Positions 1 through 64,000 of a DNA stretch of 64,000 bases are shown here, one piece after another; positions within the stretch are counted from its first letter, which is position 1; the number at the start of each line of letters is the position of its first letter. The position numbers and the translations under genes were made by a program. The notes beneath the pieces are model-generated. The model was not told the DNA's origin. It ran no database searches and saw only the letters and a list, made by a program, of their open reading frames with translations. This stretch comes from Raillietiella orientalis (lineage: Eukaryota), in NCBI GenBank assembly GCA_036172245.1, contig JAYWIR010000008.1:3410001-3474000 (forward strand), in the 5' to 3' direction.

Positions 1-1681
1 CACGAAACGACCGGGTGGCGAACAGGGCGACCTTCCCCGAGACATAGTGGTCCTGATTTGCTGAAACGGCCTCCTCCTCCCGCCTTCCTGTTCGCACCAC
101 ACTTCGGAGGTCCTGGGATGGATGGAAGAGACCGATATTCCAGAGCCGCCCTTCCTCTCGTTTGCAGCGACTACAGCATTCGAAGGACGCCGGCCCACTG
201 CTTTCTCATCTTGCAGCTCTTCAGGCTGCCTTTACCCAGTATTGAAGGTTACTTCGATACTGAGTACGTTTTGCATGCGGTAAATCAAGCTGAGTAACGT
301 TTAAGCACACTTTCATGCAAAAACGCATCTCCTCGAGAAGGAACAACCGGGAGAATCCAACCCTCCATGCAGGTAGAAGAGTTTTTTTTTTTTTTCCCCA
401 TGTGGATGCATTTTTCTGCATGTACCTCACTCAGAAGTGAAAGCAATAGACCGTTTCTGCACTCTGCCACAAGCTTATCTTGCACTACCAATGGTGAATT
501 GTGAGCTCTGCAGATTAAAAACAGATGACACTGGCCAAGCTTGCTTGCCAAGGATTGTAGATTTGAAACAAAATACACTTCTAATGTAAAACTGACTGAG
601 TAACCAATTGCACTGAATTTAGATTTAATTCACCTTCTTTCGTTTTATTTGCAACAGAGACGTATAAAGCAAATTTGAGTAGCATTTTACTGGGCCTTGT
701 GCATCTATCCTCGGCCACCGCGAGCTCTTAAAAAGACCACACTAAAACTCGCAAGTACTGAGGAGGCATAACCACATAATGAGATAAATTTGCACTTGTA
801 TTTGATACAGAAACAGTCCTATGGCCAGGGTTCATTCTTAATGGCTTTAAGAATGCACATAAAAAAGGTATCACTTGAACAGTACAGTGCAAGTGTCACA
901 ACTTTAACAAAACTCTTTCGTCCCGATACCTGTACTCTCTTCACAAGATATGGAAGCACAAGGCTATTATCGCCCACTTTATTCAAAGACTGCTTATGCA
1001 TAACTTACCTGAAAGCAATATGCTCTACAGTTAGTCACATAGCATGCTGCCCATTACTTTCAGCATGCAGTCCCTTAAAACATGTCTTTCTCACCAAAAC
1101 AAAACTACTTAGAACATCAACATCTTGAATATTCAAGTCTTTTTTTTCTTTCCGAATATTGCAAAAAAAATACAACGAATAAAACTTTTTTGGAACTTCA
1201 ACTTTTTGTGGAAACTATTTATGCCTGCATTTTTCAAACAACTAGCAACATGCCTCCTTCATACCAGCACTTTGAGTGCCACATGAAAGTTGACTTCAAC
1301 ATATTCCAATTAGTGGATGCTAAATAAAATGAAACCGTCAAATAGATTAATACTATATCAAAACATGCAAAGTTCGAGGCATATGTTTACAAATATAAAG
1401 CTACATGCAATGCTTGAACTGAGTACCTGAACTACAAAATCGGACTTGATGGAAAACAAAAAAATGCTTATGCACATTGCAAATTAAAAATGCCTTTGAT
1501 TTCTTCTCAAATCGTCAAAAGTAATTGTAAAGTCTTATATACCAATATCTTTCACTTTCTTAGTTACAAACTATCTGGTGCAAATATATTAATCAGCCGT
1601 CTGTCAACAATGCATTCATTAATGGCGAATCATTAAAACTCTAGCATGAGGTCAGGAAAACTGGAGAATACTAATCATCTT

Positions 1682-2501
1682 TCAGAACTTTTTAGATCGC
1701 TGAGGTAGCAGCACTTCTTGTATTTGACGGAATACAAACAGCAGTCCATATTTGTTGTTTCGTCGAGAGAAATAGTTGCTGACCACATCATCCTCTGGGA
1801 GTTGACCTTATCTTCAATATGTCAAATGGCGATTACTGACCTTTATAAAGAGGTCTTGTCTCAGCCAAGGTGGGAAGCACATGATCATTAGCTGACAATG
1901 ATATCAGGAATATAAAAGGCACTAACCATATGCAAATACTGAAATAAGCAGTAACCTGCAACAGAAATACAAATTTGGCAATCTCTACAATTCTGTTCCT
2001 CACCTGACTGAATGGATAAAATACTGATGTGAAGTGACAAAATGCTAAATAATGATGAAGAATGAGCATGGCTGAAGAAAAAAACAGAAACAAGTGTAAG
2101 AAACCTTTGCTCTCTTACCTAAAGCTAGGATAAACACAAAAGAAAATAAATTGATGTAAGGGAAAGTCTGCAAAAAGACCAAATACAGCCCTTGGCTCAC
2201 CAGCCCACAGATAATCATCATCAAGGGGATGTCCTCAAAGAAGAAAAGTCCTATATAAGAAAGTATTACTCCCTACTAGAGTAATTTTGTTTGAATATTT
2301 ATACCCTCTCACCAGGATCAGATAATTAATAATCTTCCGGCTGAGTACTGTATACTCTTCAATAAGCTCAGCCAGATAGTAGAGGCCAGCAGCTGCAAGC
2401 ACATGTGTGAGCTACTCATAGCTGGTCCACCTACCCAGAGATAAGGTGGCAAAGCATATATGGATGCCAAGTGCCAACCAACTTAAGAGATATAGGAACA
2501 T
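1682..2501 (-). CDS. TEX261: TEX261/Svp26-family ER-Golgi cargo receptor membrane protein; 6 coding exons separated by short introns
   Basis: Spliced translation MFLYLLSWLALGIHICFATLSL|AAGLYYLAELIEEYTV...LQTFPYI...HYLAF...CIWLVPF..ISLSANDHVLP...DDVVSNYF...LPQRSKKF* matches recalled TEX261 motifs. ATG at 2501, TGA at 1682-1684, GT-AG introns (e.g. 2393-2434, 2273-2312). Confidence 0.93.
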
Positions 2502-2571
2502 GTTACAAACAGGCTGTCCAGCTCCTCAGCCTTAAATCATCATAGGTGATCTGAAAATAGAACATTTATTA

Positions 2572-4005
2572 TCATGCTGGAACTCTGTTCCTTGGTTGCA
2601 CACATGCAATTCTGCTGCTGAAGCAGCGAGAAACATCGTTAGTGTTTATTGTAAGCCCACAACAAGGACACACAGATGCCTTCTCACGTTTCCCACATAG
2701 ACATGATCGACACATGTAATGATGACATCCTAACTGGTATAAAACATGCACTTGCTTGCAGGAAGCACACTGAAGGGGGGATCCTATGTTGGTGCAACGT
2801 AATGGGGGGACTGAATCCAAAGCTTCGTCTAATGATTTCTCCAGATTTTGTACGTGCTTATTAGATGTCCCACTGCTCTGGGCATCTCTTTCAGATTTCA
2901 TTACACCCACATCAACATCTTTTCTAGAAATGCCACTTGCACATAGTGATTCTTGAATGTTGCAATACAAAGGATTGTTCTTATTTGAATCATCACTTGT
3001 TCGCTCATTTGTAGAGATGTAACTGAAATCATACATTCCTACAGTTTGAGGACCCATGAGATGAATTTTTTGTCGGGCACATTGGAATTGAAAATGTTCA
3101 ATTCTACTTTTGAGAGGAACATTCAAAATGGGCTGCCTAGATTTACTGAGTACGACTCCTGTGAAGGGATCTGAAGGTGGATGGCCTAATATCTCTTGTT
3201 CATGTATGAATCGTTCCAAAGTTGTTTGATCTACTGATTTTCCACATGGTAATAACATAGGAACTGTCATCATTTGATATGTAATGGGATCTATAAATTC
3301 TTCTGGAATGGAAAAAGCATCATCAATCTGAGCAGTAGGAGAGTCCTGATCCTCAACTGTCCGAACAGAAGATTTTCTATTCCAAAACTGACAATGTAGA
3401 TGAGAAGCAGTCCATGCAGCTAAAATCTCTCTCGTAATTTCTGGATCACAATGCATACTAATGCTTCCCCATACTTGCAAATCTTTTAAACATGGGATCC
3501 CAGAATTGGCCACTTTTGTAATTTCAATTTTAAGTTTTGAAATGCACTTCATGTTATTACTTGCTCTTACAGTATAGGTATCTCTTTCTACAGCTTGAGT
3601 TTTGCTTTCCGATGCATGCACTGAGGATCTGATTTTAATTACTTTTTCTCCTGAAGTATAAAATGCTATGGCATTACGCCATTGTTGAGAAGGCTTACTG
3701 CAGGTATGTGGACAGTCTTCAACAAATAATCTAAAGCCACGTGAGATTTGTGATCGATTATGAGAACTAAAAATGATTTCACTTATATTAATACATGCAC
3801 CAAATGACACAGTTATGCAAACTGGTGGCCTGATAAATCTTTCTGCCATGAAACCCTTGCTTCTAAGCTGCTGGTTTACAGAAATCAGATTAGTAACTTC
3901 ATATCCATCTTCTTCGATTACTGAGCTATTCACTGTTACGTTGGTACAAGGATGACAAAAATTTATACATGGTGCTAAACAATTTTTACTTTTAAAAGGT
4001 GGCAT
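2572..4005 (-). CDS. UBOX5: U-box + RING E3 ubiquitin ligase (UBOX5/RNF37/UIP5), single coding exon, 477 aa
   Basis: N-terminal GYEVTNLIS...GFMAERFIRPPV; U-box IPEEFIDPIT...PMLLPCGKSVDQTTLERF...PSDPFTG; C-terminal RING CASC...CHHYMCRSC...CPCC. Confidence 0.93.
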   Translation of the reverse strand: MPPFKSKNCLAPCINFCHPCTNVTVNSSVIEEDGYEVTNLISVNQQLRSKGFMAERFIRPPVCITVSFGACINISEIIFSSHNRSQISRGFRLFVEDCPHTCSKPSQQWRNAIAFYTSGEKVIKIRSSVHASESKTQAVERDTYTVRASNNMKCISKLKIEITKVANSGIPCLKDLQVWGSISMHCDPEITREILAAWTASHLHCQFWNRKSSVRTVEDQDSPTAQIDDAFSIPEEFIDPITYQMMTVPMLLPCGKSVDQTTLERFIHEQEILGHPPSDPFTGVVLSKSRQPILNVPLKSRIEHFQFQCARQKIHLMGPQTVGMYDFSYISTNERTSDDSNKNNPLYCNIQESLCASGISRKDVDVGVMKSERDAQSSGTSNKHVQNLEKSLDEALDSVPPLRCTNIGSPLQCASCKQVHVLYQLGCHHYMCRSCLCGKREKASVCPCCGLTINTNDVSRCFSSRIACVQPRNRVPA

Positions 4006-7000
4006 TCTCAGTAAGGTTTCAAAAATGAGCCTTTATCCCTCTCAGATATGTTTCTTTCTTACTAATAAGAAAAAAACGATAATTGATACAAAGTCATCAA
4101 ATTTAACTCCAAAATTTCCACTGTTTTAATAATTCCTTCAACCTATGTGCTTTCAACGCATATCAATCAAATCTCTGGCAGCCACTATTCGTGGATTTCA
4201 TTTTGAAAAGCATCTGAAATTCAACTTAATTAAATGAATCAAACATAATTACTTATGTTTCGAATGGTGACGTAATCTAAGCACTAATTACGTTTAGCAA
4301 TCGGTGACCATTATTGCTGAATTAAGCAGAAGTGGCAGATCATTCTAACTATTCCATGCAAACAAATTTTCAATAAGAGTATTCACTTATGAATTTCTTT
4401 ATTATTCAATACATAGGGATTAACAATACGTATTTCTGAGTTAAACTTTAGAAGTTGAGGTTGATACTTCAGTTCTAGGAACTAATTAAGGTAATACTTG
4501 AACTTTCATAATTCTTAAAATAACGAGAAGGTGCGTAAGCGAGAACTTCACAAACCTAGCTGGAACGGTCAAAATGAACAGTAAACCAATATTCTCACAA
4601 AATCAAATGCATCTAACCAGTGAAACATATTACTACTAGTTAGATAAATACAACTACAACTCTACATGCAACACATTCTCATAACACTTCCTCGTTTAAG
4701 GTGATTCGGACCACGCATACCAACATCGAAATTTTTAATTATGTGCGAGATTTAAAAGTTATGAAGATACCGTTCAACAATCTTGATGCTTCCAGATTCC
4801 TCTTAATGTAATGTTTAATTTTGGAATCCTGCTCAATTCATTTTGTATAGAATCATATTTATGTGTGCAATGTTTAATACTTGCAAGACGAGGGAACATT
4901 CCGCTCACACGGTAGATTAGGTCGATAAGTTATTACAAAGTGATTCTGTTCCAGGAAAGAAAAATTACTATGTGTCTTGAATTAGGAAATCAGGTTTTCA
5001 ACTAGTGTAATGCTTTGTTTGATATGGTGGGGGAAGAGGCCAGATAGAAATGCAGACAATCTTCCAAATATCTCATTAGACATTGATCCATTTTTTCACA
5101 AGATTAGTGGTTAGATGGTGTCTTTACTTTGTTCTCTCCTTATTTTTTTTTGGTGCTTCACGGAGCACATCATCAGAGGAATTCCTACTATTGCTTAGAT
5201 TATTGAAAAATAGCTAAAAAGTCATGCTTGTAGAGGATGCAACAACCAAAATAATTAATATTGGCATTCAAAGATTAATTAATCAAATCCACTGATTCCT
5301 TATTCTGATTTGCTATGCCTTCAGGAGTTGAAATACGTTCTTCTGAAATAATACTAAGATTATTACTGCAAACGCTTGAATTTGCAATCTTTTTTAAAAT
5401 GCACAATTAATATTACCGATATTAACGACAAATGGATATTAATTCAGTGAGAATTTTCAATGCCCATTTCATGATTATGAATATCTTCCTTTTTACTGCA
5501 ACAATTACACTTGCAACTCTTGTGCATTCAAATTTAGAGCCTCAATCTCAGAATCCATCAACTAATTATAAACATGAATAATTTCAGTGAAAATAAGAAA
5601 CTGTTGTCATTCACCTGAGTATCTTTGAAGTAAATGTTCCCATTCTTTCATGAGGAGAAAAGTTACGTAAAAACTAATGATACATAATAATGAGACTTTC
5701 ACAAAATAAGCTCTGACTCTTGTCAGATATGATTCGACTTGATCATCATTCTTACATTACTTGAAAGTATTCAAATTCTTTGAGAAGCAATCAAATGAAT
5801 GGAGAAATTAAAGGGAAATTATATACCATTGTTGTTTTTGAGCTATTTAGCAATCAACACTTTCAAAAGTAATAAATAATATTCTAGATGACTAAATAAT
5901 CTCCCAAAAAGCAATCGAAAATACCACAAATAAATGAAACATTTATCAGTAACGTCAAAGTCGTGATGATGTCTACGGGAAAAACACTGTTCACTTCTAT
6001 CTTGATGTAAAAGTAGATTAACTGATGAACTCATGACTAATCGTTAATCTCTATATTAAAGAGAACAGCAACTAACCAGGAAGAAAACATTACTTATGGA
6101 GAAAAAAGAATTTCGCTGGAATCTTATATACCTTGAAATCATACAAAAAACTAATAGATTTTGTGTTGTGATCTCACAAAAACAAAAATGGTGTAGAGAT
6201 TTAAACAAAATTCCATTTTTGTCGTCACAGAAACAGAAGCTTCCTTATATATTATAAGAATTCTGTGGAAGCCATACAAATGTGGTGATTTTTTTTCGAG
6301 TTATTTTTTTAATCCTTTAGTTTCCTTGAAACTAATTTTTTCGCATTCATAAGCAAACATGCAGATTATTAAATTAGAAGCAATCCATTAGTAATGAGAG
6401 GAAACAACACAATACTTCAGATTCAATTTTATGATCCTTGACTTCCTGAAGGAATCTGTGTGAAAAGAACAATGTTCGAAGATGAAGGAAAGGTTTTGAA
6501 GCATACTGAACTTTAGTCATATTAATCTTGGGGATTATTTAAATGACATGACTTACTTGGGAGGAATGTGACAATATTGTTATTCTGTGAAAAACAGCAC
6601 AAGACGATTCACTCTGGGACAACATCACAACTGAGCCTTGTTTGAGAGCAATTCAGAGCACATATGCATGCAGACCGCGGAAACAAGCAGTAGTGAGTAG
6701 AGCAAAATTTTCTAAGCTAGAGGATGTATCTTTTATCTTGTTTTCCGTATGAAAAACTGATATCATGATGGAATATGATGGAAATTTATCTCGAAATCCA
6801 TTTTGCATTGTACAATCTGCTTTACGTCCGGAAACTAAAGTAGGTGTTCCTCCTGATTTCGGAAGCAGAAACTTGAAAGACTAATTCGAAATCCCCAAAG
6901 GAAAGCATATTCACCATCAAGATGCCCTAAATGCTCATTCTTCTGAAATTGATTTCAGACTTTCCATTTGTTAGCTTCTTTCTGTTTCACCAAATGGACA

Positions 7001-7199
7001 CTTTGTAAGAAGCCAAGTTTTTCTTAACGGTGGTTTTGCACTATGTGTTCAATGAAGATGGAATCGTAATGAAAGACGATACACATAATATATCAAGCAA
7101 AGAATGTTGACTTTTTTAATCGAGCTGCACGAAGGATGCAGATGCTTTTCCACATTTCCACGTAATTGCATTTCAGCATGCTGAGAAGATTGATTTTGG

Positions 7200-7640
7200 T
7201 ATTATGATGGAGAAATCCTTGTTGAAACATTCAACTGTACAGTCCTGAATAAAGGGACATAGCTGCCTTTCCCATCTCGGGCATCCTAATGCAACACTTG
7301 AAGTCGGATTTGGGAAGCATCGACTTCCAAGTGACCGTTTCTTGTTTGTATCTCGATTTTCTTCGATGTGTGTGTTGGATTCCTTCTTGATCGAAGCAAG
7401 CACCCGCCACTTCATTCAAGCAAACTCGGTGAATCGAGTCGAATAGGAAAGTGGAACTTGTTTCAGGTGATTGTACTTCCTTTTCGTCATTGCGGCCATG
7501 CATTCCCACTTTCTTTTCCTATACGTTGCAGTTTTTGTGTACATGGCAGTTTCGGAAGACTTCGGAGTTATCGCGTGATCCTCCTTTGTAGTACGAAAGA
7601 TGAAAACATTCATTTGAATCTTCTCCAGGTGCTGGGACAC
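7200..7640 (+). mobile_element. Decayed Ty3/gypsy reverse-transcriptase fragment
   Basis: Ordered degenerate motifs: DGEILVETFNCTVLNKGT (~DGSxRxCVDYRKLNKxT), SCLYLDFLRCVCWIP (~FSxLDLxSGYWQIP), LFQVIVLPFRHCGHA (~LFEFxVMPFGLCNA), YRVILLCSTKDENIHLNLLQVL (~YLDDILIFSxTxEEHLxHLxQVL). Frameshifted; catalytic DD lost. Confidence 0.55.
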
Positions 7641-7649
7641 CCGATTCGA

Positions 7650-8470
7650 TTTCGTTTTTCGTTTCCCCCCTCCCCCCCCCCCCTTTCAAAAGGTAGCTTT
7701 GTTTATTCGCAGTGCTTTCGAACCACGGGAAGATACGAAAACAAACCTCGATGTGACCTAGAAAGCCCTGCAGCAGGAGCATCCTTTCGTGTGTCTCCGT
7801 ACTTTCTCTCTGTCGGAAGCAGCGAGACAAAAAAACAATCTCAAGAACGATAAGGAAAATTTTTCTCGCTTCGCGGCTGCTGTTTTCCCGTTCGGTTCCC
7901 CGTGGCGAATGGTTCGGTCCTTGGCGGTGGCTAATCTGGAATCGTCAGCATGTGTTGCTGTTGTTCCTCCTCTCCTCCTCCCCCCCTCCCCCCCGTGTGT
8001 GTACAGAACACGTCCCGGGCTTGCGAAAACCGTGGCTGCACTGCGCGCATTCCTCCTGCCTGCATCCAGGCCGTCCCCGCGGGGTCGCAGTGCGCACGCG
8101 CAGAACACCCTTACGTGGCAGAATGAATTTCGTGCGATGAATCGCAGTGGCCGCGCTTATTTGTGGCGCACTGCTGGTCGGGAAAGTGGCGACGGGAGGA
8201 AGTCCCCCTCAAAAAAAAAAAAAAAATCCTGGTCTTTCATTTTGGTCGCCTTCAACCTGAAAGTGTTGCTGACGTGTGGATGTTCCCTCTGGAGTGCAAG
8301 TTACGCGCCTACCACGGGAAAAGGGGCATTTTTTCCCGGCTGAACGGTGCCGAGTAACCTTCAGGATAATGCCATGTTTGAGATGCAACACGAAAAGTTG
8401 CTTAACACTTAGCTGTTCGGGAAAAGTGCCAGTGTTGTTGTTTTCAAAATTCGTTTTTCCCCCAGGTCAG
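7650..8470. promoter_or_regulatory. CpG-island-like GC-rich segment; probable promoter/first non-coding exon of SEC24
   Basis: Local rise in GC and CpG with C and A homopolymers, ending at a donor-like CCCAG|GTCAGT (~8466). Acceptor ACAG|G at ~9068 precedes the SEC24 ATG. Confidence 0.45.
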
Positions 8471-9101
8471 TGAGCACAGAATGTTCTGAAACGCGTTTTA
8501 GGAATATGGATTAAAAGCCTTTTTCGTGGTGAGAAATGTTTTAACAACCGAAAAGCTTTGAAGCATTTCTGTTAAATTTAGGACATGCGAACAATTTTGC
8601 TAAGGACTGTGTATTGTGAGTACATTTTTTTTCTTTTTTGTACCATGTATGCGTTGTTTCACATGAAATCAAGTACAACAGAAATGATGCGATTTAAACC
8701 ATGCTTGATACTAAGTAGAAAAAAATGAAAAGAGATGTAACGAAGTGTGTCTTCCTGAGTAAAATGATTGATTGGTGCTAATGCCTTTGGCTATTAGCAT
8801 TGACAGATTCTGTGCCAAACGTTGAATGATCTTTAATGATTACGCAATCTTCGTGATCATATGATTCTCCACAATCCGTTGTAAATCATTGTGTTTCCGA
8901 TGCATACATATTATTTCTATTTTAAATGCGATTAAAATCAGATTGGTTGCATTGCTTTTCATAAAATTCGTCTTTGCATTAGAAGTTTTGTGCTGTTAGA
9001 TATTATAATCTTACGCATAATAAAAGCGATGAAAATTCAGTATATAAACATGTTATTGATGATAACAGGATATTTGATATGCCAGTTAATTGGGACTAAG
9101 C

Positions 9102-12100
9102 ATGCATTCACAATATGCCGGTTATCCAACCCAGATGAATGGAGGAAATTACGTTGGCATGCGAGAAGAGCAACTTAAGCCGGGGAGTAAGTTAAAAACA
9201 AAGCATCTTGCAGAAGCATCTTATTGATAAATTTCACTGATTATAGGTTATCCTCCTCCTCCTCGGCCCTATGCGTCTTCTGCACAGGGAACACATGGTA
9301 AACTTTTCATTGTTCTGTTCAGTCATAAAACGAGTTTGATTTTTTGTGATATCAGTAATCTGTATGAAAATGTACTTTAATTTATAAAGTTACGTATACC
9401 ATGAATATGTAGACTACATGAGTTTGCAGTATTCTGTAATTGGCAAGATAGCCCTTAGAAATGCCAGTAAAAATTTGCTTTATAAAAATCATGTAGGTTA
9501 ATAAGAAAAGGAAAAAAAATCTCTGGCATTTAATTTTACATATATAATTGTATAAGCATTCCATTTAATTTAACCATTTGCTTTACAAGTGTTATATGAA
9601 GTCATTATGTATCTAACTTCAAGTTATTGTTTGTTGCTTATTAAATCATGTTAAATTTTCTCTTTCTAGGCTTACCTCAGATCAGACCAGAAAATTTGGC
9701 ACATGCAACCCAGCAAATGCATAATCTCTCTCTAAAAGAGCCCTTGCAAACTCCTAGGCAGGTACTACAGTAGTTTGCAAACAAAGAAAAGTGAAAAGAA
9801 TGCTGGAAGAATCTTTACTTGCAGTCAAATGGTTACTCTCCTGCGCCTTCTAATGCAAATTCTTTTAATTTGCAAGATCGAAGTATTTTGCCCCCTTTTC
9901 CAAATACTGGTGGACAATCACAATTGAATGGGATTAATCCAACTTCTAATGAGCAACGATGGATGCCAAATAAACCGTTATATGCAACATATCCTAATGT
10001 GCCCACTGTTTATGATCATGCTAATGGCCCTGCGATGAAACCAGAGCAGCCAATGACGTACAGCAGTGTACCACCAAACAGTTATCAACATGCAGCCCCT
10101 CCTCTGCAGCAGGTAATTCAAATTTACTTGTGTTCATGTCGCATGTTTGTTTTTTTAGAATAAACAGCTTGGCAATGGAAATCACATGCCACCAATTGAT
10201 TCCATGCAGAATGTGCTTCCTGCAGGTCCTGTTCCTCAGTCAAGACGTTTAAACCCAGATCAGATGCCAAGTCCTGTAAGTGAACTCCATGCATTTTCCA
10301 TGTATTTTTTGGATTAGGTCCAAGTGATTGAAGAAGATAGGAAGAATAAATCAGGAGTATATTACAGCCGTCCTAAAGGGGACATACCACCTCTTGTTAC
10401 TACACCATTTGTGAGCCAAGACCAGGGAAATGCATCTCCCCGTTTTGTGCGTTCATCTATGTATCAGATTCCTGATGCCCCTGATATGCTGAAACAAGTA
10501 GAAGATAGTGTTCATTTTTTCTTTTTCATTTAGAGATTTTTCAGTCTTCCATTCCCTTTGCTCTTACTGTTACACCATTTGCAACATTAGTTGAAGGTGA
10601 ATATGCACCTCCTTTGGCTGACATGGGAGATATGGGACCAGTTCGCTGTAATCGATGCAAAGCTTATATGTGTCCTTACATGCAGTTCATTGATGGAGGA
10701 CGGCGCTTTCAGTGTGCGTTTTGCAAAGCTACATCAGAAGGTATGAAGAGAAATAAACAAAAACATAGCATGTGTCATAGTGCCTGCCGAATATTTCCAG
10801 CATCTTGACCATTTAGGCCAACGAGTGGATAAGTTCCTGAAGCCAGAGTTATGTCTAGGAGCTTATGAATATCTGGCCACTAAAGATTATTGCAGAGTAC
10901 GTAGTTACTTAATAATAATAGACTGTTAATAATAATAGACATGATGTTTTGTAGAATGGCCAGTTGCCTGCTCCTCCTGTTCTTATATTTATCATTGATG
11001 TCAGTTATAATAATCAGAGAAATGGCTTGGTAGCATTGTTGTGTCAACAAATGAAGCAAGTTTTAGCAGAATTACAGCAACAAGTAGCTGGTGCTCAGTC
11101 AGCCATGCGTGTTGGCTTCATAACCTTTGACAAGGCAGTGCACTTCTACAATATTAAGGTAAATTCTGTTGCATATGGATATCGTTATTATCACAAGGCA
11201 GGGGTGTCTATCACAACCTCAAGTGCTTGTTGTTTCTGATGTTCAAGAAGTGTTTGTTCCTTTTCTGGATGGCTTTTTATGTGACATACAAGAGTCTGAG
11301 ACTGTTTTAAACAGTCTCATGGAACAGATCCCATCAATGTATGCTAATAATCGGGAAACCGAAACAGTGTTGGGACCAGCCATTCTTGCTGGTTTGGATG
11401 CTGTGAAGTCTGCAGGTTGCTGTGGAAGATTGCTGGTATTTCAAGCAACATTACCTATTGCAGAAGCGCCTGGAAAATTGAAAAATCGAGATGACCGCAA
11501 GTTTTTGGGAACAGATAAAGAGAAAACCGTACTAAGTGAGTATCTATGATAAATATGAATTTCTATTACACTTCAACAGCTCCACAAAGCAACTTCTATA
11601 CAAATCTTGGACAAGAATGTGTCAGCGTAGGCTGTGCTGTTGATTTATTCGTATTTCATAATGCTTTTGTTGACTTAGCTACTGTTGGGCAAGTAGCACG
11701 TATCACAGGTGGATCCATCCACAAGTATTCATATTTTCAGGTTTGTGAAATTTCTTTGTGTAATTTCCCCCTCCCCCTTTTTTTTCCATTGGTTTTAGGC
11801 CGAGATAGATGGTGAGCGTTTCATTAATGATTTGAAACAGCTCTTGAAGAAGCAGATAGCTTTTGATGTAACCATGCGAATACGCACTTCCACTGGAATT
11901 AGACCTGTAGACTTCTATGGTCATTTTTATATGGCCAATACAATGGATATGGAAATGGCTGTCTTGGATTGTGACAAATCTATTTGTGTAGAAATTAAGC
12001 ATGATGACAAGTTGACTGAGGAGGAAGGAGTGTTTATACAAGCAGCAGTGTTGTATACTTCATGTCAGGGACAAAGACGTTTACGCATTCTCAATGTGGC

Positions 12101-12990
12101 GTGGCAGATTTGCTCCAAACTTTCAGAGATGTTCCGTTGTTGTGAACTGGACACTTTGATGAATTTCTTAACAAAATGGGCTGTTTCTCGGGTGCCAGAA
12201 TCCACACCACGTAATTTGAGGGAAAGTCTTATCCAGAGAGTAGCACAGATCTTGGCTTGTTATCGAAAAAATTGTGCTTCACCATCTTCCTCTGCCCAGT
12301 TGATTCTCCCTGAGTGCATGAAACTGTTGCCCTTATATCTGAATTGTCTTTTGAAATCTGATGTACTTGCTGGTGGTGCTGATTTATCTGTTGATGATCG
12401 TGCTTTTCTGATGTACTCAGTGCAAACCATGGATGTCCATTCTTCATTGGTCTATTTGTATCCTCAGCTGTATCCACTTCACCTTATACATGAGCATACA
12501 GATAAACTGCCATCTATGTTACGTTGTTCCCAGGACAAGCTATCAGAAGATGGAGTCTTTTTACTAGGTCAGTTACAAAAAGTCTAACATATTGCGAAAA
12601 TGTCTTTGCTAGAAAATGGCATTTATTTATTCATATGGATTGGATCAAAAACACCATCTCAGTTTTTGTTATCAGTATTTAATGTGGCTGTGATCACACA
12701 ATTACATCCAGAAATGACATCACTTCCTTGTTTGAATAATCCCATTTCAATACAGATTCGACACTTTATTGATGAGATTCAGAAAGAGAGATCCAGAACC
12801 TTAAAGGTAAGTCATCTACTTGAACTATTGAAAATAATAGATTCCCTAGCTTGTGTTGGTTCCTCAAGATAGTAAGCTTGAAATTGTATTTCGCCATTTT
12901 CTTTGTGAAGATAAATTGTCAGAAGTTCATATGTCCTATATAGATTTTCTGTGCTTGATGCATAGGGAAATTAGAAATTTATTAAATTGA
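9102..12990 (+). CDS. SEC24C: COPII coat subunit Sec24C/D; many exons, introns mostly 40-60 nt
   Basis: P/Q-rich N-terminus ([11 protein letters not shown]...), [23 protein letters not shown], zinc finger [30 protein letters not shown], trunk FIIDVSY...[39 protein letters not shown]-terminal [18 protein letters not shown]. Start exon inferred from splice-consistent frame. Confidence 0.95.
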
Positions 12991-14464
12991 ACCGTCAAGT
13001 TTCGAAATGAAGAGTTTATCTGTGTTGTTACCCATGCAGAAATAGATGATTTCAATATTGTTGTCGCAGATTGTAATATTCTTAACACAATAATTATTTC
13101 TGATTAAATTTTTTTTTATTTTCACCAGATTTTTCATTTTCATTTCCTGAAAATATCTAAGTAATTTTAGAATGAAAGTAACATTTCGTATGTGGTAGTT
13201 CAATTGCCTATTAAAAGTGAATCCAGTCAAGTTTCCTCAACTTTCATCAGAAACATCATGTAGAATAATAAGTATTATGTAGTAATGAACAAAAGGTAGG
13301 TTTGCTGTATTACTTGGTAAATAGAAGCACATAGCACTAAAGTGGGATGCTAATTCTTAGGTGAAAATTATGGAATATGTAAGTTGATGAGATCAGCTGA
13401 AAACGAGTCAACTGACCTTGTATTCCTTAATGGAATCTTTATTTAATTTTCCAGCCACTCCTGCAGGGACAGGAGTAGAATGAAATATGAGTACACAGCT
13501 TTCACCTGCAGTCACTCTGTTATAAATCAAAATTTAAGTGCTTGATCCAGCTGCTATTCAGTATTTCTTCCAAAAAAAATTGTGCAAACTTTTCAAATGG
13601 TAATGCCCACTCACTTTCAAATAAGAAAGCCAGAGAAAATTCCTAATTAATGATGCTTTTCGAAAAGTATTGTGGAAAGGTGAAGAAAAATAGGTAGCTT
13701 CACAATTTATGGTCAAGCACATAAGCAATTTGTAAGAAGTTGGACAACTTCCCTTGTTGACTTTTACCCCCCTATTGAGCACATGCTTTAAACTCATTTA
13801 CAGGAAACACAATGTCCATGCAGACAGGCAAATATTATCCACTTCTGCATACACCTTGATACAGAATGCAACAAGCTTCTCATTCGTGAATGGCATCGAA
13901 ACTCTTTATGAAATGTCAACGTAGAGTTAAAAAGAAACCTTTAGATATGAACAAATCTTATTCATAAAAAGCAGCATTTACTTGGTGGATATCAGGAGCA
14001 TGCATTTCCCTGCCTATCAACAGCGGCTATGAGGTGGTACGTACAATTTGAAACAGTATCAATTTATACCGAAACTAAAGATATAGTGAATGCCTTCAAC
14101 TGAATATCATGGGCACTACCTTTTTGTCGTTTTTCTCTTAAGAATGCCAAAAGGAAACTCGAATTTTATGATCTAGGGCTATCATGTTAGGTCTTTTGGG
14201 TTCGATGGGTACAAAAATACCAAACAACCGCAAATGCGAGCCGTGCAGTGGCTGAACAATATTGGAAAAGTCAGCTTTTCTCTCTCCTCTCTCTTTTGAG
14301 AAGTTAGAGACCCACAAACTGTATGGGCAAAGTTCATGTTTAAAGACATAAAAGAAAAATTTCTCCCACAGCGAGCTGCAATATTCTGCCCTCAAACGGT
14401 GGGAAATAATTGACCTATTTTTTTTTTTTTTTTAAGAAAAAAAAAACACACACATAAACTGCTG

Positions 14465-14488
14465 CTGCCAAAACAGCTGTTTTGGCAG
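14465..14488. repeat. Perfect 24-bp palindrome CTGCCAAAACAG|CTGTTTTGGCAG
   Basis: Read directly; the two arms are exact reverse complements with no spacer. Confidence 0.9.
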
Positions 14489-14879
14489 TAGGCGTTTGGC
14501 ACTTATGAACATCAAGGTGAAGGTTTGGCCAAGATGGCAAGTGGCTAATGGTGAAAACCACGTATTTTCAAAAAATTCGTTTTAGTCAGCACCTAGACAC
14601 GAATAGGATGCAAAGCCAACGTGCAAGTTGCGTAGGGGGGTCGAATGGCCAATACGGGCTGTGAGCATTACTACCATATGGGCTTAAAAGGAAAGTGATT
14701 ACACCGTGTTGATCGAAATGACAAGCCCGGAGAGTCGGGAGTTTTCCCAAGTTGACTCAACACGCAATCACAATTAAAGATTGCATTACATTCATTCGTT
14801 TTGTTTATTCCGACTTCCAGCAGAATCGACGTAGGCAGCACACGTTTCACTGGACAGCTCTTAACAGATAGCAGATCCC

Positions 14880-15480
14880 CACCGAAAGAAGCAATAGTTC
14901 ATTCCTCTTCGGTAAAATATCAAATGAAAACCTTGGCACGGTTATTCGCAACCTCAAGACCCATCATTTTCCATCCTTACTTTCAGTCGTTAGGAATGAC
15001 CATTGTTTTCTATGCAAGGGTGCCAACGCATTTCGAAGCAGATGCATTCGTCTCATGGGTGGCTACTTCGATTAATAAATAATAATGCACAGTGATCAAA
15101 AAAGTTATTCAGCTGCTTACAAAAAATCCTGAAGAATATCTTTTAGTTCTTTGTCTAAACTTTTTCAATCCCTTTCCTAAAATAGTGGGATAACGAAATG
15201 AAGGCCTATTCCAACTGGGCTGAAGGTCTAAGCATGAATAATATGAGTTCATCCAAACTATAGAAAGGGTTGAAAGAGAAACAGCAGTGGCCTTGGTTCC
15301 ACTGAACAAGTTTCGTGGAATGACTGAAAAGCTTTACTAAAAAAGCAATACACAAGCCTATCCTGTGCATCCCATTGAGAAGAGACTCTGAATTTGAAGT
15401 GATAACCGTTATATCCTCACTTACCTATTTGTTACACAACTGTTACTTCCATCCAAAATCCCGCTATGGCAATGACTGGA
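14880..15480 (-). mobile_element. Decayed Ty3/gypsy RT fragment
   Basis: Minus-strand motifs in correct order: LDGSNSCVTNR* (~DGSxRFCVDYRK), NSYYSCLDLQPSW (~KYFSTLDLxSGYW), RRMHLLRNALAPLHR (~RRMPFGLRNAPATFQR). Confidence 0.5.
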
Positions 15481-17189
15481 CATTGGTTTTGGTCTTAAAT
15501 GATAGGAAGCTATCAACACGGAGACCACAGATCCCTTACTCTTTATGAATCTTGTTGCAAAACTATGAGGAAATCACTGGAAGTCTGATAATCCGAATTC
15601 ACATTCAATAACTTGAGCATTCCTTCCATAACACACTTTCAAAGAAAAATTCCTCCACCCAGTATTTATCTCTGCCGATTAAAGAAAAACAGTGAATTCC
15701 TGTTCAAAGAACAAATTTATTTCCATAGAGGCTCCAGAATATTATGACGTTGATCGCGGAATCTAAAATTTAAATTTAGTAGTTCATTGCATCGGCAGAA
15801 ATTTTTTGAATACGAATCCAATCAAGTATTTTCAGCACACAATCCCTCCTTACTCGAATGGATGTGACTTATTCATGGAAAACAGAATCCACCAGATTTC
15901 CGTTTTTTATATAAGGTATAGTCCCAGGAACATGCATTCCTTTGTCCTATTCTTCAAGAGGAATTTAATCCCCAAAATTATGGGCATTCTTTCAATTGAC
16001 TCACTTTAAAGTATAGCACATCAGCATTTAAGATGGGGACTATTCATTTCATTCTTAGGGATTCATATTGCCATTTCCTCACGAAAATCATTCGAGAAAA
16101 CTTTTAACGGGTCGATGAAAGGACTCTTCCTGTCAAATACGAACCAAAGAAACGATTTCCTCATACCATCTACAATTATTTTAATCATTAGCTGTCTGGA
16201 AATGCCGTGCATGAATCCTCATGTTCGTTTTCCTGGGAACTTCAGGCGTACTCTACATCTACTTTCTATATGACATCAAGGCGACTCACAAATCAAATCT
16301 TCAAATCTACTCCACCTTCTATTTAATGGTAATAGAAGAAACATCACAAATGGAGCACCACATTCCTTGTTTCATCTGCTCTAAAGAGGGACTAGTTCAA
16401 ACAATCACAAATGAGGTATGCAGGCCAAATAGTGTACAGGTAAAGTTCTTAGGCTCAAGTCTAAGCAGGTAGAGTGATCATAAAATGAAACATAAAGCAG
16501 GATAGAAGTTGCATTCTTATCGCTCAATTATTCTGGCAAGTATAAACACATATGTGCTTTATAAAATGTTCCGTATTTTTTCTTAATTTTTCAAACATTC
16601 CCAAAGTAACACTGTAATTTCCGTTTCCAAATGATCTTTCCAGGCTTTGCATGCTTTGATTATATCACAAAAACGATTCCTTTTAGAAGCAATAGACTTG
16701 TTTGGAAGGTAAGTGTTAAGGATCTTGGCGCAAAGGCCATTGATTCTATCATTATTATTTTGCAGTGGGCGTAGATAAATTTAGGCACGATAGGTAGATT
16801 CATTAGAAGGAAACTGTTGTCGAGTGTTTGAAAGGATAAAGAAATTTATTCGCCTCATGATTTACTTCTATTGATTAACAGTGCTCACTTTCCATGCAGA
16901 AATGATCACTGTGTTTTTGCAAAGCTGAATATTCCTTTGGCATCTTAGGTTCTATTGTTTATCCAAGGATAAGTGATTACGGTAGTTAAACTTGAAGAAT
17001 GCTGATTTCGACTTTTGTCGATACCTATTATCAAATACTTTTGAGTATTTCTGGAATCTTCCTAAAGTAACATTTTATCAATTTTTGATCTTCTCAAAGT
17101 GGTCCAAGGGATATGGACCTCGGAAATGAGTAGCACTCACATCATCTCATGATTCTTTTCATTCAAATTGTTTCAGCACATCTTCTGTC

Positions 17190-17500
17190 AAGCAAATGAA
17201 AAAGAATGTACGTACAAGAATTTATTTTTTTTGAAATGAGACAAATTGATACAAAGGCTACCAACATGGACACCAACAGTTTCGGTATCCATCGGTATTG
17301 GTTCCGAGGCAGTGACAGCTGTTTGTACACATTTAGGTAATCCCCTTAGAACTTTTTCAAGGGAGTTGGTAAGCACCCAAATGATGGAGGTGCATCTTAC
17401 TAAAGACAGATTTCATGAGATAATAATCAGTAATATGCGAGCACTACCTGAAATATGTACAAGGGAACAACAAACCGGTCGCCATGTGAATTCCATTTTA
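17190..17500 (-). mobile_element. Decayed Ty3/gypsy RT fragment
   Basis: DAPPSF followed by SLEKVLRGLPKCVQTAV...TETVGVHVGSLCINLSHF (~NAPATF..MEKVLRGLPGxxxYLDDILIFSETxEEHLxNLxxVLxRL). Confidence 0.45.
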
Positions 17501-18749
17501 AATAGACTGCTCAATTGAAATGACAAGTGAGAACAATGAAGAAAAAAAAAGGTCAAAATCACTTGTACTCTCAACAAGGTAACTAGGTATTATCCCTTAG
17601 GTAACTTTTCCTTCATTTCAAAATCATTATTATTTCATATAAAATTACTAAACTATGAAGATGAATTCTTCATTATCCGCCCCAGATAACATCTCATTAA
17701 AATTTCATCTTACCACCACACTCTCGACTTATTCAAGGACACTAGTTCTAAAGGGTCTTCTAGTCCCTTAAATTTATTATAGATTTTTCACTATAGCATT
17801 AAATTCAAATAAAGACTGTAGAAGATGCCGCGAATAAAAGTCCGTGTCAAAATCAATGGATAAAAGAATGGAAGGAAGTAAAAAAAAGATTAAAAAGTTG
17901 TGTAAAAACATAATATAAAAGTTTCTGATGGGAAAGGGAATCGAAATCTTGAAATTTGCAACAAAAAAAATTTCGAATGCAGAACCTTTGTTTTGTTTAC
18001 TAAAATGACTATGGCTAAATTTTTTAAGCGTAAAAAATATCAACGAAAACGATCATTAAAATGGTAATGAATAGTTTAGTTTCTATTATTACGCAAAATA
18101 ATTGCAAAGACTGAGAGGTAGAAGGTTTTTTTGATTTTTCATTTGATTTCATTTCATCCAGTAATAGCATCTGGAAGATGATTCTATTTACCTGTCCATA
18201 CTAATTTTAAAGCGTGCCTGAACGAAGGATTCGTAGAATCTGCATTTATGGAAGCACACGTTGAGGGAAATGATGATTTCAAGCGAATGAAAAGGTGCGG
18301 TACACGTTCTCATGTTAAGGATGAAGGAATCGAGCTTTCCTTCTATTAGACAACTTGGCAATAACGCAATGCGGTTTGAAATCCGAGGGGAAGCTTAGAA
18401 GGAAATTTTTGGATGCTTGGATTCATTCGCACAAATCCAAATATTCAAATGAGATTTTGACAACGTTTGTGCAGCAGAATTTCGCAAATCCCTTTCAGAT
18501 TTCAACACGGATTTCGCACTTTAAATTCCACAATCATTCATCCTCTTTGAGGACTTCTGTTGATTGGCGCTGTCTCTCACTGTTCCCGTTTTTGGAATCT
18601 GGTGCCTAGTGTATTTTACTCATCCGAGTTCCCTATCTGTTCACTGCTGTTGGGAAGTTGGATCCCAGGATCAACGGTGTAATAAATCTTGCGACATTCT
18701 TGTTCAATGCATAGGAACCCACTTTTTGTTTGCTGCGACAAAGCAGTGC

Positions 18750-20050
18750 ATCGTAGATTCTCTCCAAGAATTTCCGTTTCCGCGATTTAGGAAAACGAGG
18801 AAAGGCGATGCTTGCAGGGAGAGTGGTTTGCATCCACGGAACTGATGCTGAAAGAAGAAGAAGAAGAAGAAAAATGGGAGAGATGGAAAGAGCGGAAGCG
18901 GCGAAATTCTCCACCGAAATTGGGATCGCTGATGGCGGCGACACTGCTCGCAACGCTGACCGCGGCACGCACACCACGACGGAGTTCGCTGGAACAAAGG
19001 AGGTGTGCTTTTTTGCGTGCACGTGTACCACCTTCACCCCGCGTGCAAGCTTATACTGGAAGAGAGAGAAAAAAAGAAGAAGATTTTTTTTTTTTTTTCT
19101 TCACGATCATTTCACCTCCTCGCATGTAAAGGGCCGATCGGACGAAGGAAAAACCGTGCAGCGTTTGTGCCGCCGCCCGGGAAGGACGTCGGTACGGACA
19201 CACCGCTGCATCACCGCCCACCCCCGACGTGCCGAGCATCCGACTCGTGCTGCTGTGCACCCGACTGTATCCGTCAGGAGAGAGAGGATGGGGGAGAGGG
19301 ACCGACGTGCAGATGATCCTGAGGAGGGGAGGGGAGGGAACCTTTTAAAAGATGACTTTCACACGCATGCACGGAGAGCGTCGTCGTCCGATTTTCCAGA
19401 CTGGTGTCGTGACGACACGCCAGCGAAGGTGAACGCGTATTACTGCCGCCGAGCCGTGCCCTCCCCCCCCCCGCTCCCTCCCCCCGATAAGCCGTGCAGG
19501 CGCGCGGAAACACCGAAACGACGCGGGGCGGGGGGGGGGGGGTCGGTCGGTCCTCTGCGGATCGAAGGTCTATTTCCGATGTAAAAGCGGAAGGGATCGC
19601 AGCCGCATCCGTCCCGGAAGAGATTTCGCTTCCCTCTGTCACTCTCTTTTTCCGCAGAAAAAGGAAACGATCTTCCATTCGGGCCGTGCGGCGGAATGGT
19701 TGCGAGGAGGCGTTTCCTTGACTCCAAATAAGCGCCTACTTCGTGGTGCAAGTGCGTTGTCGTAGGCGACCGGAGTGAGTGGATGGTGCAATGTGGAGTG
19801 CAAACAAGTAGGAGCATAAGGCACCGGGCACAGTCATTCTTTCTGTCTTTTCTTCCCCCCCCCCCCCTTTTTTTTTTGTTTTTTTATTTTTTTTTGCTTT
19901 TGTGTGTGTTTTCACATTCGGGGTAATAAATTCCAGTGTGGTTTCCACGGACGGCAGGTTGCTACGATGGGTTGTTTTACGTGACAGGAGCTGAAAAGAG
20001 CCTGTTAGGGAAAGCAAAACTGTGTCGTCGTTGCCATCCGAGAGTAAACT
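18750..20050. promoter_or_regulatory. CpG-island-like GC-rich region upstream of kindlin (promoter/5' UTR)
   Basis: High GC and CpG with GAA repeats and C/G/T homopolymers, directly 5' of the kindlin ATG. The overlapping ORFs are low-complexity. Confidence 0.5.
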
Positions 20051-20091
20051 CTTCTGAAAAAGTCTGAGATGGTTTGAATCGCTGCAGGAAA

Positions 20092-23000
20092 ATGTTGAAT
20101 GAAGACGTGACCGGCAATTCGTGGAGTTTGCAAACCTGGATTACAGATCTGCAGATTCAAAAAACGATTACTGTAAGAGGGGATCTGCATATCGGCGGTG
20201 TGATGCACAAGCTAGTGAATGAAGTTGGTGAGTTTTTTTTTCTTCTTCTTCTTTTTTTTTTTTTTTTTACTCCCCCCCCCCCCCAACGCGTATCAAACAT
20301 TACTGTTCTGCCGTTGTCGCATACACAGCTGAAAGTAAAAACCCCGATTTTCTTTAGAACCGATGTCGAAATTTTCAATTTGCAGAAGATTATGCTCACC
20401 GAAACGTGAAAGTTATAATTGGTTTCCATGTCTCTCACACGGTGAAATACTTCATATTGTATCAGTAGTTTACGAGTACATTTGGGAGACATGTTTGACT
20501 ACATGTGTCAAGTGCACAAGATATATGTTTCAGCAAGATAATGCATCAGCTGGTTTGAATTTGTATCAAATTTTGACCAAAGCTGCAGAAAGTGGCATAC
20601 AATCCAGTAGATTAGTAGTGTCCCTTATGGCTACTAGGATTTTTTTTGGTATCCACCGAAATGCATGGCTAGTTTACATCTGTTTGTGCCCCATATGGCC
20701 TTGAAGTTTTCAAATTGTAGTCTTGGGATAAATGTATTACATACAGCAATATATACGTGATGGAATTCGATGATTCATAATTCGGTATGTTAAATCTATA
20801 AAATCGATCTTAATCGCTTGAAAGTGGCATTTATTATGTCAGAATCTGAGTGGGATATACTCAACATTTCTGGAATTTATGAGTTGAGGTAAGATTCAGG
20901 GGAGGCAAATGGTAGCCTGATTTTATCCATTAGAGAAACTGCATAGATTTAAATCTCCTTTCCAATACTTTAGATACCCAGAGAATGATAAAAGTGATGA
21001 TGTTGTTTATGAAAAGAATGAAAAAATTAGAACATGTCACCTGAGTAGATTAATGATTCTGGCAGTTCAACTTTCTATTGCAAATGTCATGAATTACTGT
21101 CAGGATCTCTTGTGCCAGTAATTAACAAAAGGACCGTAGTGTTTTGGAGTTTCATTGAAATTTTGATTGTTGAATCTGACTTGCAAGCACGTGTTGCATT
21201 AACGTCAATTTGTAAAGAGAAGATAAGAATAGGAGGTTTATATGTTCTGTTTACTGAGTCTTATGTAAAAATAATGATGAAAAGGTCTCAGGTGTTCATT
21301 TTCATCTGGATTTCTCTGGTGGATTTCTTTTCCAATCAGTTTGTTTGAAAATTCTATAGTTCATTGTTCTCATTTACATACATCCTACTTTCCATGCTCT
21401 TAAGACCTAACTTGATTTGGATGTCATTTTGAGCTCTTAGTTTGATACATATTTGTAGTTGTGGGAATACAGAGGTACTTTATCAAAAATACAAGTAAAA
21501 AATACGTCAACAGATAGAAATGTGATTCAGCAAGCAAACAGAAATGTGTCCTGCTTAGTTGTGTTATTGTAGTAAAACAAGGTACTGTTGCTCAATCCTC
21601 TCTAACAAAAAATGTAACCTCTGAATATTTTATGAAAATATTAATGCTAATATGATTTTTTGCTTATTATTTTTTACAAGTCACAATCACATGAACATAA
21701 TGGTTTTTTGTTTATGTTTTATGATGAAGTAAGTTCTGTCTATGAGAAATGTTGATTTGTGAAGTCATTAATGTATGTAATGTGTTTTCCATTCAGGAAG
21801 CATATCAGTAAACTTGTGAAACTGCTTCCTCAGTTGATCATATGCTTAAGATTTGAAGTGGCTATTACATAAAACAACCAGCAATTGTAAAATCAATTCT
21901 TATGTTATAGTTTTGAATCAGGTTATCAGGTATCAGGAATGAAAAGTCAATTGATGTGTGTCTGCTCATTGTATTACTTTGAAAGTTATTATTATGTAAT
22001 TTGATTTTCCTGTTTGTAGATATGTGAACATTCTAAACTGTACAGATGTTTCAAACTGTGTTGTTTCTAGGAATCGCTTGTGATTGGTCAGATCATGCAT
22101 TTTGGTGTCCCCCCAAAAATATATGGTTAATGAGAACAAAATCTACTTTGGATCAGTATGGAATAATGGCAGATACTCTTTTATACTTCACTCCAATGCA
22201 CAAAATGCTGCGTATCCAACTGCCAGACTTGAGATATATTGATTGCAAAATAGATTGCTCAGTGAAAACATTTAATGCTGTTTGTCAACTCTGCAAAGAA
22301 TTGGGTAAGAAAACGTTACTTTATGAAACAAGGTGACTTTATTGCTAGATTATCTATGAAACTTTCAAAAATGGGAATTGAACACAAATTGCTCTGATTG
22401 TGTTGAAAGGCTCCACGGAAACTTAGAGTAGGCTTTTGATAATTTTAATGATGGTGACTAATCTGTGAAAATGGACTTTCTCCCAAATTGATCGATTGTG
22501 CTCGCAAATTTCAGTTGCAGATGTTCAAACTGTCATGTGCTTTCAAGGTTTTCTGTGTATCACTAATGCACAACAGAACTCTCTTTAGTATGTTGCTACT
22601 TTTGTTGAGATTTTCATTGTCGACTTTGTCTTGTATACATGCGTTGCATTAAAAAATTAGCCAGACTAATGACTATCCAGCCTTTTGTTACCAGTGTTCA
22701 ATATATGAAATTTGAAATGCTTGCCATTGAGTTTATCACTGCCCTGCAAATATTGCTGCATATTCCTTTAAGTATTCATTTTTTTCTCCTCTCTGCTTTT
22801 GTGCTCAATTTATGTTTAATTTTTTTTTTCTTCCCTTGTGCTTCAAATTGAAAGCTTACTGTTTAGTGGATGATGGCATCATGCCATTTGTTGTGGTTCT
22901 TTTACTCTGCGTTTCATTTAATTTGTCTTAATGTTTTGTAATTCAAGAGAGAGAGCAGGAAGTTTTGGCTTAATGAGACAGGTATTATTGTAATGATTCT

Positions 23001-25862
23001 CTATGTGTGCAGTATTGAATCAAAAATTAATTTGTTCATCTTATAAAATCATCGGGTAGTCTGCTTCCTTAGCTCGATTTGTTCCTTACCCTTTCACACA
23101 AGATGAAAAAGTTCGCCTTTGTTGTGCCATTTGAGCCTGTGACATTTGAGAATTTATGTTAAGGAATTAATATGTTGAGCTCTGAATGTTTTAAACATTC
23201 ATCCAAATCTATGTCATCGTAATCCCATTTATGTTAGATTCAAAAGGCTTGCTATACTTATTTGCAGGTTATTATTTGTGTGTTGATCTCCTGCCAGATT
23301 TGCAAGATGAAATTTTTCGGATATCAATAGCAATATAGTATGAAAGGGAAAATGAGAAGCACAGTGCTATGCTTTCCCAGGGATCAAAAATTTTTTTCGA
23401 GTTTTCAATACCATACTTTTAAATTCGGTGATATTTTAGTTTTGGGCGAGCTGCTGTATTATCGGTTTTATTTTTTATGTTATTTTTTACATCGAAAATT
23501 TTTGATGATAACGTGTATGTTGACAAAATATTCAATTCTCTTATTGGTAACTTGGGAGTGGCGTGTTGAATGTGTAATTTCCTAAGGAAAATAGTGACTT
23601 CAAGTAGCTTTTTCAACCCAAAGGTATAGAGCATCCAGAAGAGTTGTCTTTTCGGAAAGTTTTGGGACCAGAAGATTTGAAGTATAATTACGCAGAGCAT
23701 CCAGTTCACAAGCAGAGAACAGCAGCTTCACCCGACACTAATAGTTTCATAGCTTCCAATGTAAGTGACGGCAGCAGAGATCAGTCATTTGGCAAGATAA
23801 GCCCTGCCAAAAAACCTATATCTCCTGGGACAGCATCCTACTCAGTATGTTGTGCATTTTTTTCTAGTGAGGGGAAGCCAAATTAAAGTATTCTGAAGAT
23901 TTTACATGCGGAAATTTCCAAAGCAGTGAGGCGTTCCCTGTCGAAAGAAGTGATTAAAAAGACGGGCGAACGTAGTCTTGATGCGAGGAACGTAAATTTT
24001 CGAGATGCTTTTGTTTCCTAACATTAACAGTAACATTCTTGTGAATAGAGTAATACAGAGGAATGGGGAAAACATTTCTGATCGAAACATTTCCAATTGT
24101 CCTAATGACAATCGCTTTGATAGTATGTAAAGTACTCGGTAATTGAATTATGTGTGTTCTTACCGTTATTGTTTGTGTTATTCCTGTGTTTTTGTAGAAG
24201 AGCATGACACATGACTGGTCAGGGGAGAAATCAATGCTCAATACTTCCTATAATGGATTAAGCAATAGTGTACTTAATGGATTGGGTGAGCACAATGAGC
24301 AGCTGTTCTCAACTAGTCCACTGCCCACCGATGAAGCTCGTGCTAGTCTTTTGCATCCACATAATTTAGTAGAACGGGCCCGTGTTAATGTATCGTGAGT
24401 ATGCTTGTGTGCCTGTTAAAGCTATTCTGTGTTTTTTCTGCAGATGGTTGGACTCTTCGCTATCAATAATGGAGCAAGGTGTGCAGGAGTTTGATACACT
24501 TTTGTTACGATTCAAGTTTTATATGTTTTATGACTTGAGTGGTGCAGTGCGAATACATCAGCTCTATGAGCAAGCTCGTTGGCAGCTTCTTAACGAAGAG
24601 GTTGATTGCACAGAAGAAGAAATGCTTATGTTTGCTGCTCTGCAGGTGAATAGATGGTATAGGTCTATGCTCCTTTGACTATCATTGCTAGCTTCAAGTA
24701 AAACTTCAAGAGAATAATCCCCAGCTGTCAGTCACAAACAAGAATCGAGATGATGATATCGAAGCAGCTCTCAACAATTTGCAGTTAACATTAGAAGGAA
24801 ACAATGTTGGAGTTATTCCGACAGACATTGTTCAAGTTCCTGAATTGAGTGGCCTTCTGAAGTTTCTTCGTCCAAGCAGATTCACGTTGAAGCGCTATAA
24901 GCGTTACTGGTTTGTGTGCAAGGATCTGCAGTTACTGCTGTACAAATCCCCTGAACATGATAAGGGCGATCCATCACATGTTATAAGTTTACGGGGCTGT
25001 GAACCTTCACCTGATGTTCACATTGCACATAGCCACTATGGCATAAAACTGGAAGTTCCTGATCATGAAGGCATGTCAGAAATTCGCATACTTTGTGACA
25101 GTGAAGATCAGTATGCTCATTGGATGGCTGCCTTCCGTTTGGCTTCCAAAGGCAAAACTCTGGCTGATAGCACTTATGATAATGAAGTGAAATCAATACA
25201 AGCATTTCTGTCCATGCAGCATCCGTCTGCAGCTCCTGCTCCAATCATTTCTTCTGCTGACCTCAAAATCAACCCTGAAGAATACGTTGCTAGCAGATTT
25301 TTGAAACGTTCCCGAAGCAAGGTAATTTTGAATGAGGAAAAAGGCTAATTTGCTTATTGCTAATTTGCTTTCCCAGCTGGTCCAGAGAATCCTAGAAGCC
25401 CATGCCAATGTCAGTGGTCTTTCCTTGATGGATGCAAAAATGAATTTTATCAAAGCCTGGCAATCATTGCCAGACTATGGCATCACTCTGTTTGTGGTGC
25501 GCTTCCAGGATCATCGTAAAGAAGAATTACTTGGGATAGCCTTCAACCGACTGATGTGTATGGATTTGCATTCAGGAGACCTGCTGAAGACATGGCGATT
25601 CAACTCCATAATGGTGAGAAATTTTGTGCGCTTCCAGCAAATGATATTCTTGTAGGCATGGAATGTCAATTGGGACAAGAAAATGATGATGGTACAATTT
25701 GAAGAACAAGCAAAGGCTATCAATTTTTTCTGTTTATCAGCAGATTGTAAAGTAATTCATGAATTCATAGGTGGTTATATATTCTTGTCCATGAGGAATA
25801 AAGACGTCTCGCAGAATTTAGACGAAGAAATGTTTCACAAATTAACCACGGGATGGGTGTGA
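20092..25862 (+). CDS. FERMT2: Kindlin/fermitin (UNC-112/Fit) FERM-PH integrin adaptor
   Basis: Exon 1 [25 protein letters not shown] (20092-20227); exon 2 [26 protein letters not shown] (22071-22304); exon 3 [10 protein letters not shown] (from 23624); [20 protein letters not shown] domain [64 protein letters not shown]. Single invertebrate-type gene, so the paralog number in the symbol is nominal. Confidence 0.95.
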
Positions 25863-26031
25863 TGTGCCTTAATGTGTGTAACAGCCTTAATGTGTATTTA
25901 AACAACTAACTTTGCTATACACATGAAAGTAATGCTAACTGAAATAATTTGTGCTGCCAGATATTTATAAGCTATAATTTTAAAAAGGAAAAGTTTGAAT
26001 AAAGTAATATATTCATAAGACAGTGATTTGA

Positions 26032-29000
26032 TTAATTTTCATCGCCTTCAGATTCCTCGTCCCCGGCTCCTTGATCTTCCGTATCATCTGATTCCTCCGA
26101 TTCCGAGTGAACCTCGTCCTCGGGAGTTGGATCGTTCCTTTCCATTAGTTCTATACCGATAGGCATATACTCCATCTGCAGAGGTGCGACGATCGGAGGG
26201 CTGTAATCGTGGGCTAAATTTTTTAGTCCTGGACCAACATAAATGTTTCCATAGTTGCTGCAAGAGATGTGACAAGAGATAATTCTTTGGCATCCTGCAA
26301 GGTTTTTACGTGCAACCAAGCAGCGACGACAGCGTTGCCCGGTGCTTGAAGCACGCGGGGTGCGTGCACTGTATTTGTTTTCCCCTTGTAGTCGTGGCAG
26401 CATCTCGAGTTGCCTGATGGCTTCATCCCGTTTCCGGAAAAAAGCGTGTTTGAACCGGCCGAACGCCCCCGCGTGATGACGGCCCCGATCCGAATGCAAG
26501 CGCAACAGGCTGCAAGAGGTGCCGTCGTGCGCCGCTGCTTTCCAACGCTTTTCGTGCGCGCCGTCTCCCCGCCGCAGCCAGCGGAGTCCTGCCCTTTCCA
26601 TCCGAAATGGGCAGGCGTTTTTGTGACAAGCGAGACGGAGGGAGAGCCGCATCAGGGTTCGCCCGTGGGGCTGGTGAAGTCTGCGTCGTTGCCACGTGTG
26701 ACCACGCCCGTGCTTTGCTCGCCTTTCCGAGCCCTCCTCGGTTCCATTTGCAGACCGAAGTTGGCGCACTTCGCGAGAAAAGAACGTTTGCCCCCTCATG
26801 CTACTGAGGGGGTCATCCTTAGGTCAGCTTCCCTCGGGTTGGCTGCTCCCGCACCGTGCTGCAAAATGAGGTTGCCACTCGGACAGAAGGGAGGAGGAAT
26901 CGCTGCCGGATGAACCCGCGTCGGAAACGAAAGCACGTGCAGCAGCGCCGACGACGACACGGGAAAGGAGCAGGCTTGTCCACGTCACGTGTCGCGCCGC
27001 CGCTCGAAAAAGAGCCTGCTCTGACATGCCGCCCTGTGGGCGAATCGGCCCTTTCTCAAGGAGTCCGTGCAGCCGATTGTCCGTGGTCTGGGAGCGCGCT
27101 GCTCTGCCTTTCCCGGAGGGAGTGTCATGCCGAGACCCGCGCTCCCTCAGGGAAAGGCGGAACCGGTGGCAGCGTTGTCCCCCCAGCCGGGACGGAAGCT
27201 GCCCTTCAGAGGGCGGGCGAGCGGAGATGAAGATGACCTGAGACTTGGAACCGACGTTTTCGGTGGCGGCGGGCTCTGCCCCCGCAGAGAGCATCCGGCG
27301 AAGCCGCGAATGGCACGAGGTCAGCCAGGCGGTGGCGAAAGGAAGGGGAAATGACGCTCTGGCTGGCTGCCCAGATCTCGTTCCAACGACGGGGGCGGTT
27401 TGAGCGTGCGCAGTGCTGCGCGCGGTTCGTGTCCTGTCAGGCCCGCCCACATCCCCACGGCTTGCGGATGCACGCGTCGCGTCTGGGTGGATCCTGGGAG
27501 GGTCTCGGCGGCGGCCCCTCCGACCAGAGTTTCTCTCTGTACGGAAAACGAATCGATAAACAAGCAGTAAATAAGGATAAACACGGATGACCGCGAGCAA
27601 GCGGATAAACGAGTGAATGGACAAATGCGCGGGAACCCTTTCTCCTTTCTCTCCCTCCCCCCAAAAAACCTCCTGAAGTTTTTTTTTTTTTTTGAGGGGA
27701 AGGGGGAGAACTTAGAACTTCAGAGAAGGAATCTCTCTGCTATTCTGCCTTCCTTTCGTGTAGAGCCTACAGTGAAGGCGGCTGCTTTCGGGGAAAGCGG
27801 TTCTGGTCTTCGGTTTTCTCCCCCTCCTGGATTGTAGAGACCGCTCGCGGCGGTCCGAAAGCTTCGTCTCCTCCTCTTCCCCCCCCCCACCTGTCTCTCC
27901 TTTTCTCCCCGCCACGCCCTTCCTCCTCCCTATCAGCTCTCCTCCGTACCGGCGGTGCCCGAAAGACGCTGCCGACTGCGAGAGAGGGAGACGGGAGACA
28001 TCACAACCTCCCCCGCAGCCACTCGGGTGACCGCTTATCTCCTCCCTTTCCCTGTCCCTTGCGGCGGAACTCGCCGGAATGCGGCAGAGGGGAGGTGGTC
28101 GGTCAGTAGAGTCGCGTGGCGAGTGGGAGGGCGGACCTAAGCGGTCGAGCAAGAGAGCGTGTGCATCCCTCCCCCACCCACTGCCCCACTCCCTTTCTCC
28201 CCGACCCCGTCATTGACGAGGGTGGGCAGCTGCCAAGGTTCCGGTGTTCCCTCCCCTTTCCTTCCTGGGAGAAGGACCTACTTACATCCCGTTGCTGTAG
28301 GTGACGGCTCCGGACCAGATGTTCGACCGGACCACAGCCATGCGCCTGCCTGCCAGCGTTCCCTCCGAGAGGCGCGTGGACCACGCCGGCGTGCTGTCCA
28401 TCCCGTTGTCCTGCGACACCAGCGACAGGAGAGGAGGTCCGACCTCGGGCTCGGGGGGCATCGCCCTTCGCCGATAGGCCGATATGCTCTCATCCTCGTC
28501 CCCTTCCTCTTCCTCCTCCTGGAACGCGCGCGGGACGTCTGGCGGGGGAGTGTTATCCTGGTCAGGTCTCGCCAACGGCGGCGGATCGAGCGCATGTAAG
28601 ACTCCCTCGCCTCCCCCCTCCCTCCCCTCCTAAGGGAAAAAAGCACGAGGGCTCCGAGGAGTCCCACATCCCGTCTGTCTCCGAGCAGCGCGGGTTCCCT
28701 CGGTTCTCCTTCTCTCCGAAGGGAGGTGGGGGAGACTCCACGTGTTCTCCGCCTTTCCCTACAGGAGACACGCGTGGGGAGGAGACAGGGAGAAGAGCAG
28801 ACCGTCCTTCCCTCACGCGCACCCCACCGAGCCACCGAGGGATAGGGAGGAGGAGGACCCATCTGCTTCCTGACATTGTCAGGGGCGGCGGACGAGGACA
28901 GCTCCATCCACTTCCTTCCCTCGCGCGCGCTCAAGGAGGGGAGGGAGGGGGTGGTTGGGAGATTTCCTGCTCCAGGGTCCGCTTGCTTTCGTTCTCCTTC

Positions 29001-32000
29001 GTCCCTCTTTCCGCCTCTCTTCCTCCCCGTCTTGAGAAGCAGGCCCCTCCCTCACCACTTTGAGAAGAACAGGCCTCTGGTCGCCGTTTCTCCGGGGTGG
29101 CGACGGACACCCCCAGAACGGGCCTTCCCTCCCCCCTGCTCCTCCTCTCTCTCGGATGCTCTCTTGTCTTGGGCATCTAGCTGGCCTCAGTGTACCCTTC
29201 GCGTGCTCCAATCCGGATTTTCGCCGACACGGCGGCGGCCAGCGGAGTTTCTCTCGGGCTCAGGCGGAGCCGGGGCAGAGGATGCTTCCTCGATGACGGT
29301 TCTCGGGGCCGTTGGGCGATTGCGATCCGCGTGGAGGAGCCTCCTGGACCCGAACCCGCGTCCCTGGCGTTCCCAGGCTGGGGAGTCGGGCATGTCGTCC
29401 CTGCGCTTCTTTTTCGCTGCTGCGGCCAGCGCCTCCCGGAGCGGTGTGGTGAACGAACGCAGGAGCGCAGCTCCCCCATTCGACCAGCAGCGGCAGGGCT
29501 GCTAGGGCTGCTTCTGCCTTTGTGCGCATCGCCAAGGACGCATGTGTGGTGGAGGTAACGGTGATGGGTTCGCACCCGGCGTCCGCACTGTTCGGTGGCG
29601 GATGAGTTCTTCGGGGAAATAGAGGAAGAGGGGCAGCCAGAAACGAGGAGGGTGTGACTGAACTGGAACGGTGTCCGGGGAGCACCGTTCCACGAGGGAG
29701 GACGCGAGGAACCCTCGAGGACGCGACTGGAGCAAACCGGTGTTGGTAGTGGTCGTCATCGTTGTCGTTGTCGCCGCCGTCTTCAACGCCCTTCCCCGAG
29801 ACGTACCAGATCTTCGTCCTGATCCGTACCGGGGTTCCACCAGATCGTCCTCCCCTGAGGCAGGATGTTGAGGAAATGGTGAGCCCACTTCTCCAGCCGG
29901 GGATCCGCCAGCTCCTTCGGGGTGAAGGCCTCGTAGTCGGCGTTCCTCTTGCACGACGTCCTGGCTGAGAGGAAGCACGGAAGGTGTCTACTTCCCTACC
30001 CCCCCTTCCTTTCGCATTCCCTCACCTGTCTCCTCCTCGGAACCGTAGGACATGTCTTCATCCTCGAAGATATAGTAGCCGACCGGAGAGATGGAAGTCC
30101 CAGCGGATATCCTGGCGATCTGGGCCCTCAGGTAATGCCTTTCGCTCCAGGGGAAGGGCGGGAAGGTCTCTACCTATTTTTGAATCGCATCGTCGGGAAA
30201 TGCTTCCCCTTCCTCCCTCTCCCCCTTTTGGGTTCCGGAAGGCTTTTTACCTTTAGGTCGAGATTGCCCGTGAATCTCTTGCGGATGCTCCTGGCCGCGT
30301 GCACTGCGGCGCACTTGCAGTCGGGAAGTCTAGTCCAGGCGCCACCAGACTCGTTGCAGACGAAGTAAACTTTCGTATTGGTCCCCTTCCCTGGAAGAGT
30401 GGGAGTTTCCACCTCCGTCCTTGCCGGTGGCGCCTCCCGGAGGCGCGGAAGGGAAGTGACCCGATTCCCGGCTGCCAGGCAGGCCGAGCTCACGCGAAGC
30501 TTGCAGGAGGAACTCTCCCCGGTATGCTGCGCATCTTTCGACTGCCCCCTTGTCCGGAACGGCCAGGACTGTCGCAGAGTTGGGGATGGCCCATCTTTCC
30601 CTTTGCGTATCTGTTGAGGCCACCCTACGCGTAAACGCGACCTCATGCTCGATGTCCCGGGCAGGAGGAAATGAGAAGGAATGACTGCCCTCGCCGCTCC
30701 TGCAGGAGGATAGCAGCGGCCTCCGCAAGACGAGCGCGCGCGAGAGGGTCGGACCATCCATCCATTACTGATCGAACATCCTGGTGCCTAAAGCAGTCGT
30801 TTCCTTGGTCACCGAGATCCTTCCCTCACAGCAGCCATCCATTTGCACGCGCTTCTTGGATTGGTCCTATCTGGACAACCCTAGGGAATGCCTTAGGGAA
30901 AGCGAGCAGCTGATGCCCTCTGGAATCGGCTGTTCGCTAGATGAATGCCCCCGATCCTTCAGGGAAACCAATCTTGACCCCGAGAAGGAGGTCATCAGCG
31001 GCGAGTAAGCAACAAGCCGCGCGCGTGCGAGTGCTTGGACCCGCTTTCGTCAAAGGATCAGGAAAGAACCATTGTCCGGTGGAGTCACCTGGCTCTTCAT
31101 CCGGGACCACCGCGGGATGAACTGTCTGCAGCTTGGGTAGTGGCGGCTGCTTCCAAATATCGGATTCCTCCTGCTCCTGAGCGTCGTCGGGCCTTTCGTT
31201 CGTCTCGCCGGAATGTTCCCTCAGCAAGTCTTGGTTGGCCTGCAAAAGGAGAGTCTCCTCTTATCAGTTACTCGTGCATCAGTTGAGGATCAGGACTCGT
31301 CCTGAACTGTGATCGGGGCTACCCTCGTCACTCGCCAGGTCAGTGACCATTAACTGCCACTCGTCGTCCATTGGTGGCAGCAGACGATCCGTGAAAAGGC
31401 AGCCGGAAGCACAGATTTCTCCCGGTGAAAACCCCCGAGGATGAGGTGTGCGTGTTGTGCGTTTTCTTCCCCCTTCGTAAGCTGGGGAGTTGCCGTGGAG
31501 TCTTCACTCCTTGCGTGACGGCCACGACGAACCTTCGAACATTCCGTCCGCCGGAGTATGCGCAGCGCCAGCGGTCAAGGAGGCAACGCCCCGGAGGAGG
31601 ACGTTGAAACCAACATTCTCCCCCGTCCCGGCAGCAGCATTCCCTTTCTCCTCCCTGCTGAGGAGGGAGCTGGGGAGCCTCCCTCTTTTTCTCCCCATGG
31701 GACCCGTCTCCTCTCATGCGTCCCCCTTCCCCCATCCGCTTCGGAGGAGTCGCTGGTTAGAGCAGGCGATCCGCCCCCGGAGAACCGTTCTCCGGCAACG
31801 GACCACTCGAGTCGCAGATGGCGTGCCTAGGTCCGCGTTTGCATCTGCGCCTCTTCGAAACATGATCTTCCACCTTGGCGACTTTCCTGTTCCGGTCACG
31901 CTAAACCTCTTTCCCAAGCTCAGAGGCCGTCTTCCTGCTGCGCGGCCACAAAGCCGGGAAATTCGAGTTCCTCCGTTCGTTCTTCAAACGCGCCAGGGCG

Positions 32001-35000
32001 AGTTGCTGCAAGTCCGACATTTCTCCCTTCCCTCGTCCGCCACCGCCCACTGAGATTCGAAAAGATTTCTCTTTGCAACCCACCCCAGAGCGCGTACCCA
32101 CTCTCGTTCTTCAGTGCGACCAACAGCTTCGCTGCCTTCGCTTCCTCCATTGTTCTGACCGCTGGCCCGATCGAACCATGCTGAGGCGATCGTTCGACGA
32201 AAGTCCGTAACCGGAAGAGTCTTTCTGAGATCGGATGGGTTTCAGGTGACTTGACGCGGTGATCTTGCTTAAAGTTGCTCCCGATATGCACACAAGTCGT
32301 AGTTCCCTCCCCTCCCTCCTCCAAACTCTTTCTCTCGCTTTCTTTCCCTTGTGAGGTGGACGTGGCGTCCCGGCAGTTTGGTCACGTTCGTCCTTGGTGG
32401 GGTTGCGGTTGCCAGATCAGTGTGATCTTCACAGCTGACCTTTCGAACGTTGATCACCCCGAAGGCCTCCACCTCCGCTGGATTTCTCTGTACCAAACAT
32501 TTCTTCGACCTGAGGGCAGCGCCAAGACGAGCTTCAACTAGATCCCACTCGGGCGCTCTGGAAGAGAGGTGCAGACTGCCGTTCGTCCAAATTGTGGAGC
32601 AAGCTTTGAGGACGAGCCGACTGTCTTTGCTACCAGTGGTCACGCCTCGACGAGAGAATTTGGCTACTTTTCGAAATGCTGCGGCAAGAAAGGCTATGCT
32701 CGCCAATGAGTTCGACAATGGAAAGGGTTCCCAGGAGAGTTCACTCGACCTCTTTTTAAACCATGTCCGCGCTCTCATAGGCGCTTCTTTCGCGCACTCA
32801 TTCTCGTCCCTCGTGCCAACGGCAATTTGGCTCTCTGCGACTGCTATTTGATTGGAGAGCGCCGGACAGCCCACACACGCGAAGTGCTTTTGCAGCCTCA
32901 GAGCGTCCCCGCCCGCCCAGGATCCAGATGATTGAAACGGCTCGCTTGCAGCAGAAGGTACGTCCATGTGTGCAAGCCGTTCGCCCGTGCGCCAGCACGC
33001 GAGGTTCTCGTTGCCTAAGCAACTGTCTCTTTCCACGAAGATGAAATCGTTCCCCCAGCGGAGTTGGAAGGCGCACAGCTGGAGGCTCACTTGACACATT
33101 CGTAGTTCTCATGCCTCGTCTCTGGCTTCGAACCAGGGTCTGGGAAAAATCATCTCAGATCGATTTCCTCCTCGATATCTTCCCTTCCATAGGATCGCAC
33201 CATCAACTGCACCGTCCATAGCATGCGACTTCGACTGCTTCAAAACCTCTTCGTTGTTTGGCCGGCTTCCTACTGCAATGGAGCTCACCATTACCTCCTT
33301 TGTCGTCATCCCCCAGAGTTGGTTTCCTCATGGGTAGCCACCACCAGTCCTAGTCAGCGGTAAATAAAGCACACTCTCCGCAGGTTTAGGATGGAGCTTT
33401 GAAGGAAACCATTCTGCCTTGCACGGATGACCTCGTCTTCTTGGTGGCAACGGAGTACGCACCTCCGTATGCCCCACGGAGCCTTTGCGTCCATCTCGGT
33501 AAGCCAAGGCACTTCAAAGCGAGGATGCCGAGAGGAGCCAGAGAAGCAACTTTTCGGATCACCAAAGACCTCGTTCCGATACCCTGGCACAATGAAAGCT
33601 GCCCCAGACCCAAGCAAATGGCTTCGGGTTGGAACTCGTGCCCATAGGTTTCAGCCAAGGCGGGAGCTCCGCATAGTGGATTTTGCGGATCGTCCCCCGC
33701 AGCAGAAGCTGGATGCCGTGGAAACCTCCTCCCGCGTTCCTCCAGCCTGAGGGCATCACCAGCGGCTTGATGCGTTCGCGAAAGAGGGCTGCACACGCTG
33801 CGCAGAACGGTAACCTCAGTCAATCGCTCAAGAAGAGTGGTGACATTGCCCAGAGGGGCAGAGGGTGAATCATCGTATCTGCCGACCGACTGAGGGAATG
33901 TTGCGACCTCACGGTTTCGGCAAAGCTGCCCGGTCCGACCTTTCTCCTTCCGCACCGCCTGGCTCGATTGGCACGAAACACCGTGCGTCAGGATGCGTGG
34001 ATCCGGCAGCCGTCCGTGGAGTCACCAGCATGCTGCCGGGTCCACCGTGGTACTGGCGCGGAAGATGCGCTGCCTGGCAAGGGTAGGCGGAATCCTCGCT
34101 GCAAACGATGTCGGAGGCTCATCTTCAGTGCCGCGGAAGAGCCGAACACTTGCTTGCCAAAAGAAACTGCAGGTGCGAAGTCGCACGGTACACTCACGCC
34201 CGGCGGCTACTTGAACTTATTGTCGGGAGAGAACGAGAGCGACTTTGAGCCAGCCACACGGGACGGTGGACAGAGCTTGCGTCGCCCTTTTCAGCATCTC
34301 AGCGATCCTGAGAGGAGGTTCCGCGGAACGTGCTGCTGCTGCTGCCGCTGGAGAGGGCAGGGTTAGACGGGAGGGCGGCGCGCTTGTCTCGGACATGTGT
34401 GAAGCAGCTCTCAGTGCTTGAGTGTGGTGCCGCGCAAGGGAGCCGGACATGCTGGCAGTCACTTCCATGGCTGCAGGTTCGGAAAATTTGAAAGTGACCA
34501 CAACTCCTTCTTCAATCCTCCTCCTCCCCCTTCTCCTTCTCTCTCTGCCCTTGCATTTGACCTCACTAGAGGGCGTCCGTCATGGCAAATCCGGTTCCCT
34601 CCGATAGGCCGCTCCCAGCCTTGGCTGCGCGTCCGCATACCTGTCCGATCCCGTCCCACGTTAATGTTCGCACCAAGATTTTGAGGAGGCTCGCGGGGCA
34701 AGGGACCCCCCCCCTCCCGTTCGCTTCCTCGTCTCCCGCTACCATTTCGGGGAGCCTCGTGAGTGGGTGGTGGCGCGCCATGCTTCAGTCTGCAGAACGT
34801 TTCGCGAGGACCTCGCGAGAGGCTTGCACTCCTGATCTCGCGTCCCTGCTTCCCTTAAAGAGAGCACTCGCTGCCCCTGCCGGCGCTACCACCGGACCAC
34901 CAAGGATCATCTTCTTCCTTGCGCACTCTGGCTTTGGCTGTGCGCAGAAGGACCACCCGGACTTCATCCGCGCTGGCGCACCTTTCCGTGGCCAGCCACC

Positions 35001-38000
35001 TCTCCCCGGATGCCTCCGGTCCACGCCAGGAACGTCGTGCCTTTCTTCGGGTCGGGACCGAATCTTCTTCCCAGATCCCTCTGCTCTTCAAGTGGAATGG
35101 AGTTTCTCGTTGCTTTCCCGACCGTAAACTTGAGGATTCTCCCACGAGGCGGAGCTTGACGTTCGAATGCGCACGCATGTGCGCTGCGCCTAGGGGGCCG
35201 CCGCTCCTGTTGCTCGGTGACACGTAAGCACTCGAGGCGTGGTCGGCGGCGTTTCTCTCGCCCAGATGGCGCGAAACGACTCCCTCCTGCCCTCTCCCCT
35301 CCCTGATACGCATGCACGCACGCACGAACGCACGCACGCATGCGCGTCTTTCGGGCGATCGGAAAACAGGAGCAGCACCTTCTGTTCTCTGGAGCATTCT
35401 TTGGTGGTGGCTGCGCGCTCCCTCGCGCGCGCAGCACTCACGTGGGACCCGCAACCTTTCCTGCAGAAAAGCAGCCCTGCGCGCGGCGACACCGGCAGCA
35501 TTTTCAGCTGACGGACGCACGGGGAGGGGTGGGAAACAGTCGGATTTCAATCGGGCCAACAGGGCTCCCTCCCCCTCTCCAAGATTGGCATCCGAGACCG
35601 CCATTTCACTTACGAAGGGTATCCTCCCCTTCCTTTCGACCTCCCTTCCTCTAGACAGGAGTCCCGTGCCCGCGTGAGCGCACTGAATAACGGCTTACCT
35701 TCTCCTCCTCTTCTTCCTCCAGGATACCAACGGCCTCCGTGTAATCCGCCTCTACCACCAGGTAGTTCTTGGAGGTGCCAAACACTTTGCCCCAGAACCT
35801 GAAATCGGTCAGCGCGGTGCGCAACTGCTCCTCGTAACCTTCCTCTTCCTTTCCCCACTCCCGCCGCCCCTTCTTCGGTCCTCTCGACCTCCAGATGCAG
35901 GAGGATCCCCTGCTTGCGCAGGAGACCTCGGCACTTGTGCGGTTCGAGAGCGTCGATTCAGTTCCTCCCTTCCTCTTCCTTCTTTCCCTTGTGCGCGCCG
36001 AGTTGCACGGGAAAAGCAGAAAAGAACGGCCTCCGGGGTCATGCTGGTCAGCCAGTCACGTGTCCAAGTGAACCGAGGCAGGCGAACCGGAGCGGAACGT
36101 CGGACTCCCTTCTCGTAGGGCTGCCTCCCGTTCCCCCTCCTGGTCAATGTCGGCATCCGGAATGCCCCACCCGAGAATAAGTCCAGTGCTTTTCAAGTCC
36201 TCCCGCCGAACACTGCCCAAACGATCCACGTAGAAAGCGCCAAGCGCCTGCGCGTGCTCGAGGGGCGACCGTCCGTTTTTGGTGGTCACGGACGCGGAGG
36301 ATTCCACTCGGCGCGTTCCTGCGATCGACTGTGATGCAGCGCAGGCGTGGTTGCCGTGGGGATGGCGCTCCGCAGCCCAGAAAACAGCTCCCTCGTCTGG
36401 TCCCCCCTCGATGGAGTGGTTGGCGTCTTCGTGGCTACCAGCTCGCCTCAACTCCGAAGCTTCTTCCTTCCTACCTCCTGCCCTCTCTCGGAGATCCTCG
36501 GCATCTGCACGCTTGGAGCATCCGACGCTGCACGCAAAGCAGCAGCAGCGTCGGATTGCCCTCCGCTGCTGCCCTTCTCTCCTGGGGGCGAAAGAACAGG
36601 GCAGCTCGCAGGAACGGTCAGCCCTCCTGCCGCCTGACGTGGTCCACCGACTCGCCCAGTGGCGCGGCTCCCCTCGTGACGAGCGCATCCGCCACTTGAG
36701 CCAGGGATGCCAGGCCAGCCGGATGTCTCCTGGGATGCTCCTCGGGAAGCGGAAGGGTCAACCTTTGGGGCTCTCTGCGCCTCGAGCCTCCGCACCAGTC
36801 ACCCCTTAAGGATGTTCCCCTTCCTCTCGATGTGGAACGGACGGGGCAATGCCATCTGCAGTGGCCTCCCGTCCCCACGAAACGACACGGCTCATCCCGA
36901 ACGAGCAAAGGGGAAGACGTCGACCCGTTTCGACGGTTCGGCTTCGCTCTTCGAAGGCGAAGAAGCGGCAGATCCGGTCATCCTGGTAGACCAGGCAACT
37001 GGAACGTCTGCCGCGACACGTGTCGACTGGTTTCAGCTCCACGCGGGTGTCGCGTTTTTTCTGGGTTTTTATCCTAGCCTCTCCTTGTGGAACTCCGTTT
37101 CCTTGGCAACCTGCCCTTCCTATCGAGCGGCGATCCTGCAACCGATGCTGCAGTGCGATTCCTTGCTGCTGCCGTAGGCAACACGCGTCGCTCAGGCGTG
37201 CCGCCCTTCACGTGACTTCAGACGACGATGGGCTCGCATCGTCGTCCCCGGCCTTCCCGGTGCGAATTCCAAACTTGCGAGGAGATCCCTCGCGATCGAG
37301 GGAGGGGGTGGATCGGGGTGCTGCGCCGCTGCGGTGCGCACGGAAACCTCCCCCCGGAACGTGAGCTAACGGCCGCGGGCTGCTCTTGGAATCGGGGGAG
37401 ACTCGACTTTCTCCTCGAAGCTCACGCGAGTTCCCAAATGGCCCGCAGCCGCTGAATTCGGGAGCAGCTCGGGTTCCGCACCCTCACAGATGGAACCCAC
37501 CCTACAGAGTGCTCGCACAAATGCCACCTCGCGCTCTGGAGGGAACCGAGGGTCTCCAAGAAGTGTTGCGCGCAGAGTTTCTGGGTTGGAGGAACCCGGT
37601 ACCCGGGGGCCGCTCCAGAAGGGTGAGCTGCCCTTGCTCCAGGTTTCTCCTCGCAGTGAGCGGCGACGCCGCCGGATGATGCGCAGCTCTTCCTCCTCCT
37701 CTTCTCCCCCTTCCCTTGTTTCACCAGGTGCAGGAGAGCACGGTCACTCCCCTGCTGAACGCGGCACCCTCCGGACGCGACTGGAAATGCCTTGAAGTTT
37801 CCCAGCTGACCGCGCGTGCGTCCATCCGGGAGCCGAAACGCGCCTTCGCCTCCGAGAAAGGCGGGCCGAAGAGAGGAGTCTTCCCCAGTCGCGGTGGAAC
37901 TCCCGAATAGGCAAGCCTTCCGGGAACCCACTCGATCCCTTGATCTGCATACCCTCCCTTTCCTCCGTGACGAAGGAACACGCGCCGCCGTTCCCCCCGG

Positions 38001-41000
38001 AACCTGGAAGGACTCTCAGGTTCCCCCTGGAGACATCCGAGAGTCCTTCCCGAAGCGGCAGCCGGGAAGCCCTTGGAAACCGCCGCTTTCGCCGAAGGCC
38101 AGCGAAGCCGCTGAGACGCCCCTGGGGGTTCACCGAATCGAGAGCGCTCCTTCTCGAGGTCTCATCGGTTCCCTCTTCCCTCCTCCTCTCCCTACTGCGG
38201 TTCACCTCCTCGCGGGTGAGCACGCGCGCGAAGGCGTCGGGATGGAGCTCCGCGGCGCTTCGAAGGACCTTAGAGCCATCATCGGATTGCCACGTCCTGA
38301 CTCTGTGGTCTGCCTGGAGCTCTTCGGCTTCACCAAGGAACGGATGCAGCGAGAGGAGGTGGAAGAAGAGGCGAAGGAGAGAGAGGGGGGGGAGGGAGGA
38401 ACCCAAGAGCGGGGAGCATGACCACTCGGGTCCCGGACCTCCTCCTTCCGCTGCTGCCTCTGCAGCGTCACTTTTTTTTTTTTGTTTTGCCAACGTTGCA
38501 AATGAAAAATGAAAAGGAGGGAGAACATTGCGAGGGAGGGATGGTTGAAAGGGGGAGGGAGAGGTGTTTGAGACTCACGCACCTGCAGTTGGAGAGCTGG
38601 AAAGAGTCGCGCAGCTTCCGGAAGCTCATGTTCAAGCTGAAGATCTCGCTTCTGGAGAAGCCATTCCCTATGACTTCCAGAGCCTTCATCACGTCGAGCA
38701 GGTCATACTCCGCCTCTTCCTCTTCGTTCTCTTCTCCAGTCTGGCCCTCATCTGCAGGCTCCGCAGCCTCCTAGATGAAAGGAGTGTGAAGGTGACCCCC
38801 GTGTTGGTGTCTCGATCAAGGGAAGCTGGAAAGCCTCAGGGGACCCGACGGGATACCCTCTCCTTCCCCGAAGGAGGAGGCACCCGAGGGGCAGGAATCG
38901 CGCGCCTCCTCCGGACGAGAGCGCAGGGAACGCAGCAGCACTCGCTCCCTTGCCCAGGACGCGGGGTCTTGCGGGGGACGCACGGCACAGACAGCGCCTC
39001 GGCACGGAAACTTCTCTGGAAAGGGCGAGAGGGTCACCATCTTATCGGTGGGCAGCACGATGTCATCCCAAAGGCGAGGAAGCAGAGTGAGCGGCCTTCA
39101 ACGTAGGGATGATGAGGGAGGGGTCGGGGGAGATGAGGGAACCTCCAGATGGTAGACCACAGCTGGGCCTTGGGAAGAGACCGGCGGGATCTTTGTGAAG
39201 CTTTTGGACAGCGATCGGATCTTCCATCTGATGGCTTCGGATCGCGAATCGAGCTTTTCCGCTCCCCCAACCTTCCGAGCTCTTCCTCGGCCGTTTCGAC
39301 AGCTTGCGCACCCTTCATGTGCTCGAGTGGGGAGGATCCATGGGTGGGTTCCTGCCGAGTTTTCCCGGAGGAGGAGGGCAGGGGACGCGAGTGTAGACCA
39401 CGCCCTCCACGAAGATTGTGGTCTCCGCTCGCATGCAGCCAACCGGCGGTGGCTCCGAAGTAAGAGCGTTGTTCCTAGGTCGAGCGGGAGCACCCCACAC
39501 ACCCCACACACCTCACGGTGCGGCCTGGCACCGTACTGGGAGCTCCCGGTCGGAGATGGAGCAGCCCAGCGAAACGGCAGCGAATGGGCCAGAGATGAGC
39601 GCGGGTTCGTTTCCGTGGCTGCTGCGGGGCGCGGGACGGATGCAGAACCCTTCCCTTCCTCTGTTTCGCTCCCCTCTCAGGAAGATACACCTCGGCGCGC
39701 CACGAGGCAGATGCTCGTCGCTATCCTCAGGATTCGGGGAACTCTTCGAGGTAGCAAGGGCGCGCATGCCAGACGAAGAGCGGAGGAGAAATTCGTTCGG
39801 GGATACCGGCGCCTCCTCTCCGAAGCGCAGCAACCGCACGACGCATATCTCCCATCCCAGCGAAACTGTAGGCGCAGTGTTTCCAGGCAGCCCGCATCCA
39901 GTTCCGGCAAACCTCACCCCGCTGCTCTATCTCAGCCGAACTCCCTCAAACCGGCAGCGTTGGGTTCTGCTGGGTACTTCAATGCAAACAGCGGTGGCGA
40001 CATCTGCCTGCGCGCTTGACCGCTCCCTGTAACACTGTTTTGATGGACTTCTCTTAAATCTTTTCAGATCGCTTCGTTCAATGATGGGAGGTTCTCTCTC
40101 ATCTTCACCTGCTTCTGCGACCCTTATCACCTGATGAAATCCATCCGACACCCAAGCCATGGACAGATATTGTTTTCTTTTTACAGGTTCTTGCTTGAAG
40201 ATCGTCTGGACATCTCAAAGTCTGCTCTGTGACTAAGAGATCGTTCTTCGTGCATTGCCATATCTCGTCCTGCAAAAAGTGCCTTATCGTCAAGAGACAG
40301 AAAGAAAAAGGAGTCCCTGAAGAGAGGGAAACCTTCTCGAAGGTGTTCCTTTTGTTTGTACTTGAGTTCTGCCATCGGTGGTGATCACGAGTTTATTCTT
40401 TCCTTAAGAACGTTTCTCTGGTTTCCTTGTTGTCAGGTTCACTGTCGCAGAAATAAGGAGAAACGAAAGATGAGATGGAATAGAAGGCTTTATGGAGACT
40501 GTAGTTGAGACTCGTCTGGCAAGGACGAATCTTGGAATGTTATCTGGCATCTTCCTTTTGTTCCTGTTGAAGGGAGCTGGTGGTCATTGCTACGGCTTCT
40601 TTGATTCTGCAAGCAATTCTGTCCTGCTGCTCACTCGCAGCGACCTTCCTTGCGCTTGAGTGCTAACTAAACAGGAGCGTTAACGAGGAGCTGAAGATTA
40701 ACTATGCTCTCTTTGCCACAGGTTCTTGCTCCCAGCACAAGAGACTGCAACAGCTGACTTGTCACGTGTATCTTATCCTAGCAGTTTGCCTCAGATCTTC
40801 GAATTACGATAACTCTGCAGATCTGAGGTCTCATTGCGAACTCAACGCGCGGTTCTAACCGTTTAAAAACACGCGTCAAGCGGCCACACTTCAAAAGTTC
40901 ACGTGCTATTGGTTTATTTTGTCGGTATGTACGACAAATGTGAAGAAAATTCATATTCATATTTATATATATATATTTTTTAATTTGGTAATTGTTTAGG

Positions 41001-42423
41001 ATATGTGAAACGACTTCAACACCAAATGTTACTGGAGTGATTTCGACACACGAGGTGAATGATGTCGTTTTCCAATTCCTCACGAAAACGCACCCCAAAC
41101 TGCCTTCCACTTTGTGTATTCTTCAAGATAGGGGGTACCCCGGGAGAGGTCCGCCCTATGAATCCAGGAAGGACTCGGAGCCCGTTCCTCTCACGTCTGG
41201 GGAGGGATCCCCGGAAATTGAAATCACCTCCACCCTGGTTGTCTCCGAAGGGGAATCCCGAAGAAAATCTCCATCTTTATTCTCTCCGGAGGTCCCCCGG
41301 GGGGGCCCGCTCCATTCTTTCTTCTCTGAAGGGAACACGGAAAGGACCCGATCCTGGAATTTCTTCTCTGGAGGGATCCGCTCCTGTTTTACTCCTCTGA
41401 AGAGAACCCGGAAGGGACGCTTCCGAAATTCAGAAGGACGCAGCTACCCCGAAGAGATCGGCTCGCTTCTCTGCACTCTCTGGAGGGGTGGTGGCGACAC
41501 ACCTACTCCATCAGTACGACGCGGAGGGTCCTCCCGGAATAGGGTGTTCCACTCCTTCACAACAGATGGGGGAACGCTCCACTCCGTGATTCCTTGAAGG
41601 ACCCGGAGGTCGATTCCCATTTGTCCCGGCCCTCATCGGGGTCATCCGGTTTTAACCGCTGCCAATGTCGCACCCGGATGAATGTAGGCCAGCCCGCGTC
41701 ATCTTGTGGGGTGAACTCGGAACCCACAACGCACTGCGTCGATTCCTTCGGAGTATTCGAACCCACGGCGCATGGTGCCACGCGCGGAGACCACCGTAAC
41801 CGCACAACCTCCGGCGTGGGCACTCCGAGAACTTTGTACATTCAAAGTTCTCCACGTATTACACGTTGGGATGTGCTCCAATTTAACCTAAATACGCATT
41901 GGTTGAATCAGGTGACCACCTTTTTCACAAGGCGTTTGATTGAGAAGGGTCAGAAAGTAAAATTTACGAGCCAGCCGAAATTAAGTGTGACTCTTTTCAC
42001 AAGGTCTCTCCCTCCCCTTCCCCCTCGTCCAAATCTGGAAATTCAAATCTCACCTCATGGATGAATAACTCAATTTGTTTATTGCAAAAATCCAGCAAAG
42101 CTTTGTCTATAGGAGGAAACTGGATCGAAAATGCTTTAGCCTCCTTGGCTCTTGCATTCTTAATAGCTTGGCTGATTTCCTCTAAGCATTCGATGCCATC
42201 ATCTGGCTTTCTGTTCAGAAATTCTCTGATGACTTCAACCAGGTGACCATACCTAACATCAGAAAATGAGAAAATAAAATCCGAAGGCAAAAAGCAAAGG
42301 CCATTACAAATTGGTGTTGTATTTCGGACTGTTTCTCATCAGGCTGGCTTTTGCTAGCTGGAATGCAGATTCACTATCACGGTCGTCTCTTGCGTGAAAG
42401 GATTCTTTTTTGTCTTCACTCAT
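26032..42423 (-). CDS. RSPH4A: Radial spoke head protein 4/6 homolog. 10 exons: 42423-42308, 42252-42054, 38770-38583, 35798-35699, 31239-31089, 30390-30251, 30173-30026, 29964-29807, 28518-28286, 26257-26032
   Basis: Phase-consistent GT-AG assembly gives [16 protein letters not shown]..., [137 protein letters not shown], acidic tail; all recalled RSPH4A/6A hallmarks. The ORF track misses most of these exons. Confidence 0.92.
32300..34200 (-). mobile_element. Decayed Ty3/gypsy pol (RT + RNase H) in RSPH4/6 intron 4
   Basis: Colinear degenerate motifs: [22 protein letters not shown] (~LLEKGFIRPSxSPWSAPV); [13 protein letters not shown] (~YPLPNIDELLDRL); [13 protein letters not shown] (~LMNEVLGDL); [36 protein letters not shown] (~ILQTDASxVGLGAVLSQ); [28 protein letters not shown] (~NVVADALS). 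Confidence 0.6.
37480..38340 (+). mobile_element. Decayed Ty3/gypsy RT in RSPH4/6 intron 3 (antisense to host)
   Basis: [25 protein letters not shown] (~PPYRMSPxELEEL..LxELLxKGFI), [11 protein letters not shown] (~IPKTAFxTxxG), [29 protein letters not shown] (~ISxEGV..KVxAIxxWPRPxNVKELxSFLG). Confidence 0.5.
39240..39760 (+). mobile_element. Possible decayed LTR-retrotransposon integrase core in RSPH4/6 intron 2
   Basis: PRPFRQLAH (~xRPWQRLHID), IHGWVPAE (~HSKWVEA), [14 protein letters not shown] (~SxPYHPxSNGLAE), [10 protein letters not shown] (~LLAYRTT), in order but weak. Confidence 0.33.
41112..41830 (-). mobile_element. SINE-like repeat copy 1 with two tandem tRNA-like (B-box) units at the 5' end
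   Basis: Colinear similarity to 60302-60945 (shared TTCTTCAAG.TAGGGGGT, CCCTATGAA.CCAGG, TACTCCTCTGAAGA, GAAGGGACGCTTCC, GATTCC.GAAGGACCC, CACAACCTCC). The minus strand carries GGGTTCGAATAC and a second GGGTTCCGAGT motif. Confidence 0.7.
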
Positions 42424-42681
42424 CCCCACCTTTCTTCTGTTGGGTGCGCTCACGAAATTCTCATCCTTTTTTGTGAGATGCCTTTCATCATTTAATCATT
42501 ATTTTTTTTTTTCATTTAGATGATGATTTCTGATTCAAAATTTTCATTACCACAGTATGAGTCATCTTGAAATTGGAAGCTACTAATTTCGAATCAGAGT
42601 CTGTCTGGAAGGAAAATCCGCCTTTGGTGTCCGCATACGGATGTTGCGTGTTGCTGTTGTGCAAACGACCCATTACGGTTT

Positions 42682-43120
42682 TTGATTTCAAGAGCCCGGA
42701 TGATGTACGTATGGATCAATAGTCCCAAGTATTCACCATGGATCACACACGGCAAATATTACATTTCATGCTACGCAGAGCGTAACACGAACATGCAGGA
42801 TGTACACCACATGTACATCTGCCTGAATAGCGTGGGCCGAAACACGAACTTCGTAGCTACCAATTTGGCAGAGTTTGCAAAGTTTCGAGCATACTATCAA
42901 AAGTATGCACGGCTCTCACGAGAGTTTTTCATTTAGTTTGCATGAATAGTTTGGCATTCCCTGTTATTGTATTTATTTCCATGGAATGTGCCTCATGAGA
43001 GTACGGGGCCTAGAACAGTCTCGACTCTCATGAGAGAGCTGTACAAGTACTCTCCTTGCGGCCTACCTACTTCCCTTCCCTTCCACCAATTCTTTATGCT
43101 GGAAGCGTAATTTTTGAAGA
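42682..43120 (+). mobile_element. Decayed Ty3/gypsy RT fragment immediately upstream of RSPH4/6
   Basis: SPKYSPW..., MYICLNSVGRNTNFVATNLAEF (~DYRKLNSVTxKDxFPLPNIEE), YYQKYARLSREFF, ELYKYSPCGLPTSLPS (~LYxYxxMPFGLxNAPA). Confidence 0.42.
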
Positions 43121-46100
43121 AACTCTGATCTAATAACTCCCTTAACACTCACTATACACCTTGGTCTAACACAAAATCTCGAAGGTCGGTGCCAAATCCG
43201 TATAGTCCTCATGTTAGTGTATCCTATTCTTATGTTCCTTACTCGTGACAGTTGTGGCAACATCCAGACAAATGACATTATATTTTGGTAAAATTATGGC
43301 AAAAACAATTGGGACCAAACAAAACACATCGATGGCTATAAGAATCATTGTATAAGTGGACTTCTCTGGGAGAAAAACACACACACACACTTTATCAGCT
43401 TTTGTTTCAATTTACGAATAATATTTTTTTTTTTTTTGAAAAAAAAAAAAAAAAAAAAGAACAAAGAATTCAAGGAGATATATGACAAAGCACTCAGCAT
43501 TTTCAGATACTGCAACATGCTTCTTATATCTTAGTGATTACAAATACAAACTTTAGTGTGAAGCAGAGGTGAAATAGCTTCAACTTTCTTTAGCTAAGCT
43601 GATTTCAATCACGATTTTAAAATTAACTTTAATAAAAAACTATGCATTAATACTGAAACCGCTCATCAGAACACTGGCATATTTAAAAAGTCTCTTTTTA
43701 ATATGCATTTCTTCATCTATGCAAGGTACACAGTTTATAGTTTGCTCATCCAAACTGAATTTTGCTCCGGATTTTCTCATGTTTATCTAATTTTCCTCAG
43801 TGTGCCTTATTATTTGATTTTTCAGTTTTGCATCATCCCGCTTGGAGAGAGAGAGAGACAGAGAGAAAGGAAGAAAAGCTTACGCGCTTGGCCTAAGAAT
43901 TATTAGCTAAAAAGCACTGTTCCTTACTACAAACAAGGCTAGAAAAATCATCAAAATATTTTCTTTAGAACAAAATTCAAGAAACTTCACTTTCAACTTA
44001 CTATTAAGAGAAAATCTCCAATGATTCGATGGAAAGTTTCTTGTGGCTTCTTCAACAGAACTCAAGGAAGCTGTGAACATTGTTGAATGCTTTTTTTTTT
44101 TTTTTTTAAAAAAAAAAAATCTCTTGATGAAACATCTTTAGACATTGAATTCCCAGCTTGCTATTCAATGCCAAATACACTCCATATAGGAACTAGCCAA
44201 ATATTCGGACTAAGCAGTAATATTTATTATGTAATAGTTTATTTTTTTTTAGAATAATTTACTTGATCTCAGTATAGGTACTGATGGAACATTTCAGCTC
44301 TGACGTTTGAATTATACGTATTTTCCCTGTCTATTAAGGAATGTTTGTGAGCAGATAAGGAATAATTATGTGTGCAAGTATTTAAAAAACATGAGTGGAC
44401 ACTTTAATTGAACAGCCCTTACTATTTGCAGGAGCTAATGCTTTAGTAATAATTACAATAGCTCCTTTTACACATGCTACTATAAGTAGATTAAATTAAG
44501 CAAAAAATGAAGGGACATAAATAGTCATCAACCTCGGAGAAGATCTCATAGGCAAGGGATAAGATGTAAACATATTTTAAAGTCAGAATGCAATCAGCAA
44601 ACACGAAATGATTTATGCCTATGTAGTTGTCTAATAAAATAACATTGATAGAAACGAAAAAAATCCGTAACTACTTAATGAATTTGAATTGAATCATTCG
44701 TACATACACATTAAAAAAATTACACTTCCACTGTACACGAAAAAAGTATTTTGGTTTTCATTAGAGTTAATACTTTACTTTCATTTGTTTATGCTTTCAT
44801 TACATTTTATACCTACTTTACATATACGGAAATTCCGTCTCTCATCCTGTTTTAAAACTTTCCGACATCGTTATGAGTAATGAATTTTATAAATAAAGAA
44901 TTGTGGACTCTTTTCGACTATATCTGCATTTGCGCCAATTTCAAATTAGTGAATATCAATAAATTATGCAGAAATGTACAGTTCTAATAATGTACTTAGT
45001 TTTTTAGAAAGAAATGAGAATGAAGGCAATGTTTTCGATTTTTAAAATTTGATAATTGTTTAAAACAGAAAAATATTTGGATTTATAAACGATTCAAACA
45101 CTAAATATCACTAGCCTAATTCCGACACAAGAGACAAATATCTCGTATGGTGACTGTCAATTTCATCTGAAATATCTTGACGAAATTGTCTGCTATTTGT
45201 AGGTTCAACTGCTCCACATATTGCATTAAAAATGTGCTTCAATTCAACCTAGATTTGCATTAGTCTTTAAACCTTTCAGTTTCTTTAGACCAATAACTAT
45301 TTTTAAATGATTTTACTGATAATTGGAAATTGCCAGTAAAATTATTAGACATGCTTTTATCTAAAAACTTCCCTCAGTCTGGGAATCAGATCTCACTTCG
45401 TGTACTAATAAAGGAATTTATTCCTTACATACAACCGACATTGCTTTGTTTATGGAAGGGAACTACATCGAATTTGCTTTTGCTTCTTCGGATTTTATGA
45501 GTGATTTCCACATTCAATATTATCTTCAATAATCACAGAGGATGGTCATTACTCTGGGACTGTCTTCTATCATGTATTATTGTTTGTTCACATTTATCGA
45601 ACGCTTCATTGATCTCCATAAAGAGAATTCATTTACAAAATTCAACTCTTCAATTCAGAACCGAACATTCATGTAGAAAGACTAGATGGAAAGGAGAAAG
45701 AAAGGAAGTCTAAGTGTCTTTAAAAGTTTCCAGTGCTTCAGGTTTAAATGGTTTCATTATTTCATGACCTGTTTTGATGCAGAGATGGGGAAGACAGGGG
45801 GAGGGGAGGATGGATAAAACTGAAGAAAACACGCACGTGCATTGTGAGAGTCGTAAATCATATATTTCTTCCTAAATGAAAACATGCAGAAACCAAACTG
45901 TTCTTGTTTGGTTTCTGGATGAATGTCATCCTCCTCTATTTCAGAAACTTGAAAATCGTTGCTCTAGGACGATGTCTATTTGCTGTCTGTCGGAGCAAAT
46001 CAAGTTGCCGTTTGAAACCGACTTGAAACACAACTTTCTGTTTGCATCTCAAATCTCTTCGGTGCTGGATTTATCAGAAGAATAATTTTGCTTCAGAAAT

Positions 46101-47190
46101 ACATGTGTTTATTTTAACAAGTATCAAGTATCAATCCATTCGTGCAAACTACTTATTAGTTTCAATCAACGCAAGCAAATGGCAAGCAAATGTTCACTTT
46201 GGGAATAATTTTCCTTTTAAGCTGATAAAAAGGGTCTGTAAAGAGAAAGTCCAAAAAACACAATTTTTTTTTTTTTTAATTAAGGAGAGGCGGCGACATT
46301 GCAAGGGCAGTCAATGTTGCATCCAAGTTCATTCATATGCTCGGTGAGGTCACGTGAGGAATTGAGCGATGGTTAGCTTTGCGAGAGCACACAGAGTTTT
46401 TGTTTCTCATGGATTCACAATCAGGTGATACGGCTAATACGGCTCTCCACGACTTGAACAAATTTTTCTTTTTGATCAAGTGACAAGATGCATGGGATGC
46501 GTGTACACAGGAGATATGTGTACAGAGCTTACGCAAAACATATGTGAACGTGGAAGTCCGTGTGCGCCTCTAAACCGGGGTTCCTCAGCTTGTAGATCTT
46601 TTTGATCGTTAGTCAGTTTTATAAGTTCATCAGAAGGTCGACGAAGAAGCCGCTCGTTTTCGGAAATGATGCGTGTCATTTCAATCTTGATTAGAAAGTT
46701 AATGATGCGAGTGTGAGAAATGTGCGTATGTTTTTGTGTGTGCGTTTGCGTGTGTTTTTTTTGGTTATTATAAGTTATGAGATTCCCATGGAATTTTCAA
46801 AATTCTTCCAGGACTAAGAAACGGAGTTTGTATGTGAATGTGGTGGCAAAAAAAAAAAGAAAAAAATCAAACACCACTATGCAATATGTATGAGTAACGT
46901 TAGAAGAATATGATTGAATTATAGAGATGTGGAACCGATATAATGGGCACATATATATAGATATATACTACCTAACTCAATTAACTGCCGATTTACATGA
47001 AGAGTGACTTTTTTCATAATCTATGAGATTCAGAATTAGGATGTACGTTTCATGTATACAGAACTGTATAGCCCATTTAGCATATCACACTTAAAATGAC
47101 TTACAAAAAGTAGGATTACTTAATTGTTTCAACAGACAAAGTCGACACTATTATTTGAATTATCAAGTTGAAGTTAGTTTGAAAGTTGCT

Positions 47191-50040
47191 ATGGAACTCC
47201 AGGCCTTTGAAGTTTTTAATGAATATATTTTGTAAGTAAACAAGTTACTTAGTTGATTTAAGGATTTCTTATAATAATGTAAAAGAATTGTTGGAAAGCT
47301 AAATGACTTTCATATGTGAAAGCCTAATCCCCCCAAATTAGGACCAGTGTGTCGAAATTATATCAATCAACGCAATTGCATGTTTTAGATATGAAAATGC
47401 TGACAAATTTTTCATTGAGCCTGTAAAAAACAAAGCTGATATCCTTGTAATTGATCGTGTTACACAAAATATTTCACTTGAAAGTAAGTAAAAGTCATTT
47501 GCTGAAAATTCTCTAATCATTTATAAAGGAAAGTTTTCTGTTGAAATGGCAGAAAAATGCTGTTCATTCTATGGTATAGTAGGCATTATTCATTTGATAT
47601 CAGGACCATACTTAATTATAATCACTCAGAGATCCTTAGTAGGGAAACTGAATGGCCATGATATATACCAGACGAAACAAGTACAGCTAATTTCATATGC
47701 AAAAACAAATCTACATCTCACAGAAAAGCAGGTTGGTTAGAAAACTTGGTAAATGCTTAATTCACATGAGTTGGTTTCTAGATATTTAATAAAAATGTTT
47801 TAAATGCTATTAATTTCTTCAATTTAATTAGTTATTTCAAAATTAAATCAATAAGGTGCTTTACTTTTGCTATTGTCACATCTTATTTTTATGCAATTGC
47901 TTCCTTTCACCCATATGATCATATTGAAATCCATATGCATATATGAACTAAAAGTAAAAAAGAAATAAAATATCTCTGCATAATAAATTAGTGCAATTCT
48001 CTTCAAGTTTATGTTACATGTTATTATTGGTGATGTTATAATATACATGGTATTCATCAAACTTAATGCAAACTTTTTTTCAGTCTTCCTACAATGAGAT
48101 CTACAAAGCTATGGTGCAGAGTGTTATGAATGTACCCTATTTTTACTTCAGTTATTCATTTGATGTAACACATTCTCTTCAACGATTGCATAATACTAGT
48201 CCAGAATTCTCTCAAGCAAGTACCTGAATTTCATTACCATTTTAACATTTTAACTGATCTGTGTAGATGTCTTTGATTGAGAGAGCTGATCCACGATTTG
48301 TTTGGAATGGATTTATCCTTCGAGATCTTACATCCCATGTAGAATTGCAGAAATTCTGTTTGCCACTGTTGCATGGATGTATCCTTTGAACACTTACAGT
48401 GGTTTATAAATATACCTAAATAGTGACTTAGTTATATCCATAAATAATTCACAAATTAATGGTAAATTTTTCAATTGGGCCCTGATATCACGTCGGAGCT
48501 GCTTTCGAGCTGGTTGCCGCTATTTTGTTCGTGGTCTTGATACTGATGGACATGCTGCTAATTCTGTTGAAACTGAGCAAGTCATTGAGTTTGAAGGCAA
48601 TAGAGCTTCATACATTCAGGTATGCTAAATGATTGTAGTGCTTATGATTCTTTTGAAACTTTTAAAAAAAAAAACACAAACTTGATTGCTTGTATTATAC
48701 TGCATAGCTCATTGACTGATTGTTTTAGGAAAGTTATTTGTACTTCATAATGTAAATGCCAGCTTTAATTTCCAGGTGATTATATTTTGATCTTTCAGAG
48801 TAGAGGCTCAGTCCCTTTGTTTTGGAATCAAGAACCAGATCTCAGGATAAAACCTTCCATAAAATTAAAAGCACATTCTAATCAACTAGAAGGCTTTCAG
48901 CGCCATATTAGCACTCAGCTATACAATTATGGTCCCCAGATTCTTGTGAACTTGGTAATATGTACACATATGCTTCTAAAGTACCTTTTGTATTTTGGAC
49001 TTTTTCAGTTGGACAAGAGAGGAATGGAGGGAAAATTAGGAAAAGTCTTTGCTGACACAGTTGAATCAAGTAGAAATCTAAATGTCAGGTAGACTCTAAT
49101 TATTAGGATTACTGACTTTGAGTAGTTATGTAGCATTTGACTTTCATCAAGAATGTGGCAAGTTTAATTGGGATCGATTAAACCTGCTATTGGAGCAACT
49201 GATGGAGGCTCAAAATAAGCAAGGTTACTTTATAGTAAACAAAGATGATGTAGTGATTCAGCAGCAAGAAAGTGTGTTTCGCACCAATTGCTTAGATTCC
49301 TTGGATCGCACTAATGTTGTCCAAAGTGCTTTGGCTAAAAGTAGCATGAACAGAATTCTTAAACAGCTTGGAGTCCTTAGTGGATCTTGCTTGGCAATTG
49401 ACAGCTGTGAATCGATGTTTCAGCAATACAGAAATGTATGGGCGGATCATGCCAATGTCCTTAGCATTCAGTATGCAGGCACAGGTGCTCAAAAGACAGA
49501 TTTTACAAGATATGGGAAGCGTACAAAACTAGGTATAATACAGGATTGTGTGAACTTTTTTCAACGTTATTACAAGAACAATTTTACTGACGGATTCCGG
49601 CAGGCAAGTTAATAAAAGTGTCAATGTCTTTTTCAGATTCTTTTTAGGACTCTGTAGATCTGTTTCTTGGGAATTACATCATTGAATCCTATGAAGGCTT
49701 AACTAAACCTAGTCCTTTGGAATATAAGCGTGAGCTACGGTTTTTAGCTGTGAGTTACATACAGTCTTGTTACCATGCTCAGTTTTCTCTCAGATTCCTG
49801 TCATTTTTCTGATAGCTGTTTCCATGATTTTCATGACACTGCTTGTTACCCAAGGTAAAGTGAGATAGCTTTTCCATGTACTAACTTCTTGCCACAGAAT
49901 ACAACACAGAAGTAGCTGTGTATTTGTGTATTTGGATAGCAATGTTAATTGCCACCATCATAGTGATTGGTTATTATGCAAAAGAATTTGTGGATTTCCC
50001 AAAATTAAGTAGTTGTAGAGTTAAAGGGAAAATGGAATAG
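47191..50040 (+). CDS. SACM1L: Phosphatidylinositol-4-phosphate phosphatase SAC1
   Basis: [88 protein letters not shown], catalytic [46 protein letters not shown], two TM segments, C-terminal KGKME* (KxKxx ER retrieval). Contains one U12-type and two GC-AG introns. Confidence 0.96.
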
Positions 50041-53000
50041 AGAAATTTTATAGAATTTTTTGTTTTCTAATGAAAATATGAAAGATAAAAGGTTTTTTTT
50101 TTTTTTTATTGTCTTCTTTTTTTACTACAAACAATGAAGATAATGCATTCATTATGCATACTCTGTGCAAAGCTGTAGGAATGTTTGAATTGGGTCTGTT
50201 TCGTATATTCTGGATTTGATTAAATGTCAGGTAATATTTCTATGGGAAAGCGAAGTGATGACGATGATAACTGGAAAGTGCAGCCTACTATGCCTGTTTG
50301 GCTTTAAGATAATTAAATTAGCTGCAATTAATCAAGATTCATTTCGTGCATCTCCCCCCCTCCTTCGCACTTGAACTACATAGAAAGCAAAATAAGCACT
50401 CCAGGTATTAGACTAGTTGGTAGTGACTGAAAGTGGGAAATTGAACCACCAAACAGCACACACGTAAAAACACGGAGTCCTGTAAACACAAAAATAAGTG
50501 AACGTAAATGCGCACTTTTCTATGAAATTGTGAATCACACTGAAGAGCACTCGGAAAATTTTCGACGCAACTCTGTTCGGGCGTAGGTGTGCCTCCTGAG
50601 GCCGGGTCACGGGAGAAGAGGTCGGGGGTGGGTGGGGAAACCTTTTGAAATGGAGAATCATATGGTGATGGCTTTGTTAGCAGGTAAAGTTTTCATGAAG
50701 TAAAGCAACATCAGTGAGGCCGAATCGAAGCTTATATTGTGCTTTAATATTATGCATAGGATGATTTTAAATATTAACAGTGATGAAAGAAAGGTAAACT
50801 TTGTGATTATATACTAGTTCGTGATTAAATTTTCCGTCCATTGCAGAGACAACGCTCTTTCATCATCATCTGCTTTATGGCCACTTTCAGAGGTATTTTA
50901 TACGCCCAATGAAAAAAAATCGTCGCGAGACGAGGCTTAGTTTCTTGCCTTTTTTTTTTTTTTTTTTTCCATTTATGATTATTCGACTCTGTTTTCTTCG
51001 TAGAAACAAAACCAAAACCAAAAGAATTAGATGTGTGATATAAGTTTGCTTAGCATGCAAACTGATTTCTGTGTCCGGCCGGTTCTCACACATGGAAGGC
51101 ATGTGAAGCCAGTTGGTGGTACCAACTAGATAGTCTCAAAGGCGTTCTGCTCAAGAGAGTGGCTTTCCAAGTGCAAAATCCAATTTAGTAAGAGAAATCA
51201 CTTCCACCATGAAAAACTGTCAACTTTTCTCGTACTCGACACGATGAACTGCAACCATTTGCTCGAACAGCAGGGGTTTGTATCCGATGTCAAACATGCT
51301 GCATCTCTTCGGCCATCTTGCCGAGTGAGCAACGGGGTTACATTTCTGTAGCGATTGAGAGCAGTCCAAAGAATCGTTTCCTTTCTGCAAACATTCCCTT
51401 TAAGTTAGGGAATGCTTGGAAAATGCACTCCCATTCGCGTAAACAACCTACTGAACCAGGACACGGAACCCTATTTGACCCAGGGTTCGCAACTGCCGAT
51501 GCATCTCCTAAAGCGTGCTTCCTGCCTGTAATTCCTTTAACTCACGAAACAGCTCGTTTTCTATGTACTCACTAAACGTACTGCGACGCAGTTTGTAAAT
51601 AATGAATAGGCTTCTTTATAAACTGAAAAAAGGTTTCCTTAAATACTTCAAATGCAATCTTGACAGCTTCTTAGGTTTACTGTGTGCGCAGTAGAACTAT
51701 CAAAATATGTTTTCTCAATAGGGGTGCTATCACATTTAATGCTAGTTGAAATTTAAGATTTCTTCGTTCAAATGTTATTTCACGAAGTTTATTATGCAAT
51801 GGTTAAAAGCATCCCATGGTAATGAAACTGACTTATACATTGTGAAATTACTAGTGCCTCAAATAACTGAAATAACAAGAAAGACCAGCAAAGAATTGTG
51901 CTATGATGCAAATTTACAAAGTAGAGGCAACGATACCAAAGTATCAGAAACTTTTCTGCGGAAGATTCTTCTTTGCAGTGTGCTGCTTTCTTAAAAAATT
52001 CAAGTTCTTGTAGTCATCATAACATTGGAATGCAAAACTCACCATCCCAGTTTTCCAAGAACAAAGAACGCACAAGATGACGTTGCTTGAGAAAGGCTTT
52101 CAGATAACTCGATCGCGTCGTACGATCTCTAATTGCTGATATGCAGATTTTGCTATCTTCAAATTCAGACCAAAACAACTTGGACAAAAAATAACAGCAG
52201 GTATTCCATTTTTAGTTTCTCGGTTTGCAGGAACCACCAACACCACCCTGAGCTCAAGATCTCGAGACGAACACGTAAGCTGGCATTTGAACTATGTCCA
52301 TAGACAACACCGGACATGCCTGCAACGACACAACTTGTGTTGTGAAAATCGAAAGCTGCGTTTTATTTTCGGGCATCTTTAAATGCATCGTTTTCTCTGA
52401 TAATCTTTTCACTCTTGTAATGGTGTTGTTTCTAAATTAAGAAAGGCAGACACCACATCAGCACTTTTAAAAAATCGCAGTCTTGAAACGTGAATGCACC
52501 ACATACTTTATGAAGTTGTAGCATCCATTGCAACTTAGAAAACTCTGTTATTATCTTTGACTTGGGAGCTGTGAAGAGCTCACAAGCTGTTAGTCGAGTT
52601 CAGTTTATGTAAGCCTTTCTTAGAATTCTTCACTGAGAAACTTCATTTCACGAACAGTACACCTGGCCTTTGTACGAGAGTAAATTACTTACGTATATAT
52701 CCTAACCACTGTTGTTACTCCACGAAACCAATTTAAGAATGCTAAATTATAACTGCGCCATATGTCGAATTCATCTTACTGAAGCTTTAATAACCTTTGA
52801 TATTGCAGTATTTTCAAAATTAAGATGGATTTCAGTTTCATTTAGCAATTATAAAGTTTTTGTCAGCTAAAGGTTTCACAAAAGGAACAACGGATCCTCA
52901 GAGGACGACAGAAATGTGGATGCAATTATTAAATAAATCTTATAATGGTATCGAACGAAATCATTTCTAGAACTATCTCATAAAATAGTCAGAACCTCAT

Positions 53001-53899
53001 TTAGTCTTCCGTAATAGTAGGCGAAATGGTAGCTCATCTTTTTTCATCCAGTGGCTCGAGACTCATATTGAACAGACCTGAGTACTTGTAAGGCATGAGC
53101 AGAGCCATAAAATGCGATGAGAAAGTGCCACAATGCCATCTTGGATGGTTCCAGTGCAGCAATAGCATCTGCCGTGTCCGATCTTTCTAAAAAAGGACTA
53201 TCCACAGGTCTCAGGCTGCAGTACGTGATTTCAGGAATTGGTAAGCAGGAGCCATCTTTCTGCTCCTGATAGCCCAACGTATAGATATAGCAACTGCCTT
53301 CCGAATGCTGAAGAACGTTTTTTAATTAACAACGGAAAAGAAACCCAAACCTTTGTATTGAAGGTTTCGTCATGAATGCACTATCCACATCATGTTTTGC
53401 TAATATTTCGGCCAAAAAAAAAAAAAGTGCCGAGATTTTCTTAATTTTTTTAAAAGGAAAAACGGATGGGAATCCAGTTCCCTTTTTATGCTCCAGATAC
53501 ATCGACTACCTGTTCACTTTACACGTGTTGTTGAATGGAAAGACTGTTTAAGAGACTGATAGTTTTTCATGGTCTAATGAAACACACAAAAAAGTAGAAA
53601 CTTGTTTAAAATAAGATGTATTTCGTATGCCTTTTTTCTAGCAGTAGGTGCAGCATATGTGCGAAGTGTGCAACAGAGGAACCAGTTTAACCAATGCTAC
53701 AGAAAGAGCAGTGCAATTTGTAACAACTTCCTTGGTCTGTAAGATTTGATTATGAAAATCTACCAAGCGCTTTGAGTATGGATGTCGGAAGAAGTTCCCT
53801 TCTAGCATGGACACTGAAAGCTCGTTCTCGAAGCACTTTGTTGTTTCTGGAGATCAGGTGAGGGATCTGAATGAAAATCATGATTCTGAACTGACAAGT

Positions 53900-54750
53900 G
53901 TTGTTGCAAAAGTGTCTTTTCGTGAAAACTGAACGTAAACTTGTCTGCCTTTCGCCATCATCCCTACAGTACAGATGTTAGTTAAAATCAGCATCATATC
54001 CCTGCTTCTTCTTACGAATCCGCCATGTCGATGTTGGGAACTTCCAGTCTTAGCATGTGCACCGACTTCAGCTGTCCATATGCTCAAGTTGGAAATCTTT
54101 TGCAAAGTGTAGTCTGTATTCTTCAATAAAGACCGTAAAAGGCGCGAGGTACATTTGAAAAGGAGTTTCCACAAAACCCAAACTTGAAAACTTGAAATCT
54201 GCCAGCAGTGCAGAAGTCAAAATATGATAGTACAGTTGCGAGACAGAGATCGCTTTGTCGTGTGCTCTTACAACCAAAAGTACCTTCGACTGTATGGAAA
54301 TGCAATTGTCTAAATCTATGAACTTATCCCGCCCTCAGAATATTGAAAGCACACGCTAGATAGCCAAACTACTTCCAGAAATACCAAGATGATTTGATTT
54401 TAAGAAGACGAGGGATGACAAAAAACTACAAGTAGAAATACTTTCGGTGCAAATTCAAAGCGACTGATGATTGATGGAAATTCAGTGATAGCAAAATCCC
54501 ACTTCGGTATTAGGACGTTCCACTGCTGGCGTGAAACCATACCTTCCTCCATCCCCAAAACGACGATACTTAAGACGTCTGTGCCAACGGAAGTGTAGAT
54601 CTCATTACAAAATTCAAAAGTTATGGCTAACTTTTCGTGTGCTCCAAAACTGCTTACTAGCTTTGCAATATTCACGGATCCCTTACGAATTGCAATGTTT
54701 AGACCAAGTGTACGAGGTGTCGTAAGTAATCCTCCTCTGATTGGACAGAT
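53900..54750 (-). mobile_element. Decayed Ty3/gypsy RNase H (and possibly integrase) fragment
   Basis: SFGAHEKLAITFEFCNEIYTSVG (~YSxIEKELLAIVFACEKFHQYxYG), SRQQWNVLIPKWDFAI (~RLQRWxLxLQxYDFxI). Confidence 0.42.
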
Positions 54751-55012
54751 TTTTTTTTTTTTCAAAATTATCAAAAAGTTTATTCTATGCAGCACGATGA
54801 TTTCTCTGGTTTCCTAGGGATCCATCTGTGGCTAGGATATCAAACTTTTCTCATATAGTTGAAAACTTCTGGTGCAGGAAATTAAAATGCAAAACCATTC
54901 CACTCATAATAAGTGAATGTTGGAGAATCACCAACATGATCATTTCACATGTAGCACATAGGCTGCATTTTATCTTAACTTAATGCACATGATCTTATTT
55001 TAATTTAAGTTT

Positions 55013-56664
55013 TCAAATCTGTGATGCTCCAAGGGAAGATTCCATGATGTCTTTGTAACACAGAAAATTCACAAGACTAGGAGGGAGTAATAAACGACTT
55101 TTTTCATTTAGGTTGCTACCAATAGCAAGTCTGCAGAGATGAACCAGGGGTACTACCTTTTGAGGGAGATCAAAGAAGTGGACAATGCTGGACTCGGTAC
55201 TGTTTTGCACACAAATAAATAGCTTTGTGTACCTATTTCTTACCCTACTGCCACCATTTGTCCAGTAGGACAACAGCAAACAGATATCATGTCATCATCT
55301 ACATATGCTATTGCAGAAGGCTCCTGGCCAAAAATACTCCAGCAACGAATAACACTAGGCAAACTTTGAATGGATATAAGCAGTGTTCTTACTGATCATC
55401 ACAAATTGTGACAATGTGACAACCATCTGTGGAGAAAGCCAAACCACGGATCCAGGCATTGTTATATCCAGAAGCAAAAATCATTGGCGGAGGAGGGATT
55501 AAGTGACAGAATGAACGGATCTGACAGCCTGCATACAAAGTTTAAAGATAACATGTAGGTCTGGGATAATGAACATTGCTCTTTTCCCCTGATGACCATT
55601 CCATTGCATAGTCATTTAGGGTGTTATTTTCCTTACCTCTGTAAGGATCCCACAGAATGACTCTGCTGTCCAATGAGGATGTAGCAAGCAAAGCTCCATC
55701 TGGAGAAAACTGACAAGAAGTAACATCATGATTATGGCCTTCCAACCAATGCATCAATTTATAATTGTCCATATCCCAAATGAAAGCCTAAGTACATTCT
55801 CAGTGATCTGTTCTTACATTTCAATTCTTCAATACCTGCTTGAACTGTCCCACAGATGCAAGTAGCTTGCTATTAGGAGACCAAACACAGCATAAGATAG
55901 CCCCATGATGAGCCTTCATTATTTTGAACAGATTGCCATCATCCAACATGTCCCATACCTATAGCACATTTTCAAAGTTTCCATTTATTACTAACTCTTA
56001 AAATGCCATCAAGAGATCCTGAAATTAGCCGTAGAGTGCAGTCCTGAGAAAAGCTTAAGCATCGCACAACCTCTGTTTGATCATGTAGCTCCCACAGAAT
56101 ACTAACTGAAACAAATTCTAGATACTCCACTAAATGCAAGGCTGCTTAACATACCTGACTGCACATCCCATATCCTGATCCTTCCCATGCCATGACCAGT
56201 TGCTAGAACCAAATCTACCTCATTTTTCAGCATATTCCACGAACACCTGTCCGCATAGTACTTTAACAAGGGAACTTTTCCAAAAGCTAACGAATAAATT
56301 ATTGATCCTGCGTCAATCACCAAGAAATTTTTTGAATACGAGCTTATTTGGATGGCTTCTTGAACCGAAGAATCTTTCCTTTGAGGGGACCAACATGCGG
56401 GATTCTGCAGTCGCTCAAACTTACTCACCTTCTTTGAATCAAATCCCAAGGGACCAAACACACCGTCGACTGGGATGCTGTGTATGCGAAAAATAAAGGA
56501 TCGGGTGAAAAGGCTAAACACCACACTTCTGATGTATTGTCAACATTTTGGTGGATAGACGCACGTTTTATTAGCATTCTACCACGCACTTTACTCGGTA
56601 CCCAGTACCTGGCTCGCAAAGTAAACAAGGAAGCCAGAAAGTCGTTCACATGTTTATATACCAT
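55013..56664 (-). CDS. WSB1: WD repeat and SOCS box protein (WSB1/2-like); multi-exon, start codon uncertain
   Basis: WCLAFSPD..TVCLVPW, YSLAFG, LATGHGMGRIRIWDV, VWDMLDDGNLFK, LEGHNHDVTSCQFSPDGALLATSSLDSRVILWDPY, HLIPPPPMIFASGYN, SOCS box VPLVHLCRLAI..LPPSLVNFLCY. Short GT-AG introns. Confidence 0.92.
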
Positions 56665-57854
56665 TCAAACCAGAGAATGCCGAAGCAGTACCAAATCTTG
56701 TTTAAATTATTTCAAAACCAGCACGCGGTGGATTAAATCCGTGTAAAATTGCCTGGAACAAATTCCAAAAAGCCGAATTTGTTTTGAAGCAAAAGTGTTC
56801 AGCATAGTTGGAATAATCAGCTCTTACAAGTAACGATTTTTGTTTCAAAAAGGCTGCATTTATGTCACAATTTAGCATACGCTCCAAGAATTCTAAAACC
56901 CCAGTTCTTACCCCCCCCCTTACCCCCCAGGATATTTATGATACTTCTACTTTCAAAGTAGTCATTTGTTGTTCCCCTCCCCCAATCTTTACTCAGACAT
57001 GCCTAAAAACAAACTGAGGTTGGCGTGTACGGGATAAAAGTGTATTCAACAGAGGCAAGTACATGGAACCAAAACACAATTAGAAAAATAATTACATACA
57101 ACAAATGTGACAAAGAACCGAATAATTGATTCCGTATGTATCTTACATAAAAGTCCCTGGATATCCCCCAAATGCGAAAAATCATAGCATCGAGTGCACC
57201 CTGTTCCATCAAGACCTCCCCATGTGGATTTTCGTTCTATTCCATCTTTAAGGTCCCTTTGCCAACTTCCCCGTTCCTTTATCATTATTCTCACCATTTT
57301 TCAAGATTCCTGAGGAGTCCGGTGAAATGGGCCAAGTGTGTTTGCTAAACGTGCTATCTGATCATCAAATCATCTTTCCATGTTTTGTTTTTTTGCTTGG
57401 TTTCAGAGACGTATCTTTCAGTTACGCAGAAAATGTAACGATGCAGCTGGTTCAGAGGAATTTCGAAACGTGCCTGTAAAACATGTAGTGCGAATCCAAA
57501 GTCCAAGGTAATGTATTTGAAAAAATCCAGAAGAGTAGCGAAGAAATCAGTGTACTTCTAAATAGAAGGGAGTTAACTTCTAAATTCGTCTTGTACGCAG
57601 TGGGATAACTGCCTCTCAGAAATTCAGTTCAAATTAATTTAATTAGAGTGAAATGGTGCATTCCAATGAATTTGATTCCACTGTTATTCTTAGCATTGCA
57701 TTCGTACACGCAGTAAATAAATTGGCATGAAATAATAAATGAAACAGTTATATTAGAGGAATTCTTAGTTATTAATTGGGGTCAAGTTTCATGATTCTCT
57801 TACCATCTAGAGACCATCTTTTGTGACAGCAGTGAAATTTCACATTCTATTAAG

Positions 57855-59400
57855 ATGCTAAGTATATTAACGCATGCAATCCTTGAAAATGTGCAATGCA
57901 TGCTCATAATGTTTGTAATCACAGAGCAGCATTTCGAATACCATAATCCAAAAAATTCGCACAGGTCTTCCTTTGGGGGAACCAATGCTCAAAGAAGATT
58001 CAAATTGAAGCACAAAAGAGACAAAAAGGTTATCTCTAGAAGTTGGCAGTCTTTGCCCTCTTCAATAACGGAAGATTATTCATCATTTCTCTTGCAAACG
58101 GTCATATCCTGGTAATACCTTTCATTTTTTCTCATAATTCAGTTCTGCTTTCGCATTTTTGGGAACATGCTTTGGGAACAAAAACAAGACACCTAGGGAT
58201 CTGTATTTGAGGGACTTCGAAGAACCTAATCTTAGAAAATGAACGAATTTTTTTTTTCCTTCCTACGTTAGGTTTTGTACAATCTTTCAATCGTGAACTT
58301 ATCTCTAGTACCCTAAGACCCACAAAAACTATTCGTTTGGTTCATATATTTACGCATGTACTGAGATAGTCTTACTCAGCAGATTAAGAATCACTTCCAA
58401 AATAGATCATATTACGTGCACTCGAGATGAATATGGCCTCCGCTGGAAACTTGGAGGACTAAAGAGATGAGTGCAACATTCATCTTTTCGAGACCCAGTT
58501 GTTTTTGTTACCAATGTACTACGGGTAAGTATTTCCAAAGTTTCATCGATGGAGTGATCGGAACATATTCCGAAAGGAGGTATCAAAGAGGGCTCTGAAC
58601 TTCGAACCCAGTTTTGGAATTAAGGGGAATGGTCTCGAGATTTCTGGAAATACAATTACCTGTAGTACATTGGTAACCTCAAACTTCAAGTGTTCATCAG
58701 AAGCTCACTGCAGAGCAGAGAGATCTTCTCAAGATAGCACGATTTGAGCCGAAAGCGCATGTGCAGATGAACGACAATGAGAATAAAAGCACAAAATGAT
58801 GTCCACGCTGAGTTTCAATAAAGTATGATAATGGTGACTAATACCATGGATGGGAACTGCAGCACCTGGAGAAAGTGCCTAGAGGCAAAGCAAAGGAACG
58901 TGACAGGGAGGCAACTGGACCAGAAATCAGTTATCCGCAAGCAGCAAATAGGAACGCTCTGAAGTACGATTGTGTTTGCTGCTGGGAAGCTGAACAATCA
59001 GGAGATGGATATTCCGACGGAGTTACCACCAAATGCAAGAGTTTGAAATTATGGCAGCCAAAAGGCACGGCTATGTAGCTCAAAGACGAGGGGAAAACTG
59101 CTGTGAGAGAGAGTTGGATGAAATCTGAGGTTCAGCTCCTGGAGGGCTTTGATGCCAAGCACATAGCTTAACCGTCTCAGTCACATGCTCAAGAATTCTC
59201 AGAGGGTATTCAAACAGTTCCTTTGTCAAGTGACTTCGTGAGGGTTTCATCAATAATGAAATTGTCTGTCCAAAACATAAAGGATTTCTTTTCTTGGAGA
59301 GGTCTGCGAGCAGGATTTTATTCTGACAAGACTCAACGAGGCGAGGTGACGCTCGCAAGCTACCTGGTTCTTTTTTAAAGAGCTAGCCGATGCCTACGGA
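57855..59400 (+). mobile_element. Decayed Ty3/gypsy pol (RT to integrase)
   Basis: ILENVQCMLIMFV..AQRRFKLKHKRDK (RT palm-like), GKAKERDREAT..KYDCVCC (~KTKxRARExVxWP..CxxC zinc finger), GLRAGFYSDK (~GLPxxIVSDNG). Confidence 0.4.
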
Positions 59401-60301
59401 ACCGTATTGAACGAAATACTACATGATGTTCTGAAGGAAGTGTTGGGAACCACTTCCGAGAAATATTTTGGGATTTCTGTAAGGACGCATGCCTATCTTC
59501 CTTTCAGTCACATTCTTAAACCATTCGACACATTCGGACCCGCTCAGCAGCCGAGCATGGTTGTCACCTGACCTCCATGTTATTTGTTATAGCCTTCAAG
59601 TCTTTTAATTGAAAGAAGAGGAATTATCTTCAAGCTTCTGAGGATGTTCTTGTCGGGCTCGAGGTTAAGCTTGAGATCAGTTTTAGTATTCTGGACGACC
59701 TATGTCTAAACACTGCATTAACCAGAATAAATGTGTCTCTCTTCATTTCACTGCCTCCGTACCGAGGGCAGCCTAAAAGACCAACGTCGAAATCAATAAC
59801 ACTCCGATCCCAGAAGCCTCCAGTGACCTGGGGAATCCGTTCGTGTTGAGCCTATTCAATCAGAGCCCACGAGAGAACATATGTCCACCCAAGCAGTCAG
59901 CATCTTGGGCTGCAGCGTTTCACCCCACAGGAGAATTTAGATTCCTGGAGAACGTTCATCATTCCAGAGCCTTGTCCACTTCCAGACTGGTTTGGTACAC
60001 ATCAGAAGGCGTCTTCATGCAGAATCGTATTCGATACATCCCTGAGACATTTTTTCAATGTTCCAGGAAGAACGGCGGATGAATGCCTGTGCATCGACAG
60101 CTCGGAAGGATGTTTCGGTGCCTTCCATTTACCAGGAGAGGCTTACAAACTTGCCGTTGGCATCTGCTCCAAGATCCTGTCCAATCAGTCTTAGAATTCT
60201 TTTTGGTAGGCTAAGTTCTGAAGAAGCGTTCGCCTCCTTAAGGAGTGAGATAAGGCGGGGGCTCACGAGGCTCCTTGACACTGTCCACGCTATCCGAGGG
60301 T

Positions 60302-60945
60302 GCGTGTGATTCTTCAAGTTAGGGGGTGATCCAGGAGGAACCACCCTATGAACCCAGGGCGGTGCCGGAGGGAGGAGTTTGCTCTTCTCAAGCCTGGGAG
60401 GGAACCCTTTCCCTTATTTTCTTCGGAGGACCCCCGGAGAGGGTTGCTCCTGGAATTTATGGTCGAGAGGGAACCTTATTACTCCTCTGAAGATCACCTC
60501 GAAGGGACGCTTCCTCAAAGTTCTTTGAGGGGTCGCTCTCTGGAGGGAGCAGCGCTCTTCTGACACTCTGGGGAGGCAATCCAACTAACTCCATGGTACT
60601 CGATGGAGGGCACTTCCGAAGGAGAAAGGTGGCTCCATTTTCACAACCAGAGGGAAAACTCGAAGGGAACCAGCTCCTTGATTCCTGGAAGGACCCCGGA
60701 GGGCCAAGTTTTAATCCCAAAGGACAGCCAACGGGCAGGTCCCGGATTAAACCATCCGGTTTCCGGCTTCCATCGGTGCCCCACCTGAATCCAGTCGACT
60801 CCAACCAGCGCCATCCTGCGGGGGGACTCGAACCCCATGACGCACCCTCTGTTCTCTGCGCCGATTCTTCCCCGGGGGAGATCGAACCCGCAACGCTTGG
60901 TACTACGTACGGTGACCCCAGCCACACAACCTCCTACGCGGACCG
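60302..60945 (-). mobile_element. SINE-like repeat copy 2 with two tandem tRNA-like units
   Basis: Homologous to 41112-41830. The minus strand begins GGTCCGCGTAGGAGGTTGTG and has two B-box-like motifs, GCGGGTTCGATCTCCC and GGGGTTCGAGTCCCC. Confidence 0.7.
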
Positions 60946-61422
60946 TGTATATACCTCCTTGGACTTCTTTAGAACCATTCTGTTAGCAGTGGTCGTCAAG
61001 AAAAATTCCAACCTACAGGTTCAGACGCAGATTTCGGAAAGTTGATCACCGGTGTCGTACGCAGGTAGGTGACCAAGCCGCGCAGTGACATAGACCGTAT
61101 ATGAAGGGTAGGTCCCCAAGCATCCTGCTTATCCAAGGGATGCCGGGGTGTTGAAGATCGAGTGCCAAAAATAATCAAATCAGAGAGCACAGTCCCGATA
61201 GGTTCATGGGGCGCAAATCCTCGCGTCCGCGCGTATCTCAGCAGGGAGTCGTGGAATCCTCCCATCAGGAAGCACCTAGATCAGAAAAATGCCACTGGGA
61301 GACATCACACATGCGGCGACTTGTATGCTGGAGATCACCTAGGGTTTCCGATCACCTCCCTAAACTTCACTGCTCTTAAAGGAGGTGCTTGAAAGAAGCA
61401 GCGTTGGACGGATCTGCAAGAA

Positions 61423-62760
61423 GTGCTCGGGACAGCGAGAGTCTCGACTCAGGTCCTAAACCGTTGCGTGTGGCAGTCCAATTTCACTAATAAGAGACGT
61501 GGCCATCTGATCAGCATCATCAGAGAGGATACAGAGCGAGGAAGGTGGATCGAACCAACAAGTTCCGTGAGAAGACTGGAAACTCCCACCGGATGTGGTG
61601 TTCCAAAACGTAATTCGAGTTACCGGCGTTTTTTGCTCGTGCGAGAACGTGGCAACAGCATCAGGGAGGAAGGGAGGCGAGGAAAAGGAGCCCAAAATGG
61701 GAGATCGTCCTTCCAGTCTTATCTAGACAAAGGGATACCGGACTCGGGAAGAGCACGACTCGTAGAATAGGCAGCCTCAAAGAATGCCGGAGTGCTCCAG
61801 GAACTTGGGATCTCTTGCACAGGAAACAAGAACAAAGTGATGGCGGGAGCAGCTAGAATGCTTACTGAGGATACAACCTGATTGCACGTTTGTCCCTTTT
61901 TGAAGGCCTCTTCACAGTTTAACATTAAAGTAAATAAGAACACCTTCATATGGCCAGTGACCAGCTATCCGAGGATTTCGAATTGGATAACCAGATGGAG
62001 GAAGTTGCAGAGAGCTCCTCGAATCTATATCTACGAAAAATGGAAAGCTACCGACGTTTTTCTGGAACGGTCATTAACTGCTCCTCCCAGATCGCTTTCC
62101 GACGATAACTTTGTGGGGTGTTTTGGGTATATTAGGCGGAACTTTTACGTCTAGGATTTGCAGATCATAAGCTGGTCTGGCAATTCGACATTCGCGGACG
62201 ATTGGTGTCAACAAAGAGGAAGGAAGCAAAGAGATCGATCGAAATTTTAAAAGATGGTGCAGGTCTCTTTGGATAAAAGCTCCGATGGCGCATCTGTCAC
62301 CGTTCTGACACTTGGGTAACTCTGGGAATTCCTCAGACTTGGATAAAGTGTACCCTTGGATTGTTGCTTTCCTTCCATTCTTACTCCATTCCTTGGTTAA
62401 AATAGAAACGAACTATTTCATCCAATTTTCCGTAAATATGTTGATTTGTACAGATAACTGTGGATGCAGAGTTTTCGGGTCATTTGGGCATCCAAGCAGT
62501 GTATGATGGCAATGGTGGCTTCACGGATGATAGCGAGAATGGGAAAACAATATTGGGGTGCATTCAATCACTGCATCAGTTCATGGCTGATACTGCTGCA
62601 ACAAATACTACTTGTTCGCTCAAGCTTTTCTCCTCTTCACTTAGCCCTTTTGGGGAAAGTGGAGAACCAGATTTCCATTCGACCAGTTTTTCAAGTAAGG
62701 AACCTAGAGAACCAGCCATCATTTTGTCCTGGAAAGGGATCTCCTGAACAGGAAAATGGC
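61423..62760 (+). mobile_element. Decayed Ty3/gypsy pol (RT + RNase H)
   Basis: ERGRWIEPTSS..TP..VPKRNSSYRRF (~xGIIEPSxSPW.SP...VPKKDGSYRF), QFNIKVNKN, PPRSLSDDNFVGCFGYIRR (~PxTVKEVxSFLGxxGYYRR), KEAKRSIEILKD, LICTDNC (~TDAS), SSKEPREPAIILS (~STxERExLAIV). Confidence 0.55.
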
Positions 62761-64000
62761 GATCAGCTTTCATCGTCCCATCACATCTTGAGGTTTCATT
62801 TCCCTCGGTATCACTAGTTTCGCCATTCTTTTCTTTCCTGTTCATTTTAAATTCTTCGGATGGAGTTGTTCCTCTAGTTCCTCGTACCTCTCTAGTCGAT
62901 TGCTTGATAACTTTTTGGAAGCTTTCAAGATTCCTCTGGCCAAGACACCTTCAAGATGCAGAAATTCAAAAAAGAATCACTCTACCGAAATCATACTTCA
63001 TGACGTTATACACGAAAACGCGCTTGGAGATACACAACTGGCATAACACCAGCTGTTATCTAATAGCAACTGAGAAAGCTTTGTGAGCATTTTCTGTGCT
63101 CTTGATTTCCTAGCTTTAAGGTATTTGTTAATTGGGTATTAATTTAGTAATCATCGTCATAGCACGTCACTAGAAATAGAGGCTGCTAAATGTCAGCATA
63201 CACATGGTTTATTTTTTTAGTACAATTTCTTTACAGTTTTGTAGACTTCAGATTTTAAATAAAAGCGAAAGCGTTTCTCCTTCATTTTAGAGTATCATTA
63301 ACAGATTTTTGCATTTCTCTAAGACAGACAATTGATCGCAGACTGCAATTCACATTTCTCAGCAACTATCGTATTTTATGAGATATGATTAGTTTCATCT
63401 TGGATGAAGCCGGTGATTTGACGTAGGGTTGCATAAAAATAATGGGCCCTCTTTCTCTGATAATGGCATATAGTGCTAGGAATTTTTTTGAAGCTTTCGT
63501 ACAACTTCATGAGGAATCAAGTGGTTGCTGATTTGCAAGTGAGTATAACTGTTAACTTGGGAAATCCAAGCAGCTGCCGCTTGCAGTAGGTAAATCTTGT
63601 AGATTGCTGAGTTAACTTTTGCACAAGTGTTCATCAGAAAAGAAGTTCGAAAATGTAAGGAGTTTCGATGAGGTCAGTTGTCACAAAACGCATGTATCGT
63701 AGGACTCCATTTGGGGACATCCAATTGAAATTCGAATGCTCAAAATTCATCGTTTCGAAATAGAGACTGCTTAGAGACTGCATTTGAATCGCTCACCGTA
63801 AAAATTTGTAGTGCATCAGTATAATAAATAAATATTTAAAAACTGGCTACAACATAATTATTTCTAAAACAACAGTAAAAAGAATTTGCATCTTGAGTTT
63901 TTGTTTGCCGAACATTACCTTAGATATAAAGTACAACTTGCTATTGTGTTTTTCCAGTCGGGGAATTCTTAGGGAGTGCAACAGTTCGGTATAACCTTAC

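Follow-up and report, generated by a model that had tools for sequence, protein, structure and literature searches.

UBOX5 (RNF37) and TEX261 (Erv26), same-strand neighbours in the 64,000-nt window (the whole stretch of DNA that was analysed), probably form one transcription unit, in which each transcript would undergo either/or processing at a composite polyadenylation/3′ splice site. This reading is favoured with moderate confidence when its cis-spliced and spliced-leader variants are taken jointly. In the cis-spliced variant, which is put forward tentatively, the two genes would be co-transcribed, the AATAAA and AG between them would both be in use, and a non-coding 5′ exon would be shared.

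Read on the minus strand, with each coordinate checked, the stop codon, AATAAA, acceptor and ATG are packed in 74 nt. The UBOX5 stop TGA (2574-2572) is separated by one base from AATAAA (2570-2565), which ends 12 nt before the AG at 2552-2551, and the TEX261 ATG (2501-2499) lies 70 nt from the UBOX5 stop on the same strand. The original prediction had described this succession of stop, AATAAA, acceptor AG, 49 nt and ATG at 2501, and all its coordinates are correct on the minus-strand read. Since poly(A) cleavage usually takes place 10-30 nt past the signal, the expected cleavage position would coincide with the AG or follow it closely. The 49-nt leader contains a 3-codon upstream ORF (ATG 2543 to TAA 2534-2532). 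A UBOX5-TEX261 fusion protein is excluded, because the leader has stops in all three frames. The features of the locus are collected in the table.

Table. Features of the UBOX5/TEX261 locus and its upstream region (positions in the window).
Feature	Position	Strand	Details
TEX261/Erv26 gene	1682..2501	-	6 exons, 597-nt CDS, 198 codons, no internal stop
TEX261 exons	2501-2435, 2392-2313, 2272-2119, 2071-2004, 1955-1841, 1794-1682	-	introns 42, 40, 47, 48, 46 nt
Leader, AG to TEX261 ATG	2502..2550	-	49 nt
Pyrimidine tract + AG, TGTTCTATTTTCAG	2551..2564 (AG 2552-2551)	-	candidate 3′ splice site opening TEX261 exon 1
AATAAA hexamer	2565..2570	-	candidate UBOX5 poly(A) signal
RNF37/UBOX5 gene, single uninterrupted ORF	2572..4005	-	477 codons; ATG 4005-4003, stop TGA 2574-2572
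Ambiguous splice-like site, 57 nt before UBOX5 ATG	4057..4077	-	acceptor and donor readings overlap
Candidate GT..AG intron, 39 nt	4214..4252 (GT 4252-4251, AG 4215-4214)	-	donor 4.8, acceptor 4.7 bits
Nearest CpG-undepleted stretch upstream of the pair	4250..5000	-	candidate promoter zone; 250-nt windows, o/e 0.75-1.23
GC-rich CpG-undepleted island between the pair and divergent Sec24C	7250..8500	.	GC 0.46-0.58, o/e 0.9-1.17

Judged from its sequence, the downstream gene is a member of the TEX261/Erv26 family, with the Pfam Erv26 profile (PF04148) matched over a complete ORF of ~200 residues. The exon ORFs give E-values of 1.9e-17 and 2.7e-07 for profile positions 52-118 and 97-170, and the exon 1/2 structure agrees with that on a metagenome contig (L001), from which the correspondence of exons 1 and 2 was taken. 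The upstream protein contains Pfam DUF5918 (PF19318, E 4.6e-37) at the N-terminus, followed by a U-box (PF04564, E 3.6e-16), and both are present in 15 of 15 UBOX5 homologues. Residues 14-460 align end to end with residues 3-540 of scallop RNF37 (543 residues), and the Cys/His pattern of residues 413-449 aligns with the C-terminal RING-like Cys-rich finger of that protein (P0010); no Pfam RING model is found in the UBOX5 protein at E 0.01. With DUF5918, the U-box and the C-terminal finger all in place, its sequence identifies it as an RNF37/UBOX5 family member. An in-frame TAA lies upstream of its ATG, at 4035-4033. The earlier observation that UBOX5 lacks coding introns among intron-dense neighbours is borne out: there are none in 1,434 nt, which at the intron densities of the neighbours has a probability of 6e-6 to 8e-3. 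An intronless gene is what a retrocopy inside a host intron would look like, and in the cis-spliced variant UBOX5 probably arose in this way, by insertion into the first TEX261 intron. Its flanks carry neither a poly(A) remnant nor a target-site duplication, the sole 8-mer they share being TTTCAGAT, which counts against the variant.

The strength of the putative TEX261 acceptor was assessed with a splice matrix derived from 20 confirmed local introns, true sites being scored leave-one-out. At 7.9 bits the site at 2551 is among the best of the window and outscores 17 of the 20 confirmed local acceptors. When the GC-rich block and the training set are left aside, 80 of 5,609 AG sites reach at least this score, i.e., 1 per 1,192 nt per strand, so that chance alone would put ~0.06 of them in the gap. 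In the AT-rich part there are 75 copies of AATAAA, a density of 1 per 1,272 nt per strand that predicts ~0.05 copies for the gap. Only two places in the window, both strands counted (128 kb of strand), have an AATAAA with an equally strong AG 5-30 nt downstream, and the second of them sits in an intron of SAC1, a real intron. Because true local acceptors usually score lower, the gain in likelihood from the strong 2551 site is estimated at just about 3-fold.

CpG content points in the same direction. In the 1 kb preceding the TEX261 ATG, 13 CpG stand against 40.0 expected (o/e 0.33; Poisson P(<=13, given 40) = 6.7e-7), a gene-body-like depletion which is continuous across the UBOX5/TEX261 junction. 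The corresponding ratios for the other four mapped ATGs are 0.85 for UBOX5 (22 observed, 25.9 expected), 1.04 for Sec24C, 1.10 for kindlin and 1.00 for SAC1; unlike these four gene starts, the TEX261 ATG is preceded by 1.5 kb in which no stretch escapes CpG depletion. This depletion argues against a separate TEX261 promoter of the local type, CpG being an indirect proxy here because the kilobase upstream of TEX261 is coding sequence. The original prediction that there is no room for a TEX261 promoter was too strong, since transcription could start in the UBOX5 coding end or the 49-nt leader.

In the favoured reading, transcription would start upstream of UBOX5, either from the 4250-5000 zone or from the 7250-8500 island, a candidate alternative and possibly bidirectional promoter. 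The 20-nt composite element at 2570-2551 would serve UBOX5 as poly(A) signal and TEX261 as pyrimidine tract and AG, with any branch region lying upstream. By one route, cleavage and polyadenylation at the element would yield UBOX5 mRNA with a 3′ UTR of ~20-35 nt. By the other, in the cis-spliced variant, a shared non-coding 5′ exon would be spliced to the AG at 2552-2551 to give TEX261 mRNA, the intronless UBOX5 ORF being lost in its entirety within a 5′-UTR intron. Cleavage would separate or destroy the acceptor and the two products would therefore be mutually exclusive per molecule, their ratio being set by competition between splicing and 3′-end formation.

Candidate donors for a shared exon upstream of UBOX5 include 4062 (6.4 bits), 4252 (4.8), 4555, 4617 and 5614 (11.0), among others. 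They are ordinary, as GT sites of at least 6.4 bits occur once per 727 nt. The donor GTAAGA predicted at 4062 is present (4062-4057), but it is a middling one that outscores 7 of the 20 confirmed donors, and the site is equally good as an acceptor for UBOX5, with a T-rich tract and AG at 4063-4062 (3.3 bits; outscores 10 of 20). There are no ATGs in 4061-4006 and four in 4213-4063. The predicted GT..AG pair of ~39 nt at ~4252-4214 is present as well; it falls one base below the 40-nt minimum among confirmed introns. It is not notable alone, because 14 pairs of its quality occur in 34,808 nt of non-coding strand, about one every 2.5 kb. The upstream donors and the acceptor-like site 57 nt before the UBOX5 ATG make an alternative choice of 3′ splice site from one 5′ exon possible. 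Of the earlier prediction, which offered a nested gene with a shared promoter and a spliced-leader operon as alternatives, the core idea of co-transcription without a promoter of TEX261's own is favoured indirectly, by the acceptor, the CpG pattern, the intronless UBOX5 and the unrelated metagenome contig.

The arrangement resembles the FlyBase 'shared promoter' pairs (e.g. Ip259/RpS27A): an upstream ORF without introns is placed between a candidate promoter and the downstream gene's first coding exon, each ATG is preceded at ~50-57 nt by an acceptor-like site and, as proposed here, alternative processing of one primary transcript would give the two mRNAs. It differs from them in that the nested gene's poly(A) signal and the host acceptor are fused, with 12 nt between them, and in that the shared exon is a proposed one. 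The textbook nested case is the cholinergic locus, where the intronless VAChT lies in the first intron of ChAT. We know of no description of such a fused signal at shared-promoter or cholinergic loci, nor of a functional link between the UBOX5 and TEX261 proteins. Arthropod precedent for the shared-promoter arrangement is given in PMC4528330, which counts 130 FlyBase genes with a common promoter and 5′ non-coding exons.

Further observations run against the cis-spliced variant: a small upstream ORF follows position 2550 in the leader, the shared 5′ exon is at the candidate stage with ordinary donors, and the gene upstream of TEX261 on the metagenome contig, DDX41, is multi-exon and a poor fit to nesting in an intron. 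That contig has the same order of stop, AATAAA, AG and ATG before TEX261, but with DDX41 in place of UBOX5. TEX261 lies 108 nt behind DDX41, 16 nt separate AATAAA from AG and 38 nt AG from ATG, and CpG depletion also spans the junction. In the window and on the contig the distance from AATAAA to the TEX261 ATG is 56-63 nt.

An operon that lacks intercistronic DNA and is resolved by a spliced leader, as in Ciona or the C. elegans SL1 type, explains the DDX41 layout more simply than nesting, and accounts equally for the anatomy, the acceptor strength and the CpG continuity; as an account of the pair it is nevertheless rather doubtful. One polycistronic pre-mRNA would be made, the UBOX5 mRNA would end at an AATAAA-directed site abutting the AG at 2552-2551, and TEX261 would be capped by trans-splicing there; AG 4063-4062 or 4215-4214 may be a trans-splice site for UBOX5 as well. 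The two genes, 70 nt apart on one strand, are within the <100 nt spacing of such operons, and in the window another strong acceptor (8.8 bits) precedes the SAC1 ATG by 56 nt. Against this reading, there is one tight pair among seven mapped genes, the other intergenic spaces being several kilobases, and the best protein matches are arthropods, at 57-62% identity only. No SL RNA gene or any other Rfam family was matched in the window (0 matches), SL RNA genes being normally located elsewhere. CpG depletion of the gene-body kind is also clearly evident in the window, and gene-body methylation is described as lost in several trans-splicing phyla (PMC12460157).

As described in PMC1488885, the upstream poly(A) site of Ciona operons lies exactly at the downstream acceptor AG, expression is perhaps mutually exclusive per transcript, and the characterised SL1-type operons of C. 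elegans retain AATAAA. The pair shares with most Ciona operons and the minor SL1 class of C. elegans a same-strand, dicistronic layout with a candidate 3′-end signal abutting the acceptor AG and the expectation of either/or processing per transcript, and with the SL1 type also the presence of AATAAA; in Ciona, in contrast, AATAAA is missing in 16 of 18 operons (PMC1488885). The arthropod-like affinity of the present sequence would place it outside the phyla with documented operons, and trans-splicing is here a proposal. Certain crustaceans (copepods and amphipods) are described as using spliced-leader trans-splicing (PMC7986045, PMC5111886, PMC4664967), but a 2021 account gives operons as unreported in trans-splicing arthropods (PMC7986045).

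That the two genes are independent and merely tightly packed, with the TEX261 promoter in the UBOX5 coding end or the 70-nt gap, is unlikely. The sequence TTTTCAGAT would then be, improbably in our view, a chance match or initiator-like, and AATAAA would serve UBOX5 only or act as a weak TATA-like element. At ~0.06 and ~0.05 expected in the gap, neither acceptor nor AATAAA is impossible by chance, but their combination recurs once elsewhere in 128 kb of strand. TCAG at 2554-2551 resembles the arthropod initiator consensus, and the similar spacing of AATAAA and ATG in the window and on the metagenome contig could mean a conserved compact promoter; AATAAA at about -19 from TCAG is, however, presumably too near for a TATA box. 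In addition, the window is otherwise not compact, and the 1.5 kb before the TEX261 ATG lacks CpG-undepleted sequence. In favour of independence, PMC4528330 describes overlap between adjacent Drosophila genes on one strand as common.

A mature dicistronic mRNA, with TEX261 translated by reinitiation or internal entry, would suit the 70-nt spacer, the shared strand and the unbroken CpG depletion, but is very improbable, as it needs neither AATAAA nor a strong acceptor (coincidences of about 0.05 and 0.06), the spacer holds an upstream ORF, and reinitiation after a 477-codon ORF is inefficient. For Drosophila, PMC4528330 gives 159 annotated dicistronic pairs and polycistronic transcripts in 2.5% of the gene models that code for protein. 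These loci and CheB42a/ppk25 are likewise tight same-strand pairs in an arthropod-type genome, possibly with one primary transcript, but the former are defined by mature mRNAs with both ORFs and the latter by proposed cleavage without splicing (PMC4528330), whereas the sequence separating the present ORFs holds a canonical poly(A) signal together with a strong acceptor.

If the TEX261 start site lies in the gap, the locus would be a case of ordinary tight gene packing. In practical terms, automatic annotation could merge or misplace UBOX5 and TEX261. If the splicing partner is a spliced leader, operons would be extended to an arthropod-like lineage, and the element would match the rare Ciona/C. 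elegans SL1 type, the origin of which is presented as an open question in PMC1488885. A true spliced-leader-resolved operon without intercistronic sequence in an arthropod-like animal, from a group whose known trans-splicing is confined to some crustaceans, with TEX261 recruited downstream in at least two lineages (behind UBOX5 here and DDX41 on the metagenome contig), is a doubtful proposition; were it to hold, polyadenylation and trans-splicing would compete at one 20-nt element and so fix how much each cistron yields. If the two genes are co-transcribed, this single 20-nt element would pick between the mRNAs of a ubiquitin ligase and an ER-export cargo receptor, and the locus would be a compact natural case of competition between splicing and polyadenylation.

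The original prediction placed the UBOX5 stop, an AATAAA hexamer, a splice acceptor and the TEX261 start codon in close succession on the minus strand, and reading of window positions 1-6000 confirms each of these elements (see the table). The gap at this junction is 70 nt, compared with several kilobases between the other genes of the window. To judge from a six-exon model of 198 codons, which has no internal stops and whose exon ORFs match Pfam Erv26, the gene starting at ATG 2501 is TEX261. An end of its second intron at 2251 was rejected, since the reading frame and the Pfam match place this end at 2273. The TEX261 leader contains a 3-codon uORF, and stops are present in all three frames of 2550-2501, so that a UBOX5-TEX261 fusion protein is not possible.

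Features of the window, with CpG counts in the 1 kb upstream of the ATG for five genes
Feature	Position	Strand	CpG observed / expected	CpG o/e	Remark
AATAAA	2570-2565	-			one base past the UBOX5 stop
AG after pyrimidine-rich 12 nt	2552-2551	-			between AATAAA and TEX261 leader
Leader, 49 nt	AG 2552-2551 to TEX261 ATG 2501	-			sequence read
TEX261	2501-1682	-	13 / 40.0	0.33	gene model; upstream kilobase is coding sequence
TEX261 exons	2501-2435, 2392-2313, 2272-2119, 2071-2004, 1955-1841, 1794-1682	-			six-exon model from ATG 2501
UBOX5	4005-2572	-	22 / 25.9	0.85	ORF, ATG 4005 to TGA 2574-2572
Sec24C	putative ATG 9102	+	38 / 36.5	1.04	
kindlin	ATG 20093	+	85 / 77.0	1.10	
Radial-spoke-head gene	~42335 to 26035	-			
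SAC1	ATG 47192	+	32 / 31.9	1.00	
WD40/SOCS-box gene	~55000-57000	-			

The strength of the acceptor at AG 2552-2551 (the 2551 site) was assessed with splice matrices built from 20 introns, of which 15 come from spliced alignments of Sec24C and kindlin homologues to the window, made with a small aligner, and 5 from TEX261. At least two alignments give 14 of the 15 aligned introns, and the acceptor of 10113-10167 is given by only one of three Sec24C alignments. Ambiguous introns were kept out of the matrix (9191-9246, 9298/9322-9876, 10008-10049, 10068-10167, 10685-10748, 10897-10963, 10113-10209, 12192-12236, 21191-22070, 22305-23623 and 23845/23849-24222/24227). Nineteen of the 20 matrix introns have lengths of 40-58 nt. 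With 7.9 bits, the 2551 site outscores 17 of the 20 true acceptors in a leave-one-out comparison. In the AT-rich part of the window, outside its GC-rich block, 80 of the 5,609 other AG sites score at least as high (1 per 1,192 nt per strand) and AATAAA occurs 75 times (1 per 1,272 nt per strand), with ~0.06 such acceptors and ~0.05 hexamers expected in the 70-nt gap. AATAAA with an equally strong AG within 5-30 nt is found in only two cases when both strands of the window are searched, the other one lying within a genuine SAC1 intron. The order of stop, AATAAA, AG and ATG is unusual, though it may have arisen by chance, and because true acceptors in the window are often weak, the strength of the 2551 site is estimated to make a functional acceptor only ~3-fold more likely in terms of odds. 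An Rfam search of the whole window gives no matches.

The window is a compositional mosaic, in which the gene bodies are AT-rich (CpG o/e 0.15-0.48) and GC-rich stretches with CpG o/e of ~1 are located at 7-9 kb and 18-20 kb. CpG-depleted gene bodies combined with undepleted promoters are the expected signature of gene-body methylation with unmethylated promoters, and the mosaic appears to match this signature. Among the five gene starts for which upstream CpGs were counted, TEX261 alone misses the promoter-like signature (P = 6.7e-7 for 13 or fewer CpGs, given 40), its upstream DNA being coding. The nearest CpG-undepleted DNA upstream of TEX261 is found past UBOX5, at ~4250-5000, with an island at 7250-8500 further on.

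Seven genes are recognisable in the window. Among the best 120 of 1,750 Sec24C matches, an ostracod sequence ranks first (Cyprideis torosa, 417 bits, 62% identity) and insects come next with 55-61% identity; the best named kindlin matches, out of 72, are from malacostracan crustaceans (56-59% identity). These matches point to an arthropod-like animal without a near relative in the databases. The block 26000-42300 has 56-65% GC, CpG o/e of 0.8-1.1, sharp edges against flanks of 30-40% GC and no internal repeats. Radial-spoke-head Pfam matches are present at both of its ends (42000-42335 and 26035-26823, minus strand), so that a single gene of the cilia type seems to extend from one end of the block to the other. 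Repeats or transposons were rejected as an explanation for the GC-rich islands, as self-BLAST yields only one weak 73-nt match and TRF one microsatellite. Long homopolymer or C/T-rich tracts (7660-7690, 7960-7995, 19860-19900 and 20235-20285) mark the islands that precede Sec24C and kindlin, and intron 1 of kindlin is marked by them as well. In SAC1, the plus-strand intron 49603-49648 is apparently of the GC-AG type, since the frame is continuous solely with a start at GC 49603 and an end at AG 49648; within it are also an AATAAA and, at 49636, another strong AG. An acceptor-like AG at 47135 (plus strand, 8.8 bits, beating 17/20), 56 nt before the SAC1 ATG and downstream of a CpG-undepleted stretch (window 47120-47192), could be the acceptor of a 5'-UTR intron or a site of trans-splicing.

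UBOX5 is encoded by a single minus-strand ORF of 477 codons, preceded by an in-frame TAA at 4035-4033, and contains the Pfam domains DUF5918 (E 4.6e-37) and U-box (E 3.6e-16). Both domains are present in all 15 database relatives (E <= 0.001, from 1,744 candidates); the seven with names comprise five from molluscs and one each from a fish and a mite. Scallop RNF37 aligns with the ORF from end to end, including the C-terminal Cys-rich finger. These features mark the locus as an intronless and complete RNF37/UBOX5 gene. At the intron densities of neighbouring genes, zero introns in 1,434 nt have a probability of only 6e-6 to 8e-3, which suggests that UBOX5 is a retrocopy. Marks of a recent retroposition are not seen, however: the flanks carry neither an A-run or poly(A) remnant nor a target duplication and share a single 8-mer. 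In metagenome contigs, 30 pattern matches to UBOX5 relatives were obtained, none of them confirmed by tblastn.

Upstream of UBOX5 the original prediction had proposed a 39-nt GT..AG intron at 4252-4214 and a donor-like site at 4062. The interval 4252-4214 is present, but it is one base shorter than the shortest confirmed intron, and non-coding strand has 14 pairs of this quality in 34,808 nt, or one per ~2.5 kb. The 4062 site can be read as a donor (6.4 bits, beating 7/20), but also as an acceptor with AG 4063-4062 (3.3 bits, beating 10/20). The acceptor reading is mildly favoured, because ATGs are absent between 4061 and the UBOX5 ATG, with four in 4213-4063. Further minus-strand donors of at least 6 bits are located at 4555, 4617, 5614 (11.0 bits), 5755, 6076, 6131, 6556 (9.4 bits) and 6914. 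Acceptor-like sites are seen at 4560 (7.9 bits) and 5973 (7.4 bits) on the same strand. The stretch 4300-7000 that carries these strong sites, from UBOX5 up to the CpG island, gives no Pfam matches and is apparently non-coding; the sites may belong to unannotated non-coding exons of a UBOX5/TEX261 unit.

A parallel to the junction is provided by a eukaryotic metagenome locus, L001 (JAAGOD010070629.1, 1756-1869). Metagenome contigs were scanned with a degenerate pattern based on a conserved peptide of TEX261, and L001 was the only locus found. For its taxonomic placement, a profile-free search gave 30 matches, and none of the 10 clusters looked up among them carries a name. Its TEX261 has an exon 1 and exon 2 structure identical to that in the window, and is separated by 108 nt from the stop of an upstream, same-strand, multi-exon DDX41 gene, identified by the Pfam domains DEAD, Helicase_C and zinc knuckle and by its best solved relatives (DDX41, E 5e-41). 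The order is AATAAA (1805-1810), 16 nt, AG (1827-1828, preceded by a pyrimidine-rich tract), 38 nt and ATG (1867), and CpG depletion (o/e 0.26-0.69) crosses the junction. The identical layout before TEX261, behind a different upstream gene, argues that the stop-AATAAA-AG-ATG design is functional.

The possible explanations were weighed on base rates from Drosophila, on the AATAAA and the acceptor, on the pattern of CpG depletion, on the lack of introns in the ORF and on L001; each of these lines is soft and was shrunk. On this basis, one transcription unit that uses the 2551 acceptor, in cis or with a spliced leader, is moderately probable. The original interpretation of the pair, as a gene nested in a 5' UTR intron or a spliced-leader operon, is partly supported, indirectly, by acceptor strength, the CpG pattern, the intronless UBOX5 and L001. 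As the leading individual reading, a nested gene with a promoter shared in cis can be proposed tentatively; for Drosophila, a promoter and 5' non-coding exons common to 130 genes are reported, as well as 159 dicistronic pairs (PMC4528330). Nesting accounts for L001 less well than an operon or a compact promoter does. A spliced-leader operon seems somewhat unlikely. Spliced-leader trans-splicing is described for copepods and amphipods in the relevant passages of PMC7986045, PMC5111886 and PMC4664967, the first of which, from 2021, describes operons there as unreported; the passages concerned of PMC5111886 have no ostracod content. According to PMC1488885, most Ciona operons have no intercistronic DNA, their upstream poly(A) site is located at the acceptor AG, and expression per transcript may be mutually exclusive; AATAAA is retained in C. 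elegans SL1-type operons. Gene-body methylation is missing in several trans-splicing phyla, according to PMC12460157. In the literature search, no paper names UBOX5 together with TEX261; the two papers naming TEX261 and 'operon' are, by title, unrelated, and the three naming 'spliced leader' and 'ostracod' include, by title, no study of ostracod trans-splicing. An independent compact TEX261 promoter is unlikely, as the kilobase before the TEX261 ATG, coding sequence, has no promoter-like CpG signature. A mature dicistronic UBOX5-TEX261 mRNA is very improbable, and the remainder of the probability lies with none of these four readings.

The junction AATAAA ends 12 nt before the acceptor AG. Cleavage usually takes place 10-30 nt past the poly(A) hexamer, and cleavage directed by this AATAAA would therefore remove the 2551 acceptor or cut it off. 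In a single transcription unit, each pre-mRNA would then give rise to either a UBOX5 mRNA or a TEX261 mRNA spliced at 2550, never both, and this outcome would be the same for a cis partner (a shared non-coding exon) and a trans partner (a spliced leader).
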